Positions 1-64,000 of a stretch of 64,000 nt of DNA are shown here, one piece after another; positions within the stretch are counted from its first letter, which is position 1; each line of letters starts with the position of its first letter. The translations under genes and the position numbers were made by a program. The notes under the pieces were generated by a model, which made no database searches, had not been told where the DNA came from, and saw only the letters and a list, made by a program, of their open reading frames with translations. The stretch is taken from positions 865 through 64,864 of the IMG/VR virus record IMGVR_UViG_3300005937_000267; one strand, given 5' to 3'. The stretch comes from a virus (Duplodnaviria; Caudoviricetes).

Positions 1-2
1 GC

Positions 3-803
3 AACCTAGGTCGGATCGAGATCATCGGGTACGGCTGGGACGCTAGCGGGTCGGCGCGGTTCGATGAGATGGTGCTCAGCGAGGTGCCGCCCTACGCGGT
101 GCGGTTCGTCCGGAAGACCGACGGCGGGTACGTGCGCGGCGGGCACCCGGCGCTGTGCGTGAACGGCACCGCGTACGCCTTCGACGACGAGCTGACCCCT
201 GATCAGCTCACCGAGTGGTACGCCGAGCCGATCTTCCCCGACGGCAGCGTCGGGACGCCGACCGGCACCGTGGAGTTCACCATCGAGGACCGATCGACTG
301 ATCTGTGGTCGACGATGATCAAGTCCTTGGAGAATCCCGGCGTCGTGATGTTCCTCCCGACTGACACGCGGGAGATGACCCGGCAGAGATCGACGACGTT
401 CGTCACCAAGCAGTCCACGGGCAAGCCGGCGGGCGGGATCAACAGCGCGTACAGCTTGTCCGGCGACTACATGCTGATCACGCAGACGATCGCTGAGCTG
501 AAAGAGCTGATGGTGCTGCTGGACGAGACGGTGCTGTACGTCTCGCCTACTGGTCGGTTCCATCGTCCGCCGTTCTTCGCCACCGTGCTGGAGTACTCGA
601 TCAACGACTTCGTTCGCATAGACGGCGAAGAGAAGATCTTCATCATCAGATTCCAAGAAGTCGAGAGACCCGACACCGAGGGACAGCCGAGCTATCTGCC
701 GCTGGCGGACTATAGCTGGCTGTCGCAGCAGCACAGCACCTACGGAGATCCGGCGCTGACCTCGCAGACCTACGACGATCTCGCCTTCTCTTCGGTTATC
801 TGA
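3..803 (+). CDS. Minor tail / distal tail protein, C-terminal part (5' truncated by window)
   Basis: Frame open from position 3 (NLGRIEIIGYGW...) through ORF 69..803; precedes minor tail genes; likely continuation of the gene starting at 62038. Confidence 0.65.
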   Translation, partial: NLGRIEIIGYGWDASGSARFDEMVLSEVPPYAVRFVRKTDGGYVRGGHPALCVNGTAYAFDDELTPDQLTEWYAEPIFPDGSVGTPTGTVEFTIEDRSTDLWSTMIKSLENPGVVMFLPTDTREMTRQRSTTFVTKQSTGKPAGGINSAYSLSGDYMLITQTIAELKELMVLLDETVLYVSPTGRFHRPPFFATVLEYSINDFVRIDGEEKIFIIRFQEVERPDTEGQPSYLPLADYSWLSQQHSTYGDPALTSQTYDDLAFSSVI

Positions 804-805
804 TC

Positions 806-1969
806 ATGGTCTATCGAGTTCCTGGCCCAGTACTGAACGCGCTGAACACTGTCACCAAGCGGCGAGTACGGATCGAGTGGTCCAATGATCGCTTCGTCAC
901 CGTCGGCGGGTCGCTGGACGTCTACGAGAGCCAGTTCTCCTGCGACTCCACCTCTCAGATCCGCTGGACCGCGACCTGCTCGGCGATCGACGTCGACCAA
1001 CGGATCAACCAACTGATCACCTGGGTCCGTGCCTATCTGGAGATCAAGGGCGTCCGGCAGCAGTGGTGGACGATCCCGATGGGGGTCTATCGGGTGTCAG
1101 GACTCGGCATCAGTGGTCGATACACGAACTTCGACCTCGAAGGTCTGGAGGCGGTGATTCAGGACTATCGCTTCCACGTACCGCGCTCGCTGCCGATGCA
1201 GCAGATGGACACCCCGGAGACCACGCTAACCAAGCTGATCTTGGAGGCGATTCCCACTGCGAAGATCATCTGGACAGTACGGACTTCTCAGACTCCGATG
1301 GTACCGGTGACCTTCGACCGAGATCGATGGTCCGCGATCGACGGGGACAACACCGCGAAGTCGATCACCAAGTCCTTCTCCGCTGACTGCTTCGCGGACC
1401 GCCTAGGACAGTTCGTCGTGGCCCCGACTCCGATCACCACTAATAGCCCGATCTGGTCGATCACGGTAGACGACGGAGTCAAGGTCAGCTCAGCGACTAC
1501 TCTGAGCCGGGAGAACCTGCGCAACGTCTGGACCGTCTGGGCTGCTCCGAGCAACGCGCCGGTGATCGGTCCCGTGCACGTCTGGGACGCCGATCCTAAC
1601 AGCCCGACCTACGCCGGGTCCAACCCAGTCAAGCTCGGCGCCATCGACGCCTCGGCGTTCGGCATCGTCTCGGGGTTCTATCAGAGTCCGCTACTACGCA
1701 CTCTCTCAGAGTGCGCCAAGGCCGGGCGAACGCGACTGGCGATGTCGCTCGCGCCGCGTCGCCACGTAGAGATCACGTCGATCTTCAACCCGACGCTCGA
1801 CGCCGGGGACTGCGTGTCACTGATCCCAGACGGCAGTGATCATCTTGAGAACTTCATCATCGAGAAGGTCGACTACCAGATGGACGACGCGGCGACCAAG
1901 ATCTCGATGCGGACTCAAGGTCCGGAGGCGCTTGCTGAGTCCGAAGGCGAGGAGGTAGCTATCTCATGA
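806..1969 (+). CDS. Minor tail protein (baseplate hub-like)
   Basis: 387 aa; position after distal tail gene; DRDRWSAI...ADRLGQFVVAP and NPTLDAGD segments resemble actinophage hub proteins. Confidence 0.7.
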   Translation: MVYRVPGPVLNALNTVTKRRVRIEWSNDRFVTVGGSLDVYESQFSCDSTSQIRWTATCSAIDVDQRINQLITWVRAYLEIKGVRQQWWTIPMGVYRVSGLGISGRYTNFDLEGLEAVIQDYRFHVPRSLPMQQMDTPETTLTKLILEAIPTAKIIWTVRTSQTPMVPVTFDRDRWSAIDGDNTAKSITKSFSADCFADRLGQFVVAPTPITTNSPIWSITVDDGVKVSSATTLSRENLRNVWTVWAAPSNAPVIGPVHVWDADPNSPTYAGSNPVKLGAIDASAFGIVSGFYQSPLLRTLSECAKAGRTRLAMSLAPRRHVEITSIFNPTLDAGDCVSLIPDGSDHLENFIIEKVDYQMDDAATKISMRTQGPEALAESEGEEVAIS

Positions 1970-2979
1970 GTGGGGTCGATCAGCTAGCGAAAGCGGCGTG
2001 GGTCGAGCAGGGACAGGAAGTCCACGAGTTCAACGGCGCCACTGTGACCAACGTCAACCCAGACGGCACGGTGAACTTAAACTATCTGGGCGAAGATCAT
2101 CTCAATATCTCCGCGATGAGCAACTACTTGGATCGGCAGACCGGCGACTTCGTCGTCGTGCGAAGCAACGGAGATCACTGGATCGTGATCGGCAAGGTCG
2201 GCATCGCTTGGGAGCCGACGTTCCCGACCACGCCTCCGACGCACCAGCATCCGTACACGGACATCCAGAGTCCGCCGCCGACCGTCACGTGGGGACTCAC
2301 CGACCCGTCTCCGATGACCGGATGGAACGTGGTGATCACGGGCGTGATCTGGGCGCACAACGACGGGCGGATCTACATGAAGGCTGGGACGGGCACGCCG
2401 CCGCCCGGGACCCCGCCTCCCGATCCGCCGATCACGCCTCCGGTAGGACAGGTCTATACGATCAATCAGACAGACGATCGACTATTTCTTAACTTCTCCG
2501 AGCCGTGGAACGGCCAGCTTCCTAGCCTTGATCTGCAGACGTGGAACACCGGTCAGCGCGCGCAGGGCACCGAGTTCCACGACCTCGGCTACTACAACTA
2601 CTCCGAGGGGCCGTTCTGCACCGCTTGGTACTACGGAAGCGCTCTCCGGGACGCGGCGAACGCGAACCCTAGCAAGATGGAGTTCTTGATCAAGAGAGAT
2701 ACCGTCGACGACGGTTCTGGCGGAGCACTGCACAAGCCGATCTTCTACTTGCACTCCGCGAGCGCCGCCGTAGGCAGCACCATATCGCTGAACGACGGAC
2801 CCTGGCAAGGGCCGTCGCTGGCCTACGGGCAGAGCGCCTGGTGGACGCTGCCGTCAGCGATGGTCAACCAGCTCAAGACCGCGGGCGGCCAGAGAGGCAT
2901 CGCGGTCTGGTCCAACAAGATCAGCGGCTGTCTGCGCTTCAACGCGGCAGGTTCCGGCCAAGTCAAAGTCACCCCCTAG
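1966..2979 (+). CDS. Minor tail protein
   Basis: ATGA overlap; N-terminal OB-like spike segment (ATVTNVNPDGTVNL...GDFVVVRSNGDHWIVIGKV), Pro-rich linker, C-terminal globular domain. Confidence 0.65.
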   Translation: MSGVDQLAKAAWVEQGQEVHEFNGATVTNVNPDGTVNLNYLGEDHLNISAMSNYLDRQTGDFVVVRSNGDHWIVIGKVGIAWEPTFPTTPPTHQHPYTDIQSPPPTVTWGLTDPSPMTGWNVVITGVIWAHNDGRIYMKAGTGTPPPGTPPPDPPITPPVGQVYTINQTDDRLFLNFSEPWNGQLPSLDLQTWNTGQRAQGTEFHDLGYYNYSEGPFCTAWYYGSALRDAANANPSKMEFLIKRDTVDDGSGGALHKPIFYLHSASAAVGSTISLNDGPWQGPSLAYGQSAWWTLPSAMVNQLKTAGGQRGIAVWSNKISGCLRFNAAGSGQVKVTP

Positions 2980-2990
2980 GAGAAGAGATC

Positions 2991-3611
2991 ATGGGATCAG
3001 CATTCACCACGCTCGGCGGGGACCCGGTCCCATCAGTCGACGACCAAGTCCTCATCCCAGCCGACATCCTGGCGTACGCGGAGTCGGTCGGCCACAAGAT
3101 CGTCCACTGGGTCACCGACCAAGCCGAGAGGGACAGCCTGTACACCAACGCGGTCGCCCCGGTCTGGGTGGCCTCGCCGAACGCTCTGTGGCTGAAGATC
3201 AGCGGCTCGGGCGGCAGCTCAGTCTGGCGCACGATCTGGGAGGACACCGGATCAGTCACCACCGGGATAGTCGCGGGATCGAACTTCCAGTACTCCAGCG
3301 GCTACTGTCGAAAGATCAACAAGAACGCGTTCTTCTCCATCGACTTGATCAAGAAAGTATCGACGATCACGATGAACGCGTACAACCACTCGACCTCCCC
3401 GGGCAACATCACCGGCGACCCGGTCTGCGTCACGCTGCCGACCGCGTTCTGGCCCGATCACGTGGTGCAGTGCACCTTCCGGGCATTCAACTGCAACGGC
3501 GTCGCGGAGATCAACTTGAACGGCACCGTAGAGCTGCTGTCAGGTACTCCGAGCGGGGTGATCAACATCGACGACGTGGTGATCGTCTCGGCGGCGTACA
3601 TGGTGCCATGA
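2991..3611 (+). CDS. Minor tail / fibre protein
   Basis: ATG at 2991 after GGAGAAGAG RBS; C-terminal VTLPTAFWP...AEINLNGTVEL typical of tail-fibre C-terminal domains. Confidence 0.6.
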   Translation: MGSAFTTLGGDPVPSVDDQVLIPADILAYAESVGHKIVHWVTDQAERDSLYTNAVAPVWVASPNALWLKISGSGGSSVWRTIWEDTGSVTTGIVAGSNFQYSSGYCRKINKNAFFSIDLIKKVSTITMNAYNHSTSPGNITGDPVCVTLPTAFWPDHVVQCTFRAFNCNGVAEINLNGTVELLSGTPSGVINIDDVVIVSAAYMVP

Positions 3612-3856
3612 GCGAGTACTGGCGAATCGTCAAGCCGGGATACGCGTTCTGGTCCGGCGTAGTGGCGTTCACGGCGAACATGATCGCGCTGCTCGGCATC
3701 GATAGACTCAGCATCACGCACGTCGATCTCCAGGCGAACTTCCTCGGCGCTCTCGCGGTGAGCGTCCCAGTCGCGCTCCTGGTCTACGCCAAAGAGAAGG
3801 TCTCTGAGTACAAGAAAGTAAACGGCCATGGCAACGATGCGAGCCCTGCAGCTTAA
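3608..3856 (+). CDS. Small two-TM membrane protein
   Basis: MSEYWRIVK... with two hydrophobic stretches; ATGA overlap; start of lysis region. Confidence 0.6.
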   Translation: MSEYWRIVKPGYAFWSGVVAFTANMIALLGIDRLSITHVDLQANFLGALAVSVPVALLVYAKEKVSEYKKVNGHGNDASPAA

Positions 3857-4649
3857 CTTCCGTCGCAGCGACGTCGACGAGGATCGCAGGCGCGAGGAGT
3901 GGCCGCGACGACTGCCAGCGATGATCACGTATCTGAAGCGGATCAGGCCACAGGTGATCGGCGCCCAGGAGCTCACCAACGACGCCATGGCCGACGTGCA
4001 GGATGAGCTCGGGGAGAACTGGACGTTCGTCGGAAGACATCACAACGTCAAGCTGATCTGGGACACCAAGGTCATGGTGGCCGAGGAGGGCACGCTGCTG
4101 GAGACGACGCTCCCGTCCGGGGAGCGGCACCGGTACTTGATCACCGTGCGACTGAACCATCTCGTCGCCGGGTGGGGAGCGTGGTTCTCGTCTATTCATC
4201 TGGCGTCCGGAGGAGCGACAGAGCCGAACGCGCCAGTGCTGCGGCTCAAGCAGATGGCGCAGGCGATCGACATCCTCGAAGATCACATCGCCGAGCACCC
4301 GCACGCGCACGCCGGGGACGGCGCCACTCCGAACTCGATCTTGCTCGGGGACATCAACGACGGTGCTCAGTCGGTGCGCAAGATCGCGCTCGGCAAGGGG
4401 TACAAGCCGCTGCAGGTCCGGCTGCCGATGAGCAAGATCAGCGGCGAGTCACTGAGCACGTTCCACGGGTTCCGCACCCCGACGCCGAGGGACGGGCGCT
4501 GGATAGATGAGATCTTCACCAGAGGAGTGAGGCTGGAAAACGCCGTGCTTAAGCGAACTGATCTTGATGCCCTGCCAAACTATGCATCGGACCACAACGG
4601 TCTGTATGCCGACGTGATCATGGAGGTCGCAGATGCTGCACGGCAATGA
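3828..4649 (+). CDS. Endonuclease/exonuclease/phosphatase (EEP) family protein
   Basis: Motifs LQLNF, VIGAQE, ILLGDIND, IDEIF, SDHNGL match EEP catalytic motifs. Confidence 0.8.
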   Translation: MATMRALQLNFRRSDVDEDRRREEWPRRLPAMITYLKRIRPQVIGAQELTNDAMADVQDELGENWTFVGRHHNVKLIWDTKVMVAEEGTLLETTLPSGERHRYLITVRLNHLVAGWGAWFSSIHLASGGATEPNAPVLRLKQMAQAIDILEDHIAEHPHAHAGDGATPNSILLGDINDGAQSVRKIALGKGYKPLQVRLPMSKISGESLSTFHGFRTPTPRDGRWIDEIFTRGVRLENAVLKRTDLDALPNYASDHNGLYADVIMEVADAARQ

Positions 4650-5883
4650 CGTATCGGGATACCAAGGAAAGGAGTGGAAGCCCGCCAGCGGCGACGACTT
4701 CGCGTTCGTCAAGGCCACCGAGGGTCGCACGGTGGACAACGACGACGGCGCAGCGCAGATCAAGACCGCGCGGGGCGCCGGACTCGTCGTGGGTCACTAC
4801 CACTTCCTCTGGCCGGGCAACGCCAAGGAGCAGGCCGGATACTTCACCTCCAAGATCGCTGATCTCAAGCCAGGTGATCTTCTGGTCTGCGACTGGGAGA
4901 AGACCGGCGGCGGTCACCCCTCCGTAGAGGACGCCAAGAACTTCATCGCTGAGGTGAAACGTCTCAAGCCAGACCACAAGTGCGGACTCTACTGCAACAA
5001 GTCCGACTGGCTGAACACCACGGTCAAGAAGGGCGACTTCCTGTGGATCGCCAGCTGGGGCTCCACCCCCGGCGGAGGCGTCAAAGACTGGGACTTCTGG
5101 CAGTACACCGACGAGCCCATCGATCAGAACTACGCGAACCCGCGATGGAAGACGGTCGAGGACCTGCGATCATGGGCGCTGCAGGACCCGGACACGCCGA
5201 TCTTCTGGTCCGACACGTGGAAGTCCGAGTACCTGGCGTTCGGCGGGTCGGCCAAGTGGATCACGCCCATCGACAAGACCGTGCTGGTCGCGTGCGCGCA
5301 CGCCAGCGGCTGGGGATCGATCCGGATCATCCAGGGCGGTCGTCGACCGCACACGAGCTACAGCGGGTGGACGCACAACGGGCTCGGAGTCGGAGACATA
5401 GCGATCGACGGTCACGACAAGCCGGAGGTGTGGAAGCTCAGCGCGCACCTGACGAGGTCGGGCCTGCGGCCGTTCCCGCGCGGCTACGGCGGCGACCCGT
5501 GGAAGGACGAGAAGCACATCCACTTCGGGAGTCGCGAGTCCTACGAGCACGCGCACGACGACCTCCAAGATCAAGTCCGAGCGCACGAGCGCGGGAAGAA
5601 CGGGCTCTCCAACGACGGTCCGTACAACGGTCCGAACGTGCCGCGTGGGCGCTGGGCGGACTCGCCGTATAACCCGAAGAACGTGGAGGTGGACACCGGC
5701 ATCTACGAGGTGATCACCGACACGCTGAACGGATACACGGTCGACAAGATCAAGGTCAGGGAGCGAACCAAGGGCTACATGATCGCGGGATCGCTGCGCA
5801 TCGACCGCTGGGGTCGACCGAACATCGTCACCAAGACCCCGACCTACTACAAGCTAGAGTCGCTCAAGCGAACGAAGATCTAA
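4633..5883 (+). CDS. Endolysin: GH25 muramidase plus M15-like peptidase domain
   Basis: GNDVSGYQ, FVKATEG, GHYHF, CDWE, LWIASW, FWQYT (GH25); WTHNGLGVGD...KHIHFG (Hx6D...HxH). Confidence 0.85.
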   Translation: MLHGNDVSGYQGKEWKPASGDDFAFVKATEGRTVDNDDGAAQIKTARGAGLVVGHYHFLWPGNAKEQAGYFTSKIADLKPGDLLVCDWEKTGGGHPSVEDAKNFIAEVKRLKPDHKCGLYCNKSDWLNTTVKKGDFLWIASWGSTPGGGVKDWDFWQYTDEPIDQNYANPRWKTVEDLRSWALQDPDTPIFWSDTWKSEYLAFGGSAKWITPIDKTVLVACAHASGWGSIRIIQGGRRPHTSYSGWTHNGLGVGDIAIDGHDKPEVWKLSAHLTRSGLRPFPRGYGGDPWKDEKHIHFGSRESYEHAHDDLQDQVRAHERGKNGLSNDGPYNGPNVPRGRWADSPYNPKNVEVDTGIYEVITDTLNGYTVDKIKVRERTKGYMIAGSLRIDRWGRPNIVTKTPTYYKLESLKRTKI

Positions 5884-5895
5884 GGAGAAACGATC

Positions 5896-6264
5896 ATGGA
5901 CAACGGAGACGTCGTCTTCGAGATCGACTGGCCGCTGATCATCAGCACGGTTATCTCGACGATCCTCCCGCTGCTAGTCGGGCTGGTCACCAAGACGACC
6001 ACGTCCGGCGGGCTCAAGGCGGTGCTGCTGGCGGCGCTGTCGTTCGTCAACGCCGGACTGACGCAGCTGTACGTCGCGATGACCGAGGACGTGGTCTTCG
6101 ACCTGGGCACCTGGCTGGTCGGGGCGATCGCGTCGTTCGCCGTTGCGGTCGGCTCCCACTACGGCTTCTGGAGGCCGACGGGCGTCACCGGCAAGGTGCA
6201 GTCCATCGGGCCCAAGCACCCGCCGGAGCCCGAGCAGCCAGAGGAGACTCCGCGAGCGGCCTGA
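5896..6264 (+). CDS. Holin
   Basis: Follows endolysin; ILPLLVGLVTK...KAVLLAALS and three hydrophobic segments, charged C-tail. Confidence 0.8.
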   Translation: MDNGDVVFEIDWPLIISTVISTILPLLVGLVTKTTTSGGLKAVLLAALSFVNAGLTQLYVAMTEDVVFDLGTWLVGAIASFAVAVGSHYGFWRPTGVTGKVQSIGPKHPPEPEQPEETPRAA

Positions 6265-6349
6265 GAGAACTTTTCGCGTTCGCCTCCCAATGACCGACTG
6301 CTCGGCTAGATTGAGCCGCGGCCTATCGATCGATCATGGAAGGGGCCTA

Positions 6350-6865
6350 ATGGTGAGGAAGATCCTCGCACTAGTCATCGGGGGAGCGCTGGCGCTGGCT
6401 AGCTTGCTGATCTCTCTCCCCGCCAACGCCGAGATCGTCCCGGACGACGGCGGCTTCATCGACACGCAGACCTGCGAGGACGCGGGCGGCGTGCCGTACA
6501 CAGTAAGCGCTCACTGGCGATTCAAGTATGAGGACCCAGCAGGCAAGACCCGGGTGAGCCTGATCTTCGTCGTCGAGCGCGACGACGGAGACGCGGGCCC
6601 AGCCGCCGACGCCGGGGTCGATCTTCACTGGGACGTCTCCAGCCACGGGACCGTGCGCTGGACGCAGCACCGAATCATCGACGGCCTCGACCTCGACTTC
6701 GCGGCAGACGACCAGGCGACGATCAACGCCCGCAACCCGATCTCAGACGCCAATGACACGTTCCTCCGCGTCAAGGTCGGAACCGACGGCGACGGTCTGG
6801 ACAACTGCGAATGGCTGTACTTCATCCAGCCGGCCGGAATCGAGTTCCGGGCGCCTAGCTCGTAG
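6350..6865 (+). CDS. Secreted protein of unknown function
   Basis: Sec signal peptide MVRKILALVIGGALALASLLISLPANA; acidic mature domain with two Cys. Confidence 0.7.
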   Translation: MVRKILALVIGGALALASLLISLPANAEIVPDDGGFIDTQTCEDAGGVPYTVSAHWRFKYEDPAGKTRVSLIFVVERDDGDAGPAADAGVDLHWDVSSHGTVRWTQHRIIDGLDLDFAADDQATINARNPISDANDTFLRVKVGTDGDGLDNCEWLYFIQPAGIEFRAPSS

Positions 6866-6893
6866 GAGCGAGCGCCCTCCTCAGCGACGGCGA

Positions 6894-6921
6894 AGCCCCC
6901 GGCCCTAATGGACCGGGGGCT
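6894..6921. terminator. Probable terminator between convergent gene arms
   Basis: AGCCCCCGG-N10-CCGGGGGCT perfect 9-bp inverted repeat between convergent transcription units; no U-tract. Confidence 0.6.
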
Positions 6922-7013
6922 CCTGCTCTGCCGCTGCGCAGGTCGAGCGGGCATCTCCATCGCTGGTTCCGAAGAGAGTGACCAGACCAGCGGCTCGACC
7001 TTCGATCCCCGAC

Positions 7014-7598
7014 TTATCCGAGGTGACGTTGACGCCTGGCAGAGCGTCGCTGAGCGAGGCTGAGCGCCTCGCTCTTGTCTTCTAGTACCAGATCCGCACG
7101 GACCAGTCTCCAGGGTCGAGAGACGCCAGCTACTACCACGGCGGCCATGAGCAGTCCGACGCCCAGCAGCTCGAACCAGCGCTCGGACCACAGCACCAGG
7201 AAGTTGCCGGCCGCGACCAGTCCGACGCTGATCAGCATCGACCTGCTGATCATCGAGCGATATCGCTCGGCCGTGGTCACCTCGACCCACTCCTCCCCCG
7301 GCGGCGGGACCATGCCCTGGCGCTGCCGGTCCGTGCTCCGGCCTACCGCCCCCTGGCCCGTCGGGTGCCTGCGGGACCGGCCCGCGTTGTCTCCGATCAT
7401 GACTTGTCCTTCTCTAGTTTCCGCTTCATTCCGTTCTCTTCCATCCACTGATCGGTGCGCCTGCGCGGACGCCTTGATCTCCAGCTTCTTCACGGCCAGC
7501 GCGTGCAGACGTCTCGCCTCGATCTGGTTCACGGTCCCGCACCATAGCAGGATGCCCACGAACACGGCGAGACACGCGAATGCGAATACCCAGATCAT
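7014..7598 (-). CDS. Hypothetical membrane protein
   Basis: N-terminal and two C-terminal hydrophobic segments; ATGA overlap with upstream gene. Confidence 0.55.
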   Translation of the reverse strand: MIWVFAFACLAVFVGILLWCGTVNQIEARRLHALAVKKLEIKASAQAHRSVDGRERNEAETREGQVMIGDNAGRSRRHPTGQGAVGRSTDRQRQGMVPPPGEEWVEVTTAERYRSMISRSMLISVGLVAAGNFLVLWSERWFELLGVGLLMAAVVVAGVSRPWRLVRADLVLEDKSEALSLAQRRSARRQRHLG

Positions 7599-8107
7599 CT
7601 CTCTGTCCTCTCGATCGCCTGCTGCAAGATCAACCTAGCTCGGTCCTTGTGGCTCTGCTCGTTGTACGCGCGATTCAGACCCGACGGATGCGGGATCGCC
7701 GCGACCGAGGTCCCGTAGTACGGCCACCAGAACCACTCGTAGAACGGCACCCGCTGGGTGAAGAACACCCGCTTCATCCGGGCGCCGAGCAAGATCATCA
7801 CCTTCCCATGCCACTCGTCCCTTCGCTGCTCCGCGACCTGCCTGGCGACGTCCACTGGGAACGCCGCCCCCTTCCCGGCGCGACCGGGGTACTCCTCCAG
7901 CAGGTTGTCGAGATCGTAGTGCCGCTTCAGCGTCCAGTAGTAGTGGCCGTACCGGGAGGTCCCAGGACGGGTGCTGAGGGCCTCGTCCTCGAGCCCGGCA
8001 AGTTGGCACAGGGTCACGCCGACCGGGCCGGAGAGCGGGAAGAGATCCGCGACGATGGCCTTGCCCTTGCCCGGGGCCTCGCCCAAGATCAGCGGCTTCA
8101 TGATCAC
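7595..8107 (-). CDS. Uracil-DNA glycosylase superfamily protein
   Basis: LILGEAPG motif A and IPHPSGLN motif B. Confidence 0.75.
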   Translation of the reverse strand: MIMKPLILGEAPGKGKAIVADLFPLSGPVGVTLCQLAGLEDEALSTRPGTSRYGHYYWTLKRHYDLDNLLEEYPGRAGKGAAFPVDVARQVAEQRRDEWHGKVMILLGARMKRVFFTQRVPFYEWFWWPYYGTSVAAIPHPSGLNRAYNEQSHKDRARLILQQAIERTER

Positions 8108-9174
8108 CTCACCAGCGCGTTCACGTGATCGCGGAGCATCAGCGGCAGCTTGGAGTCACCGACGATCGTGGGATGAATCCAGATCCGCCTCCGGTCCCAC
8201 TCGCCGTCGACGTTCTTGTACGGCTGGCGGCGCCAGTGGCCGCGCCGCAGGAACCGATGCGACAGCTCGCGCCGAGACTCCTGATCTTGGCGCGCGCCCT
8301 CGGCCCGCCGATACTGGATGATCGTGACGTGGCTGTGCCTCATCGTGATCTTCCCCCGCAGGCTCCGGCGCACGTTCGCCGGCAGGCCGGTGTCCGTGAC
8401 CTTGGTGATCGTCTGCTGCATCAGCCGCAGACACGCCACCAGCCACACCATCACCGCGTCCGGTCGGATCTCGGGCTTCAGCGCCGACGGGTCGTAGCCC
8501 TTCGGAAACGAGATCGCCACGCTGCTGCCCTCTCGGTGGATCGTCACCTCCTTCGCCATCTCCGGCGGGATCACCATGCCCAGGCTGAGCGATCTCACCA
8601 CCGGCTCGCCGATCTTGCTGCGGACCACGCACCACGGCGTCAGCCGGGACACGCCCGACATGCCGCCGAGTCCGTACTCCTTGTCTAGCGGGTGCCGCTT
8701 GTCGACGAAGAACACCAGGGTCACGGCGTCGCCGAGCATCGACCACAGCACCGCCGAGGTGGGCATCGGCACGCCGCGCGCGTCGATCTCGACGATGCCG
8801 CCCGGTATCCACATCCAGCCGTGCTCGGTCGGGAAGTCCTCGGCCAAGATCGTCTCGTCGTCCTTCCAGGAATCCGCGGCCGCCGTCACCAGCACGGACA
8901 TCTCGGGTGTCACGTAGTAGTTGTGGCTCAGCTGCAGCCAGTGGCGCAGCTGCTTCTGGAATCCCTGCCAGTCGGCCGGCACCATGCCGTGCTCGGGCGC
9001 CGACTGCTCCAGCCAACGGCCCTCCTTGTCGGTGGTAATCTCGGACGGGCTGACTATGCCGTACTGGGCCTTCGACGATCGCTCGTACCAAGATCGCAGA
9101 TAGCGCGCGTAGAACTCGGTGCCCACGTCCTCGAGCGTCTCCTGCTTCATCAGGAAGCTGTCAAGAGGAGGCAT
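8104..9174 (-). CDS. Hypothetical phage protein
   Basis: 356 aa ORF in operon; basic C-terminal RRGHWRRQPY...RIWIHPTIVGD motif seen in phage proteins. Confidence 0.7.
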   Translation of the reverse strand: MPPLDSFLMKQETLEDVGTEFYARYLRSWYERSSKAQYGIVSPSEITTDKEGRWLEQSAPEHGMVPADWQGFQKQLRHWLQLSHNYYVTPEMSVLVTAAADSWKDDETILAEDFPTEHGWMWIPGGIVEIDARGVPMPTSAVLWSMLGDAVTLVFFVDKRHPLDKEYGLGGMSGVSRLTPWCVVRSKIGEPVVRSLSLGMVIPPEMAKEVTIHREGSSVAISFPKGYDPSALKPEIRPDAVMVWLVACLRLMQQTITKVTDTGLPANVRRSLRGKITMRHSHVTIIQYRRAEGARQDQESRRELSHRFLRRGHWRRQPYKNVDGEWDRRRIWIHPTIVGDSKLPLMLRDHVNALVR

Positions 9175-9568
9175 GGTACTCCTCCATCTTCTTGAGCTCC
9201 AGGCCGTGGTCCTTCAGGCCGAAGATCACCGAGTCCAGGGACCGCACGCCGAAGTTGCGGATGTCGAGCAGGTCCATCTCGGTGCAGCCGACCAGCTGGC
9301 GCACGGTCGTGATCTTGTTCCGCCGCAGGGCGTTGTACGCCCTGACGGTCAGATTGAGGTCCTCGAGAATGATCTCGTCGAGGGGGTCGCACAGCTCGAC
9401 CGTGACGCGGACCACCGCGTCCTCCGGCATCTGGCCGAAGGCCGCGGTCATGAAGCTCCACGGCTGGATCCCTTCCCAATGGTGCGGGGGCTGGAAGTAG
9501 TCCTCCTGGGAGTGGGTGTGCCAGGCGCCGAGCGAGTTGCGGGTGAAGTCACCGACGATCTTGTCCAC
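9161..9568 (-). CDS. RNA polymerase alpha-subunit C-terminal-domain-like protein
   Basis: LEDLNLTVRAYNALRRNKITTVRQLV...DLLDIRNFGVRSL closely resembles actinobacterial RpoA CTD. Confidence 0.85.
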   Translation of the reverse strand: MDKIVGDFTRNSLGAWHTHSQEDYFQPPHHWEGIQPWSFMTAAFGQMPEDAVVRVTVELCDPLDEIILEDLNLTVRAYNALRRNKITTVRQLVGCTEMDLLDIRNFGVRSLDSVIFGLKDHGLELKKMEEYHASS

Positions 9569-9965
9569 GCTTCCTCATCTCCTCTCGCTCCCTGTCGCGG
9601 TCCCGGTTCCGGCGGACCGTCCAGAACGGCGCCCACAGGTCGTCGACGTCGGCGGGGTACGTGGTGTACGCGGTCGCCCGCGCCACGCTGACCCAGACCT
9701 CGTGGACCTCCATCTCGTAGACCCACGTGACGACCTCCTCCCACGACCAGGAGTCCACCGTGACGCGGGAGGTGGAGACCCAGGTCTCCGGCGCGGTCTT
9801 GAGGAACGCCGCCCTCAGCATGTGCTGCTCGTCGGCGTTGAACGGCCGCAGCCACGTGACGTAGATGATCGTCGCTATTGGCCAGTCGTCCGGGCCCATG
9901 GCCTTGACGTGCGCGAGCTTGGCCCTGACCTCGGCCAGCTCGATCTCGAGCTCCTTCTCGTTCAT
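9549..9965 (-). CDS. Hypothetical protein
   Basis: MNEKELEIEL... start after GAAGAGAGGAAG RBS. Confidence 0.6.
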   Translation of the reverse strand: MNEKELEIELAEVRAKLAHVKAMGPDDWPIATIIYVTWLRPFNADEQHMLRAAFLKTAPETWVSTSRVTVDSWSWEEVVTWVYEMEVHEVWVSVARATAYTTYPADVDDLWAPFWTVRRNRDRDREREEMRKRGQDRR

Positions 9966-10171
9966 GATCTTCCTCTCTTCATCATCAGGTATAGGTACGC
10001 CATGTAGGCTTCGCGGAGATCGCTGCGCATCTCCACGTAGGCCGCTATCCAGCCGATGAGCATCGACTGGGTCGCGGTGACGTGGGCGTGGCGGTACTCG
10101 TCCGCATCGTTCGGGACGAAGATCAGCAGCAGCGGGCGGCCGTCGTCGTGCCGGCAGGCGTCTCCCATCAT
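9962..10171 (-). CDS. Hypothetical protein
   Basis: 4-bp overlaps on both sides. Confidence 0.5.
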   Translation of the reverse strand: MMGDACRHDDGRPLLLIFVPNDADEYRHAHVTATQSMLIGWIAAYVEMRSDLREAYMAYLYLMMKRGRS

Positions 10172-10593
10172 GACCGCCGCCCCCTCGCATAGTCCATGAT
10201 CGTCTTGTGCGCCTCGAGCAGCGCGCTGCGGCAGCGCTTCTCAGCGCCTATATCTCGCCCGCCCTTTTCTTGTCCCGCTCCTGCGCTGAGGATGCCGCGC
10301 GCTAAGCGCCAGATCAAGATCGGACGGGACAGCTCGTTCAGGGTCCGCTCGAGGGCCTCGGCGTCGAACGGCTCCTCGCCGCCCGTCGCCTCGCGCACCT
10401 CGATGATGAACGTCCTGCCGTCCTCGGTGTCGACCATGATCGACTCCTGATCCTCGCTGAGGGTGTGACCCTTCCAGCGATACCATCCGGACTGCTTCAT
10501 GATCACGTGCAGCCCGATCGCGTAGTCCTTGGCTTCCATCGGCTTGTCCATCTTCCTCAGCCTCTCTAGCTCGTCCATGATCCGGCTCGTCAC
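10168..10593 (-). CDS. Hypothetical protein
   Basis: GTG start overlapping upstream stop (VTSRIMDELER...). Confidence 0.55.
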   Translation of the reverse strand: MTSRIMDELERLRKMDKPMEAKDYAIGLHVIMKQSGWYRWKGHTLSEDQESIMVDTEDGRTFIIEVREATGGEEPFDAEALERTLNELSRPILIWRLARGILSAGAGQEKGGRDIGAEKRCRSALLEAHKTIMDYARGRRS

Positions 10594-11330
10594 GACTCCA
10601 CCGATCCCCTCGCGAAGCTCGCCCTGCGGCCGGCCTCGTGCCCGGCGGTCTGGGCCCTGGCGTTGCCGAGCAGCTGGCGGTTGCGTCCGACCCGCGTGCT
10701 CGGGTACATCTGCTGGAAGCGCTGGTCGACCATCTGGCCGCGGTTCGCGAGCACCAGGTCGGTTCCCTTGGTGGTCCTGATCTCGGCGTCTCTCTGGGCC
10801 ACCAGGCGACGGTTGACCGCGGTGGCGAACGAGATGATGAACTGCCTCTTCATCTTGAACCGCTCCATCCCGGTGTAGTTCGGGATCGACCGGCGCTCGT
10901 TCTTCCACCAGACCTTGTACGCGTCCTCGCACTGGACCTTCAGCGACTCGAACAGCTGGCGGCCGCGCTCGAGGTCGTGCGTGAAGCCCACGAACGTGAC
11001 CTGGGTGAAGTTGTGGTCCTTGCCGGTGTAGATCGGCCTGATCGTCTTCGTCAAGCCGATCATGACGTACGTGGCGAGCGTCTCCCATCCCTGGTGGTAC
11101 TCGCCGGTGAGGTTCACCTCGACCTTGGTGACCTGGTCGACGAGCTTGATCTCGCCCTTCTGCCTGGCGGCCTCGATCAGGTGCGCCTCCTCGATGCCCC
11201 ACTTGATCATGAGACGCTCGGCCGCCTTGCTGAACGCCTCGGCCTCCTCGGGGTGGTTCGTGCTCTCGGCCTGGGCGAGCAGCGCGTTGATCTTGTCCGC
11301 GTACTTGTGCTCGGTCCTGGATACTGACAA
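10590..11330 (-). CDS. DUF2786-domain protein
   Basis: KINALLAQAESTNHPEEAEAFSKAAERLMIKWGIEE is the DUF2786 signature. Confidence 0.75.
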   Translation of the reverse strand: MSVSRTEHKYADKINALLAQAESTNHPEEAEAFSKAAERLMIKWGIEEAHLIEAARQKGEIKLVDQVTKVEVNLTGEYHQGWETLATYVMIGLTKTIRPIYTGKDHNFTQVTFVGFTHDLERGRQLFESLKVQCEDAYKVWWKNERRSIPNYTGMERFKMKRQFIISFATAVNRRLVAQRDAEIRTTKGTDLVLANRGQMVDQRFQQMYPSTRVGRNRQLLGNARAQTAGHEAGRRASFARGSVES

Positions 11331-11357
11331 TGTTCTCTTTCCTCTCTTCGGTGGTGA

Positions 11358-12035
11358 TCAGTAGTCGAGTCGGTTGAATCGGCGACGTCCGGCGATCTTG
11401 GCGATCGTCTCGCGCTGGACGTCTTCCAGTATGTTGCTGATCTGGCTGGTCGAGCGGCTGTCCCCGCGGAACCCGTCCATCAGGTTCTCGAGCGCGAGAT
11501 CGCGCCAGTGGTCGAACGCCTCGACCCAGTCTACGTACACGACTTCAGTGTCTGTCTCTCGCTCGGCCTGCCTCTGCATGCCGTCGCGCATCGAGATGAT
11601 CGCTCTCTTGACGTAGTGCTCGGCCTGCGCGTGGATCAGACGCGAGTACGTGAAGTGGTAGCGATCGACCTCGTACCCGCCCTCGATCTCCTTGGCGAAC
11701 TGCGACTGCGCGTGCGCCCACTCTTCGTCCGCGTCCTTCACGAAGTCGTAGATCGTCTGGTTGCGGTACTCGCGGCGCTGTTCCGCGCGCTCGTCCTCGG
11801 TCGGCTCCTCGCGGATGACCTCGACCTCGGAGTCGAGCTCCTCGCGGAAGATCAGCTTCGCGCCCTCGTCGCGGGCCTCGACCCACTTGGTGCCGCGCTT
11901 GATCTCCCTCGCGACCATGATCGACATCTGGCCCAGAGCCGTGGACCAGACGACTCCGCCTGGCTTGTCGACGACGACGTTCTCGCCGGCGCGCACTTCC
12001 TGGACCTTGATCGTCTTGACGATGGTGACGGGCAT
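11358..12035 (-). CDS. Hypothetical protein
   Basis: MPVTIVKTIKV... start follows CCGAAGAGAGGAAA element. Confidence 0.6.
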   Translation of the reverse strand: MPVTIVKTIKVQEVRAGENVVVDKPGGVVWSTALGQMSIMVAREIKRGTKWVEARDEGAKLIFREELDSEVEVIREEPTEDERAEQRREYRNQTIYDFVKDADEEWAHAQSQFAKEIEGGYEVDRYHFTYSRLIHAQAEHYVKRAIISMRDGMQRQAERETDTEVVYVDWVEAFDHWRDLALENLMDGFRGDSRSTSQISNILEDVQRETIAKIAGRRRFNRLDY

Positions 12036-12078
12036 TGCTACTTTCCTCTCTTCGGGCTTGGGTTTGTTGATCTTGGAA

Positions 12079-12231
12079 TTATTCGTGGGTGCAGACGTCT
12101 TGGCTACAGTTCCACACGACGGGCTCATTGCAGCACCGGCTGTATCCCTGGAACTCGGGATCAGTGCCGGTATCGATGTCTTCGGGCTCAGTGGAACCGC
12201 AGCTCTTGCAGTGGTTCTCGTCGATGATCAT
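12079..12231 (-). CDS. Small Cys-rich (Zn-ribbon-like) protein
   Basis: MIIDENHCKSCG...RCCNEP...CTHE after CCGAAGAGAGGAAG element. Confidence 0.5.
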   Translation of the reverse strand: MIIDENHCKSCGSTEPEDIDTGTDPEFQGYSRCCNEPVVWNCSQDVCTHE

Positions 12232-12283
12232 TCTTTCTTTCTTCCTCTCTTCGGGATCAGCGACCGATTGTCGCCTCGGCGAC

Positions 12284-12312
12284 ATCCTACCCAAAGATGT
12301 GAAACTAGTCAA
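12284..12312 (-). promoter_or_regulatory. SigA-type early promoter
   Basis: TTGACT-17 bp-TAGGAT on - strand. Confidence 0.8.
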
Positions 12313-12340
12313 CAGGTTTTCTCAGATGGTGGATAGAATC

Positions 12341-12583
12341 TCACGCCGCCCGCCTGCCCGACGGCCTACCGCCTTGTGAGGGTACGTATCTCCGCCACCA
12401 GAGCAGGACCTCACGCGGGCTGAAGACGTCCGACAAGACCCCCCGCCGGCGCTCCTCGACCCCCACTCGATCCGGGAACCCGTTCCTGGTCCTGCGACTG
12501 TGCCACGCCCAGATCTGCTGCTTGGAGACGCCGAGGAGGTCAGCCAGCTCGGACTTGGTCATCGTCTTGTTCATCATGGTCAT
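12341..12583 (-). CDS. HTH DNA-binding protein (excisionase/AlpA-like)
   Basis: MTKSELADLLGVSKQQIWAW...GFPD...VFSPREV. Confidence 0.65.
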   Translation of the reverse strand: MTMMNKTMTKSELADLLGVSKQQIWAWHSRRTRNGFPDRVGVEERRRGVLSDVFSPREVLLWWRRYVPSQGGRPSGRRAA

Positions 12584-12586
12584 CTC

Positions 12587-14833
12587 CTACAGCATGTTGC
12601 TTCCGAGGAACGGCGTCGACACAACGATGCCGATGTACATCTCGCGATTCCCCTCATCCAAGATCGTCTTGAACCCCTTGTCGCGCATCATAGTCGCGAA
12701 TTGCTGGCGACTCGGCATCCTGATCACTCCGACGTTGCTGCACCAGATGCGGTACGCCATGTACGCCGCGTTCAGCGCGGTGTTGGTGCCGTCGGACTGG
12801 CGCACGCACTCGTCGACGAACTGCTGCATCTGGTCCTGCTCCTGGTGGTACTCGAACACGGCGGCAGTCACCGGTAGCGGCTGCTTGAGCCCGTCACGGT
12901 ACCACTCCATCGCGCCCTTCACCGCCCACGCCAGCACCGCCTTGCCTCCGACGTCGGGGTCGCGGAGCATGATCTTGAGCTTCTTGCTGCGCTTCTCGGG
13001 CGGAACCGCGTTCGGAAACTTGATCAGCTTGATCCTCCGCCACAGCCCGTCGTCACGCGCCATCGGTGTGTGGTTCGTGCCGATCCAGAGCTTGAACTTC
13101 GGCTCGAACTCGAACGGGTTCTCGTAGAGGAACTTCCCCGTGATGCGGCTGTCGCCGGTGACGGCCTTGATCAAGTTTTCGTTGAACGCCTGGCCCTGCT
13201 TGGTCTCGGACATGGAGACCAGCCGCATACCCGCCATCCTGGCCAGCTCCACCTGCGGCTGCTGACCTCCCTTCGTCCACATGAACGTGTCCGGCGACGT
13301 CGCAGTGGCGTAAGAGCCGAGCGCCGCGTGCATGGCGTCCAGCAGCGTGCTCTTCCCGGACGCCGGCGGACCCCAGATCATGAACAGGCACTCGTCCTCG
13401 TGCCTGCCCGTGAGGGAGTACCCGCATGCCCGGCGCATGTACTCCATCAGCTCCTCGTCGCCGTTGCACGAGTCCCACAGGAACTGCTCCCACTCCGGAA
13501 GCTGGAACTCGGGATCGTAGATCACTCCGGTGTTCTTCGTCACGAGATCGTTCCGGTCCGGGAGCCTGATCGATCCGTCTCGCAGGTCGACGATCCCGTT
13601 CCGGCACGACAGCAGATGATCCTCGGCGTCGAACGCCACCACCGATCTCCTGATCTCCGGCTCGTCCTTGGCGACCGAGAGAGCGTTGTTCATCGTCCCG
13701 ACGGCCTGGCATCTTCGCGCCCACTCGGCGTACCTGCCGAGCGTCTTCATGTCCGCGCCCTCGGCCTCCAGCTGACGCGCCTCGTCGATCACCAGCTCGC
13801 TGAGGTTGTGCGTCAGCGCCGCGGTCCATCCCATGTCGTCGCGCTGCCAGCCGACGTCCGTCCAGACCATCCATCCCCAGCCCGAGACGTAGGTCACGTC
13901 CCTGCCGTACTCCTCGATGTACCGCTTTCCGTTGCCGAGGTCCGTGAGCGGGTGCCTGGTCGTGATCCCCTTGTCGGCGTCGAGCTGGCCGCTCGGCGCG
14001 CCCGTCGCCCAGTCCACGAAGCTGTCGTCGTGATCTTGCCGCCACGCCTGCTCGACCTTCCGCAGCGCCTCCTCGTCAGGGAACGGCGGCGAGCAGCCGC
14101 GGGCCGCCTTCAAGATCGCCATCTCGACGATGTCGCGGGCGCCGTCTCCGAGCTGACGCCTGAGCCGGCACGCGAGGCGGAACAGCTCGTCGTCGCGCCT
14201 CCCCTCGGGGACGCCCTTGAGGATCTCAGACGTGTCCGGCAGGTCGCCGCGGGTCGAATTAGCAGCCGACTGTCGAGAGAGGTCTGAGACGACGTCTGGC
14301 GGCATCAGGACGGGCCTCTCACCCCAGTTGACCCAGGCGTACCGGCCGCCGCTGAAGTGCTCGCCCTCGGGTAGGACCACGTAGCCGCCGTCGGACTTGA
14401 CGTCGACGCCCTTCAGCCACCTGCCCCGGTTGTCCCCCTTGATGGTCGCGTCCGGCGGGTACGCGTAGAAGAGGTGCCGTCCGCCGCCTCCGGTCGACGA
14501 CCGCAGGGTCTCCGGCAGCGGGCCGTCCTGGCGGTTCTGCTCGTACTCCTCGATGGAGTCGAAGCCCCCGTTCCGGGGGTCGATGTCGATCACCACCACG
14601 CCGTTGGCGCGCCCGGTCGCCAGCGCCCAGTTACACCAGGGCCAGCGGGCCAGCCAGGCTCTGATCGTCTCCTGGCTGGCGGTGGCGTCCTTGAACCCGT
14701 TCTGGGTCAGCGGGTGCTTGCCGGGGGACTGGCAGTTGATGCCCTTGGGGCACGTGCACTGGCCTCGCTGTATGGAGTGGCAGGGAAAGATCTGCCATCC
14801 GTAGTGCGTGATGTAGTCGTACGGCGAGGTCAA
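12587..14833 (-). CDS. Bifunctional primase/polymerase (Prim-Pol) fused to D5/P4-type SF3 helicase
   Basis: GKHPL, VIDIDPRNGG, GGRHLFY, GGYVV (Prim-Pol); GPPASGKST Walker A; KLWIGTNH. Confidence 0.9.
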   Translation of the reverse strand: MTSPYDYITHYGWQIFPCHSIQRGQCTCPKGINCQSPGKHPLTQNGFKDATASQETIRAWLARWPWCNWALATGRANGVVVIDIDPRNGGFDSIEEYEQNRQDGPLPETLRSSTGGGGRHLFYAYPPDATIKGDNRGRWLKGVDVKSDGGYVVLPEGEHFSGGRYAWVNWGERPVLMPPDVVSDLSRQSAANSTRGDLPDTSEILKGVPEGRRDDELFRLACRLRRQLGDGARDIVEMAILKAARGCSPPFPDEEALRKVEQAWRQDHDDSFVDWATGAPSGQLDADKGITTRHPLTDLGNGKRYIEEYGRDVTYVSGWGWMVWTDVGWQRDDMGWTAALTHNLSELVIDEARQLEAEGADMKTLGRYAEWARRCQAVGTMNNALSVAKDEPEIRRSVVAFDAEDHLLSCRNGIVDLRDGSIRLPDRNDLVTKNTGVIYDPEFQLPEWEQFLWDSCNGDEELMEYMRRACGYSLTGRHEDECLFMIWGPPASGKSTLLDAMHAALGSYATATSPDTFMWTKGGQQPQVELARMAGMRLVSMSETKQGQAFNENLIKAVTGDSRITGKFLYENPFEFEPKFKLWIGTNHTPMARDDGLWRRIKLIKFPNAVPPEKRSKKLKIMLRDPDVGGKAVLAWAVKGAMEWYRDGLKQPLPVTAAVFEYHQEQDQMQQFVDECVRQSDGTNTALNAAYMAYRIWCSNVGVIRMPSRQQFATMMRDKGFKTILDEGNREMYIGIVVSTPFLGSNML

Positions 14834-14849
14834 CGCGCGCTCCCCAAGA

Positions 14850-15092
14850 TCAGCTAGTTTCGTCGAGTTCGATCTTGTCTGTCAGGACGCTGATCATATG
14901 GCCGGTCCTGGCGTGGTTGTCACGAAACGATGTCTCCATCGCGGCGACGTGCCGGCCTACGGCGGCCGCGTCGTCCCAGGCTACGCCGACCAGCACATCC
15001 ATCCGGAGCACGGCCACGACCGTGCCCTTGTGCGCGAACCCGCAGGTGCAGACGACTCTGTCTCCCTGTCTCAAGCTCTTCATCGTGATCAC
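14850..15092 (-). CDS. Hypothetical protein
   Basis: 80 aa ORF in operon with 4-bp overlap. Confidence 0.5.
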   Translation of the reverse strand: MITMKSLRQGDRVVCTCGFAHKGTVVAVLRMDVLVGVAWDDAAAVGRHVAAMETSFRDNHARTGHMISVLTDKIELDETS

Positions 15093-15637
15093 CCGACCAG
15101 AATCCCGCGCTCGTCCAGCCAGTTCACCGCCCGATCTAGGGTCGGTACGTCTGCCGCCGTGACGGTGATCGACAACCGGCCGTCGTCCTTGATCGGCGAG
15201 ACGTCGACGCCGTACAGGTCTCTGATCGTCTCGGCCGCGTCGTCACCGTCGCGCCCTCCGACCTTGAGCTTGACGTCGACCTTGTGCGTGCTCCGGATCG
15301 GCAGCGCGATCCGGCTCGGACTGGTGATCAGCGTGGCGGGACCGACTATCTTCTTCTGCTCAGGCGTCGGGACGATGCCGCTACCCGGGCACGTCTCGTC
15401 TCCTCGCTCATGATCGTAGAACCACCCCTCCGGGTGTACCTCGACGCTCTTGCCGCAGTACCAGCAGTGCCTGTGTCTGATCTGCGGCGCGTCCTCGGAC
15501 GGGTAGTCGCCCATCGGCTGGCCCGAGGTAGTGCACCGGACGTTGTTCTTGTGGTGCTCGCCGATCGTGCCGTCGAGCCTGATCCTGACGAGGTAGTGGC
15601 ACACGGGGCAACGGTAGGTCTTCTTCTCACTCGTCAC
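15089..15637 (-). CDS. Hypothetical protein with two CxxC/H Zn-finger-like motifs
   Basis: CPVC...HHK..C and CWYC...HER..C. Confidence 0.6.
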   Translation of the reverse strand: MTSEKKTYRCPVCHYLVRIRLDGTIGEHHKNNVRCTTSGQPMGDYPSEDAPQIRHRHCWYCGKSVEVHPEGWFYDHERGDETCPGSGIVPTPEQKKIVGPATLITSPSRIALPIRSTHKVDVKLKVGGRDGDDAAETIRDLYGVDVSPIKDDGRLSITVTAADVPTLDRAVNWLDERGILVG

Positions 15638-15899
15638 TGGTCGCCACCTCCCTCAAGATCGCGGTGAACCTGCCGACCGGTCGCCATCCTCCCACGACCA
15701 CGTGGCCGACCAGCCCCTCGTCGGGATCGAAGCTGAGCTGTACCGAGACGTCGCTGCTGATCAGCTTCGGCTTGACGACCTCGAGCACTAAGATCGCTAT
15801 CTCCTCGGTGCTGCCGACCTTGACCGGGAACGGCTCGACTCGCTCGCCGCGCCCGACGGCGTCGCCCTCGAACTTGACGGTGTAAGTGTCTTTTCTCAT
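15627..15899 (-). CDS. Hypothetical protein
   Basis: MRKDTYTVKFEG..., overlaps both neighbours. Confidence 0.55.
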   Translation of the reverse strand: MRKDTYTVKFEGDAVGRGERVEPFPVKVGSTEEIAILVLEVVKPKLISSDVSVQLSFDPDEGLVGHVVVGGWRPVGRFTAILREVATSDE

Positions 15900-16138
15900 A
15901 TCAAGCCCATCGGTAGCACCACGATCACGTTGCCGGACTCGGGCTTGACGGCGAGGCTGGTCAAGTGACCCTGCGACGTCTCGACCGCCATGATCTCGAT
16001 CCCGTCGTCGCGGTCCATCAGCCGCCAGCTGTTGCCCTGCTTGTCGACCACCTCGAAGTATTTCCGCTCGACGACGACCTCTTCGTGGCTGCGACCCCCG
16101 ACGGGGGCCTTCATTCCTCTGTGAAACTTGATCTTCAT
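15896..16138 (-). CDS. Hypothetical protein
   Basis: Start after GAAGAGAGGAAA element. Confidence 0.55.
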   Translation of the reverse strand: MKIKFHRGMKAPVGGRSHEEVVVERKYFEVVDKQGNSWRLMDRDDGIEIMAVETSQGHLTSLAVKPESGNVIVVLPMGLI

Positions 16139-16271
16139 TGCTATTTCCTCTCTTCTGATTCGCTAGGTGAAGGATCCCCGGCGGCAAGGGACTCGTGTTA
16201 TTTTTCGGCGCCGGGGACCCGGTCAGTGGGCTAGTCGATCACCGCCTCGTGCAGTTGATCGTGCATCTGCC

Positions 16272-16898
16272 TCACCACCCCATCTTCTCGGCGCATACCG
16301 GCCCGATGCCGCGGGCGCGGGACTCGTCGTCCGTGAGGCGCCGGCCGCAGTGGCCGCACCGGCTGGTCTCTTTGCCGAACAAGATCATCGCGGCCCTGGG
16401 GTCTGCGGCGATCAGCTCGAGAATCCTGCGCGCGCCCTCGCCGCGGACGGGCATCTTCTCGTCTGACTTGTACTGGCTGACGAACGTCCGGCCGGCCCAG
16501 CGACCCTGGGTCGGGCGATCGATCTTGAAGAACGCGACCTCGTTCTTGTAGCCGTCGAGGCCCTCGAGAGCGTACCGGCCCTCGGCGACGTCTGGGTACG
16601 CCTTGGGCTGGGGGGACTGTCGCTGAGCGGCCTGCTTGGACTGCAGCGGCTTGAGGACGTCGATGAGATCGCCGACGTCGCGGTGCTCGAGCGTGAGCGG
16701 GTCGGTCTCGGAGTCGAGCAGCGCCATGACGATCGAACGCCAGGCGGCGGGATTGAGCCGGCTGGTCTGGCGGTCGTTGATCAAGAACCGAGCGTAGTTG
16801 ATCATCTTCTCAGTCGCTGGCCGGTGGGCTAGCATGCGCAGAGCCTGGGCGTCTGCGCCCGCGAGTGTGGTAGGGGCTGGGAGTGCGGGATGAGCCAT
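16272..16898 (-). CDS. DUF6011-like Zn-finger protein
   Basis: C-terminal CGHCGRRLTDDESRARGIGPVC. Confidence 0.7.
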   Translation of the reverse strand: MAHPALPAPTTLAGADAQALRMLAHRPATEKMINYARFLINDRQTSRLNPAAWRSIVMALLDSETDPLTLEHRDVGDLIDVLKPLQSKQAAQRQSPQPKAYPDVAEGRYALEGLDGYKNEVAFFKIDRPTQGRWAGRTFVSQYKSDEKMPVRGEGARRILELIAADPRAAMILFGKETSRCGHCGRRLTDDESRARGIGPVCAEKMGW

Positions 16899-16942
16899 CG
16901 GGGGTTCCTTTCTTCCTCTCTTCGGTGTGTGGCTTCAGCCAC

Positions 16943-16971
16943 ATCTTACCGAGACGCCGCCAACTAGTCAA
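16943..16971 (-). promoter_or_regulatory. SigA-type early promoter
   Basis: TTGACT-17 bp-TAAGAT on - strand; shares 17-bp AACTAGTCAACAGGTTT with the 12.3 kb promoter. Confidence 0.8.
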
Positions 16972-17232
16972 CAGGTTTCGCTCGGATCCTGGACGACTAC
17001 CTGTGCGCCCTGCCCGTAGCCTCGCAGACAGCGCCGCTGAGCAAGGGTTTCTCGCGCTTGTGCGGGACGTAAGCGGCGTCGACCCAGACCCACCGGAGCT
17101 GGTCGAAGAACAGCGTCCACTCGCCCCGTGAGTTCTTGATGATCATCCATCCGCAGTCCTCGCAGCGCTTCCACGGATGACCGCCGCCCCCAGCGTCCCC
17201 CGCCTGCTGGGAGTCGGCGACGTCCGTCCCTC

Positions 17233-17805
17233 TTACCGAGGGTTTGCGGGCTGGGATCTCTCCGCCTCGACCCGGTCGAGCGCGTCGTTGACGATCTTGC
17301 GCTCGTCCTCGGTGGTTCGCACCCCGTCGTGCTCGATGCGGTAGATCTTCGCGTGCGTCAGCCCGGCGGCGTCCGCTAGCTTCTGGCGCGATATCCCGAG
17401 CCCCTTACGGCGCTCCTCGATGCTCGGCATTGGTCTCTCCTCTTGTCTCTCAGTCGTGAGATCTTCTCGATCCCCATACAGGTCGTACTCGACGTCGCTG
17501 TCGAGACTCTGGTGGCGCCACACTCTGGCGGTGGCGCCCGTGATCTTGCTGGTGATCACCTCTGGCGTCCAGCTGTACCCCTCCATGATCTCTTGGTGCT
17601 CGAGAAGAGTGGTGAGGGCGTACGCCTTGCCGTCCAGCTCGCCTCCGAGGAAGTAGTTCAGCATCTTGTCCCCGAGGCTGCGGACCCAGTGCTCGCGGGG
17701 CTTCCCGCACTGCACGTGAATCCACCATCTTGAACCGTTGGACTCACCCCCTAGATTGACGAAGGGTGGGTCCGCGGGTCGGCACGTGCACACCATGCTG
17801 TACAC
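17233..17805 (-). CDS. Hypothetical protein with C-terminal Xre-type HTH (possible internal start at 17430)
   Basis: IEERRKGLGISRQKLADAAGLTHAKIYRIE; AGGAGAG precedes ATG at 17430. Confidence 0.65.
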   Translation of the reverse strand: MYSMVCTCRPADPPFVNLGGESNGSRWWIHVQCGKPREHWVRSLGDKMLNYFLGGELDGKAYALTTLLEHQEIMEGYSWTPEVITSKITGATARVWRHQSLDSDVEYDLYGDREDLTTERQEERPMPSIEERRKGLGISRQKLADAAGLTHAKIYRIEHDGVRTTEDERKIVNDALDRVEAERSQPANPR

Positions 17806-17859
17806 CTGTCGATCTCCCTTCTCGCCGGCTTCGATGGGGACCCTATCTCACGCGGTCGA

Positions 17860-19257
17860 CTACGCGACCCGCTCTGATAAACTTCCCGGAAGCCTGTCTC
17901 TGTACTTGTTCTTCACGTCGATCGTCGTCTCCCGATCTCCCGACTCCTCGCCGGTGATCGATCCGGGCGTGCCCTCCAGCGCCAGCCGCGCGAAGTGCGC
18001 GATCCACCGGCCAGCGTGGACGGGCACGCCCTTTCCCCATCCCGGCCCAAGATCAGCTGCGTGACGGACAGGGAAGATCTGCCACGCGTCCGGGAACCCC
18101 TGTATCCTGGCGATCTCGCGGTGCGTCAGCGTCCTCGGTTGCCGCGGGTGCACGACCGCGTTGGCCGCCCCGCCCGTCACCACGTTCGCCGGTCTCTCGC
18201 CGCGCCACCTGATCGGCTGGTTGTGCCCCATCGAGAAGTCGGTCTCCACGAGCCTCTCGTCCTTCATGATCGGCTGCACGACGATCTTGCCGTCGTGGTC
18301 GACCTTCTTGAACGACACGTACCGCCAAGATCGCGGAAGCTGTCCGTGATCTTCGTAGTACCGACGCAGCACGTCCGAGATCCGCTCCCCCTGCCGCCAC
18401 GGGGAGACCCCGTCGACCTCGCGCGCCAGCTCCTCGATGCGCGCCAGCATCGGCGGCCTGATCACGTCGTGGCCGTCCACGATGCCGGACCCGTCGTGCA
18501 CGTGGTCGCGGCACCACTGGGAGGCGTCGACGACGTCGGTCTTGGTGATCACGAACTCATCGACGTCGAAGTCCCAGTCCACGCCCGGTATCGCGGACGG
18601 GTACATCTGCGGCAGCATCGTCTGGCTGAGCGGCTCGAGGTCTCTGATCACGTCGTCGAGGGACGGCACCGTGTGGGGATCGTAGACGACCAGCTGATCA
18701 TGGATGAAGTCCCATCGCGTGTTGACGTCGTCGACGCCGAACTCCACGCGGGACGCCACCCAGAAGTACCGCTTCCTGATCGAGCAGCCCCCGGTGCTGG
18801 CGTTGTTCATCAGCACGTGGTACAGCTGGTAGCGAAGCCCAGTCATCTCCTCGAGCTTGTCCCTGAGCTGACGCATCAGCCCGCGGCCCTGCGTGTAGGC
18901 CTGCTGGACGGACTCGAAGATCACGATCTCCGGGCTCACGCGGCCGGCGTACGTGACCAGCTCCCACATGCACTCGTTGATCACCGAGTCCTCGCCTCGG
19001 AACTTCTTCGGCGACAGGGTGCTGAACCCGGAGCACGGTGGGTTGCCGAAGACCATCTGCACGTCGTCCTCGACTGTCCAGTGATCGGGAGGCTCGGCCT
19101 GCGACTCCCAGTGATCGCCGAGCAGCTGGCGGTTGGCCAGCGTGTTCAGCACGCCGAACCCGACGTATCGGGACTTCTTCGCGACCAGCTCCCACCCGGC
19201 CTGCACGGCGCCAAGCGTGAAGCCGCCCCCGAACCCGTGGACGTCGACGGCTCTCAC
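17860..19257 (-). CDS. DNA cytosine-C5 methyltransferase-like protein (atypical motif I)
   Basis: FGNPPCSGFS (motif IV), IFESV (VI), IRKRYFWVA (VIII), RTLTHREIARIQGFPD (IX), GKGVP (X); GTG start overlapping upstream stop. Confidence 0.8.
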   Translation of the reverse strand: MRAVDVHGFGGGFTLGAVQAGWELVAKKSRYVGFGVLNTLANRQLLGDHWESQAEPPDHWTVEDDVQMVFGNPPCSGFSTLSPKKFRGEDSVINECMWELVTYAGRVSPEIVIFESVQQAYTQGRGLMRQLRDKLEEMTGLRYQLYHVLMNNASTGGCSIRKRYFWVASRVEFGVDDVNTRWDFIHDQLVVYDPHTVPSLDDVIRDLEPLSQTMLPQMYPSAIPGVDWDFDVDEFVITKTDVVDASQWCRDHVHDGSGIVDGHDVIRPPMLARIEELAREVDGVSPWRQGERISDVLRRYYEDHGQLPRSWRYVSFKKVDHDGKIVVQPIMKDERLVETDFSMGHNQPIRWRGERPANVVTGGAANAVVHPRQPRTLTHREIARIQGFPDAWQIFPVRHAADLGPGWGKGVPVHAGRWIAHFARLALEGTPGSITGEESGDRETTIDVKNKYRDRLPGSLSERVA

Positions 19258-19670
19258 TTCCAGTACCGCTTCAGCACGGCTGCGACGTTCGGCGCGACCC
19301 AGCCCGCTGGCTTGATCACGTCGTACCCGTTGCCGTACCGGGACCCCTCCCCACTGGACGGCGCTCGCTGCTTCCGCATGTTCGCCTGGTGGACCTCCTG
19401 CCACACCGCCTCCCACGGGTAGCCGAGGACGTGCGCGGTGCCGAGCACGACGTAGACGAGGTCGACCAGCGCGTCGGCCATCTCGGCCTGGTCTCCGTCC
19501 TCGTACGCGTCCTCGAACTCCTCCAGCTCCTCGCGCATCCGCAGTATCCGCAGCTGCATGATCGACTCGAGCTCCTCGTCCTGGGGAGGCTGCTTGGGTC
19601 CGCCGTCGTGGATCACGCTCGGCAGTCCGAACCTGTGGTGGAACTGTCCCACGTCTCCGAAGTTGGTCAC
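19254..19670 (-). CDS. MazG/PRA-PH-like nucleotide pyrophosphohydrolase
   Basis: MREELEEFEDA...ADALVDLVYVVLG...EVHQANMRK. Confidence 0.85.
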   Translation of the reverse strand: MTNFGDVGQFHHRFGLPSVIHDGGPKQPPQDEELESIMQLRILRMREELEEFEDAYEDGDQAEMADALVDLVYVVLGTAHVLGYPWEAVWQEVHQANMRKQRAPSSGEGSRYGNGYDVIKPAGWVAPNVAAVLKRYWK

Positions 19671-19897
19671 GTCACTGTCTCCTGGTTCATCTCCTTAATC
19701 AACTCTTCGGCGTACTCGAACATCGGCACCGCGACGAAGCGTACGATTCCGCTCCATTCCTCTGGCGGCATCTCTCTGATCAAGTTCCAGACTTGACTGG
19801 AAGCGCGAGTTTGTCCTGCTTTGCGGAACGCAGTGTGAATGCCCTCGCCCAGGTAGGCTCTAAAGTCTTCTACTGCTTGTTCGTGGGTCTTGCCCAT
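19667..19897 (-). CDS. Hypothetical protein
   Basis: MGKTHEQAVEDF..., short and relatively AT-rich. Confidence 0.5.
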   Translation of the reverse strand: MGKTHEQAVEDFRAYLGEGIHTAFRKAGQTRASSQVWNLIREMPPEEWSGIVRFVAVPMFEYAEELIKEMNQETVT

Positions 19898-19914
19898 GAT
19901 CCTTCCTCCATTCC

Positions 19915-21201
19915 TCATTGGCGCGCGATGCCGAGCCTTCTCTCGATCTCCGTCACGCATCTCTGTTCTTTGACGCGCCGGGCCAGCAGCCGATACTGGG
20001 CGCCGGCCAGCCACTCGTACGTCGTCCTCGACGAGCACACCGCCTTGACTTTCGTCCTGAAGTCCGCCGCCGACGTGCAGCGCAGCCAAGATCGCAGCCA
20101 GTGGACCTCCTCGTCCGGGTCGTCCAGCGGGAGGATGTGGTCTTGGGTGTCGTACAGCGGGTGCATGAAGCAGATCGTCCCGGACCGGAACGCCTCCCAC
20201 GTCTTGAGCGTCGGCCACCCGGACCCGGACGTCGGCGTGGTGATCGTGGTCTTGGTCTCCTCCATCAGCGGGAAGATGCCCTCGTACGGCAGCGGGTCGA
20301 TCCTGGCGCCGAGCCTCGTCTGACCCTCCTCGCTCCACGTTCCGTAGAAGTACGACGGCTCGGCCGGCATGGCGTACTCGAGCATCGTGTTGACGCGCAT
20401 CAGCTCAGGCCGCATCCCGTAGTTCCGGGCCTCATTCGCGATCACTCCGAAGTCATACCGGCGATCCTCGAACCCCGGCGTGATCTTGGACGGGGGAACG
20501 CTAGTCAGCTCGAGACCGTCGTACGTGTACTTGTCCCGCACCAGCCACTTGCCGTCGACGACGTGCAGGACTAAGTCCTCACCGTACCCGAGCTCGCTCG
20601 GCGATCGCGGGTCTTCGTACCTCTCGACCCACTGCTGCCGGTCCCAGCAGAACTGGCTCAAGATCGACTGCGCTCTGGGCCACTTCAAGTCGCGGCCCTT
20701 GAGGTAGTTCCTGACGTCGGGCAGTAGCCAGATCTCCTCCCTGCTACGCGGCCGCTGCTTGCGCCATCGGTTGATGCCGCGCAGCAGGAAGCCCGAGTAG
20801 TTCAGGAAGCTCTCCTGCGGGTGCGTCAGCTTATCGCGATCATCGACCGTCGGGATCGGCGTGTTGCTGGTTCCGTGCTGGCCGAGCCAGAGCACCACGC
20901 CGTCCAGTCTCTCGAAGGTCGGCATCGTGACCTCGTCGTATCTGGCCACTCGGTCCGCCTGCGACGCGCCCTTCATGAACTTGAGCTCGTCGTGCCAGCC
21001 CTCCCGCCACATGTTGGTGATGTTCGGGCGCGGCGGAACCCAGCCGCGGTTGCGCCCGACCACCAGCCACTGCACGTCCGGGTTCCGGTCCGCCAGCGTC
21101 AGCAGCAGAGCCGCGGGCTCGTTGTCTCCTCCGACCTCGCCCCAGCGAGCCGGGTCGATCTCGATGACTCGACCCAGCTTGCCGTAGGCGATCGTCTTCA
21201 T
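19915..21201 (-). CDS. GT-B glycosyltransferase, T4 DNA beta-glucosyltransferase-like
   Basis: C-terminal WPTLKTWEAFRSGTICFMHPLYDTQDHIL parallels recalled T4 BGT FITLRVWETMASDAVMLIDEEFDTKHRII; N-term MKTIAYGKLG vs MKIAIINMG. Confidence 0.7.
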   Translation of the reverse strand: MKTIAYGKLGRVIEIDPARWGEVGGDNEPAALLLTLADRNPDVQWLVVGRNRGWVPPRPNITNMWREGWHDELKFMKGASQADRVARYDEVTMPTFERLDGVVLWLGQHGTSNTPIPTVDDRDKLTHPQESFLNYSGFLLRGINRWRKQRPRSREEIWLLPDVRNYLKGRDLKWPRAQSILSQFCWDRQQWVERYEDPRSPSELGYGEDLVLHVVDGKWLVRDKYTYDGLELTSVPPSKITPGFEDRRYDFGVIANEARNYGMRPELMRVNTMLEYAMPAEPSYFYGTWSEEGQTRLGARIDPLPYEGIFPLMEETKTTITTPTSGSGWPTLKTWEAFRSGTICFMHPLYDTQDHILPLDDPDEEVHWLRSWLRCTSAADFRTKVKAVCSSRTTYEWLAGAQYRLLARRVKEQRCVTEIERRLGIARQ

Positions 21202-21203
21202 CG

Positions 21204-22286
21204 TCAGAAGATCTGCGGGACGGGCGGAGCGGGCCGCTCACCCTGCGGTGTAGGCTGACCTGGCTCTTGCGCCAGCTGAGGCGCTGGGGCCGGCTGAGCC
21301 TGCTGCGGCGGGGCCTGCTGCGGCGAAGTCGCTTGTGGCTGCTGGCCCTGCTGGGACGCGAGGTACGCCTGGATGATCTGCTGCTGCATCTCGTCCGTGA
21401 TCACCGGCGTCCCGATCTCTCCGTTGCCGACCGAGGGCGTCGGAGGCGCTTGAGGCGCTGGCTGAGTCGCTTGAGGCGCCGGAGCCGCTGGGGCCGTCTG
21501 CGGCGGCCACTGCTGGGGCTGACCCTGCGTCAGATCAGGCATCGGCGGGGCGGCGGCCGGAGGCGGGGCCGGGAGCGGAGCCTGTGACGCGGGCTGCGGG
21601 ACAGGCTGCGGAGCGGGCTGCGGTGGCTGTTGATCTTGCTGTGCCCCCGGCGCCTGCGCGTACTGCTGCGGCGGCGGCGGGGCAGCCATCGGGGCCTGGT
21701 ACGCGCCGGTCTGCGGGGGCGGGAACCCCTGCTGTCCCATGGGCATCCCCATCATCTGCGACGCCGGCGGGTTGATCGTCTCGACGTTGTTCCTGATCAC
21801 GCCGCTGTTCTTGGGGTACTCCCTGTGGGTCAGCTTGATGCGCGCCTGGCGATGGACTAGATCAGTCGCGATCTGGTCCGGTGACGGGTTGGTGTTGAAG
21901 TACGCCTCGTTGAGTCCGAGCGCGTCCATCTGGCGGAAGAAGATCGCCAGCGCGTTCGGGTTCTCCGGCGACACGGTGATGTTGCCCCATGCGACCCGTC
22001 CCGCGTACGGCCCGGTGATCACGCGCCACGTGATCTTGAACATGATCTTTCCGTTGCTCGACTTGGCGGCCTCGGACGCCGAGACCTCCATGTCGTACTC
22101 TGCGATCGGCAGCGGTTGGAGCTGAGTCCCGGCCTCCTCGCGCCACTGCTGCCAGTTCCACGACTCTTGCTCGACGCTGATCCCGCCTCCTCCGGGGGCG
22201 GGGATGGTGCCCATGCCCGGCCACTGGCCCAGCTGCGCTTGCGGTTGCGGGACGCCGGGGACACCCGGCATCTGTGGTGCGGTCAT
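21204..22286 (-). CDS. DUF669-like ssDNA-binding protein with long Pro/Gln/Ala-rich tail
   Basis: LPIAEYDMEV...KSSNGKIMFKITWRVITGPYAGR; adjacent to Sak4 and exonuclease. Confidence 0.7.
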   Translation of the reverse strand: MTAPQMPGVPGVPQPQAQLGQWPGMGTIPAPGGGGISVEQESWNWQQWREEAGTQLQPLPIAEYDMEVSASEAAKSSNGKIMFKITWRVITGPYAGRVAWGNITVSPENPNALAIFFRQMDALGLNEAYFNTNPSPDQIATDLVHRQARIKLTHREYPKNSGVIRNNVETINPPASQMMGMPMGQQGFPPPQTGAYQAPMAAPPPPQQYAQAPGAQQDQQPPQPAPQPVPQPASQAPLPAPPPAAAPPMPDLTQGQPQQWPPQTAPAAPAPQATQPAPQAPPTPSVGNGEIGTPVITDEMQQQIIQAYLASQQGQQPQATSPQQAPPQQAQPAPAPQLAQEPGQPTPQGERPAPPVPQIF

Positions 22287-23083
22287 GCTCTGGTCAACTC
22301 CTGTTCTGGGCCGAATACTTGATCAATCATCCCGGGGATCGTCGGCTCATACACGATCGCGGGAAGTCTTCCTTGGCAGCGGTTGCCCGCCTCGTAGATC
22401 GAGCTCGGCTCGACGCCGAGAGCCCGCATCTGGATGGGCGCCTTAGTCGGATCCTCTGGGTCCGGGATGCTGATCACGGCCATGAAGCCGATCACGTCCA
22501 GGAAGTACGGCATCTTGATCTTGAGCTGCCCCTGCACGTACGGTCGCCACTTGCCGTTCTCGTTGTGCGTCATCGACGTCAGCACGACGGCCTGCAGCGG
22601 GTTGATCGGGTGCTCGGTGAGATCGCGGAACTCGCGGACCAGTCTCTCCATGTCGTTGAGCAGCGCGCCCCACTTGCCGAAGTCCATCTCCCCGGTGCCG
22701 TCCGTCAGCTGGTCCTTGCACCGCGTCTGTATCTCGCTAATCGAGTCGACGATCCCGGACCGGAACGGGTGCATCCCTTGGATGAGCCAGTCCTTGCATC
22801 GGACCATCGTGCGGTACTCGCGGACGATCACGACGCACGTGTCCCAGTCCACTTGGTAGACCTGCGAGTCGAGCCTCGGCTCGATCCGGCCCTGGCCCAG
22901 CGTCGGCGGGGCCTCGAACATCGGGTCCCAGAAGATCTTCCTGGTCCCCGGACGATCGGGCAAGAACCGGTACGCCGCCTCGGCGTCCATGAGCAGTCTC
23001 GGGGCCGGCGCGGTGTTCGCCAGCGTCGACTTTCCGATCTTGGTCTCTGCGTGGACCATGATCGAGAGCGCCCTGCTTACCAT
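22283..23083 (-). CDS. AAA_24 / Sak4-like recombinase ATPase
   Basis: VHAETKIGKSTLA, IVDSISE, DVIGF. Confidence 0.75.
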   Translation of the reverse strand: MVSRALSIMVHAETKIGKSTLANTAPAPRLLMDAEAAYRFLPDRPGTRKIFWDPMFEAPPTLGQGRIEPRLDSQVYQVDWDTCVVIVREYRTMVRCKDWLIQGMHPFRSGIVDSISEIQTRCKDQLTDGTGEMDFGKWGALLNDMERLVREFRDLTEHPINPLQAVVLTSMTHNENGKWRPYVQGQLKIKMPYFLDVIGFMAVISIPDPEDPTKAPIQMRALGVEPSSIYEAGNRCQGRLPAIVYEPTIPGMIDQVFGPEQELTRA

Positions 23084-23084
23084 C

Positions 23085-24107
23085 TCACGACTTCTCCTTC
23101 TGTTGGTCTCGGTAGTACCGCTCGTGCGGGTCTCTGTGCTCGTAGTGTCTCTCGATCAAGCCCTCCACGTTGCTGCCGTCGTCGAACAGCGGGCACGCCG
23201 CGAGGAAGTCGCACTTCCACGTGCAGTCGCGCGACGGCCTGGGCGGGCAGTGGTACTGGTGATCGCCCCCGCGGTCCAGCTCGTCGCGCGTGTCGACGAT
23301 CTCCTGCAGCACCTTGTGGACGCGCTGCCACGTAGTCGCGATGATCTTGCTGTTGTGCCTGACCTCGACCTGCTTGTAGAACGGCGGCCTCGCGGCGGCG
23401 GTGCGCTTGACTCGCCTCAGCATCAGGTACAGCGCGCCGTCGGTGCGCCACATCAGCGATCTTCCATCGTGATCTTGCCCGTCGCCCAGCTCGGTGTTGA
23501 CCTTGGCACGGTAGCGGGCGTCTAACTGCTCGAGCAAGTGATAGAACCTGGCCTGCTCGTCGAGGGGAAGCATCGCCTCCAGCTCTCCGAAGCTGCCCGT
23601 GGTCTTCCAGTCCCTGAACAGCCGGGCGCCGTCTGATCGTCTCTGGATGCGCTGATCGAGCATGCCGCGCATCTTGACGCCCGGGATGCCCGAGTCCACC
23701 TCGACGATCTCCTCCACGGAGACGACGTCGTACTCGGCGTCGATGGCGTTCTCGGCAGCCCACTCGAGGTACCCCTCCAGCATGGCGTGGGCGAGGTCCT
23801 GCTCCTCCTGAAGCTTAGTGATCTTGTCGTCCATCCCGACCTCGATCAACTTCTGGATGTCGTCGTAGTAGATCTCGTCGATGGCCTCGATGGGATTCAC
23901 GCCGCGCTCGTACATCGCCTGCAGCGCCGCGTGGATGCGGGCGCCGAGGTTGCGGACGCCGGTCGGGTCCTCGAGCTCGCGACGAAACCCGAGCTCGCGA
24001 TAGTAGGTGAGCCACCACCTGCGGCGGCAGTCCTTGAATGTCTGGATCTCGCTGTTCGAGATGCTCAAGATCGTCAGCGGCTGTCTGACGAGCGATGACT
24101 TGGTCAT
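23085..24107 (-). CDS. PD-(D/E)XK RecB/Cas4-like exonuclease
   Basis: ISNSEIQTFKDCRRRW, GARIHAALQ, RGMLDQR, RDWKT, C-terminal CxWxCxFxxxC. Confidence 0.85.
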   Translation of the reverse strand: MTKSSLVRQPLTILSISNSEIQTFKDCRRRWWLTYYRELGFRRELEDPTGVRNLGARIHAALQAMYERGVNPIEAIDEIYYDDIQKLIEVGMDDKITKLQEEQDLAHAMLEGYLEWAAENAIDAEYDVVSVEEIVEVDSGIPGVKMRGMLDQRIQRRSDGARLFRDWKTTGSFGELEAMLPLDEQARFYHLLEQLDARYRAKVNTELGDGQDHDGRSLMWRTDGALYLMLRRVKRTAAARPPFYKQVEVRHNSKIIATTWQRVHKVLQEIVDTRDELDRGGDHQYHCPPRPSRDCTWKCDFLAACPLFDDGSNVEGLIERHYEHRDPHERYYRDQQKEKS

Positions 24108-25936
24108 GCTGCCACTCCCAGAAGCTGTCGTATGAATGTCCTGTCGCGGACGACTTCCTCGAATCGCTCCGCCTTCATGAACAGCAGCTCGCGCTGCCGC
24201 TCCTCGATCGTCTCAGTGGACATGATGTCGATGATGTCGATCTGATCGTGGACCTCGGACCCGATCCGGTGGATGCGGTCCTCGGCCTGGCTGTTGTCGA
24301 TCTTGCTCCAGCTTCGCTGCAGAAAGATCGCGGTGCTGGCCCGAGTCAGCGTGATCCCGATGCCGCCGGCTGAGATCGTGCACAGCATGGCGCGCAGCCC
24401 ACCCGCCTGGAAGTCGCGGATGGCGATCTCGCGGTCGATGGCCGTCTGGTCTCCGGTGATCAAGCCGTACTTGATGCCAGCGGCGTCGAGTCGCTTGGCC
24501 GCTAAGTCGATCAGCTGCTTGTGGAGGGCGAACACGACGACCGGCGCGTCTCCCATGTCCTCCAAGATCTCCATCAGCGCGTCGATCTTGCAGCTCGGGT
24601 CGGACAGCCGGACGTCGCCGTTCTCCATCGCCGCGTGCGCGGACGCGAACTGCGTCAGCCTGGTGAGCTGGACGAGCGGGCTGGCCGCCACGACCACGCC
24701 GCCGTCCAGGTGCGCGATCATCTCCTTCTCCATCCGGCGATACGCCTGCGCCTGCTTGTGCGCCATCGTGACGTAGCGGGTGGAGTAGACCTTCGGCGGC
24801 AGCTGCTTGAGCACGGCCTCCTTCGGCATGCGGCGCATGATCGGATCGATGATCTTGTAGAACTCGGCGCGCCTCTCAGGATCCGGGCTCAGCCCTACGA
24901 CCTGCATCGGTCCGAAGGCGTTGAACGACAGGCGACAGAAGCGCTCGATGTACAGCTGGCGGGTCGGGAACTCGCGCGGCCTGATCAGCCGCAGCGCCGG
25001 CCACAGGTCGTGCGGCGCGTTGCCTATCGGGGTGCCCGTGAGGGCGAAGACGTAGCGGGCTGGCGCGATCTTGAACGTGGCGGACCCCTCGCGCAGCGCC
25101 CAGCAAGCGCGGGTCTGCTTGGCCTTCGGGTTCTTGAGCCGGTGCGCCTCGTCGACGACGATCGTCTGCCACGTCCGGTTCAGCTCCTTGCGGCAGTTCT
25201 CGCAGCGCGACTGGCTGTTGCTCTTGGTGTCCGCCAGCGTCGGGTCGCACACGATGCAGCGCTTCAGTCTGATGCTGCCGTACGCGGCCAGCCGCGAATG
25301 GGCGCGGACCGTCTCGTAGCTGATCACGTGGACGTGCGCCGGGGTCATGATCATCTCGCGCCGCTTGGCGGCTGGCGTCCCTCCCGGGATCGCCACGACC
25401 GTCATGCCCGGCCACCACCTGTCGAGCTCCCGCTGCCAGGTCAGGACCATGCTGTTCGGCGCGATCACGAGCGCCGGGAACGGGTTCTCGCCGCGGCGCA
25501 CGAGCTCCATGAACGTCCTGATCGTCTGGACGGTCTTGCCCAGCCCCATGTCGTCGCACAACAGGGCCTGCTCGGCGAACGCCATGAACTGGACGCCGGC
25601 GCGCTGGAACCCGTAGAGGTCCTCGTCGCCGGCGGCGTCGAGGGCGACCCGCAGCTCGAGGGCGGGCGCGATCCTGGCGGCGTGCTCCTCCCTGGCCCAG
25701 GCGTCCAGCGCGGGAGAGACCACCAGGCGGTCGCCGAATATCCCGCGCATGACGACGCACGACGCCCACGACAGCGGGGCCAGGAACCGGTGCTCCTTCT
25801 GGTTGTACCGGACGCCCGGGAGCTGCATGATCAAGTCTTTGTCGCGGAAGGGGAAGGGCGTGACGATGTTCATCAGCGACGGGTCGCGGTCGTACACGTC
25901 TATGGTGATCCCGTAGTCGTCCATTCTTCCTTCCAT
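24104..25936 (-). CDS. SNF2-family DNA helicase
   Basis: DDMGLGKTVQ, VVDEAH, LTGTPI, QAEDRIHRIG. Confidence 0.9.
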   Translation of the reverse strand: MEGRMDDYGITIDVYDRDPSLMNIVTPFPFRDKDLIMQLPGVRYNQKEHRFLAPLSWASCVVMRGIFGDRLVVSPALDAWAREEHAARIAPALELRVALDAAGDEDLYGFQRAGVQFMAFAEQALLCDDMGLGKTVQTIRTFMELVRRGENPFPALVIAPNSMVLTWQRELDRWWPGMTVVAIPGGTPAAKRREMIMTPAHVHVISYETVRAHSRLAAYGSIRLKRCIVCDPTLADTKSNSQSRCENCRKELNRTWQTIVVDEAHRLKNPKAKQTRACWALREGSATFKIAPARYVFALTGTPIGNAPHDLWPALRLIRPREFPTRQLYIERFCRLSFNAFGPMQVVGLSPDPERRAEFYKIIDPIMRRMPKEAVLKQLPPKVYSTRYVTMAHKQAQAYRRMEKEMIAHLDGGVVVAASPLVQLTRLTQFASAHAAMENGDVRLSDPSCKIDALMEILEDMGDAPVVVFALHKQLIDLAAKRLDAAGIKYGLITGDQTAIDREIAIRDFQAGGLRAMLCTISAGGIGITLTRASTAIFLQRSWSKIDNSQAEDRIHRIGSEVHDQIDIIDIMSTETIEERQRELLFMKAERFEEVVRDRTFIRQLLGVAA

Positions 25937-25979
25937 CTCGGTAAGATCCTACCACTGAGCCGTGAAAGCTGTCGACCTC

Positions 25980-26426
25980 TCACTCGTCTTTGGGCCCTAA
26001 TCTGTCGTCCCACCACCCGTGCTTCGCGAGGTATCTCATCAGGTGCCGCGACCCGTCGTTCGCGTTGGGCTTTCCGGGCAGATACCAGCCGAACGCCTTG
26101 AGCCGATCCGTGTACGCGAACGTCTTGGCCTCGGCCTGCAGCTGCATGATCAACTCCTGGTCCGTGTTCACCAGCGAGAAGTACCTGGCGACGCCGATCA
26201 TCTCGAGCGACCACGTCGCCTGCGTGTTCTTGCCCGTCTGAGTCGTGATCAGGAACGTCTCGAAGACGACGTCCAGATCGGTGGCGTAGACCTCCGAGGT
26301 CTTTCTGATCATCTCGCAGCTGTCGACGAACTCGAACTCGTCTGACTGGAAGAACCCAGTGGCGTTGTCGTAGAACGCCAGCCCGGTCATCTTGCCGGGA
26401 TCGCCGGCCAGCACGTAGCGCCTCAT
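25980..26426 (-). CDS. RuvC-like Holliday junction resolvase
   Basis: VLAGDPGKMTGLA, VVFETF, ANDGSRH. Confidence 0.65.
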   Translation of the reverse strand: MRRYVLAGDPGKMTGLAFYDNATGFFQSDEFEFVDSCEMIRKTSEVYATDLDVVFETFLITTQTGKNTQATWSLEMIGVARYFSLVNTDQELIMQLQAEAKTFAYTDRLKAFGWYLPGKPNANDGSRHLMRYLAKHGWWDDRLGPKDE

Positions 26427-26794
26427 GGCTCGATCTCCGGCCTCGGACCGCGATCTTGGTCCGGCGGGCTCCACTTCTTGAAGAGCGCCGCTAGCGCCTG
26501 CTGGTACGTCGGCGCGGTGACGACCACGTAGTCCTCCATCTCGATCGTCAGCGTCGTCGTGTAGTGCGCCGGCCAGCGGTACCACGAGTCGTACGAGGTG
26601 AAGAACTCGTCCGCCTCGACCTCTAACATGGCCTGTGTCATCGAGGTGCTGGCGAAGACCAGCACGCAGTGCCCGTCGATCGGACCCGGAGGAATGCGGA
26701 CGCCGACGATCACGAACTCCGGCTGCTCGTGCGAGCTGAAGTTATCGAGTCGAATGCCCGGCGACCGGCCTTGGTAGCGGTCGACGTCACTCAT
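26423..26794 (-). CDS. Hypothetical protein
   Basis: 123 aa ORF overlapping both neighbours. Confidence 0.55.
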   Translation of the reverse strand: MSDVDRYQGRSPGIRLDNFSSHEQPEFVIVGVRIPPGPIDGHCVLVFASTSMTQAMLEVEADEFFTSYDSWYRWPAHYTTTLTIEMEDYVVVTAPTYQQALAALFKKWSPPDQDRGPRPEIEP

Positions 26795-28550
26795 ATTTCT
26801 GGCCCCAGCTCTTGTCGAGGATGTCTCCAGACCACGTGATCGGCACCGTGTAGTCCACGGCGTCGTTCATGATCTTCACCGACTCGCGGAGCACCTCGTC
26901 CGCGATGTCCTCCGGGACCTCCATGACGATCTCGTCGTGCACCGGCAGCACCATGAACTCGCCGAACCCGCGAGCGTCCAGCAGGCAGAGACAGAGCTTC
27001 AGGATCTCCGCGGCGTGACCGGAGATGAGGTAGTTCAGCAGCGTGTAGTCGCGGAGCTCGTCGGAGGGTAGTCTCCTGCCGTACGGGGTGATCACGTACG
27101 CGGCACCCTCGGCGCGCTTGCGCGCCATGCCGACGTCGTTGATCTCCCTCTGGAACCGCTCCACCCCGGGGAACTTCTCGTTGAAGATCGCGATGAACGT
27201 CTGCATCTGGTCGAGCGTGACGCGCGACGTCGCGGCCATGTTCGCGGCGCCGGCGCCGTAGATGCGTCCGTAGATCGTGTTCTTGGTGAGGTCGCGCCGG
27301 CGGTCGTCTTTCTGTAGCCCGGGATCGAGGAAGATCTGCCTGGCCAGCGCGACGAAGAAGTCCACGCTCTGGTCCGCGAACGCCGCGATCATGCCCGGGT
27401 CCTTGCTGAAGATCGCCATCAGCCGGGCCTCGATCTGGTCCGCGTCGATGGTGATCAGCACGTTGCCTGGTGCCGGAACGAACGCGTGCCTGATCGTAGG
27501 GTCCTTCTTGTGCAGGGTCTGGAGCGGCGGGTCGGTCACCGTCTGGCGCCCGTGCCTGGTGCCGAGGGACCAGATCGTCGCGTGCACCCGGCCGTCGGAG
27601 TCGGCGTCCGCCATGAAGCTGCGGAAGTACGTCCCGACCATCTTCCTCATCTTCCGGGCGCCTAGGATATACCGAGCGAGGTCGTGATCTATGAGCTCGA
27701 GCACCTCCTTGTCCCACGACTGCTTGCCGCCGGGCGTGTACTTGACCGGGACCTCGACGTCGAGTCGCTCGAACGCTCTTCCGATCTGATCGTTGGAGTC
27801 CACCGAGCGAATGCCGTGCTCGGCTGCGAGGTACTCGACGATCGCGCCGACCTTGTCTCCGAACTCGTGGATCTTCTGCTGGCAGTAGTCGAGGTCGACC
27901 AGCGCGCCCTTGCGCATCATGTTCGTGACCACGCGCAGCACCCCGATCTCCAGCCCGTACGCCTCGCGGCAGGAGCCGTTGATCGTCTCGTCCTTGAGCT
28001 TGTCATAGACGTACGCCGTGAGCACGGGATCCATCGCGGCGTACACGGCGTAGTCGGGAAGATCGTACGGCACGGTGGCGAACGTCCACTTGTGGACCGC
28101 CATCTTCTCGTCCAGAGTCCTCTGAGCCGCTGCCGCCGACGGGTCGACGTGCATGGCCGCGAACGCCTTCAGGTTCTTCGATCGCAGCGGATCCACCAGG
28201 TGCGCCATCGTCAGCGTGTCGTTGGTCCGGTCCCACGGCCAGTTGGCGATCTCGGGCGAGTTCTCCATGAGGAACTTGACGTCGAACGGCGAGTTGTGAA
28301 ACACGACCGGGCCGTCGTACCTCTTGATCGCCTCGACGGCCAGGCCCGACCACCGGTGCCACGGGATCGCCCACCCCTTCTCGAGATCGCCGAACTGCAC
28401 CATCCTCAGCGGGTCGCGCTTGTGGTCGAACCCGCCGGTCTCGGTGTCGATGCCGAGCACGTCTCGGCGGCGTCCCAGCCACTCCAGGAAGTCCGCGGCG
28501 TCGCCCATCGTGCGCACCAGTCGCAGGTCCACTATGTCCAAGACTCCCAT
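26787..28550 (-). CDS. DNA polymerase I (family A) with 3'-5' exonuclease
   Basis: IDTETGG, HNSPFD, YAAMD (exo I-III); DADQIEAR (A), KNTIYGRIYG (B), PVHDEI (C). Confidence 0.95.
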   Translation of the reverse strand: MGVLDIVDLRLVRTMGDAADFLEWLGRRRDVLGIDTETGGFDHKRDPLRMVQFGDLEKGWAIPWHRWSGLAVEAIKRYDGPVVFHNSPFDVKFLMENSPEIANWPWDRTNDTLTMAHLVDPLRSKNLKAFAAMHVDPSAAAAQRTLDEKMAVHKWTFATVPYDLPDYAVYAAMDPVLTAYVYDKLKDETINGSCREAYGLEIGVLRVVTNMMRKGALVDLDYCQQKIHEFGDKVGAIVEYLAAEHGIRSVDSNDQIGRAFERLDVEVPVKYTPGGKQSWDKEVLELIDHDLARYILGARKMRKMVGTYFRSFMADADSDGRVHATIWSLGTRHGRQTVTDPPLQTLHKKDPTIRHAFVPAPGNVLITIDADQIEARLMAIFSKDPGMIAAFADQSVDFFVALARQIFLDPGLQKDDRRRDLTKNTIYGRIYGAGAANMAATSRVTLDQMQTFIAIFNEKFPGVERFQREINDVGMARKRAEGAAYVITPYGRRLPSDELRDYTLLNYLISGHAAEILKLCLCLLDARGFGEFMVLPVHDEIVMEVPEDIADEVLRESVKIMNDAVDYTVPITWSGDILDKSWGQKYE

Positions 28551-28557
28551 GATCGTC

Positions 28558-29091
28558 CTACCCTAGCTGGTTGATGTCTGGGCTCGGGTACATCTCGTCC
28601 TCCGGGTCCCCCGTCTGCTCCATGATCGTGAACTCCATCCCGCAGTTGTCCAGGAACAACAGCGTCTTCGTCGGATCTCTGTGCCGGTCGAGCTCCCAGT
28701 CCACGTTCATGACGACGCGCTTGGCGCCTGAGTTCGCGATGATCTTGGCGCACTCCCAGCACGGCGTGCTGGTGACGTAGATCGTCCCGCCCTCGTACGT
28801 GCGGCGGTCTGCGAAGATCACGGCGTTCGCCTCGGCGTGGACCGTGTAGCAGTCGTCGTACGTCGTGGTCCTCAGCTGCGGCGGCTGGATGGCGGCGCGC
28901 GGACAGAACCCTCGGCAGTCCATAGCGTCTTGCGTATCGAACCCACGCGGCGGGCCGTTGTACCCGCTGGACACCAGGCGGTTGCTCCGGTCGACGATCA
29001 CCGCTCCGATCTTGCGCCCGGTGCAGATCGACCTGGCCCCGACCACGCCGGCCACGGCCATCCACGTCTCGTCCCACGTCGGCCTATCCAC
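28558..29091 (-). CDS. dCMP deaminase
   Basis: SGYNGPP, HAEANA, PCWEC. Confidence 0.9.
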   Translation of the reverse strand: MDRPTWDETWMAVAGVVGARSICTGRKIGAVIVDRSNRLVSSGYNGPPRGFDTQDAMDCRGFCPRAAIQPPQLRTTTYDDCYTVHAEANAVIFADRRTYEGGTIYVTSTPCWECAKIIANSGAKRVVMNVDWELDRHRDPTKTLLFLDNCGMEFTIMEQTGDPEDEMYPSPDINQLG

Positions 29092-29899
29092 GGTGGATCC
29101 TCCACGCCTGGTGCTGAAGCCAGCTGTCCTGCGCCCACTCGATCTTGCCGTCTAGCAGGGCCCTGGCCTTGTCCACTTGGTGCTGCCAGGCGCCCAGCGA
29201 TATCGGCACGAGGAGATCTCGATGGCCGTCGGCGGGGTCGGTCAGCTCCTTGACCGCGTCGAAGTCTCGCTCGTAGTACATGTGGAAGCTGTCGGCGTAG
29301 TGGACGTAGGGTCCGACCTCGAGTCCCATCGCCGTCGCCATGTGGACCTGCAGCGAACAGAACTGCGTCACGTCGTAGCACCAGCCCCACCACACGTCGT
29401 TGGATCGCATGTGAGTGTGCATGATCAGCTTTCCGTCTCTGATCATGAAGCTGAGATAGACCGTGCACGGCGTGTCCGCCGTGTCGGCGAACCCGTCGTA
29501 CGCCGGGTCCCAGATCGTGGCGATCGCTTGCCGGCTGTTCATGTCCATCCTGAGAGTGTCCATGATCTTGGGGATCTGCTGCCGCAGCCGGGGACCGTAC
29601 GCCCCGTGGAACGCCTCGCCGTCCAGAAACCGCGCGGTACTCGGGGCCACCGCGGCCATGAGCTGCGGGTACTGTCTGCCGGCGATCAGCTGGAGCGCCT
29701 CGAGCGCGGCGAGCTTGTGGTTCCACTTGCGGTTGATCCCCATCATCAGACAGTCATTCGGGTGCCCGATGATGATCGTCAAGTGCGGGACTTCTTTGGT
29801 CTCGATGCCGCGGGGAGCCACGCTCTCGCCGTGGAACCACAGGTGCTCGACCAGTGGGGACAGCGACTCGGCCGCCGAGTCGAAGTAGAACTCAGGCAC
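29084..29899 (-). CDS. Thymidylate-synthase-fold dCMP hydroxymethylase (or dCMP methylase)
   Basis: AYGPRL, SRQA, DTPCT (catalytic Cys), MRSNDVWWGWCYD with Asp at the position that is Asn in dUMP-specific ThyA. Confidence 0.8.
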   Translation of the reverse strand: MPEFYFDSAAESLSPLVEHLWFHGESVAPRGIETKEVPHLTIIIGHPNDCLMMGINRKWNHKLAALEALQLIAGRQYPQLMAAVAPSTARFLDGEAFHGAYGPRLRQQIPKIMDTLRMDMNSRQAIATIWDPAYDGFADTADTPCTVYLSFMIRDGKLIMHTHMRSNDVWWGWCYDVTQFCSLQVHMATAMGLEVGPYVHYADSFHMYYERDFDAVKELTDPADGHRDLLVPISLGAWQHQVDKARALLDGKIEWAQDSWLQHQAWRIHRG

Positions 29900-29942
29900 C
29901 GCGCCTCCTGTAGTGCGACGGGTGGTCGACCGCGTCAGACAT
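29892..29942 (-). pseudogene. 16-codon minigene, remnant of a DUF3310-like gene
   Basis: MSDAVDHPSHYRRRGA*; DxVxHPxHY is the DUF3310 N-terminal signature; 8-bp overlaps with both neighbours. Confidence 0.45.
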
Positions 29943-30786
29943 GCGCCCCCTCCATGATCGACAGCGCCGACTTGATCGGCGTGGCCTCTATACCGGCGAT
30001 GGCGCACGCGGCGTACGCCTCGGGGTCCGTCGCGATCACCGGCGGACGACCGAACAGCGCCCACGCGTCCTTGATCTGGTCGCCGTCCTGCGACAGCACG
30101 CCGAAGTCCTCGTACGGCATCAGCCGCTCCAAGATCGCGTGGTTCCTGGGCGAGCTCATGGTCGGGGTCAGCGCCGCTCTGAACGCCGGCATGTTCGGAT
30201 GCTGCGGTCGGTGCCCCGAGAGCACGATGAATCGCGGGTTCAGAGACCCGACGTACGACGGCATGGTCGCGATCTTGAGCTGGGACATCTGCGCGGACCT
30301 CGCCAGGTCGATCAGCTGCTTCGGGTAGACCTTCGTCGAGGTCACAGTCCGCCACCCGGGCACGCGCTGGGCGTAGTCGGCGTAGAAGTCCCAGACCAGA
30401 CCGACGTGCTCGGGCCTCAGGAAGCTCTCCCCGCGGTCTCTGAGCCTGTCCTGGACGACGCCTATGGAGTCCGTCACGACCACCCTGAGAGCGCCCAGAG
30501 ACTCGAGGAACAGCTCCACGTGCTTGGCTGCGGGCTCGGTCAGCAGCGACCTCCCGCGGTACAGCGGCCCGTACACCAGCTCGCCGACGTGCCACCGGTC
30601 GAGCACCCACAAAGCCGTCAGGTCGCGCCGGTCGTAGTCGCGCAGCGACCACTCGTACGCGATCATGGGATCCTCGTGGAGCTGGGCGCTGTGCAGCATC
30701 CGGGTCCGGGCGCCGTGCTTCATCGCGAGCCGGTCCTTCAGGTGCGTCTTGCCGGCGCCGTCCACTCCCTCAAGAACGATCAGCAT
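29935..30786 (-). CDS. dNMP (thymidylate-like) kinase with extra C-terminal domain
   Basis: LIVLEGVDGAGKT P-loop, LDRWHVGELVYG. Confidence 0.85.
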   Translation of the reverse strand: MLIVLEGVDGAGKTHLKDRLAMKHGARTRMLHSAQLHEDPMIAYEWSLRDYDRRDLTALWVLDRWHVGELVYGPLYRGRSLLTEPAAKHVELFLESLGALRVVVTDSIGVVQDRLRDRGESFLRPEHVGLVWDFYADYAQRVPGWRTVTSTKVYPKQLIDLARSAQMSQLKIATMPSYVGSLNPRFIVLSGHRPQHPNMPAFRAALTPTMSSPRNHAILERLMPYEDFGVLSQDGDQIKDAWALFGRPPVIATDPEAYAACAIAGIEATPIKSALSIMEGAHV

Positions 30787-31003
30787 GTCTCTCCTCGTTG
30801 CTGAGCTCGACGAGCCAGTTGTTCACGGCGATCACCTTCTGCACGAGCTCGGAGTGGTCCTCCTCCATCTGGGCCTGGAGCTGCTGGGTCTGCCAGATCG
30901 TGCGGCGAAGTCTGCGGACCTGCGAGACCATCAGTAAGATCACGCCCAGCTGGCCAATCGCCGTGAGCGCGACCAGCACCGTGAGCGCGGTCATCGTCGT
31001 CAT
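30770..31003 (-). CDS. Small membrane protein
   Basis: N-terminal TM helix plus coiled coil. Confidence 0.5.
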   Translation of the reverse strand: MTTMTALTVLVALTAIGQLGVILLMVSQVRRLRRTIWQTQQLQAQMEEDHSELVQKVIAVNNWLVELSNEERHADRS

Positions 31004-31230
31004 CGCCTGGACGCCGCTTGCGCCGGGAGCGTCACCGGCTTGATCATGACCGAGCGCTCCCCCATGGAGATCGTCGCGATCGCGGACCACGGCGACGGCT
31101 GCCACAGCTCCAGGGTCAGTCCCTCGATGTCGTCTGTCAACAGCCAGTGGTTCCCGTTCTGGTCGATGAGCACGTTGCGCATCTCGCTCTTGACCAGAAT
31201 CTCCTCCGTGCGAGGGTCCTTGATGATCAC
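31000..31230 (-). CDS. Hypothetical protein
   Basis: GTG start, 4-bp overlaps. Confidence 0.45.
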   Translation of the reverse strand: MIIKDPRTEEILVKSEMRNVLIDQNGNHWLLTDDIEGLTLELWQPSPWSAIATISMGERSVMIKPVTLPAQAASRR

Positions 31231-31544
31231 TTCTTCGTCCTCCTTCTCCTCCGGACGACCGTCTTCTCGTCGTCCGCGGCCGCGGTAGCGTCGTCGATCT
31301 CCGCCGCGGCGGTCACGTCGAAGATCGTCGGCTGGTCGCCGACGGGATCCCCGATGATCTGCGTCAGCGGGCTCGAGCACGCCGCGTCGTAGGTGTCGAG
31401 ATGCATCCATGGGTTCAGCGTGCCGGGCGGTACGAACTCGCCCGTCTGCTTGGCGATGTAGGTGTAGATCCCATGGCCGCAGTTGCCGCAGACGGCCCGG
31501 ACCTCCCACTGCCCCAGGCTCGGGTTCGGCTCGGCGGTCATCAC
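31227..31544 (-). CDS. Hypothetical CxxC protein
   Basis: CGNCGH...WMH...C; basic C-tail. Confidence 0.5.
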   Translation of the reverse strand: MMTAEPNPSLGQWEVRAVCGNCGHGIYTYIAKQTGEFVPPGTLNPWMHLDTYDAACSSPLTQIIGDPVGDQPTIFDVTAAAEIDDATAAADDEKTVVRRRRRTKK

Positions 31545-31795
31545 CCGCTCCCTGAGTCGTCGATCGCCGGCTGCTCGCCGGTGTCGATCTCGGACATGGG
31601 CTGGCCGACCATCACCTCTCCGATGATGATCTTGCGGAGGATGGCGTTCACCGTCTGGGTCTCCGGGTCGTCCAAGTGATCGACCAACTCGTCGGGACTC
31701 ACGCCCTCGTGCAGCGCCGCGCGGATCGAGGCTCTGAGGGAGTCGTACTTCCGCCGGACGTCGATGAGCGCGGCGGTCCTCGGCGCCATCGGCAT
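31541..31795 (-). CDS. Hypothetical protein
   Basis: Coupled ORF in operon. Confidence 0.5.
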   Translation of the reverse strand: MPMAPRTAALIDVRRKYDSLRASIRAALHEGVSPDELVDHLDDPETQTVNAILRKIIIGEVMVGQPMSEIDTGEQPAIDDSGSG

Positions 31796-32187
31796 CAGGA
31801 GTCACCCCCGTAGATGGACGGCCTGGGCGGCTCGACCACGGGCGCGTGGTCCAGCCATCTCTTGAGTCGGTCCCAGCTGCCCAGGCTGGACTCGAAGATC
31901 GCGTCCGCGCGGAGCAGGCCCCGCATCAGCGGCGTGTCCTCCATCCACGTCGGGCCGTCGTCCAGCTTGGCCAGCATCTCCTCGAAGGCCCAGAACACGC
32001 CGTCGCTGGGGTCCTCCGGGCACTCCATCGCGAGTCGCCAGTACTCCCCCATGGCGAACACGTCCGCCTTGCGCCGCAGGAAGTTGATCACCCTCTTGCG
32101 GTGGTCCGGGTCCATGACCTCGATGGGATGCACGACGCGGTTCTTGTCGACCCAGATCTGGTCCTGCATGAACCGGCTCCACGCCAT
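31795..32187 (-). CDS. Hypothetical protein
   Basis: 130 aa, RBS GGAGGTG, coupled. Confidence 0.6.
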   Translation of the reverse strand: MAWSRFMQDQIWVDKNRVVHPIEVMDPDHRKRVINFLRRKADVFAMGEYWRLAMECPEDPSDGVFWAFEEMLAKLDDGPTWMEDTPLMRGLLRADAIFESSLGSWDRLKRWLDHAPVVEPPRPSIYGGDS

Positions 32188-32199
32188 CTCACACCTCCT

Positions 32200-32571
32200 C
32201 TACGCGACTGGCACGGCCTCGTCCTCGGGGAGCGGCTGGACCTCGACGTCCTGCGCCAGGAACAGCGCGATCCGCTCGCGGCGGGCCTTGCTGAAGTAGA
32301 CGTTGCCGACGTCCCGCCACAGCTGCGGGCGCCAGTACGCGCGGCTGATTATCTCGAACAGCCCGCTGGGCGTGACGCGATCGATCCGGTGACTGCCGCA
32401 GCCGCGCAGGCACGTGACCTTGCGCTGCCAGCAGCGCTTGCCGGTCCTGGTCGTGGCCACGAACCACGCCGCCTTGTGGTCCCACGCGCACCGGAACTCC
32501 TTGCACGCCAAGATCACGTCGGCGTCCGCGTCGTCGACGTCGTCGCCCTTGATGAAGTTAAGACTGCTCAC
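32200..32571 (-). CDS. Hypothetical Cys/His protein
   Basis: CKEFRCAWDH...CLRGCGS; GTG overlap start. Confidence 0.55.
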   Translation of the reverse strand: MSSLNFIKGDDVDDADADVILACKEFRCAWDHKAAWFVATTRTGKRCWQRKVTCLRGCGSHRIDRVTPSGLFEIISRAYWRPQLWRDVGNVYFSKARRERIALFLAQDVEVQPLPEDEAVPVA

Positions 32572-32882
32572 GTGGCGTCCACCTTCCCTATCCCGTCCAT
32601 CACCGGCTCCGGCGCCTTGCTGGGCGCCTCGACCACGTCTCGCTGCGTGCGGAGCCGAGACAGGATGAACTCGACCTGCGTGGCGTCCCAGCCAGTCACC
32701 TCGCGGAGCAGGGACACCTCGGCCTCGTCGACCCAGGCGAACGGGAGCGCCGGCGCCTGCGTGCCGTAGCCCCCGTTCCCGAAGCAGAACTTCGAGTCGC
32801 CCTCGCGGATCGACGCCCAGTCGGCCGGCATGAACTCGTGCGTGCCATTCTTGTAGACGATCAGATACGTCTTCAGACTCAT
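32568..32882 (-). CDS. Hypothetical protein
   Basis: Start after GAAGAGGAAAAG RBS. Confidence 0.55.
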   Translation of the reverse strand: MSLKTYLIVYKNGTHEFMPADWASIREGDSKFCFGNGGYGTQAPALPFAWVDEAEVSLLREVTGWDATQVEFILSRLRTQRDVVEAPSKAPEPVMDGIGKVDAT

Positions 32883-33035
32883 GATCTTTCTTTTCCTCTT
32901 CTAGTTCTCGATCTTGGTGCACGCGCCCCGGGAACTTCGATCCCCGCCTTCCCGGGGCGCGCGGTCTGCTACAGGGTGTGTCCCCGCAGGGTGTGTCCCC
33001 GCACGCGATCACCTCCCTTCCTCTTCTACGGTCTT

Positions 33036-33218
33036 CTACCTGTAGAACTGCAGCTCGACCAGCCGGCCGTGGCACTCGCCGCCCTGGCCGGACTGCCGGA
33101 TGTGCCTGGTGCCCAGATGGTGCAGGAACAGCGACCCGCACTCCGGGCACCACCACACCTCGAGCTCTATCGGCGGCTCGCCGGGGCCCGCTTCTCTGAT
33201 CATCCGACGCAGCGTCAT
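33036..33218 (-). CDS. Small CxxC protein
   Basis: WCPECGS...H...EC. Confidence 0.5.
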   Translation of the reverse strand: MTLRRMIREAGPGEPPIELEVWWCPECGSLFLHHLGTRHIRQSGQGGECHGRLVELQFYR

Positions 33219-33328
33219 CGCGCCCACGCCAGCACGATGATCACGTACGACAGCAGGACCGCCAGGCAGACGCAGGCGACCGCGGCCGGCTGACGCCACC
33301 TAAGCCTGGGACCATCGTCCACGATCAT
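33215..33328 (-). CDS. Small TM peptide
   Basis: 37 aa with single TM helix, 4-bp overlaps. Confidence 0.45.
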   Translation of the reverse strand: MIVDDGPRLRWRQPAAVACVCLAVLLSYVIIVLAWAR

Positions 33329-33597
33329 CCCACCGCGCCGATGCTGCGCGAGATGTCGGCGAGGCCCTCCTCGAGAAGGTCGACGAGCCGGCCCAGATAG
33401 ATCGCCTGCGCGACCTGGGCCTGGGCCTGGGCCAGCGCGGCGTAGTGGTTGAACTTGTCGCCGACCAGGTGCTCGGCCGCCTCCTCGATCAGAGACTGGG
33501 CCTCGGCGACCGCGGACCCGGCCTCGTCTGGGACGACCTTGATCATGTCCACGGGGTCGCGCGCCGGCTCGTGGATCTGCGAGTCGCGCCAGCTCAT
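33325..33597 (-). CDS. Hypothetical helical protein
   Basis: Coupled ORF. Confidence 0.5.
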   Translation of the reverse strand: MSWRDSQIHEPARDPVDMIKVVPDEAGSAVAEAQSLIEEAAEHLVGDKFNHYAALAQAQAQVAQAIYLGRLVDLLEEGLADISRSIGAVG

Positions 33598-33896
33598 CGC
33601 TCGACGCTCCCGTCCGCACTCATGATCATCGTCTCGGGATCGAAGCCGCGCTGGAGGTCCTCCTGCGTCGGCTCGCTCGGGCCGTAGTCGACCGCCGCGG
33701 CGGCGACGTACTGCGCGATCAGCGCGTCCACGTCGCTGAGCTGCTTGTCCCGCTCCCTCAGAGCGGGCTCGAGCCCGCGCATGTTCTTGGCGCCCAGCGC
33801 CCGGGCGATCCGGACGCGGGCGGTGTGGTACCGGGCCAGCGGGGTGGCCAGGTCGTCGAGCAGCTGCTCGAGCAGCTCGTAGTCGGGGAGAGCCAT
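33594..33896 (-). CDS. Hypothetical protein
   Basis: MALPDYELL... after CCGACGAGAGGAAG element. Confidence 0.55.
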   Translation of the reverse strand: MALPDYELLEQLLDDLATPLARYHTARVRIARALGAKNMRGLEPALRERDKQLSDVDALIAQYVAAAAVDYGPSEPTQEDLQRGFDPETMIMSADGSVER

Positions 33897-33964
33897 GATC
33901 GTCTTCCTCTCGTCGGATGCTTCCTTCCCGTCGGTCCCGACACTACCACGGACCGGGAGACGGG

Positions 33965-34480
33965 TCAACGACTGCGTCGCCCCAGGGACCCGATGTCGAA
34001 GTCCAGGAACGCCGCCTCCAGGTCGCGGTCGCGCTCGAAGGCGTCGCGCAGCGCGTCCTCCGCCAGCCAGCTCAGGCTCCACAGCCCGTTGCCGTCCCTG
34101 CTGTAGCAGGCGGCCACGGCGCCCTCGGGCCTGTCCGCCACGGACACGGTCGCGTGGTCGTTCTCCAGGTACCCGGTCTCCTGCGGCTGCCGGAAGCAGC
34201 GCTCGCAGGGCTGGTGGCCCGGCGCCACCGTCACCAGCTCCAGCGGGTCCTCGTTGTTCCGGAGCACGTGGCAGCGCATGTGCGCGTGGACCACCCGGCT
34301 CTTGCCGATCTTGCTCACGACGTACTTGCCGTCGTCCGTGCGGTAGATCGTGATCTCGGTCCACCGGGGCTTGCGCTCGCCGCGGTAGCCGTGCTCGCTG
34401 CTCGCCCGGGACAGCGGCTCGCCGTCGAAGCGCAGGGTCTGGTCCCCGCTCCGGAGCTCCTGGCTCGCCATGGCCGTCAT
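33965..34480 (-). CDS. Hypothetical protein
   Basis: 171 aa; RWTEITIYRTDDGKYVV motif, H/C cluster. Confidence 0.6.
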   Translation of the reverse strand: MTAMASQELRSGDQTLRFDGEPLSRASSEHGYRGERKPRWTEITIYRTDDGKYVVSKIGKSRVVHAHMRCHVLRNNEDPLELVTVAPGHQPCERCFRQPQETGYLENDHATVSVADRPEGAVAACYSRDGNGLWSLSWLAEDALRDAFERDRDLEAAFLDFDIGSLGRRSR

Positions 34481-34669
34481 CTGTTCCTCGCGTCTGTCTC
34501 GCTCGCTATGATCGCGGCGACGATGCCGAGGCTGACGATCAGCGCGACCACCATCACCGCCATGCTGGCTGGACCCCGATCCCGGCCACCCGCCCGGCTT
34601 CCTCTCGCTCCCGGTTCTCTCGGTCTCTTCTCCCGGTACCTCACACTACCACGGACTCCCGGCCGCGAT

Positions 34670-35527
34670 CTAGGTCGGGGACTGGGTCTCACGGAAGGAC
34701 TGGTAGGCCTCGACGACGCGGGTCATCTCACGGTCCAGGACCACTATCGTGTGCCCGACCTTCCCCCACTTGGGGTCCTGGGGATGCCGCTCCCACTTGG
34801 AGTCGCCGCCGAACTGGTACTCGGACCAGCTCTCCCGCGGAGGCTTGGCCAGGAAGACCCCCTCCGCGATCTTGATCGGATCCGCCAGCCACGCCGGCCA
34901 CCTGCCCCCGCCGGACGGGTGCGTCACGAGGAAGTAGGCGTCGCTCCCGCGGGCGTACGGGCCGTAGCCGTCCAGCTGGGGCCTGTGCTCGTCGCGGCCC
35001 GTCGGGCGCCTGCCCTCCGGGCGCGGGAAGATCACCTGCTCGAAGACCGCGAACGTCCAATGCCGCACGCCCTCCCACGCGGAGTGGGTGTTGATCGAGA
35101 CGACGTCCGGGCGGATCCTGGAGCGGGTCACGGCGGTGACGCGCTGGGTCGCCTCGACCCGCGTCATCTCCGGGAGGTCGGGGTCGAGCCCGGACGACGG
35201 ATCGAGCCAGTCGCCGATCGCCAGGTCGAGCGGCGTCGGCGGCGGCCGGCGCCCGCGCCAGTCGATCATGCTCCCGTCGGGGCGGCGCGGGAAGACCACC
35301 GGCTCGTCGCCGCGGAACTCCCACGACCCCTGCGTGGTGGCGATCACGTAGCGCTCCTCGCCGGGAGACGCGCCCGGGACGATCTCCTTGGAGACGATCT
35401 TGTGCGGCGGGGTCCCGGCCGGGTCGGCGAGCAGCTGCTGCCGGACGGTCATGCCGGGTCTGGCGGACGTCCCGGACGGCGTCAGAGGTCTCACGGCGGG
35501 CTCCTTTGCTAGGGTTCCCAAAGACAT
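34670..35527 (-). CDS. Hypothetical protein, first gene of leftward arm
   Basis: 285 aa ORF starting at edge of AT-rich region. Confidence 0.6.
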   Translation of the reverse strand: MSLGTLAKEPAVRPLTPSGTSARPGMTVRQQLLADPAGTPPHKIVSKEIVPGASPGEERYVIATTQGSWEFRGDEPVVFPRRPDGSMIDWRGRRPPPTPLDLAIGDWLDPSSGLDPDLPEMTRVEATQRVTAVTRSRIRPDVVSINTHSAWEGVRHWTFAVFEQVIFPRPEGRRPTGRDEHRPQLDGYGPYARGSDAYFLVTHPSGGGRWPAWLADPIKIAEGVFLAKPPRESWSEYQFGGDSKWERHPQDPKWGKVGHTIVVLDREMTRVVEAYQSFRETQSPT

Positions 35528-35715
35528 TCTCTGGGATCTATAGAGATACCTTATCTTATTACACTATTACTTACTTGATCAATAGGATTCCTATGTAGGT
35601 ACCAAACCCGCGTACACGTAGGCCTAGTCGCCAGCTAAGTTCCTTACTGCATAGGGATCTGCAGTAATAGTCACGAATCTGTATAAAAGAGCATAGATCT
35701 TCCTATCAATATCAT
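35521..35715. promoter_or_regulatory. AT-rich strand-switch region (divergent promoters / candidate origin)
   Basis: Visibly the most AT-rich stretch; TTACTGCA-N8-TGCAGTAA palindrome at 35644-35667; sits where gene orientation flips. Confidence 0.55.
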
Positions 35716-36505
35716 CTTCGTGGCCCCCGGGACCTCCTAAGGGCGCATGACCCGCGCAGGCGTCCCGGGTACGCGCGTCGCCTGCGCGCGTGACCCGCGC
35801 GCGCGTCGGGCCGCTGGCCGGCCCCGCCTCGCCCGCGGTCCTCTTCGCTTCTTCCCGGATCTCCCGGAAGATCTTCGCGCTTCTCGCCAAGATCATCGCC
35901 CGCCTTGACCGCCGGGCCGGGTCCGGGTAGCGTGCCCGGGAGAGGGCGCGGGGGAGCGAGTCTTCCGGCCACCCGGCCGACTACCGCGGTCCGCGTCCTC
36001 GCCCACACAAAGACGTGGGCGCCCGGGCTCTGGGTCTCGTGGCAGGCGTCACGGCGTGATCACCGAGCCCCGTCTTCCCGCCCGGGCACCCGCCTCATGC
36101 CGCGGAGGCGCGGTCGGCCCCCATGGGTCATGCTGCGGAGCTCATCCATCACCGCCGCGCCTCCCGCGCTGGTCGCGGGGTCGCCCAGGCCCGATACCGG
36201 GGACGCGGTCTGGGTCGTCTCGCAGTGATCGTCCTCTCGGGGGAGGGCAGAGCGGGGGCGATCATCTTAGGGGCGGCTGGCTCGGCCCGCGACTCGTCGT
36301 CGCCGCGGACCGGGCCGGGCCGCTGCCGATCATGGAGTTTCGAGCCAGCCCAGACGGGCTATAGTCTCCTCGGTCGCTGGGGCGGTCGTCCCGCGCCAGC
36401 GACTCCAGGCGATCCGGAGCTTCCTCCTAGATGATCACCGCCCGCAGACACGGGGTCCGAGCGGGAGTCCCGGATCGCGCCGACCATCGGTGATAGGATC
36501 CCGCC

Positions 36506-36685
36506 ATGCCGGACGACATCCGCCGCGAGCCCCCGACTGAGTACGGCGGGAACACGGGCCTCGTCGAGGAGTTCCCGCACGTCATGAGGGCGCGCGAGGT
36601 GATCAGTAAGATGCGGCGCGAGGACGACCCGGCGGACCCCACCAGCGGCGTGGACGTGCAGGACCGATTCGAGTCGGCGGGCTGA
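36506..36685 (+). CDS. Small acidic protein (probably leaderless)
   Basis: MPDDIRREPPTEY...; TAGGAT 7 nt upstream of ATG. Confidence 0.5.
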   Translation: MPDDIRREPPTEYGGNTGLVEEFPHVMRAREVISKMRREDDPADPTSGVDVQDRFESAG

Positions 36686-36689
36686 CCCG

Positions 36690-37094
36690 ATGGTCGACAA
36701 GATCTCCATCTCGCTCGAGGTCGTCGGCGCCGCCGCTCAGGACTTCGTCACCAACGTACAGCAGTTCGTAACCAAGCTAGGAGCCCAGATGTCACAGCTC
36801 GACCAATCAGTAGAAGCTCTCAACGCCGCCGTGTCCGACCTCGCCGGGCGCATCGAGCAGGCGGACCCCGCCGCGCTGCAGGCCGCGCTGCAGCAGGTCC
36901 AGGACCTGAACGCCCAGCTCGCCGACCTACAGGCCCAGGGCACCGACGCCGACCAGGCGCAGATCGACTCGCTCACCGCCGAGCGCGACGAGCTGTTGTC
37001 CGACTCGGTGGAGAACGCCGGCAAGATCGGAGAGGTGACGGCGGCGATCCAGGGTTTAGCGCGGGGCGAGGCGCCGACCCAGCTCCCGAGCTGA
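36690..37094 (+). CDS. Coiled-coil protein
   Basis: Q/A/L heptad-rich. Confidence 0.65.
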   Translation: MVDKISISLEVVGAAAQDFVTNVQQFVTKLGAQMSQLDQSVEALNAAVSDLAGRIEQADPAALQAALQQVQDLNAQLADLQAQGTDADQAQIDSLTAERDELLSDSVENAGKIGEVTAAIQGLARGEAPTQLPS

Positions 37095-37220
37095 TCATCC
37101 TCGTCTGCTCCTGCGGCACGTGGACGGTGACCGGCACCTCGGGGATCGTCGGCGACGCGGCGGAGCGCCACGTGCTCGATCACCCCGACGAGCCCAGCCA
37201 GCACGAGATCGCGATGATCG

Positions 37221-37328
37221 ATGCCGCGTGACGAGCTCGCCGGCCGGATCGTGCTGGCCCGCGTGCTGTGGGGGATCGGCGGCCTGCTGATCGGGCTGGC
37301 CGTGGGCTACATCGCGTGGGGAGGATGA
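37221..37328 (+). CDS. Small TM peptide
   Basis: MPRDELAGRIVLARVLWGIGGLLIGLAVGYIAWGG. Confidence 0.45.
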   Translation: MPRDELAGRIVLARVLWGIGGLLIGLAVGYIAWGG

Positions 37329-37329
37329 C

Positions 37330-37470
37330 GTGCCGTTCCGGTCGCGGGCCCAGCGCCGCTTCATGTGGGCCCGGCATCCCAAGATCGCCAGGCGCTGGGA
37401 GCGCCACACGCCGAAGAAGAAGAACCTCCCGGCTCGGGCGCGCAGGTCGCGGCGGAAGCGGGGGCGCTGA
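37330..37470 (+). CDS. Small highly basic protein
   Basis: MPFRSRAQRRFMWARHPKIARRWERHTPKKKNLP..., a recurrent small phage protein type. Confidence 0.6.
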   Translation: MPFRSRAQRRFMWARHPKIARRWERHTPKKKNLPARARRSRRKRGR

Positions 37471-37670
37471 TGGCCGAGGAGATGTGGGTGCTCCAGCCCG
37501 GCGACCGCTTCGCCACCATGACCGCGGAGGGGCGCGCGGTGATCTGGCAGATCTCCGATCGCGGGACTCCCGAGCTCAGGACCGAGGACTTCGCTCGCGC
37601 CTCCGATCGTCTGTCGATGATGCCCGAGCCTAGGGCGAGTCGCCGTCCCCGACGGGCAGACAGGCGGTAG
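37470..37670 (+). CDS. Hypothetical protein
   Basis: TGATG overlap start; 66 aa. Confidence 0.45.
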   Translation: MAEEMWVLQPGDRFATMTAEGRAVIWQISDRGTPELRTEDFARASDRLSMMPEPRASRRPRRADRR

Positions 37671-37680
37671 GATCCCGATC

Positions 37681-37893
37681 ATGGCCAAGCTCACGACGCG
37701 CGGCCGGAAGAGACTGAAGAAGTCCAGCTTCGCCCTCCCCGGCCGGCGGTATCCCATCCACGATCGCGCGCACGCGCGGAGCGCTCTGTCGCGGGTCGCC
37801 CAGCACGGCTCGGCGTCCGAGAAGCGCCGCGTCCGCGCCGCGGTCCACCGCCGCTACCCCTCGATGGGGCGACCCAAGCGAAAGCGGAGGTGA
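37681..37893 (+). CDS. Small highly basic protein
   Basis: FALPGRRYPIHDRAHARSALSRVAQHG motif; TAGGAT upstream. Confidence 0.65.
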   Translation: MAKLTTRGRKRLKKSSFALPGRRYPIHDRAHARSALSRVAQHGSASEKRRVRAAVHRRYPSMGRPKRKRR

Positions 37894-38102
37894 GGCGGCT
37901 ACTCGGGGGAGTACGTCGCCGGAGGAGCCCGGCCGAGAGGTGGGCGCTCGCGATCTTCAACGGGACCGCGGTCCTGCTGGTCTGCACCGTCTTGCTGATC
38001 GCCATGACGTCGTGTCGCCCGGCCGAGCCGAGGTACAACCGGACCACCGAGCTGCGCCAGGTGCCCACCGTCGGATGCGAAGACCCGACCCTCCTGCCTT
38101 GA
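37890..38102 (+). CDS. Membrane/lipoprotein-like protein
   Basis: Basic N-terminus, hydrophobic helix ending AMTSC. Confidence 0.5.
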   Translation: MRRLLGGVRRRRSPAERWALAIFNGTAVLLVCTVLLIAMTSCRPAEPRYNRTTELRQVPTVGCEDPTLLP

Positions 38103-38196
38103 TCGCCGTGAGATCTTATGGTTAGGTAGCTCCCGTTAGGCGAAGACATGCCGGCCGTTACTGACGGACGCCAGACGAGCTGAAAGAAGTGGACCC

Positions 38197-38373
38197 GTGG
38201 ACCCGGTCTCGGCAGGTACCGGCGCGATCTTGCCGTGGCCGATCATCGCCGAGGGACTGGCCGAAGATCATCCAGGATGGCTCGAGCCGGGCGAGCTCGG
38301 CGATCGCCAGCCCGGCGACGACGACGACGACGACGACGACCAGCCTCCCGACGATCGCTGGGGCGCGCGGTGA
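38197..38373 (+). CDS. Small acidic protein with poly-Asp
   Basis: GTG start; (GAC)8 tract; stop overlaps next GTG. Confidence 0.45.
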   Translation: MDPVSAGTGAILPWPIIAEGLAEDHPGWLEPGELGDRQPGDDDDDDDDQPPDDRWGAR

Positions 38374-38894
38374 GCACGTGGGGCGACGTCGCCGCCGACC
38401 GCAACCACCGCGACATCGGCGACTATCCGGACGACTTCTACGACGACCGCGGCAGGTGGGACTACGACCGCGACGACTACGACCTCCGGGACCGGGGCGA
38501 CGTCAAGTCCTCGATCTGGGACCGCGACGGGCACGCGCCGTACGACCAGGACTACCAAGATCGGATAGACGAGGAGAAGCGCCGGCAGGCCGAGGAGGAC
38601 GAGGCCAACCGCGACACGGGCTGGTTTGGCGACAAGACCCGCGACGTGCTGGGCGACCCGTGGCGCGGGGCGCAGGGCCGCTACCCGGGAGGACCGGACG
38701 ACCCGTACGGACGGAGATCCCAGAGCCGGGACCGCGTCAAGCGCGGCAGCAGCGTCCGCGTGGATCGCTTCGCCAGGAGCCGGCGCGCCCGCAGGCGCCG
38801 GATGCACCAGGCCGGGTGGTACCAGCCGCGGGACGCGTGGCGGGCCGCCAAGAAGAGCAAGCGGAAGATCACGAAGAGGGGCTTCTGGTTCTGA
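38370..38894 (+). CDS. Low-complexity D/R/Y/W-rich protein
   Basis: DYPDDFYDDRGRWDYDRDDYD acidic/aromatic half, basic C-terminal half. Confidence 0.55.
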   Translation: MSTWGDVAADRNHRDIGDYPDDFYDDRGRWDYDRDDYDLRDRGDVKSSIWDRDGHAPYDQDYQDRIDEEKRRQAEEDEANRDTGWFGDKTRDVLGDPWRGAQGRYPGGPDDPYGRRSQSRDRVKRGSSVRVDRFARSRRARRRRMHQAGWYQPRDAWRAAKKSKRKITKRGFWF

Positions 38895-39457
38895 TGATCG
38901 ACTTGTACCGGGTCGTCAGGTGGCTCGAGCCGAGCGTGGACAAGCAGATCCTGGTGCTCGGCGGCGAGCACAAGATCCTGGAGGTGAAGAAGCACTGGGC
39001 GGCCAGCATCTGGGCGATGCTGCGGCTGGTGGTCGCGGCCGGGCTGTACGTCTGGAACGCCCTCAACCCGGTGGAGTGGGCGTACTGGGTGGTCACCGCA
39101 GTGCTGATCATGGTGATGCTCCAGGCGCTGTGGCACGTCGCCGGCGAGTTCCGGGACCGGTTCGTGATCACCAACCAGCGGATCTTCCGGGTGAACGGCA
39201 TCCTGGGCACGGACCGGGCGAGCATCCCGATCCTGCGCATCCTGGACATCACGACGAAGCACCCGCTGATGGGGCGCATCCTGAACTACGGGCACTTCGT
39301 CTTCGAGTCGGCGGCGCAGATCCAGGGACTGTACGAGATCACGTACGTCCGGGACGTGGACTACCGCGAGCACGTGCTGCGGATGGCGATCCACGGCGAC
39401 GAGATGCACGAGCTCGTGCGCATGAGCGGCGACGACGAGGAGGACGACGGGACGTGA
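38894..39457 (+). CDS. Membrane protein with bacterial PH domain (bPH_2 / YdbS-like)
   Basis: Two TM helices then FVITNQRIF...SIPILRILDIT...GRILNYG. Confidence 0.75.
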   Translation: MIDLYRVVRWLEPSVDKQILVLGGEHKILEVKKHWAASIWAMLRLVVAAGLYVWNALNPVEWAYWVVTAVLIMVMLQALWHVAGEFRDRFVITNQRIFRVNGILGTDRASIPILRILDITTKHPLMGRILNYGHFVFESAAQIQGLYEITYVRDVDYREHVLRMAIHGDEMHELVRMSGDDEEDDGT

Positions 39458-39699
39458 TCGACTGCGTGGTGGTGTTCGTGATCGCGGGCGAGGAGAGGCG
39501 CCTGCCGGGCAAGATCAACGGTCACGGAGGGGCGTTCCTCGACGTCAGCGTGGACCCGACCGCGGTCGTCGTCGACTACCCGCCCAGCCAGATCGTCGCG
39601 GTGCACGTCCCGGACCAGAGCATCCCCGTGACGCGGCTGCTCGGCGCGCAGGCCGGGCCGACCATCCGGCTGATCATGACGGGCGGGCCGTCGCCGTGA
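39454..39699 (+). CDS. Hypothetical protein
   Basis: GTGA overlap, 81 aa. Confidence 0.5.
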   Translation: MIDCVVVFVIAGEERRLPGKINGHGGAFLDVSVDPTAVVVDYPPSQIVAVHVPDQSIPVTRLLGAQAGPTIRLIMTGGPSP

Positions 39700-40073
39700 T
39701 CGAGCTGCTGGGCACGGCGATGGTGACGATGGTCGTCGTCGCCTGGTCTCTGCTCGGCGCGTACGGCCTGCTCCGGCTCCGGTCGGACCTCGCGGCGCGG
39801 AGACCGAGGCCGAGGCCGAGGCCGGCGATCCCTGGCGATCGCGCGTCCCCGTGTCGCGACTGCGGGACGCTGATCATGGTCGAGCAAGAGTCATGGAACT
39901 GGCAGCTGGTCGACGAGCTGAGCTGGACCGAGACCGAGGACGAGTTACGCGGTGATGATCAGATCATCACGACCAAGGGCAAGTGGGAGCTGGACGAGAC
40001 CGCGCAGCGCTGCGACCTCTGCTCCGCGATCAGGCGCGCTGAGCTCGAGTACTACGGGTTCACCCGATCATGA
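39696..40073 (+). CDS. Membrane-anchored CxxC...CxxC protein carrying copied SSB and major-tail peptides
   Basis: TM helix; CRDC and CDLC flank VEQESWNWQ and LSWTETED-ELRGDDQIITTKGK-WEL. Confidence 0.75.
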   Translation: MIELLGTAMVTMVVVAWSLLGAYGLLRLRSDLAARRPRPRPRPAIPGDRASPCRDCGTLIMVEQESWNWQLVDELSWTETEDELRGDDQIITTKGKWELDETAQRCDLCSAIRRAELEYYGFTRS

Positions 40074-41374
40074 CTCGCCGCGTCGGCCCGACGCTGGAGG
40101 GCTCCCTCGCCGAGTGGCAGGAGGGGGAGACCACCCTCAGGGAGCTCGTCGGCGAGAAGGTGCGCCGGTTCTGCTGGGCGACGATCCCGCCGCTCAGCGT
40201 CGCGACGATGATCACCGGGACGATCGGGTGGGCCAAGTACCGGCTCGAGCAGACGATCAGCAGCGAGGAGCTCGCGACGATCATGACGCGAGTTGCGATG
40301 CTCGGCGTGCCGGGTCTCTCGGTGACCGTGGGCGTGCTGCTCATGTACGGCATGCACCTGGCCGAGACCATGCCGCCCATGTTCCTGGAGGAGGTCGCGC
40401 CGCTGGGTCCGAGGCGCTCGCCGGGAGACCTCGAGTCGTGGGAGCACTGGCTGTACCGGGGCGTGCGGGTCGGCCGCTGGCAGAGCCTGGACGGGTCGGG
40501 GAGAGCGGGCGCGATCGCCCGGATCCCGATCATGGACGAGCACGTGTTCGTCGCGGCGCGCACCCGGTGGGGGAAGTCCACCGTGGAGTGGGCGATTCTG
40601 GAGGACCTCGAGGAGGCGATCAAGCAGGGCGTCGTGCGGGTGATCTTGTTCGACCCGAAGAACGGCATGGAGATGGCCGCCGCGGTCAACCTCAAGTACG
40701 TCGCCCAGAGCGACTTCTACTTCGGCGAGGACGTCGGCGAGGTCGACCCTCACACGGGCAAGTGGGAGGGCCAGCTCTACGAGGAGACGTTCGTCAAGCC
40801 GCTCGAGGACCTGGTGCGCGAGATGCGCCGGCGCGCGGACAGGATCAGGTTCAAGGACCGCAGGCACCACGCGAAGCCGGGCGACCCGCACATCATCGTC
40901 ATGGTCGACGAGCTCGCCCAGCTGGTCCGCGAGACCACGCCGACTCCGGTCAAGAACCGGATCACCAACGCGATCTTGACGCTGTGCCACCAGGGCGCGG
41001 CCTGCGGCATCACGGTGATCGGCTGCACGCAGCACCCGAGCATCGAGGAGATCGGCCCGATCCGCCACGGCCTGACGTTCGGGCTGTGCGGCAAGGTCAA
41101 GTCGGCGAAGGCCGTGGACATGGTGCTCGGCGAGGGGAGCCGCCGGCTCGGCTCGAGGGCGGACAAGCTGGACCGGGAGATCACAGGCGTGTGGTACACC
41201 TCGGAGTCCGGGCCGATGGCGCTGCGCGCCCAGCACTCGGGTCCCGAGTTCGGCGAGGACGAGCCCCCGCCGGCCGACCGGCGACCGCCGCCGAGCGAGC
41301 GGGACGAGGAGGCGGCGGACCGGCTGTGGGAGCGCATGCGGTCGCGGCGCGCGGCTGATCGGATGGCGGCGTGA
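40070..41374 (+). CDS. FtsK/SpoIIIE (TraB-like) DNA translocase ATPase
   Basis: Two N-terminal TM helices; ARTRWGKS Walker A, ILFDPKNGME, IIVMVDE Walker B, GAACGITVIGCTQHP. Confidence 0.8.
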   Translation: MTRRVGPTLEGSLAEWQEGETTLRELVGEKVRRFCWATIPPLSVATMITGTIGWAKYRLEQTISSEELATIMTRVAMLGVPGLSVTVGVLLMYGMHLAETMPPMFLEEVAPLGPRRSPGDLESWEHWLYRGVRVGRWQSLDGSGRAGAIARIPIMDEHVFVAARTRWGKSTVEWAILEDLEEAIKQGVVRVILFDPKNGMEMAAAVNLKYVAQSDFYFGEDVGEVDPHTGKWEGQLYEETFVKPLEDLVREMRRRADRIRFKDRRHHAKPGDPHIIVMVDELAQLVRETTPTPVKNRITNAILTLCHQGAACGITVIGCTQHPSIEEIGPIRHGLTFGLCGKVKSAKAVDMVLGEGSRRLGSRADKLDREITGVWYTSESGPMALRAQHSGPEFGEDEPPPADRRPPPSERDEEAADRLWERMRSRRAADRMAA

Positions 41375-41829
41375 GCGCGGGCAGCAAGATCAGAGGGCGC
41401 GAGTACGTCGAGCTGCTCGAGGAGGTCGCGTCCGGCATGCCGCACGAGGAGATCGCGGAGCGCCACGGCCGGGCGTGGGGGACGATCGACAACTTCGCCA
41501 GCCAGCACCGGCGAGAGATCGAGGACCTCAAGGCGGCGCACGCGAGCGCGATCAGCCACCTGTGGATCACGCGCATGGAGCTCAGAGTCAGCGAGGCGAT
41601 GGCCCGGCACGAGGCGCTGACCGAGATGTTCTGGGAGATCATGGAGCCGGGGGGAAGGGGAGACAAGATCATCTCCCAGCCCGACGCGATCAAGCTCAGC
41701 GCGGAGCTGCGCGCGCTCGAGACCCAGGTCGCGGAGGAGTGCGGGCAGCGCCAGACGCGCGCGAAGAACGACGGCGGCCTGCCGGACGCGGTGGTGTGGA
41801 AGATCACGCAGGTGCCCGACCATGGCTGA
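41371..41829 (+). CDS. Terminase small subunit-like HTH protein (second copy)
   Basis: N-terminal HTH (PHEEIAERHGRAWGTIDNF), helical middle, directly upstream of TerL-like gene. Confidence 0.55.
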   Translation: MSAGSKIRGREYVELLEEVASGMPHEEIAERHGRAWGTIDNFASQHRREIEDLKAAHASAISHLWITRMELRVSEAMARHEALTEMFWEIMEPGGRGDKIISQPDAIKLSAELRALETQVAEECGQRQTRAKNDGGLPDAVVWKITQVPDHG

Positions 41830-43132
41830 GCACGAGTACGAGGCGCGCGGCCCGCACAGCAAGATCTTCGGCATGACGGACCGCGAGGTGCTGCTGTCCG
41901 GGCCGGCGAGCACCGGCGCCGACCGGGCGATCATGGAGAAGCTCGCGACGTGCGCCATGACGCACCGGGGCTTCCGCGGGCTGATCGTCCGCAAGGTGGA
42001 GAAGTCGCTGGCTCTCACGGTGATCCCGATCCTGGAGCGCAGGGTGCTCAGGGAGCTGATCGCGAGCCGCGGGGTGAAGTTCTTCAACGCCAGCACCAGG
42101 GAGCCGCAGCGGTACGAGTTCGGCAACGGGTCGGTGATCGTGGTCACCGGCATCGACGACTCGAGGAAGATCGCGGGCAGCGAGTGGGACATGGTCTGCG
42201 TGGTCAACGCGACGGACCTCGACCTGGTGGACTGGGAGGACCTGTCGATGAGCTGCTCCGGCGACGCCATGGGGTACACCCAGCTGATCGCGTGCACGCT
42301 CCCGGACAAGCCCGGACACTGGCTGAACCAGCGCTGCCGGGAGGGTCGGACGATCATGCTCGACTCCCGGCACGAGGACAACCCGGAGATCTACGCGCGG
42401 GCGGACGGGCACCTCAAGATCACGGACCACGGCCGCGTGATCTTGTCCAGGCTCAACGACCTCACCGGCGTGAACCGCTCGAGGAAGGCGCTCGGGCTGT
42501 GGGTGGACGCCGAGGGGATGATCTGGGAGAAGTGGGACCCGGCCATCCATCTGATCAACGACTACCCGCCGCCGATCGACTGGGCGCGGGTGTGGGGCGT
42601 CGACTGGGGCACCAAGCACCCGTGCGCGTGGGGTAACTGGGTGCGCGAGCCCGACGGCCGGATGACCGAGTACCAGGAGATCCTGATGACCGGCTGGACG
42701 GTCGAGCAGCTCGCCGAGACCATCCTGGACGCCACCACTCGGGACGGCCAGCCCAGACCCGAGGCGATCGTGGCGGACCACGACCTCGAGAACATCGCGA
42801 AGCTCGAGAAGATCTTGGCGCGGGAGTGGGGCTTCGAGTACGAGGTCACGCTCGCCAGGAAGGCCGTGAAGGCCGGCATCGACGCGTTCGCGAAGCGGCT
42901 CAAGAACCACGACGTCGCCGTCATGCGCGGAGCTCCGCTCTTCAGGGATCCCGCCCTGCTGGAGATGCAGCGCCCGACGTGCCTGGCCGAGCAGATCCCG
43001 TCGTACGTCTGGGCGGACGGCGGCAGGGACCAGCCGCTGAAGAGGGACGACGACTCCTGCGACCAGGCGCGGTACGTGATCATGTACGAGGACGCGGCCA
43101 CGGGTCGCTGGGTGAGGATGCGGGGAAGATGA
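41822..43132 (+). CDS. PBSX-type terminase large subunit paralog with degenerate ATPase motifs
   Basis: EVLLSGPASTGAD (GTGKS expected), LIVRK, FGNGSVI, VCVVNAT (xxE expected), SRHEDNP, GVDWG, DDSCDQARY. Confidence 0.8.
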   Translation: MAEHEYEARGPHSKIFGMTDREVLLSGPASTGADRAIMEKLATCAMTHRGFRGLIVRKVEKSLALTVIPILERRVLRELIASRGVKFFNASTREPQRYEFGNGSVIVVTGIDDSRKIAGSEWDMVCVVNATDLDLVDWEDLSMSCSGDAMGYTQLIACTLPDKPGHWLNQRCREGRTIMLDSRHEDNPEIYARADGHLKITDHGRVILSRLNDLTGVNRSRKALGLWVDAEGMIWEKWDPAIHLINDYPPPIDWARVWGVDWGTKHPCAWGNWVREPDGRMTEYQEILMTGWTVEQLAETILDATTRDGQPRPEAIVADHDLENIAKLEKILAREWGFEYEVTLARKAVKAGIDAFAKRLKNHDVAVMRGAPLFRDPALLEMQRPTCLAEQIPSYVWADGGRDQPLKRDDDSCDQARYVIMYEDAATGRWVRMRGR

Positions 43133-43208
43133 GGGACCGGGATGTCGACAGCTCGCCCGGTCTCCCGGTAGGATGGGGTGAGGACCGGCAGACGAGAGGA
43201 AGACGATC

Positions 43209-43571
43209 ATGGCGGGGAGCACGACCAACGGTCAGGAGGACTTCGCTGCCGTGCTGCAGGAGCGCGGCGAGCACATGCGCAGGCCCGGCAGGCGGTACGT
43301 GACCAGAGACCACCCGCAGATGGGGCTGCGGGGCGAGCTCAGAGAGATCGAGGACGTTCAGATGGTACTGGGCGATCGTCCGGTGGAGGACAGGGGCAGC
43401 GGTGCCAGGGCGGATGCCATACCGGCCCGCCCTGGCGTCGCGCACGACGCCCGGGGGTTCGGCGCGCCGTTCCAAGTCTGGGCGATCGACCCCGAGACGA
43501 TCGAGGGGATGGAGATCGTCGAGCGGGCGTGGCCGATAGTCGATCGCGACCCGCGAGGGAGGCTCCCGTGA
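43209..43571 (+). CDS. Hypothetical protein
   Basis: ATG after GAGAGGAAG RBS. Confidence 0.5.
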   Translation: MAGSTTNGQEDFAAVLQERGEHMRRPGRRYVTRDHPQMGLRGELREIEDVQMVLGDRPVEDRGSGARADAIPARPGVAHDARGFGAPFQVWAIDPETIEGMEIVERAWPIVDRDPRGRLP

Positions 43572-43714
43572 TCCTGCTGATCTTGTACGCGGCTATGATC
43601 GTCTCGTGGGCGATCTTGGGCGAGCTGGCCCACCGCATGCCGATGCGGCACCGCGACGACGGCTTCGTGAGGGGCCTGGTCGCGTGGCGCCGCGAGAAGC
43701 GAGAAATGTTATAG
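43568..43714 (+). CDS. Small TM protein
   Basis: GTGA overlap; hydrophobic N-terminus. Confidence 0.45.
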   Translation: MILLILYAAMIVSWAILGELAHRMPMRHRDDGFVRGLVAWRREKREML

Positions 43715-43715
43715 A

Positions 43716-43749
43716 GCCGAGCTTCCCGGCCATCTCATAACAGCTCGGC
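43716..43749 (+). terminator. Hairpin ending the accessory island
   Basis: GCCGAGCT-N18-AGCTCGGC inverted repeat immediately after last island stop. Confidence 0.4.
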
Positions 43750-43894
43750 AACACAGAGGACCCGCGACCCGCCGGACGGTAGAGTTCCGTCGGAGCCGGC
43801 CGCCCTACCCCCGGGGGAAGAGCCGCTCCTCGTCTGGCGGGTCGCGCTTGCTCGGGTCCACGGCTGGCGCGGCTCGCCGCGATATGATCTCATC

Positions 43895-44383
43895 GTGGCC
43901 GTTCCCAGCTTCAGCGAGATGTACGCCTCCGTGCAGGAGGGCCGGCGCGCGCTGACCCGTCCCCAGCAGTTCGCGCGAGGCTTGATCACGACGGACGACC
44001 TGGACGACGAGGAGCTCGCCCGGCAGCAGGTGCGCGAGGACGACGGGTCGTTCTCCCGGACGCGTCCCGCCATGCCGACCGACAGGATCAGCGAGATGCA
44101 GCGGGCGCTGCTGGCTCGCGGGAACGACGTGTTCAAGCGGGCGTTCATCAAGGCGACCGAGACGATGATGGAGATCTGCACAGATCCGAACGTCGAGGCG
44201 AGGACCCGGCTGGCGGCCGCGAAGATGATCGTCGACAAGGTGGCCCCGACCGCCACGGTGATCGAGATCAAGCCGAGCGACCCGGTGATCGAGTTCTTCC
44301 GCGGGATCACGGAAGACGGCGCGACGGAGACGATCAGTGGTACGATCGTCCCGGACGTGCCCGAGATCACCACAGGAGACTAG
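43895..44383 (+). CDS. terS: Terminase small subunit
   Basis: DDLDDEELAR...DDGSF motif of actinophage TerS; upstream of intact TerL. Confidence 0.6.
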   Translation: MAVPSFSEMYASVQEGRRALTRPQQFARGLITTDDLDDEELARQQVREDDGSFSRTRPAMPTDRISEMQRALLARGNDVFKRAFIKATETMMEICTDPNVEARTRLAAAKMIVDKVAPTATVIEIKPSDPVIEFFRGITEDGATETISGTIVPDVPEITTGD

Positions 44384-44584
44384 ATGGCCGGCGAGTTCGT
44401 ACCCGATCCCCCTCACAGTCAAGATCAAGAGGCGAAGAAGCTGCTCCGTCGCAACGCGGGAGGCCGCGGCTCGGCGACTAAGCCCGCCCCCCAGCTCACC
44501 AAGTCCAACGGGCGCGTGGGCGCCAGGGTCGGCGGCAGGCGGGTGGCCTCCGGCGCGACCACCGTGCGTGGCGGCGCTTGGTAG
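44384..44584 (+). CDS. Small basic hypothetical protein
   Basis: Fills gap between terS and terL. Confidence 0.4.
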   Translation: MAGEFVPDPPHSQDQEAKKLLRRNAGGRGSATKPAPQLTKSNGRVGARVGGRRVASGATTVRGGAW

Positions 44585-46052
44585 CCGCGCGACGCTCCTC
44601 CCCCCGCGGGTCGTAACCGAGGACTTCGCGTACCGCAAGATCAACTGGCGACCGCACGAGGGCCAGCGTCGCGTGATCGACGCGCGGGTGCGCAACCGGG
44701 TGCTGGCGGCCGGCAGGCGGTTCGGCAAGAGCGAGATCGGCGGCACCAAGCTCGTCCACGAGGCGATGAACACCCGGCTCGCGGTCTCGATGCTGGAGGA
44801 CCTCGGCAAGCGCCGCGAGTTCTGGATCATCGGGCCGACGTACACCGACTCCGAGAAGGAGTTCCGGGTCATGTACAACTCCCTCTCCAAGATCGGGATC
44901 GCGGACTACTTCGACCGGCCCGGGACGTACAACGACCCCATCGGCGGCAACATGCACGCCAGCCTGTGGGGAGGCCGGTTCCAGGTCCACGCCAAGAGCG
45001 CCCAGCACCCCGAGAGCCTCGTCGGAGAGGGTCTGTCGGGGGCGATCCTAGCGGAGGCCGCGAAGCTCAAGGAGACCGTCTACAGCAGGTTCATCCGGCC
45101 CACTCTCGCCGACTTCAACGGCTGGTGCCTGATGACCTCGACCCCGGAGGGCAAGAACTGGTTCTATGAGATGTGGCGCCGCGGCCAGGACCCAAAATAC
45201 GCCGACTGGTGGAGCCTCAGAGCCCCCGCCTGGCTGAACCCCTACGTCTACCCCGGCGGAGGGTCCTTCGACGCGGTCGAGCGGTACCGGGAGCTGTTCC
45301 TCGCGGGGGCGCCCCGCGATCACGTCGAGATAGACGCCGAGATCGCGGCACTCGTCGAGGACCTGACCGACGAGGCTTTTGACCAAGAGATCGGAGCCGA
45401 CTTCACTACCTTCGTCGGCAGGGTCTTCAAGGAGTTCGACGAAGAGATCCACGTCACTGACCTCGAGTACGTGCCGGGGTGGCCCACGTACGCCGCGGTG
45501 GACTACGGCTTCACCAATCCTAACGTGTGGTTGCTCATCCAGGAGGACCCTCACGCCGAGATCGTCAACGTGCTCGGCGAGGTGTACCAGCCCGGGCTGG
45601 CTCCGGACGAGTTCGCGGACGAGATCATCTCCCGGCGACTGTGCCCCGGAGACGTGATCGCGTTCTACCCGGACCCGGCGTCCCCGGGGGACACCGCGAT
45701 CCTGGAGAAGAAGCTCAGGATCCGGCACCGGGGGAGCACCGGCGGGGAGATCAAGTTCCGGATCGACGCCATCCGCAAGTGGATGCGGTGGAAGCATCCC
45801 CACCTGCCGCACGACCACGAGGAGAACCGTCCCAAGCTCCAGTTCGACAGGTCGTGCGTGCGCACGATCATGGACATGCTGAACTACCGGTACGCCCAGA
45901 AGAGGAGCGAGACCACCGGCGAGCCGGAGAATCCGATGAAGAGAGACGATCACGGCCCGGAGGCTCTCGGACGATTCTTCGCGGGAAGGTTCGGAACCCC
46001 GGATAGGGTAGCCCGCAGGCCGAGACAGAGGAGGGCGTCGATCAGTGGTTGA
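44568..46052 (+). CDS. terL: Terminase large subunit
   Basis: AAGRRFGKS Walker A, ILAEAA Walker B, TSTPEG, AVDYGFTNP, DDHGPEAL; followed by portal. Confidence 0.92.
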   Translation: MAALGSRATLLPPRVVTEDFAYRKINWRPHEGQRRVIDARVRNRVLAAGRRFGKSEIGGTKLVHEAMNTRLAVSMLEDLGKRREFWIIGPTYTDSEKEFRVMYNSLSKIGIADYFDRPGTYNDPIGGNMHASLWGGRFQVHAKSAQHPESLVGEGLSGAILAEAAKLKETVYSRFIRPTLADFNGWCLMTSTPEGKNWFYEMWRRGQDPKYADWWSLRAPAWLNPYVYPGGGSFDAVERYRELFLAGAPRDHVEIDAEIAALVEDLTDEAFDQEIGADFTTFVGRVFKEFDEEIHVTDLEYVPGWPTYAAVDYGFTNPNVWLLIQEDPHAEIVNVLGEVYQPGLAPDEFADEIISRRLCPGDVIAFYPDPASPGDTAILEKKLRIRHRGSTGGEIKFRIDAIRKWMRWKHPHLPHDHEENRPKLQFDRSCVRTIMDMLNYRYAQKRSETTGEPENPMKRDDHGPEALGRFFAGRFGTPDRVARRPRQRRASISG

Positions 46053-47550
46053 TCTTTCTCCCTACGCGACCGCGAAGCCGCTGTTCGGGGTGCTGCCGAC
46101 GTGGCTGTCCGAGGCCGACGCGGCGCGCGTCGAGGCCTACGCTCTGTACGAGGGCATGTACCGCAACGTTCCGGACGCCTACAAGATCATCCAGCGGGGC
46201 AGCGAGTCGAACCCGATCTACGTGCCGTGCGCGAAGACGATCGTCGAGGCGACCAACCGCTACCTCGCGAAGGACTGGACGTTCGTCGCGGATCCCAGAC
46301 TTGGCACTGATAGCGAGCGGGCGATGATCCAGCAGGTGCTCACCCCGCTGTTCCGTCGCGAGCGGGTGTGGTCCAAGTTCGCCAGCCAGAAGCGCTACGG
46401 CCTGATCAGGGGAGACACGTGCTGGCACATCATCGCCGATCCCGATCTCCCGCAGGGCAAGCGGATATCGATCATGGAGCTCGACCCGGCCTCGTACTTT
46501 CCGATCTACGACCCGGAGGACGACACCAAGCGCGTCGGCTGTCACATCGTAGAGATCAGGACGAACGACAAGAACGAGTCCATGATCAAGAGACAGACCT
46601 ACCGCAAGGACCCAGCCAGCGGGACGATCACCCACGAGGCCACGTGGTGGGAGCTCGGCGCCTGGGACGACCGGAACATGGATCCCAAGGATCTGAAGAA
46701 GGCGAAGAACCCCCCCGTTCCCGCCGTACCGGAGCATCCGCTGCCGCCGGGGATCACAGCTCTGCCGGTCTACCACATCAGGAACGACCCAGCTCCGAGA
46801 GATCAATTCGGAGTCTCCATCCTGGCCGGGCTCGAGCGGATCGCCGCCGCGGTCTCGCAGGTAATCAGCGACCAAGAGATCGAGCTGGCCCTCTCGGGGC
46901 TGGGTCTGTACGTCACTACCAGCGGACCGCCGGTGGACGAGAGCGGGAACGAGACGAGGTGGAAGATCGGTCCGGGCTACGTCGCCGAGATCGACCCCGA
47001 GGCTGACTGGAAGCGCGTCAGCGGCGTGGCCAGCGTGGATCCCAACCTCGATCACGCTCGGTACCTGGAGCAGAAGATCCAGCAGGCGGCGGGCGTGCCC
47101 GACATCGCCGTCGGCGAGGTGGACGTCTCGGTCGCCGAGTCGGGGATCTCGCTGGCGTTCAAGATGTCTCCGATCTTGGCCAGTAACTCCGAGCGCGAGG
47201 GCGAGATGCTCGGCGTCTACGACCAGATGCTGTACGACGTCTCGCGCGGCTGGCTGCCGGCGTACGAGTCGATAAACTTCGGCGAGGCGGCCACCGCGGT
47301 GTCGATCGTCAGCGACCCTATGCCGATCAACCGAGAGGCTTTCCTGAAGGAGATCGGCGTCATGATCGACAAGGGCATCATGAGCGTCGAGTACGCCCGC
47401 GTGTTGATCAGCGAGAAGCTCGGCCTCGAGTTCCCGGCGACCATGGGCGAGCAGGTCGTCGCCGAGCAGACGGCTCTGGCCGCCGCGCGCAACGCTGACC
47501 CGTTCGAGGCCAGGATCGCGAGGGAGCTGACCGGTGTCGAAGCGGCGTAA
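46045..47550 (+). CDS. Portal protein
   Basis: 501 aa after TerL; GLIRGD, PVYHIRN, GVPDIAVG, SGISL portal-like motifs. Confidence 0.85.
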   Translation: MVDLSPYATAKPLFGVLPTWLSEADAARVEAYALYEGMYRNVPDAYKIIQRGSESNPIYVPCAKTIVEATNRYLAKDWTFVADPRLGTDSERAMIQQVLTPLFRRERVWSKFASQKRYGLIRGDTCWHIIADPDLPQGKRISIMELDPASYFPIYDPEDDTKRVGCHIVEIRTNDKNESMIKRQTYRKDPASGTITHEATWWELGAWDDRNMDPKDLKKAKNPPVPAVPEHPLPPGITALPVYHIRNDPAPRDQFGVSILAGLERIAAAVSQVISDQEIELALSGLGLYVTTSGPPVDESGNETRWKIGPGYVAEIDPEADWKRVSGVASVDPNLDHARYLEQKIQQAAGVPDIAVGEVDVSVAESGISLAFKMSPILASNSEREGEMLGVYDQMLYDVSRGWLPAYESINFGEAATAVSIVSDPMPINREAFLKEIGVMIDKGIMSVEYARVLISEKLGLEFPATMGEQVVAEQTALAAARNADPFEARIARELTGVEAA

Positions 47551-48037
47551 GAAGCGGAGCGTCCGCGACTCACACGTGTCCAAGGATCATCTGGACGCGA
47601 TCTTGGTCTTCATCAGCAAGATGACAGTCATGATGGGACTGCCGTCGTACCGGATCCTGATCATGGCGAAGCCAGCCGACAAGGGCTCCGTCGCGGAGAT
47701 CATCACCACGGACGACCGCTACGTAGCGCAGCTCTACCTCTGCAAGGACTGGATGAGCCGGTCGGACGACGAGCGCCGGGACACGATCGTGCACGAGGTG
47801 CTCCACCTGTGGCACCGGCAGCTGTCGGACTGGCTCCGAGAAGACGTCCACGGTGCCACCGGCGTGCACGAGTATGCCAGGCTCGAGCGGCAGTTCCATA
47901 ACATCACGGAGCTGATGGTGGACGGCATCGCGATGATCTTGGCCGACACGCACTTGATCAAGGAGGAGTGGGAGGAGGCCCACGGTGGCGAGTCCTACTC
48001 CGCTGACCGAGTACCTGAGGGTGCAGCGGTCGACTGA
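47534..48037 (+). CDS. HExxH metallopeptidase-like protein
   Basis: DTIVHEVLHLWH...E motif; in head module. Confidence 0.6.
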   Translation: MSKRRKKRSVRDSHVSKDHLDAILVFISKMTVMMGLPSYRILIMAKPADKGSVAEIITTDDRYVAQLYLCKDWMSRSDDERRDTIVHEVLHLWHRQLSDWLREDVHGATGVHEYARLERQFHNITELMVDGIAMILADTHLIKEEWEEAHGGESYSADRVPEGAAVD

Positions 48038-48860
48038 GCTGGCGATCTTGGCGATGCTGCGCCACGCAGAGCGCAGCGTCGGACCGGAGCTGACGATGAT
48101 CGAGGGGATGGGTGACCTCAGTGTCTCGCAGAGGATTAAGAGGCTTCAGCTCGCCCACTCGCTGGCGGCGATTCACCAGACGATTGATCACCACTACGCG
48201 ATGGTTGGCGGCGAGATACGAGGGCGCCGGTCGCAGGTCGCGGAGGTAGCCGGTCGGTCGATGGCCGACGCAGCGAAGATCTTCAAGACCGCCGGGCTCA
48301 GCGACCGCGAGGTCCGCACCGCCCAGGCGTCCATGATCAGGTCCGCGCAGACCGGCGTCGAGGCGGCGATGGCCAGGGCGCAGGGCAGCTCGTACGTGCC
48401 GCTGTCCCGCCGGGTCTACAAGACGGCGGCGCTCTCCCGGGGACAGGTGTCGCGCATGATCAACGATCACCTGGCCCACGGGTCGTCGGCCAGCGAGCTC
48501 GCCAGGGACGTGCGCCGGTTCGTGCGCCCGGACGCCCGCGGCGGCATGCGGTACGCCAGCACGAGGCTGGCCAGGACCGAGCTGAACAACGCCTTCCACG
48601 CGGTGCAGAGAGACCAGGCGATCAAGAGCCCGTTCATCGAGAGGCTGCTGTGGCAGCTGTCCGGGAGCCACCCGCGCCCTGACGAGTGCAACGACTACGA
48701 GGGCCGAGAGTTCGCGCCCGGCGATCTTCCCGCCAGGCCGCATCCGAACTGCTTCTGCTATACGACTCCGGTGACCGCGTCTCGCGATCAGTTCATCGAG
48801 AACTATAGAGCTGGGAAGTACGACGAGTACTTGGGCGATCTTGGCGTGGAAGCTGCCTGA
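47985..48860 (+). CDS. MuF-like minor capsid protein
   Basis: RLARTELNNA...WQLSGSH...C...PHPNCFC. Confidence 0.8.
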   Translation: MASPTPLTEYLRVQRSTELAILAMLRHAERSVGPELTMIEGMGDLSVSQRIKRLQLAHSLAAIHQTIDHHYAMVGGEIRGRRSQVAEVAGRSMADAAKIFKTAGLSDREVRTAQASMIRSAQTGVEAAMARAQGSSYVPLSRRVYKTAALSRGQVSRMINDHLAHGSSASELARDVRRFVRPDARGGMRYASTRLARTELNNAFHAVQRDQAIKSPFIERLLWQLSGSHPRPDECNDYEGREFAPGDLPARPHPNCFCYTTPVTASRDQFIENYRAGKYDEYLGDLGVEAA

Positions 48861-48900
48861 TCAAGAAACTCACTCGATCACGGCCATCTGCAGTTATAGT
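48858..48900 (+). promoter_or_regulatory. Candidate late promoter
   Basis: TGATCAAGAAA-N26-TATAGT; same spacing as the 54657 element. Confidence 0.5.
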
Positions 48901-48940
48901 GATCGTCGTCTACCTGATCAGCAACGACCGGAGGTCACCA

Positions 48941-49621
48941 ATGGGGCGGAGCCTCGCTGAACTTGCCATCCAAGCACGCACTCCACTGTTCATGATCGAC
49001 GGCAAGCCCGTGTACCCGATCATGGGCGGGGCCGAAGACGGGGAGAGCGAGCAGGAAGAGAAACCGGGAGACGAGTCGGCGCCGGGGAGTGAAGATCACT
49101 CCGAGAACGACGACGACGACAAGAGAGACCCACGCATCAAGGAACTGAGTGACGAGAATGCTCGGCGTCGCAATGAAGCTAAGCGACTGGCTGACGAGCT
49201 GGCTAAGGCGCAGGCGCGTCTCAAGGACATCGACGACGCAGACAAGTCAGCGACTGAGCGCCTCGAGTCCAAGATCGCCGAGCAAGACAAGCGCATCGAG
49301 GCGCTCGTCGAGGCGAACAAAGAACTCTCGATCAAGAACGCGTTCCTAGCCGACAAGAAGCACGTGTGGCGCAATCCCGACTCTGCTCTCAAGCTGCTCG
49401 ACCTCGGCGAGGTCGAGATAGACGATGACGGCAAGATCACGGGTCTCGACAAAGCGATCAAGAAGCTCGCTGATTCTGACTCTTACCTACTGGAGCCCCA
49501 GGACGAGGACACTGGCTTGCCGAAGCAGCCCAGCGGTGATCGGACCAGACAGACCCCTACGGACAAGGCGAAGAAGACGCGGGATGACTTGATCAAGAAG
49601 TTCCCAGCGCTCCAGCGCTGA
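48941..49621 (+). CDS. Scaffolding protein
   Basis: Acidic/coiled coil, LSDENARRR, DLGEVEIDDDG; between MuF and capsid. Confidence 0.85.
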   Translation: MGRSLAELAIQARTPLFMIDGKPVYPIMGGAEDGESEQEEKPGDESAPGSEDHSENDDDDKRDPRIKELSDENARRRNEAKRLADELAKAQARLKDIDDADKSATERLESKIAEQDKRIEALVEANKELSIKNAFLADKKHVWRNPDSALKLLDLGEVEIDDDGKITGLDKAIKKLADSDSYLLEPQDEDTGLPKQPSGDRTRQTPTDKAKKTRDDLIKKFPALQR

Positions 49622-49656
49622 ACAAGATCAAGACAACCTAAGAGAAAGGGGCTGTC

Positions 49657-50040
49657 GTGGCTGCGCGCTATGACAAGTACGACCCCATCTCTGGCGGATT
49701 CCGAGCCCCACTGAACGCTGACTGGCTTGACGCCGACGTCGGCATCCCGTTCGCGGTAGGGCTGAACGCCAGCGGCAAGGTCGTGAAGGGCGCCGGGACC
49801 ACCGGCGTCAGGGCAGTCCTCGTGGTCGACGCCATCGGCAAGAAGGCGAACGACATCGTCGACTGCATGACTGCCGGGGAGATCGTCGACGTCACGTCGC
49901 CGGCTCTCGCCGCCGGCACTAAGTACGCTGGTGTAGCGGCCACGGGAGTGATCGCGGCGACGGGCGTCGGGTCCGAGGTCGGATTCACTGTCGAGGCGAC
50001 TCGACTGATCGTTAGGACTAGCGGGGTGGCGACGACATGA
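49657..50040 (+). CDS. Capsid decoration/cement protein
   Basis: 127 aa, G/A/V-rich, ARYDKYDPISGGFRAPL, upstream of MCP. Confidence 0.7.
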   Translation: MAARYDKYDPISGGFRAPLNADWLDADVGIPFAVGLNASGKVVKGAGTTGVRAVLVVDAIGKKANDIVDCMTAGEIVDVTSPALAAGTKYAGVAATGVIAATGVGSEVGFTVEATRLIVRTSGVATT

Positions 50041-51266
50041 TCACGCGCAATCCATTCGGTTCCTCGATCTACGGTGTTCCGCCGACCGCGCTAGATCTGA
50101 ATCTCGAGAAGATCAAGCTTCTCCGTTCGCTCGGTCTGATCCCGCAGATCGCCGGCGGCGCGTACGGCTACAACGCGGCCGCCGACATCCTCGGTCAGAC
50201 CGCCGACGGTCGCGATCTCAATGAGATCTGGGCCGAGTTCCAAGCCACGCTGGCGATCCAGAACGAGTCGCGCCAGCGGCTCATCGATCTTCTGACGTTC
50301 CCCGTCACGAACATCATCGAGGACGTCCCGCAGTTCGGCGGCGGCGACTTCGAGGAGATGTCCGAGTACGGCGTCCCGAAGTCGATCAGGCCCGTCGGGT
50401 CCGTGCTGCAGCTCGGCTACACGTTCAAGTGGTACGACCTGGCGGCGAGGTTCACGTGGCTGTTCCTGGCGGACGCCAGCGCAGCGCAGGTGGACGCCGT
50501 GCACCAGGCGGCGCTCGACGCCGACAACCGGCTCGTCTTCCTAGAGGTCATGCGATCGCTGTTCCGGAACACCAACCGGACGACCAACATCAGGAACCAG
50601 AACTACAACGTGTACACGTTCTGGAACGGCGACGGCAACGTGCCGCCGTCGTACAAGAACACCACGTTCACCGGTACGCACACCCACTTCCGCAACTCGG
50701 GCGCGGCGACCATCGACTCTGGTGATCTCGAGGAGATGATCGACGATCTCAAGTCGCACGGCTACTCGCAGGAGAACGGCACCACGCTCTACGCCTTGAC
50801 CAACGAGGCTCAGGCGAACGTGATCAGGACGTTCCGACAGGGGCAGACGAACAACAACGGCGCCGTGGCGCGCTGGGACTTCATCCCGGCGGCCAACCAG
50901 CCGGCCTTCATCGTGCCGACCACGATGGCGGTAGTCGGCGGCCAGGTGCCGGGCACGTTCCGCGGCTTCAACGTGGTCGGGAACTACGGTCCCGCGGTGA
51001 TCGTCGAGGAGTCCTACATCCCGGCTGGCTACGTCGTGCTGCTGGGATCCGGCGGCGAGGCGAACCTGCAGAACCCCATCGGGTTCCGCGAGCACGCCAA
51101 CGCCGCTCTCCGCGGGCTCCGGCTCGTGCAGGACAAGCAGTCGGACTACCCGCTGATCGACTCGTACTACGTGCGAGGCTTCGGCACCGGAGTGCGGCAG
51201 CGGGGCGCGGGCATGGTGATGAAGATCAGCGCCGGCGCCTACTCGGTCCCGACTCAGTACGCATAG
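50037..51266 (+). CDS. Major capsid protein
   Basis: 409 aa after scaffold; FEEMSEYGVP, QLGYTFKWYD, GFGTGVRQRGAG. Confidence 0.88.
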   Translation: MITRNPFGSSIYGVPPTALDLNLEKIKLLRSLGLIPQIAGGAYGYNAAADILGQTADGRDLNEIWAEFQATLAIQNESRQRLIDLLTFPVTNIIEDVPQFGGGDFEEMSEYGVPKSIRPVGSVLQLGYTFKWYDLAARFTWLFLADASAAQVDAVHQAALDADNRLVFLEVMRSLFRNTNRTTNIRNQNYNVYTFWNGDGNVPPSYKNTTFTGTHTHFRNSGAATIDSGDLEEMIDDLKSHGYSQENGTTLYALTNEAQANVIRTFRQGQTNNNGAVARWDFIPAANQPAFIVPTTMAVVGGQVPGTFRGFNVVGNYGPAVIVEESYIPAGYVVLLGSGGEANLQNPIGFREHANAALRGLRLVQDKQSDYPLIDSYYVRGFGTGVRQRGAGMVMKISAGAYSVPTQYA

Positions 51267-51272
51267 GAGCTG

Positions 51273-51563
51273 ATGATCATGAGCAAGCAACTCGATCTCA
51301 CCAAGCCACTGTCGCAGGAGCAGATCGACGAGCTCCTCACGAAGTGGCCGGTCGAGAAGGTCCAGTACTGGGTGGAGCAATCCAGCGGATCTGAGTTCGA
51401 CGAGGAGGAGTTCAGGGCCCAGGCCGAGCAGTCTGGGACCGAGGACTACGACGGGTACACGGTCCCGCAGCTCCAGGAGAAGCTGCGCGATCGCGATCTT
51501 CCTATCTCGGGCTCCAAGCAGGAGCTGGTCGACAGGCTCCGGGAGGACGACTCGCAGACGTAG
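51273..51563 (+). CDS. SAP/HeH-domain protein
   Basis: YTVPQLQEKLRDRDLPISGSKQELVDRL. Confidence 0.75.
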   Translation: MIMSKQLDLTKPLSQEQIDELLTKWPVEKVQYWVEQSSGSEFDEEEFRAQAEQSGTEDYDGYTVPQLQEKLRDRDLPISGSKQELVDRLREDDSQT

Positions 51564-51655
51564 GGGGTAGAACTCCTGCGAAAGATGAGAGGGTCGTCGT
51601 GGTTTCGCCGACTGGGTCGCCGACCCTCTCATCCAAGATCACTGAAGGAGGCGTG

Positions 51656-51979
51656 ATGGCTTCTGTCGATGAGATCGAAGTAGTTCGCGCCAACACCAAC
51701 GAGCCCACCCAAGATCACTATACTGACGCTCAGCTCAGCGACATCATCGACGCGTGGGACGGTAACTTGGACGCGGCGTCCGCCGCTGTCTGGCGGATGA
51801 AGGCTGGTCGCTACGCGGATCTCGCCGACGTCCAGGAGGGCTCGTCCAGGCGATCGCTCGGCGACCTCCACGAGCAGGCGCTGGCCATGGCCAAGACGTT
51901 CGCGACCTCGGCCGCTGGCGGCGGCTCAGTCGACGGCGGGATGCGGCCCGGTAGGACCCGACCGATCGAGCGACCATGA
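51656..51979 (+). CDS. Head-to-tail adaptor
   Basis: AASAAVWRMKAGRYADLADVQEGSSRRSL. Confidence 0.7.
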   Translation: MASVDEIEVVRANTNEPTQDHYTDAQLSDIIDAWDGNLDAASAAVWRMKAGRYADLADVQEGSSRRSLGDLHEQALAMAKTFATSAAGGGSVDGGMRPGRTRPIERP

Positions 51980-52431
51980 CCAGGAAGCTCGTCCACCAGA
52001 ACTTCCAGTACACCAACGGCCAGATAGCCGCCGGCGAGGACATCTCAGTGGTCGCCAGAGGCACTCTCTCCCCGGCTGCCTTGTACTCCATGGCGTTCGG
52101 CGGGGTGGCGCTCTCGAACCCGCTCATCGCGGACGACTCCGGGAACATCAGCTTCTACGTCGACCCGGGATCGTACGACTACGTCGTCAACGGAGCCCGC
52201 GTCCCGTTCGACGTCACGGAGGACGGCGGCACCGACTTCTACCTGCAGCACGACCAGAACGTGGCGGTCGCGACGTGGACGATCCTGCACTCGTTCGGTC
52301 GGCATCCCAACGTCGTGCTGATCGACGCAGACGACGAGATGATCTTGACTGATCTCGAGTACCCAGACCTAGCAACCGTCGTCGCCACGTTCCCGGCGCC
52401 GACTACCGGAAAGGCGATCCTGCAAGCATGA
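51976..52431 (+). CDS. Virion accessory protein
   Basis: ADDSGNISFYV; C-terminal ATWTILHSFGRHPNV beta domain. Confidence 0.6.
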   Translation: MTRKLVHQNFQYTNGQIAAGEDISVVARGTLSPAALYSMAFGGVALSNPLIADDSGNISFYVDPGSYDYVVNGARVPFDVTEDGGTDFYLQHDQNVAVATWTILHSFGRHPNVVLIDADDEMILTDLEYPDLATVVATFPAPTTGKAILQA

Positions 52432-53222
52432 GCATCAAGGTCATGAATGGCCTGAACCTGAACAGCCAGAAGATCGTCGGTCTGGCGGACGGGTCGGCGG
52501 CCACAGACGCAGTAACCAAGCAGCAGCTAGACAACGCGATCAACGGCCTGTCGTGGAAGCAGCCGGTTCGAGTGGCGACCACGGCCAACGGCGCTCTGGC
52601 GACTGCGTACGCGAACGGCCAGAGCATCGACGGCGTATCGCTGGTCACCGGCGACCGGATCCTGATCAAGAACCAGACCACCCAGTCCGAGAACGGGATC
52701 TACGTCGCGGCGGCGTCCGGCGCGCCGACTCGCGCGACCGACGCTGACTCCAGCGGCGAGCTGCAGTCGGCGACGGTCTACGTGGTCGCGGGCACGACCA
52801 ACGCCGACAAGTCCTTCAGCCAGACCACCGACAACCCGACGGTCGGCTCGTCCAACATCGTCTTCGCCCAGGTCGGCGGCGGGCTCACATACGTCGCGGG
52901 CAACGGCCTGACTGAGTCGCCGGCCCAGACGTTCAACGTCGGCGCGGGCACCGGGATCACGGTCGCAGCGGACACGGTCGGCATCGACCCGGCGTACACC
53001 GGGCTGGCCAAGCGGTTCTCCCAGAACATCGGCGACGGCTCGACGAGCGCGATCGTGGTCACGCACAACCTGGGTACCCGCGACGTCGTGGTGAGCGTTC
53101 ACGACGCGACCACGTTCGACGAGGTATTCGTCGACGTCCAGAAGACCACGACGAACACGGTCACGATCACGTTCGCGACCGCTCCGGCGTCCAACGCGTA
53201 CCGCGTGACTGTCTTGGCGTGA
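52428..53222 (+). CDS. Fibre-like virion protein
   Basis: LADGSAATDAVTKQQL stalk motif; VRVATT...IDGV...GDRILIKNQT..ENGIY; VTHNLGTRDV. Confidence 0.7.
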   Translation: MSIKVMNGLNLNSQKIVGLADGSAATDAVTKQQLDNAINGLSWKQPVRVATTANGALATAYANGQSIDGVSLVTGDRILIKNQTTQSENGIYVAAASGAPTRATDADSSGELQSATVYVVAGTTNADKSFSQTTDNPTVGSSNIVFAQVGGGLTYVAGNGLTESPAQTFNVGAGTGITVAADTVGIDPAYTGLAKRFSQNIGDGSTSAIVVTHNLGTRDVVVSVHDATTFDEVFVDVQKTTTNTVTITFATAPASNAYRVTVLA

Positions 53223-53228
53223 TCTTGA

Positions 53229-53909
53229 GTGGTCAAGGTACTCGGGCCGAACGACAAGAAGATCAGCGGGCTCGCCGCTGCTAGCGCGCTGGCCAGCGCC
53301 GATCTCGTGCCCGTCGTGCAGAGCGGCACGACTGAGAAAGCCACGATGGACCAGATACGGTCCTTCGTCGGCGGCGCGCTCGCGTTCGGCAGCACCGGTA
53401 CTCAGGGGGCTGGGTTCGCGTCGGACACCTACCTATCCGGGACTGGGATCACCATCGCCGACCCAACGGTGATGCTGAAGGCTCGGACGCAGTTCTGGTG
53501 CATGTTCAGCGTCTCTAAGTCCGGCGCCGGCACCGTGGCGCCGATCATCACCATCAGGTACGGCACGCTGGGCACCACCTCGGACGCTGGCGTGCTGGCG
53601 TTCACCTTCCCGGCCCAGACGGCAGTGGTCGACGAGGGGGTCTTCGAGATCTTCGCGCACTTCCGCTCGGTCGGGTCCGGCACCGCGGCGGTGATGGCGG
53701 GGGTAGCCCGGCTGACGCACGACAAGGGCTCGGCGGGCACCTCTGCGGGCACCGGTCTGTCTGTGGAGTCCACTCCTGCCGTGATCATCATCGGCAGCGG
53801 GTTCAACTCCACCCCGGCGAACTCGATCATCGGGGTGAGCGTCAACGGAGGCACCTCCGCGGCGTGGACGGTCGCGGTCTGCCAGTGCCGGCTCAGCAAC
53901 CTGTTCTAG
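53229..53909 (+). CDS. Fibre-like virion protein
   Basis: KKISGLAAAS...LVPVVQSGTTEKAT; G/S/T/A-rich. Confidence 0.6.
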   Translation: MVKVLGPNDKKISGLAAASALASADLVPVVQSGTTEKATMDQIRSFVGGALAFGSTGTQGAGFASDTYLSGTGITIADPTVMLKARTQFWCMFSVSKSGAGTVAPIITIRYGTLGTTSDAGVLAFTFPAQTAVVDEGVFEIFAHFRSVGSGTAAVMAGVARLTHDKGSAGTSAGTGLSVESTPAVIIIGSGFNSTPANSIIGVSVNGGTSAAWTVAVCQCRLSNLF

Positions 53910-53918
53910 AGGTGCCGC

Positions 53919-54659
53919 ATGGTCGACGAGATCTTGCTCACCGAGGACGGACATCAGCTGATCCAAGAGACGGCCCATCACCTGCTGCTCGAGGCTGTCC
54001 CGGAAGTCTCCGAGCCTCCTTGGATTAACCTCGCCAAGGGCACTGCCCTCCCGAACGGCACCACGAGCCACACCATCAACTTCGGGTTCACCGCCGGCAC
54101 CGGGACTGTGCTGGTCTTCATCATCATCGGAGCCGTCACCCACACGGTGTCTGCGGGCGGCTGGACCAAGCGACAGGGGCCGGTCAACTCCGCCGAGCTG
54201 GCGCTCTTCGAGGTGGCGGGTGCCGGGCAGACCTCGATCACCGTCACCCACAACGGAGCCGACTACTCCGCCCGCTGGCTCTGCTACGAGTTCCGGGCTG
54301 GTACTACCTACACCAACTCCTCCAGCGAGACGGCCAACGATAATACCCCGCCCGCCCTAGGATCACTGCCGGGCACAAAGCAGGTGATCATCGGCGCGTT
54401 CGGCATGGACGTCAGCAGTCTGACCGGCTCCACCAGTACGACCTCTTGGATCTCGCCGTGGGTCGAGGACGAGGACACTTTCGTCAACAAGAGCGGGACA
54501 GCCTTCACGGACGGCTCCTACCTCACCGTCGCGCATCAGATCAACTACACTGGATCATCGATCACCCCGCCCACGATCGCGCTCACCGACAGCGGCAGCC
54601 CGACCTACGCCGTTGATCGTCAGAAGGTCATGGCGGCCTACAACGTCCCAGCGAGTTGA
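53919..54659 (+). CDS. Virion accessory protein
   Basis: ILLTEDG..LIQE N-terminal motif; T/S/G-rich beta domain. Confidence 0.6.
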   Translation: MVDEILLTEDGHQLIQETAHHLLLEAVPEVSEPPWINLAKGTALPNGTTSHTINFGFTAGTGTVLVFIIIGAVTHTVSAGGWTKRQGPVNSAELALFEVAGAGQTSITVTHNGADYSARWLCYEFRAGTTYTNSSSETANDNTPPALGSLPGTKQVIIGAFGMDVSSLTGSTSTTSWISPWVEDEDTFVNKSGTAFTDGSYLTVAHQINYTGSSITPPTIALTDSGSPTYAVDRQKVMAAYNVPAS

Positions 54660-54699
54660 TCAAGAAAATCGACGATATCCAATGATCAACAATTAGGAT
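54657..54699 (+). promoter_or_regulatory. Candidate late promoter
   Basis: TGATCAAGAAA-N26-TAGGAT; AT-rich; GTTGATCA/TGATCAAC inverted repeat. Confidence 0.5.
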
Positions 54700-54706
54700 T
54701 CATGCT

Positions 54707-55123
54707 GTGACGATCGTCATCCCTAGTCCTCCCGAGGCGCCGGGCGGCTACGTCGGGCTCGGCGACGAGATCGACGTCCAGCGCCGGCTCACGGTGGCCT
54801 ACATCGATACCAAGCCCGTCATGATCACCTTGATCCCACGGGTTCGAGCCAAGAAACTTACCGGCGGCTTCGCGTTCCAAGAGATGACTCCCAGGAGCCC
54901 GCAGAAGATGCGCTTGATCGAGCCGTACCACGGAACCCTGCCGATAATGCTCACAGGTTCTGACGGCGTTCAGCGCGAGATGGAGATGATGCTGCTCGGA
55001 CGCTGGGACTGTGATCTTGAGAAATACGACATCTTCGAGTACAGCGGTCAGGCATACGAGGTGGCGCAGCTCTACTTCTTCAACGGGTACGAGCAGCGCG
55101 CGGAGGTGATCAGGTTTGGCTAG
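54707..55123 (+). CDS. Head-to-tail stopper/closure protein
   Basis: Position and size in neck module. Confidence 0.6.
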   Translation: MTIVIPSPPEAPGGYVGLGDEIDVQRRLTVAYIDTKPVMITLIPRVRAKKLTGGFAFQEMTPRSPQKMRLIEPYHGTLPIMLTGSDGVQREMEMMLLGRWDCDLEKYDIFEYSGQAYEVAQLYFFNGYEQRAEVIRFG

Positions 55124-55478
55124 GGGCGTCAGGTGGGACGATCAGATCAGTCCTAAGCTAGAGCGGGCCAGCAGGAGCGGGGTCGATAACTTTCTTCGGG
55201 CCGTGGTCCAGCAGCACGCGCCGAGAGTCGAGACCGCTGCCAAGCGAGGCGCCAAGTGGCGCGATCGCACCGGCAACGCGCGCAACGGTCTGAGGGGCAT
55301 ACCAGAGAGCCAGAAGGGTGGGCCGTACAAGATCATCCTCGCGCACGGAGTGCCGTACGGGATCTGGCTGGAAGTCCGGTTCTCTGGGAAATACGCGATC
55401 ATCAACCCGACGATCTCCACCGAGGGGCACGACGTGATGCGCACCGTGCAGAACGGCCTACCGAAGATCTTCGGATGA
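55116..55478 (+). CDS. HK97 gp10-like neck protein
   Basis: WRDRTGNARNGL...YGIWLEV...YAIINPT. Confidence 0.75.
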   Translation: MARGVRWDDQISPKLERASRSGVDNFLRAVVQQHAPRVETAAKRGAKWRDRTGNARNGLRGIPESQKGGPYKIILAHGVPYGIWLEVRFSGKYAIINPTISTEGHDVMRTVQNGLPKIFG

Positions 55479-55861
55479 CGGCGCGCGCCGCAGTACATAG
55501 GCTGCTCGAGGAGGATCCGATCCTGGCGAGCATCGGCGTGAGTGCGGTCTACGGGGCGATGTCGGTCGACACCCCGCCGGAGGATCTCTTCATGACGGTG
55601 CACTGGGATGAGCGCAACATCTCTTTCCAGCAGCGGGGTTCCGAGACGCTCGTGATCTGGGTCCATGATCGCCAGAGAGACTTCGGACGCATCGACGCCG
55701 CCATCGAGAGAATGATCACGATCTTAGAGGACGTTGTTCATCTATCGGGGGACGACGGGATCCTGACGCAGGCTCGGTGGGTCGGCACTTCCCGCGACCT
55801 CTACGACGACGGGTACAACACGGTGACGAAGAACGTCAGCTTCACGGCGGTCTCCAGATAG
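55475..55861 (+). CDS. Tail terminator
   Basis: 128 aa upstream of major tail; LVIWVHD, SRDLYDD. Confidence 0.65.
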   Translation: MTARAAVHRLLEEDPILASIGVSAVYGAMSVDTPPEDLFMTVHWDERNISFQQRGSETLVIWVHDRQRDFGRIDAAIERMITILEDVVHLSGDDGILTQARWVGTSRDLYDDGYNTVTKNVSFTAVSR

Positions 55862-55888
55862 ACTACGCCTCGAAGGAGGAAGATCAAC

Positions 55889-56140
55889 TTGCCTGCAAGA
55901 TCATCTGGCAGGTCGACCAAGTCGACGCCTGGGAAGGTCGTGAAGTACACCGGTCCCTACGACGTGAAGATCATCACTGAGAAGGACTGGAAAGCAATCG
56001 ACATCGATGATCAAGGCGATGTCAAGTGGGACTGGCGCAACGACTGGGCTGTGTCCGTGGACCAGTTCTCCGAAGTCGCGCTGAACTATTGCAAGAACCG
56101 AGATCCCAACCTCAAGATCATCGACAAGGCGAGTGACTGA
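55889..56140 (+). CDS. Hypothetical virion-module protein
   Basis: 83 aa, TTG start after GGAGGAAG. Confidence 0.55.
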   Translation: MPARSSGRSTKSTPGKVVKYTGPYDVKIITEKDWKAIDIDDQGDVKWDWRNDWAVSVDQFSEVALNYCKNRDPNLKIIDKASD

Positions 56141-56387
56141 GCTTCGATGCCCGACCAAGCTGCATGGGATCATCCGGGGCGGAGTCCTGGAGATCAAGTG
56201 TCGGTCGAGCCGCTGCGGCGCTGGTTCGGACGTGGTCGTGCTGCACCAGTTCAGCATCCTTACGGGTGAGTTGATCAAGACCCTCAGATTCAGAGAACCT
56301 CGGATCAGAGAGCGCCAGACGCCGTCCGACGACAGCAAAGGACGGCAGCATGCCTCTCTCGACAGCAATTCCCTACGGCATCCGTGA
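56133..56387 (+). CDS. Small Cys-containing protein
   Basis: LRCPTKLHG...EIKCRSSRCG. Confidence 0.5.
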   Translation: MTELRCPTKLHGIIRGGVLEIKCRSSRCGAGSDVVVLHQFSILTGELIKTLRFREPRIRERQTPSDDSKGRQHASLDSNSLRHP

Positions 56388-56904
56388 CATCAAGGTCACC
56401 GGGTACGACGACGCCGAGGGTACCGATCTCTCAGCCACCTCAGTCGATCTTCCCTACGCTCGCACGCTGAGCTGGACAGAGACCGAGGACTTCGAGGAGC
56501 TTCGAGGCGACGACCAGATCATCACGACCAAGGGCAAGGGTCCCGAGGTCGAGTGGGAGCTGGAGGCCGGCGGTCTGTCGCTTCCCGCGCTCAAGATCAT
56601 CGACGGCGGAACGCTCACCGAGAGCGGGACTACTCCAGCCATCAAGATCACCTACGCCAAGCTGGTCACCGAGTCCAAGCCTTTCTTCAAGCTGGAGGGC
56701 CAAGTAATCAGCGACTCGGGCGGCGACGTGCACTTGGTGATGGATCGCTGCCGGGCCTCAGGCGACTTCGAGGGCGAGTTCACCGACGGCGAGTTCTTCC
56801 TCACCGCGTGCGCCGGGGTGGCGCTCGGATCCCGGATCACTGGCCGCGAGGGAACCGTCTTCGAGTTCATCCAGAACGAGACCGCCGACGCCATCGGCGC
56901 ATAA
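56350..56904 (+). CDS. Major tail (tube) protein
   Basis: 184 aa; PYGIRDIKV, ELRGDD hairpin, precedes chaperones and tape measure. Confidence 0.85.
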   Translation: MPLSTAIPYGIRDIKVTGYDDAEGTDLSATSVDLPYARTLSWTETEDFEELRGDDQIITTKGKGPEVEWELEAGGLSLPALKIIDGGTLTESGTTPAIKITYAKLVTESKPFFKLEGQVISDSGGDVHLVMDRCRASGDFEGEFTDGEFFLTACAGVALGSRITGREGTVFEFIQNETADAIGA

Positions 56905-56932
56905 CAAACGATCAAAGGACCAGGAGCACCAG

Positions 56933-57556
56933 ATGCCGTCCACAGCCAAGAAGACATCAGCAGCACCACAGAAGCGGGCACCCCGCAAGCGAACGGCAGC
57001 GACCGTCGCCGAGGCACCTCCTCCTTCATCGCCTAACGGCGACAGGTACGCGCCGAGCACGTGGGGTGCGGTTTCCGCCTATGAGGATCTCGTAGTGCCG
57101 TCCGGACAGATGTGCTTGGTCCGTAAACCGGGACTAGAGGGTCTGATCAAGGCGGGAATCGTCAGTAACTTCGACACGCTCACCAGGATCGTCAGCGATC
57201 AGGCCGAGCGGCTGAAGACCGGCAAGGAGCCGGAGTCTGACGAGTCGATCATCCGGGGGGTGATGGATAGTCCCGAGCGTCTGGCTGAGATAATCCGCGT
57301 CATCGATAAGATCGTGATCTACGTGGTGGTGAAGCCCGAGATCCAAGCCGCGCCGAACGACATCACCAACCGGAAGTCGGGCGTGATCTACTCGGACATG
57401 GTCGACATCGACGACAAGATGTTCATCATGAACTACGCGCTCGGCGGGGTGCGCGATCTCTCTCGATTTCGTGAGCAACACGAGTCAGCTATGGCAAGCG
57501 TGGGTGATCAGTCAGCGACTGAGGATCAGACCGAGCCAGTTGTGCGGGATTCATGA
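56933..57556 (+). CDS. Tail assembly chaperone (G)
   Basis: Between major tail and tape measure. Confidence 0.75.
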   Translation: MPSTAKKTSAAPQKRAPRKRTAATVAEAPPPSSPNGDRYAPSTWGAVSAYEDLVVPSGQMCLVRKPGLEGLIKAGIVSNFDTLTRIVSDQAERLKTGKEPESDESIIRGVMDSPERLAEIIRVIDKIVIYVVVKPEIQAAPNDITNRKSGVIYSDMVDIDDKMFIMNYALGGVRDLSRFREQHESAMASVGDQSATEDQTEPVVRDS

Positions 57557-57758
57557 TGATCTTGAAGCATGGGCGTTCGATCGAGCGGCATGGCTTCTGG
57601 CCGTCGAGATCGAAGCCGATCTTGACAAGATCAAGGGCAAGAACGAGAAAGCAGTAGCGCAGAGACGATCACAACGACTCCACAAGTGGCTAGGCGGAGC
57701 TGAGGACACCACGGGGAGATTCAAAGATCCAGTACCTGGGATGGTGAGGAGAGGCTGA
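57471..57758 (+). CDS. Tail assembly chaperone extension (T), probably read via +1 frameshift
   Basis: Overlaps G in the +1 frame directly after TTT-C at 57467-57470. Confidence 0.65.
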   Translation: MSNTSQLWQAWVISQRLRIRPSQLCGIHDDLEAWAFDRAAWLLAVEIEADLDKIKGKNEKAVAQRRSQRLHKWLGGAEDTTGRFKDPVPGMVRRG

Positions 57759-57764
57759 GCTCCG

Positions 57765-60700
57765 ATGGCCAATTATGATCTTGGTACTGCTCGGGGCGTC
57801 ATTGAGCTTGACTACAAGGGTGACGGTCCTAAGCAAGCTCAGCGAGATATGGACGACCTCACTAAGAGGTCGCGCAGCGCGGGGGAAGCTTTCAGCCAAG
57901 CGGGCGGCTCCATGCAGAAAGCCGGAGCCGCCATCGGCGCCGGCGTCGCCGTAGCCGCCAAGAGCGCCGCTGACTTCGAGGCGCGCATGTCCGCCGTCAA
58001 GGCGGTATCTGGGGCCAGCGCCCAGGAGATGGAGCAGCTCACCCAGAAGGCTCTACAGCTCGGCAAGGAGACGAAGTTCTCGGCGTCTGAGGGCGCTCAG
58101 GCGATCGAGGAGCTGGTCAAGGCAGGCATCGCCGTACCCGACGTGATGAACGGCGCAGCGGACGCCACAGTGGCGCTGGCGGCGGCCGGGGAGCTTGAGC
58201 TTCCGAGGGCAGCTGAGATCGCTGCTAACGCGATGAACCAGTTCAAGATCAGCGCCCAGGACATGCCACACATCGCCGACGTCTTGGCAGGCGCGGCCAA
58301 CGCGTCAGCGGTGAGCGTCCAAGATCTCGGAGAGTCGCTTAACTACGTCGGCCCGGTGGCGCACTCGGCGGGAGTCAGCTTCGACGACACCGCCGCCGCG
58401 CTCGCGATCTTGGGCAACAACGGCATCAAGGGATCGGCTGCTGGAACGGCGCTGCGCGGGGTCCTGCTGGGTCTGACCCCGACCACCGACAAGCAGAAGA
58501 AAGCCTTCAAAGAACTTGGACTGGTCACCAAGGACGGCGCTAACCTCTTCTACGATGCCGAGGGCAGGGTCAAGCCGCTCAACGAAGTCATCCAGATCTT
58601 GCACGACAAGACCAAGGGTCTGTCGGCGCAAGAGAAGGCGACCTTCTACGAGGGCGCCTTCGGTCGCAACGCCATGACCGCGGCGACGATCTTGGGTGGC
58701 GAGACTTCTGAGTCGTTCCTCAAGATGGCCGCCTCGATGAGAGAAGTCTCGGCCGCCGACGTCGCCGCCGCTCGACTAGACAACTTCAAAGGATCTCTGG
58801 AGCAGCTGAAGGGCTCTCTCGAGACTTTCATGATCATCGCGGGCACGCCGCTGATCAACTCGTTCCGCGGGATCGTCGACGGCATCACCGAGTTCATCAA
58901 CAAGCTTCTGGAGATCGATCCTCGGATAGTCGAGGTGGGGGCTAAGATCGCGGTCTGGTCAGCAGGGATCTTGGTCGCAGTTGGAACGATCATGAAGATC
59001 GTCGGCGCGATTGCTCGGTTCGTCGAGGCGCTACGAACGATCATGAGCATCGCTGCCGTGTCGACCGTGATCAGAGGTATCGGGGGCGCGCTGGCAGCGC
59101 TGGCCACCGGTCCGTGGGGGATCATCATCGCGGCAGTCGCCGCTCTGGTCACCGCATTCATCGGGCTGTACACCCACAACGAGAAGTTCAAAGCTTTCAT
59201 CGACGGAATCGTTCGGGTGATCAAGGAAGTCGCGGTCAAAGCTTTTGATCAATTAGTTCGCGGAGTCAAGGCGTTCTGGGAAGTCCTGAAAGGCGAGGGA
59301 ACTACTACCACGGGCGGCTTCGTCGGCTTCATGGAGCAGCTCGCGGTGTTCGTCAAACCCGTGGTAGACGCGCTCAAGGAGCTGTGGGAGGTCTGGAAGA
59401 CCACCATCTGGCCGATCTTGAAAGACGCAGCGTCTCAGGTCTGGCAGGCGCTCAAGCAGGCATGGGTGGAGATGTCTCCGGCGCTCAAAGAGCTATGGGC
59501 TGCGCTCAAGGAGCTGTGGACCGCGCTAGAGCCGATCCGGCAGCCGTTGTTCGACATTCTCGCAGTCGTTCTCAAGCTGGTCGCTGCCTTCTTGCTGTGG
59601 TCGGCCAAGATGAACATCGAGACGATCACCGCGCTGATCAAGCTATCTGCCGCGATCATGGAAAAGATGGCGCCAGCTATCAAGATCGCCGCCGACTTGG
59701 TCTCATTCATGATCAGCAACTTCGCCAACTTCGTGACCGCCATCGCTGGCGTGATCACCAAGCTCGTGGAGTTCGCGACTGCTGTCGTGCAGCACGTCAC
59801 CAGGGGCAGGGACGCGGCCTCCACCGGCATCACCTCGATCATCGGATTCTTCACGAACCTCGCCGCCAAGATCAGTGAGTTCGTCACCACTGCGCTTCAG
59901 AAATGGACCAATTTCTGGACCCAGTTCCGGGACAAAGCAACGCAGATCTGGGAGTCGGTCAAGACCGCGGTGCAGACTGGTTTCACCGCTGTCGGAACTG
60001 TCCTCACCACGGTCGGCAACACGATCAAGACTGCTTGGAATACTTTCTGGGAAGGGCTCAAGGGGATCGTCAGCACTGTCTGGACCACGATCAAGACCGC
60101 GGTGCAGACCGGGATCGATAGCGTTCGCACAGTGATCGCCACCGTATCTGCGGCGATCAAGGCGGCTTGGGACTCTTTCTGGAACCTATTCGGTCCTCCG
60201 GTGCGCGCTGCCTGGGAGTTAGTCAAATCGGTAGTGCAGCTCGGCATCGCTGCCGTGAAGCTCGTGATCGTCACCGTGCAGACCGAGATCAAGCAAGCTT
60301 GGGACGCTTTCTGGAACGGGTTGAAGACCACTCTGGGTCCGGTCTGGGAGCAGATCAAGTCCACGGTGAGCGCCGCCGTGACCGCCGTGAAGACCACCGT
60401 CACCTCAGCCTGGACCGCCATCCAGTCGGCTACCACGGCTGCTTGGAACAGCCTGAAGACCAACACCACCACGGTCTGGAACTCGCTCAAGGACGTGATC
60501 AACTCCGCGCTCAATACCGCTAAGGCCACGGTGCAGGCCGCGACCACCGCGATCAAGTCTGCCGTCGATACTGCGTGGAACGCCATCAAGTCTGCTACTA
60601 GCACCGCGTGGAACGCCATCAAGAGCGCCGTAGAGGGTCCGCTGAACGCGCTCAAGGGCACCGTGCAGTCAGCGGTCGGCGCCGTACGGTCCGCCGTCGA

Positions 60701-62033
60701 GGGTGCTTGGAATCAGATCCGCAGTACGACTCAGTCAGTCTGGAACTCGATCAAGAGCGCTGTCTCTAGCGCAGTCAACGCGATCAAGAGCGCCGTGACT
60801 CCGGGACTGAACTCGGTGCGAGACACCGTCAAGCAGGCGTGGGAAGCGGTGAAGACCGCTACCACCGAAGCCTGGGGTAAGCTCTCCTCGATCGTCAAGA
60901 CCGAAGTCGACAAGATCACCGGTATCGTGAGTAAGATCAAAGATACCGTGGTGAACGCCATGAAGGGCGCCGGTCAGTGGTTGCTGCAGGCCGGTAAAGA
61001 TCTCGTGCAGGGCTTCATCGACGGCATCACCTCCAAGCTCGGAGAAGCCAAAGCCAAGGTGGACGAGCTGACCGCCACGGTGAAGCGCGCCACCGAGGAG
61101 AAGCTCAAGCTAGGCTCCCCGTCCAAGATCTTCTTCCAATACGGGTCGTTCACCGTACAGGGCTACATCGACGGAATCGACAGTCTGCTCGCCAGCGCCA
61201 AGACCAAGATCGAGGAGCTAGCGAAGATCGTCTTACAGGCCACTAAGGAGAAGCTCAAGCTCGGCTCACCGTCAAAGTTCTTCTTCCAGTTCGGCGAGTT
61301 CACGGTCCAGGGGTACATCGACGGCATCGACAGCCTGCTGGGCTCGGCGCGCGCCAAGCTCGAGGAGTTCGTCGGGATCGTCAAGCACGCGGTCGAAGAG
61401 AAGCTGAAGCTCGGCTCGCCCTCCAAGATCTTCTTCAACTTCGGCGAAGACACCATTAGGGGGTACATCGACGGGCTGGAGAAGTACATCCCTCAGGCGC
61501 AGCAGATCATGCAAGAGCTAGGCGCGGTATGGCCGCAGGTCGCCGACACCGTCAAGAGCTCCATGGACTCGATCATCAACAGCCTGCGAAACGGGGACAT
61601 CAAAGGCGCCGTCACCCAGGTCATCGACTCGCTGAAGCCGCTGTCTAGCACGCTGCGGAGTATGAACATCCAAGATCAGTTCAACGACATCGCGGACAAG
61701 CTCGGCGGATCTGCCCGGCAGATCAGAGGTCAGCTACAGCCGCTGACGCAGGCGCTCAGAGTCAGCCTCAGTGAGCTAGAGGCCAAGCAGATCGCCCAGC
61801 AGATGGCGCCGCTAGCCAAGAGCATGCAGGGCAAGTCGATAGGCGACGTGATCGGCATGGTGCAGCAGCGATTCCCGCAGATCAACATCCCACCAGTCCA
61901 GGTACCACCCACGCAATTCCCACAAAAGATGATCTTGAAGGTCGGTGATCGGGAGTTCGAAGCCTACGTCGATGATCGCGCCGACGCACTACTAGGTAAA
62001 GCGGCCGCGCTGCTGTCGCGAGGGAGGAAGTGA
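57765..62033 (+). CDS. Tape measure protein
   Basis: 1422 aa; FEARMSAVKAV, TKFSASE, GIKGSAAGT, LDNFKGSLEQL; Trp-periodic repeats. Confidence 0.95.
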   Translation: MANYDLGTARGVIELDYKGDGPKQAQRDMDDLTKRSRSAGEAFSQAGGSMQKAGAAIGAGVAVAAKSAADFEARMSAVKAVSGASAQEMEQLTQKALQLGKETKFSASEGAQAIEELVKAGIAVPDVMNGAADATVALAAAGELELPRAAEIAANAMNQFKISAQDMPHIADVLAGAANASAVSVQDLGESLNYVGPVAHSAGVSFDDTAAALAILGNNGIKGSAAGTALRGVLLGLTPTTDKQKKAFKELGLVTKDGANLFYDAEGRVKPLNEVIQILHDKTKGLSAQEKATFYEGAFGRNAMTAATILGGETSESFLKMAASMREVSAADVAAARLDNFKGSLEQLKGSLETFMIIAGTPLINSFRGIVDGITEFINKLLEIDPRIVEVGAKIAVWSAGILVAVGTIMKIVGAIARFVEALRTIMSIAAVSTVIRGIGGALAALATGPWGIIIAAVAALVTAFIGLYTHNEKFKAFIDGIVRVIKEVAVKAFDQLVRGVKAFWEVLKGEGTTTTGGFVGFMEQLAVFVKPVVDALKELWEVWKTTIWPILKDAASQVWQALKQAWVEMSPALKELWAALKELWTALEPIRQPLFDILAVVLKLVAAFLLWSAKMNIETITALIKLSAAIMEKMAPAIKIAADLVSFMISNFANFVTAIAGVITKLVEFATAVVQHVTRGRDAASTGITSIIGFFTNLAAKISEFVTTALQKWTNFWTQFRDKATQIWESVKTAVQTGFTAVGTVLTTVGNTIKTAWNTFWEGLKGIVSTVWTTIKTAVQTGIDSVRTVIATVSAAIKAAWDSFWNLFGPPVRAAWELVKSVVQLGIAAVKLVIVTVQTEIKQAWDAFWNGLKTTLGPVWEQIKSTVSAAVTAVKTTVTSAWTAIQSATTAAWNSLKTNTTTVWNSLKDVINSALNTAKATVQAATTAIKSAVDTAWNAIKSATSTAWNAIKSAVEGPLNALKGTVQSAVGAVRSAVEGAWNQIRSTTQSVWNSIKSAVSSAVNAIKSAVTPGLNSVRDTVKQAWEAVKTATTEAWGKLSSIVKTEVDKITGIVSKIKDTVVNAMKGAGQWLLQAGKDLVQGFIDGITSKLGEAKAKVDELTATVKRATEEKLKLGSPSKIFFQYGSFTVQGYIDGIDSLLASAKTKIEELAKIVLQATKEKLKLGSPSKFFFQFGEFTVQGYIDGIDSLLGSARAKLEEFVGIVKHAVEEKLKLGSPSKIFFNFGEDTIRGYIDGLEKYIPQAQQIMQELGAVWPQVADTVKSSMDSIINSLRNGDIKGAVTQVIDSLKPLSSTLRSMNIQDQFNDIADKLGGSARQIRGQLQPLTQALRVSLSELEAKQIAQQMAPLAKSMQGKSIGDVIGMVQQRFPQINIPPVQVPPTQFPQKMILKVGDREFEAYVDDRADALLGKAAALLSRGRK
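61010..61490 (+). repeat. 150-bp (50-aa) tandem repeat in tape measure
   Basis: KLKLGSPSK starts at 61101, 61251, 61401; G[FY]IDG at 61012, 61162, 61312, 61462. Confidence 0.9.
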
Positions 62034-62037
62034 TCTT

Positions 62038-64000
62038 GTGGCGACGTTGACCGACGCCTCTGCCGACGGCAAGCTGCAGGCCCGCTATCTCAATGATCGG
62101 CGCGGGGTGGCGCTGCGAGCCAAGTACGGCGCCGGTCAGATCCTGCTGCAGCAGGACTTCGAGCCGCTCGGCTCTGTCACCTACGGCGACGTGACGCTGA
62201 CCCCGCAGGTACGCGGCTCAGCGACCACCTGGGGATCTGGTACCTCGCTGAACGTTCCGCTGCCGTCTGGCTGGCAACCCGGCGATCTGTGCATCATCGC
62301 GCATACCATGCTGGCGAGCGCTCCTAGCGTCAACACTCCCAGCGGCTGGTCACTGCGCGAGCAGAAGGTCTCCGCGACGAACTCTAACGAGGTGCTCAGC
62401 ATCTTTCGCCGTGAGCTACAGGCCGGCGACGGCTCGGTGGCGTTCACCTTCGCCTCCGGGCGGCACGCGTTCATCAGCGTCGCTATCTATGATCATGAGC
62501 CGGGAGCACCGGAGGACGCGTCGTCGGAATCGGACAGCAACTCCGGGGTGACCGGCGCGAGCGTTCGGGCGCCGTCGATCACCACGGTCCGCGACACCGC
62601 TCTGCTGCTGACTTTCCACGCTGTGCGCAATGGAACTAGCGGCGTCACCAACATGAGCTTCACAGCTCCACCGGGTATGACTGAGGTGGCAGAGATCACC
62701 AGCGCCTCCACCTCGTCCAATACCGCGATCGAGTGCGCCAAACAGGAGCTGACTGTCGCTGGCGCTACCGGCTCCAAGATCGCTACGCTGGCCGGGTCCA
62801 CGATCACCAGCATCGACCGGGTCGGCGCTACCGTGGCAGTCCGTCCGCGCGGGCAGTCCTCAGCGCTGCCGATGGCGGGAGCCGCTGCCTGGAAGCACAT
62901 CGGGATCGCCGGACCGCACAAGATTATCTATGACGTACCGGGTACTGCGTCGGTGCCGATCCAGTGGTGTGGACTGATCATGAAATCCAACGACACGCCG
63001 ATCACCGTGAACGCGTCGATCGCCGCCATCCGGTCTGAGGTCGGGGTCCCGTCGTTGCCCGCCGTGGTGCCCGTCGTGCGATCTTCAGACAAGTATGGCT
63101 CCACGGCGTCTGAGACCTCGTCGACTATCCCGTTGCCGCCTGGCTGGCAACCTGGTGATCTCTGCTACATCTCCTATGTGCTGTCAGGCACGTCAGTGGT
63201 GACCACGGTGCCCACTGGCTGGACGGCAGTGGTACCGGAGTTCTACGCCACTGGATCGACCGGGGCTTCGCATGGAACGATCAAGAGAATTTTGCAGGCC
63301 GGGGACACCTCGGTCGCGATCAGTCACACCAGCGGCAGGTTCTCAGCGATCAGCGTGGCGATCTACGGTCACGACCCGACCACTCCTGAAGACGTCACCC
63401 CGACCACGACCAGCGTCGCGGCGGGGTCGATCTCGTCAGTCCTCTCGCCGGCGATCTCTCCGGTCTCCAGCGACGTGCTGCAGCTCACCTTCCACTGCGC
63501 GAGAAACTTGGTCACTAACGTCACTAACATGGCCTGGTCTCCGCCATCGGCGATGACTGAGGTCAACGACGTCACGTCGACTTCGACGTCGACGAACACC
63601 ACGATGGAGGTCGCGCAGCGAACTCTGAGCAGCCCGTCAGGAAACAAGTCGGCGGGACTGACCGGCAGCGACTTGAGCAACGTCAACAGCTTGTCGAGCT
63701 CGATCTTGGTCCGGCCCGCTGATCTTGGCACCCCAGCGGTATCCGGGGTCCCATCGGTCGCTGCCACTGCGCCGTTCAACGTTCCGGCGAACTCGGTCGT
63801 AGCGGTATTGATCAGCTACAACGCGGACTCCGGGGACGCCGCCGGGGAGAAGATCACCGTCACCAATAACAAGAGCTTGACGGTGACTAAAGCGGTGGAG
63901 CGGGCGCACTTGGAGGGCGGCGCCAATGGCGGCGCAGCGATCGCGTACATGATCAGCTCTGGCGCGCAGACCGGCTTGGTCGTCACCGCGACGATCAGCG
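62038..64000 (+). CDS. Large minor/distal tail protein with internal domain duplication (3' truncated)
   Basis: GTG after tape measure, open to window end; LP[SP]GWQPGDLC occurs at about 62260 and 63130. Confidence 0.7.
   Translation, partial: MATLTDASADGKLQARYLNDRRGVALRAKYGAGQILLQQDFEPLGSVTYGDVTLTPQVRGSATTWGSGTSLNVPLPSGWQPGDLCIIAHTMLASAPSVNTPSGWSLREQKVSATNSNEVLSIFRRELQAGDGSVAFTFASGRHAFISVAIYDHEPGAPEDASSESDSNSGVTGASVRAPSITTVRDTALLLTFHAVRNGTSGVTNMSFTAPPGMTEVAEITSASTSSNTAIECAKQELTVAGATGSKIATLAGSTITSIDRVGATVAVRPRGQSSALPMAGAAAWKHIGIAGPHKIIYDVPGTASVPIQWCGLIMKSNDTPITVNASIAAIRSEVGVPSLPAVVPVVRSSDKYGSTASETSSTIPLPPGWQPGDLCYISYVLSGTSVVTTVPTGWTAVVPEFYATGSTGASHGTIKRILQAGDTSVAISHTSGRFSAISVAIYGHDPTTPEDVTPTTTSVAAGSISSVLSPAISPVSSDVLQLTFHCARNLVTNVTNMAWSPPSAMTEVNDVTSTSTSTNTTMEVAQRTLSSPSGNKSAGLTGSDLSNVNSLSSSILVRPADLGTPAVSGVPSVAATAPFNVPANSVVAVLISYNADSGDAAGEKITVTNNKSLTVTKAVERAHLEGGANGGAAIAYMISSGAQTGLVVTATIS

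Follow-up and report, generated by a model that had tools for sequence, protein, structure and literature searches.

Terminases are seen as enzymes with one purpose, DNA packaging. The HerA-NurA system pairs a hexameric translocase of the FtsK/HerA type with a nuclease of RNase H-like fold for the processing of DNA ends, and TraB-type conjugative dsDNA translocases are found on actinomycete plasmids and AICEs. The Terminase_3/PBSX-type large subunits (TerL) of actinophages, such as those of P1312, Dagobah and Mischief19, and the TerL of D6E (5OE8) are the nearest described relatives of the protein studied here. The catalytic residue of D6E TerL is E143, its trans-finger R158 lies 15 residues further on, and the ATPase activity is abolished in the laboratory mutants E143A and R158A (PMC5727402).

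We describe, in a 64,000-nt stretch of a soil phage genome (the window), a three-gene operon that resembles each of these systems in part. Its last gene encodes a TerL homologue with a degenerate ATPase site (P0001, hereafter the dead TerL), which shares with the Terminase_3/PBSX enzymes 36-41% identity over the full length, the two-domain fold, the lid motifs HWL..R and RHEDNP and the nuclease acidic residues, and which has, as they have, a TerS homologue encoded directly upstream with overlapping start and stop. Unlike these enzymes, the dead TerL has the Walker A Lys and Ser/Thr, the catalytic Glu, the RxR motif and the C-motif Asn replaced, carries an EWGF insertion, lacks a Pfam match, is not encoded beside the portal and occurs in a genome with another complete TerL. 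The two positions mutated in D6E are changed in it as well, here as part of a natural set of several changes that is fixed in a clade and that selection maintains. The operon is analogous to HerA-NurA in dividing the work between an ATPase of the FtsK superfamily and a separate RNase H-like nuclease encoded beside it, a likeness at the level of gene coupling; the nuclease is derived from TerL and not from NurA, the ATPase is membrane-anchored and the third partner is a TerS homologue. With the TraB-type translocases, the ATPase of the operon (P0026) shares an N-terminal anchor and an FtsK/SpoIIIE ATPase with intact Walker A and B motifs. Outside phages, P0026 is closest to FtsK/SpoIIIE proteins encoded on small plasmids of actinomycetes, the best matches being to Micromonospora rosaria pMR2 and to plasmids of Nonomuraea, Pseudonocardia and Streptosporangium, at only 25-30% identity in the ATPase core. 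Unlike TraB, P0026 has no C-terminal wHTH and is encoded by a lytic-looking phage, and there are no clt-like repeats around its gene: the search of 39.6-43.9 kb for pac- or clt-like repeats gave chance-level short repeats only and no cis site for the TerS homologue.

Identification and fold of the dead TerL

The reading frame of the dead TerL is free of stops and is coding, since its GC3 is 0.97 compared to 0.65 for the genome. In tblastn searches, the TerL of the Thermobifida phage P1312 was 41% identical over 98% of the protein, and those of the Streptomyces phages Dagobah and Mischief19 were 36-38% identical. The AF2 model (pLDDT 88.7) matched the D6E TerL structure 5OE8 with a Foldseek E of 2e-24, and the matches to the D6E, Sf6, T4 and HK97 TerL ranged from 2e-24 to 4e-12. 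Single-domain matches were obtained with the nucleases of P22, SPP1 and G20c and with the ATPase domains of T4 and P74-26. The model predicts the two-domain TerL fold, i.e. an N-terminal ASCE ATPase with a lid followed by a C-terminal RNase H-like nuclease.

Neither Terminase_3 nor any other Pfam or NCBIfam family matched the dead TerL at E ≤ 0.1, and the only family matches were to PHROG terminase families, by the C-terminal half alone. The Terminase_3/PBSX label therefore rests on the relatives, which carry PF04466. The homology searches confirm that the dead TerL is a full-length TerL homologue of this type. The original prediction of an intact second TerL of 436 aa is thus borne out by the stop-free frame, the GC3 and the full-length homology, and its term "PBSX-like" is justified through the relatives and not through a Pfam match of the protein itself.

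Table 1 Features of the operon and of the canonical packaging module. Positions are those of the window.
Feature	Coordinates	Strand	Evidence or state
Membrane-anchored FtsK/TraB-like ATPase (P0026), 434 aa	40070..41374	+	PHROG 1358, Walker motifs
TerS homologue (P0027), 152 aa	41371..41829	+	hhalign, BLASTP, AF2 architecture
ATPase-dead, nuclease-intact TerL homologue (P0001), 436 aa	41822..43132	+	
Degenerate P-loop GPASTGAD	41900..41923	+	Walker A Lys replaced by Ala33, Ser/Thr by Asp34
Walker B strand DMVCVVNAT	42188..42214	+	Catalytic Glu replaced by Asn129
Lost arginine-finger motif	42245..42265	+	Family R-L-R-N replaced by S-C-S-G
Lost C (coupling) motif	42287..42304	+	Family A-D-C/T-N-P replaced by A-C-T-L-P
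Nuclease motif 1 GVDWG (Asp261)	42596..42610	+	Aligned with the D6E TerL DYG motif
Nuclease motif 2 ADHD (Asp319, Asp321)	42773..42784	+	Both Asp invariant in alignment A1
Clade-specific insertion ...L(S/A)REWGF... in the nuclease domain	42809..42835	+	Conserved in the dead clade
Nuclease motif 3 DDSCD (Asp414), followed by RY	43049..43063	+	Aligned with the D6E motif
Canonical TerS	43895..44383	+	PHROG 10899 (terminase small subunit), E 2.7e-17
Canonical Terminase_6-type TerL	44337..46052	+	Pfam Terminase_6N; PHROG 2, E 4e-44
Portal	46045..47550	+	PHROG 64 (portal), E 2.7e-35

Conservation of the ATPase and nuclease motifs

The motifs were counted in 114 active relatives (111 for the Walker A Lys) and in 10 members of the clade of the dead TerL. 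The codon at the Walker A Lys position of the dead TerL is GCC (Ala; 41918-41920), and this Lys, found in 111/111 active relatives, is kept by a single member of the dead clade (1/10). At the position of the catalytic Glu, the codon is AAC (Asn; 42206-42208). The active relatives have Glu (102/114) or Gln (11/114) at this position, and no dead-clade member has Glu (0/10). The D6E residue equivalent to Asn129 is the catalytic E143 (PMC5727402). Two further losses, which the original prediction had not mentioned, affect the arginine-finger and the C motifs. Arg at both positions of RxR is present in 108 of the 114 active relatives, compared to none of the 10 dead-clade proteins, and the C-motif Asp (98/114) and Asn (113/114) are both absent from the whole dead clade (0/10).

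The nuclease centre presents the opposite pattern. The Asp of motif 1 is found in all 114 active relatives and all 10 dead-clade members, that of motif 3 in 111/114 and 10/10, and the four residues D261, D319, D321 and D414 are kept throughout the aligned dead-clade set (10/10). Among all clade members read, D261, D319 and D414 are conserved in 12/12 and D321 in 11/12, the exception being the L016 copy in which DSE replaces DHD, with Glu at the position of D321. The substitutions GPASTGAD and VCVVNAT and the persistence of GVDWG, ADHD and DDSCD, as reported in the original prediction, were all found (Table 1). The insertion in the nuclease domain adds new conserved positions: S333, W336 and G337 are shared by at least 9/10 dead-clade members, in columns that are gapped in 107-110 of the 114 active relatives.

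Of 63 positions conserved at 85% or more in the 114 active relatives, the dead clade keeps 54 and loses 9, and seven of these nine (K33, S119, E129, R144, R146, D158 and N160) belong to the ATPase centre. As judged from the alignment, the dead TerL has lost every residue class required for ATP hydrolysis. It retains the fold, the lid subdomain and a complete RNase H-like nuclease centre, and the conserved residues predict a nuclease activity.

Phylogeny, selection and occurrence

Twelve intact relatives of the dead TerL, with 48-82% identity, form one clade with a SH-aLRT support of 100, and the internal branch leading to it (0.69) is the longest in the tree. The ATPase-dead state arose once. 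In P0005 and P0064, which branch at the base, the Walker A Lys is retained and the catalytic Glu is missing. TerL lost the Glu and the Arg finger first and the P-loop later, and the clade constitutes a natural separation-of-function allele set. The sister sequences P0045, P0033 and P0035 look active.

As dS exceeds 1 between the window and its relatives, making dN/dS unreliable, selection was estimated from pairs 81-82% identical, which gave an omega of 0.08-0.29 (NG86/YN00), alike in the N- and C-terminal halves; for the closest pairs, the values were 0.10-0.26 in both domains. With relatives that are intact, grouped in one clade and under purifying selection in both domains, the dead TerL is not a gene in decay, and the frameshifts or neutral drift that would have undone the original prediction were not borne out. 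The trio nevertheless evolves fast, with a non-synonymous rate 2-4 times that of the head genes. In the same phages, the canonical TerL is 82-87% conserved and the dead TerL 48-56%, and the TerS homologues of phages with 82-87% identity in their head genes share only 28-40%.

Close loci were limited to 3 in IMG/VR and 1 in JGI metagenomes. A search of 185,579 species, with one genome per species, found no prophage or cellular copy, and the 24-kb region gave no megablast match among GenBank phages. Among public runs, no RNA run carries this sequence, and the only match was to a rhizosphere metagenome DNA run, which is probably where it comes from.

The TerS homologue and the FtsK-like ATPase

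The protein encoded immediately upstream, P0027, begins with an HTH, continues into a long hairpin of helices and ends in a disordered tail with a conserved AEE(C/L)GQ..R..N.G motif, its AF2 model having helices at 10-45, 47-91 and 99-123. It aligned by hhalign (probability 97.2%, E 3.8e-11) with the protein in TerS position of L030, which sits upstream of an active block of Terminase_3 TerL, portal, ClpP and capsid genes, and by BLASTP (E 4e-5) with the TerS-position protein of Dagobah. The C-terminal AEE(L/C)GQ tail is common to the three proteins. The top Foldseek rows of P0027 are the small terminases of Sf6, which comes first, and G20c, with E values of 0.2-1.3 that are not significant. 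Pfam gave weak HTH_23, HTH_28, Sigma70_r4 and Terminase_5 matches, a profile search of the PDB sequences returned nothing but spurious matches at the level of PPR repeats and sigma factors, and tblastn against GenBank phages gave no match. The profile and pairwise alignments identify P0027 as a TerS homologue. The dead TerL, taken in the original prediction as a lone paralogue, is in fact one half of a TerS-TerL pair within the operon.

P0026 has two N-terminal hydrophobic segments, a Walker A motif RWGKST and a Walker B motif MVDE. It matched PHROG 1358 (FtsK/SpoIIIE-like) with E 2.9e-16 and Pfam FtsK_SpoIIIE weakly. Across 15 homologues, the residues G168, K169, D280, E281, Q321 and R332 do not vary. 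Its Pro- and acid-rich C-terminus has no domain match or recognisable DNA-binding domain. PADLOC matched P0026 only with the generic FtsK-type models mad8 and SspH, and none of its defence-system models matched the dead TerL or the TerS homologue.

The P0026 stop overlaps the P0027 start by 4 nt, and P0027 overlaps the start of the dead TerL by 8 nt. The dead TerL is start/stop-coupled to the TerS homologue in 10/10 loci with upstream sequence, and in all 9 crown-clade loci that reach far enough upstream the genes run FtsK-like, TerS-like, dead TerL, mostly with the same 4-nt and 8-nt overlaps. The distant lineage L028 also has the trio, with an FtsK-like protein 40% identical (E 8e-90), a TerL-like protein 36% identical and an HTH protein that matches the TerS homologue by hhalign (97%). 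In the distant lineage (36-40% identity), the Walker A Lys is present and the catalytic Glu and Arg finger are gone. The start/stop coupling indicates that the three genes are co-expressed, coupling not being proof of a complex.

The canonical packaging module

A Terminase_6-type TerS-TerL-portal module, which looks complete, lies downstream of the dead TerL. The sole portal gene of the genome adjoins the canonical TerL and not the dead TerL, which is adjoined by the TerS homologue; the separate canonical TerL put forward in the original prediction is thus found at about 44.4-46.05 kb, and its true start is probably near 44.57-44.63 kb. The canonical TerS is 68-70% identical in related phages, and the head genes are similar to those of Micrococcus phage Kurnik and of Gordonia phages. 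The canonical TerL is 56% identical to the sole TerL of Micrococcus phage Kurnik, with which it has in common the Walker A motif GRRFGKSE, the AE of Walker B and the nuclease motifs, and it matched the P74-26 TerL ATPase with E 4e-16. A split terminase, in which the canonical protein would provide the ATPase and the dead TerL the nuclease, was rejected, as the canonical motifs match those of the sole Kurnik TerL. Because the canonical TerL has Kurnik-type motifs and is better conserved than the dead TerL, the latter is, by this comparison, probably dispensable for packaging.

Discussion

The soil phage carries a second, captured TerS-TerL pair beside its working packaging enzyme. We tentatively favour, with a little short of an even chance, the view that a terminase holoenzyme has been exapted as a nuclease guided by TerS, for which the FtsK-like protein serves as motor. 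The pair would derive from a lineage of actinophages with Terminase_3 (PBSX/HK97-like) enzymes; its present carrier uses an unrelated, Terminase_6-type enzyme for packaging. The TerS homologue would bind DNA via its HTH and dock on the dead ATPase domain, which would survive as a scaffold, and the cut would be made by the TerL nuclease domain without ATP. The membrane FtsK-like protein, presumed to be a hexameric motor, would supply the ATP-driven DNA movement of which the dead TerL is incapable. Such a motor-swapped terminase would act on DNA outside capsid packaging, the candidate substrates being foreign or host DNA for destruction, or phage DNA for movement. The chemistry of the two proteins is complementary, with GKST, DE, Q321 and R332 invariant in the FtsK-like protein and the same functions lost in TerL. 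The option of a motor-less nuclease, raised in the original prediction, fits the retained nuclease Asp residues and the concentration of the losses in the ATPase centre. The FtsK-like protein could, however, have a role unrelated to TerL, and the fast evolution of the trio would also fit a conflict protein, e.g. an inhibitor or a decoy.

An inhibitor of this kind would act against Terminase_3-type actinophages, either by hydrolysis-dead subunits that poison their pentameric motors or by cutting at pac or cos without packaging. The nearest active relatives are indeed the working terminases of other actinophages, the TerS-TerL pair evolves fast, as an arms race would predict, its fold and TerS-docking features are kept, and P0005 and P0064, with Lys and without the catalytic Glu, resemble the classic trap mutant. 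The crown clade, however, has lost the P-loop Lys as well, together with the arginine finger through which ring subunits normally make contact; four invariant nuclease residues would be unnecessary in a subunit that acts purely as a poison, the obligatory FtsK-like partner is unexplained and we know of no target phage. We consider such interference unlikely. A terminase-shaped decoy, abundant and harmless, that titrates terminase-sensing STAND/Avs receptors appears very unlikely. The Avs-recognised fold is kept, given the Foldseek match (E 3.5e-10) of the model to the terminase chain of PhiV-1 in 8DGC, an Avs3 complex, and the trio evolves fast. Since Avs proteins bind the terminase fold directly (PMC13581612) and are activated by this binding, however, a faithful TerL mimic would trigger immunity and not block it. 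Recognition by Avs3 reportedly involves both the ATPase and the nuclease active sites, the first of which is destroyed in the dead TerL, and an intact nuclease centre, a TerS partner and an FtsK-like ATPase would all be superfluous in a decoy. Literature searches found no terminase decoys and nothing relevant on a second, dead or pseudo-enzyme terminase. Neither a decoy nor a dominant-negative subunit explains the kept nuclease site, and neither explains the operon.

A further candidate is a DNA-maturation endonuclease of the phage itself, ATP-independent and structure-specific, that clears branches and junctions from concatemers before packaging, the FtsK-like gene being functionally separate. 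The fold of the TerL nuclease domain is RNase H/RuvC-like, the model matches the nuclease domains of P22, SPP1 and G20c, the packaging genes follow closely downstream, and RusA, RuvC and Endonuclease_7 Pfam matches are absent across the 64.9-kb genome, so that the dead TerL might stand in for a RusA-, RuvC- or EndoVII-type resolvase; missing Pfam matches are, however, weak evidence against the presence of a resolvase. A TerS partner that reads sequence would be unnecessary for a resolvase, the FtsK operon coupling holds in 10/10 loci, and a dead TerL is missing from related phages that have this head module, e.g. Kurnik, which makes this role rather improbable. A decaying, functionless relic of a replaced packaging module is barely credible: the position upstream of a newer packaging module, the loss of the ATPase motifs and a rate above that of the core genes would suit it, but it is contradicted by the selection data (omega 0.1-0.3 in both domains), by the persistence of 12 intact ORFs in lineages near synonymous saturation, by the retention of 54/63 family-conserved positions together with the gain of new clade-specific invariant ones, and by a synteny conserved down to 36-40% identity.

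Next to the motor-swapped nuclease that we favour stands a capsid-independent DNA-transfer machine, which is quite doubtful, in which the TerS homologue would recognise a site in phage DNA, the dead TerL would cut at this site to give a free dsDNA end and the membrane-embedded TraB/FtsK-like protein would pump the DNA across a membrane or septum. If it were true, the phage genome would spread to neighbouring compartments of filamentous or chain-forming actinobacteria, as Streptomyces plasmids do. In a variant drawn by analogy with HerA-NurA, the machine would sit at the membrane and may reel in and shred incoming or host DNA.

The gene would be called "terminase large subunit", which calls for caution in annotation, in terminase phylogeny and in the prediction of packaging strategy. 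A whole TerS-TerL pair has dropped its ATP motor, and selection still preserves its nuclease and fold as well as the partnership with TerS. The dead state is old enough to be found in two lineages at 36-40% identity, always with an FtsK-type pump. These data suggest that a terminase has been given a new DNA-handling job, within a candidate new phage accessory system that combines a viral nuclease and a plasmid-type DNA translocase. If the motor swap or the DNA transfer is true, phage packaging would be linked to the conjugation machinery of actinomycetes.

Identity and fold of the second terminase large subunit

The ORF of the second large terminase subunit (P0001, hereafter dead TerL) is open, with a GC3 of 0.97, and every motif quoted for it in the original prediction was recovered at its codon. 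The protein is indeed a second TerL homologue, and the homology runs end to end: 98% of it aligns at 41% identity with TerL from Thermobifida phage P1312, and the TerLs of Streptomyces phages Dagobah and Mischief19 are 36-38% identical. The AF2 model (pLDDT 88.7) gave whole large terminases as best PDB matches, D6E (5OE8, E 2e-24) being followed by Sf6, T4 and HK97. P0001 showed no match among Pfam or NCBIfam families and the PHROG terminase models matched only its C-terminal half, a first sign of an atypical ATPase half.

Loss of ATPase residues and retention of the nuclease site

P0001 and nine close relatives (dead clade, n = 10) were aligned with 114 active-looking relatives of 380-520 aa. 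In P0001 numbering, the Walker A Lys33 and Ser/Thr34, each present in 111/111 aligned active sequences, are found in one and two of the ten clade members, respectively. The catalytic Glu129 (102/114 in the active set, Gln in 11), Arg144 and Arg146 of the R-L-R-N motif (108/114 each), and the C-motif Asp158 (98/114) and Asn160 (113/114) are absent from all ten. The lost Glu and Arg positions match E143 and R158 of the D6E terminase, each indispensable for ATP hydrolysis (PMC5727402).

Sixty-three positions show conservation of at least 85% among the active sequences, and 54 of them are kept (present in at least 9/10 clade members). Among those kept are G27, G32, R57, K58 and D123, both lid motifs (HWL..R and RHEDNP) and all four nuclease residues, D261, D319, D321 and D414. 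Seven of the nine lost positions lie within the ATPase centre, and the loss looks targeted. The clade has also gained invariant positions of its own and a conserved nuclease-domain insertion, L-S/A-R-E-W-G-F.

The 11 active relatives with Gln in the catalytic-Glu column are otherwise normal TerLs, in which Gln is followed by A-E-E (e.g. VNQAEEL). This suggests a subfamily with a shifted catalytic Glu, where motif-based "dead" calls need care.

Selection and distribution

The ten clade proteins share 46-82% pairwise identity; loci L016 and L025 provided two more members, and all are intact. The L016 protein reads Y-D-S-E-N instead of C/A-D-H-D at nuclease motif 2, the sole clade member changed at a nuclease position. 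In the L025 protein, a low-complexity (NGG)n stretch of about 20 residues is inserted between lid subdomain and linker; the rest is intact and has the dead motifs of the clade.

Neutral decay is contradicted by the closest pairs (81-82% identity), whose omega values are 0.15-0.26 (NG86) and 0.08-0.16 (YN00), with similar figures for the dead ATPase half at the N-terminus and the nuclease half at the C-terminus; outside these pairs, dS is near saturation. Compared within the same pairs of genomes, non-synonymous change is 2-4 times higher in the dead TerL than in the canonical TerL and portal, with an omega of 0.22-0.36 versus 0.07-0.12. In the maximum-likelihood tree the dead clade is monophyletic with an SH-aLRT of 100, and its internal branch is the longest (0.69).

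The clade is rare, with three IMG/VR loci and one JGI metagenome locus, and all relatives are metagenomic. Among 1.84 billion cluster representatives only one (P0003) belongs to it, the score then falling from 803 to 441 bits, and no member was found in the genomes of 185,579 species.

Partner genes

In every locus reaching upstream, the gene order is FtsK-like protein (376-534 aa), a protein of about 150-173 aa, then dead TerL; 4-nt and 8-nt start/stop overlaps link this trio in the window and most loci. Another 4-6 kb downstream come the canonical TerS, a gene of 64-66 aa, a 493-498-aa TerL and the portal.

The FtsK-like protein has two hydrophobic segments near its N-terminus, and 15 sequences show no variation in Walker A (GKST), Walker B (DE), Q321 or R332. 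GenBank phages hold almost no relatives of it. In cellular sequences, the best matches come from small actinomycete plasmids and are FtsK/SpoIIIE proteins, a class that includes the TraB-type dsDNA conjugation motors.

The 150-aa protein is predicted to combine an N-terminal three-helix HTH with a long helical hairpin; its disordered tail holds the conserved motif AEE(C/L)GQ..R..N.G. Two lines of sequence evidence identify it as a TerS homologue. Its profile matches a protein of viral contig L030 (hhalign 97.2%, E 3.8e-11) encoded just upstream of an active Terminase_3 TerL. That TerL shares 41% identity with the dead TerL and has GKS, E, RLR and TNP each in place; Phage_portal, ClpP protease and capsid genes come after it. 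The 150-aa protein also matches by BLAST the TerS-position protein of phage Dagobah (E 4e-5), and it shares the tail motif with both matches. The dead TerL is thus one member of a TerS-TerL pair that was captured complete.

A distant lineage (Logan contig SRR11673796_139864, locus L028) also has the trio, with P0064 as TerL-like member (36% identity to P0001). In P0064 the Walker A Lys survives (GPLGTGKT), but Ala replaces the catalytic Glu, Glu replaces the C-motif Asn and RxR is missing. Directly upstream are an FtsK-like homologue (40% identity, E 8e-90) and a TerS-like homologue (hhalign 97.3%). GKS is also present, and the Glu absent, in P0005, which sits close to the base of the main clade. 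These two lineages indicate that the three-gene association is old and that the hydrolysis residues were apparently lost first, the P-loop later. The P0064 lineage may represent an intermediate step in evolution or a separate loss: it groups on a long branch with the active-looking P0045, so that the ATPase could have been lost once or twice. IMG/VR relatives of P0045 had no FtsK-like neighbour.

Genome setting and canonical terminase

The IMG/VR record (64,864 bp, 65% GC, rhizosphere metagenome) is rated complete by CheckV, and the window is nearly all of it. The leftmost 35 kb carries minus-strand genes with replication functions; plus-strand genes start at about 36.7 kb, with small genes, including a bPH_2 membrane protein, followed by the trio and the canonical packaging/head block.

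Coordinates of features in the window and in related loci (prefixed L)
Feature	Position	Strand	Remarks
Primase/D5 helicase	12587-14833	minus	
SNF2 helicase	24104-25936	minus	
PolA	26787-28550	minus	
FtsK-like (P0026)	40070-41374	plus	
TerS homologue (P0027)	41371-41829	plus	
Dead TerL (P0001)	41822-43132	plus	436 aa
Nuclease-domain insertion	42809-42835	plus	
Single ORF	43209-43571		120 aa
Inverted repeat	43756-43853		23 nt, imperfect
Canonical TerS	43895-44383	plus	
Canonical TerL	44337-46052	plus	
Portal	46045-47550	plus	
MuF-like protein	47985-48860	plus	291 aa, downstream of portal
Major capsid protein	50037-51266	plus	
Nucleotide-metabolism genes	L001:13097-13564; L002:4324-4770; L009:7296-7619; L011:3636-4130		
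MuF-like protein	L001:19145-20764		539 aa, downstream of portal
Canonical TerL	L003:10543-12042		
Dead TerL	L016:10001-11314		
Dead TerL	L025:10034-11434		
Distant trio with P0064	L028:2354-5597		

The stretch between dead TerL and canonical TerS is variable among related phages. It holds a single ORF in the window and, in four relatives, nucleotide-metabolism genes matching PF04447 dATP/dGTP pyrophosphohydrolase, Nuc_deoxyrib_tr and, faintly, YAcAr, which may be tied to DNA modification in this phage group. The intergenic inverted repeat directly upstream of the canonical TerS (83% complementary, arms 52 nt apart) could be a regulatory or packaging-initiation element. The L001 MuF-like head-morphogenesis gene has Zeta_toxin/AAA_33 kinase-like matches, which its window counterpart lacks.

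In the canonical TerL, Walker A reads GRRFGKSE and the Walker B strand ILAEAA, with VDYGFTNP and KRDDHG as nuclease motifs. Micrococcus phage Kurnik, which has no second terminase, shares all of these in its sole TerL (56% identity); the phage studied here thus has no need of the dead copy to make up a split enzyme. The Walker B strand of this family ends in Ala-Glu instead of Asp-Glu, as in Kurnik (IVAEAA), compared with ILDEAA in P74-26 TerL.

Functional interpretation

The comparisons show a selected TerL derivative of single origin, its predicted ATPase chemistry gone and nuclease chemistry kept, locked together in one predicted operon with its TerS and with a membrane FtsK-type ATPase that is itself intact. 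A decoy for Avs sensors, as the original prediction had offered, is a weak explanation: these sensors fire on binding the fold of their target (PMC13581612), and a decoy leaves the nuclease site and the partners unexplained. Slight support goes to a branch resolvase, as the genome has no RusA, RuvC or EndoVII matches, but such an enzyme would not need TerS.

We tentatively favour, at a little below even chances, a motor-swapped terminase acting away from the capsid. TerS tails normally bind the TerL N-domain, and the dead ATPase domain would be retained as scaffold and TerS-docking platform; the nuclease would be the activity under selection, and DNA translocation would come from the FtsK-like motor. 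The nearest functional analogy to such a motor-swapped terminase is HerA-NurA. Given the TraB-like ancestry of the motor, the trio might also transfer DNA from cell to cell, which we consider improbable. The membrane siting, the fast evolution and the accessory-island position downstream of the strand switch would fit a role in conflict, whether by destruction of incoming or host DNA or by interference with rival Terminase_3 phages.
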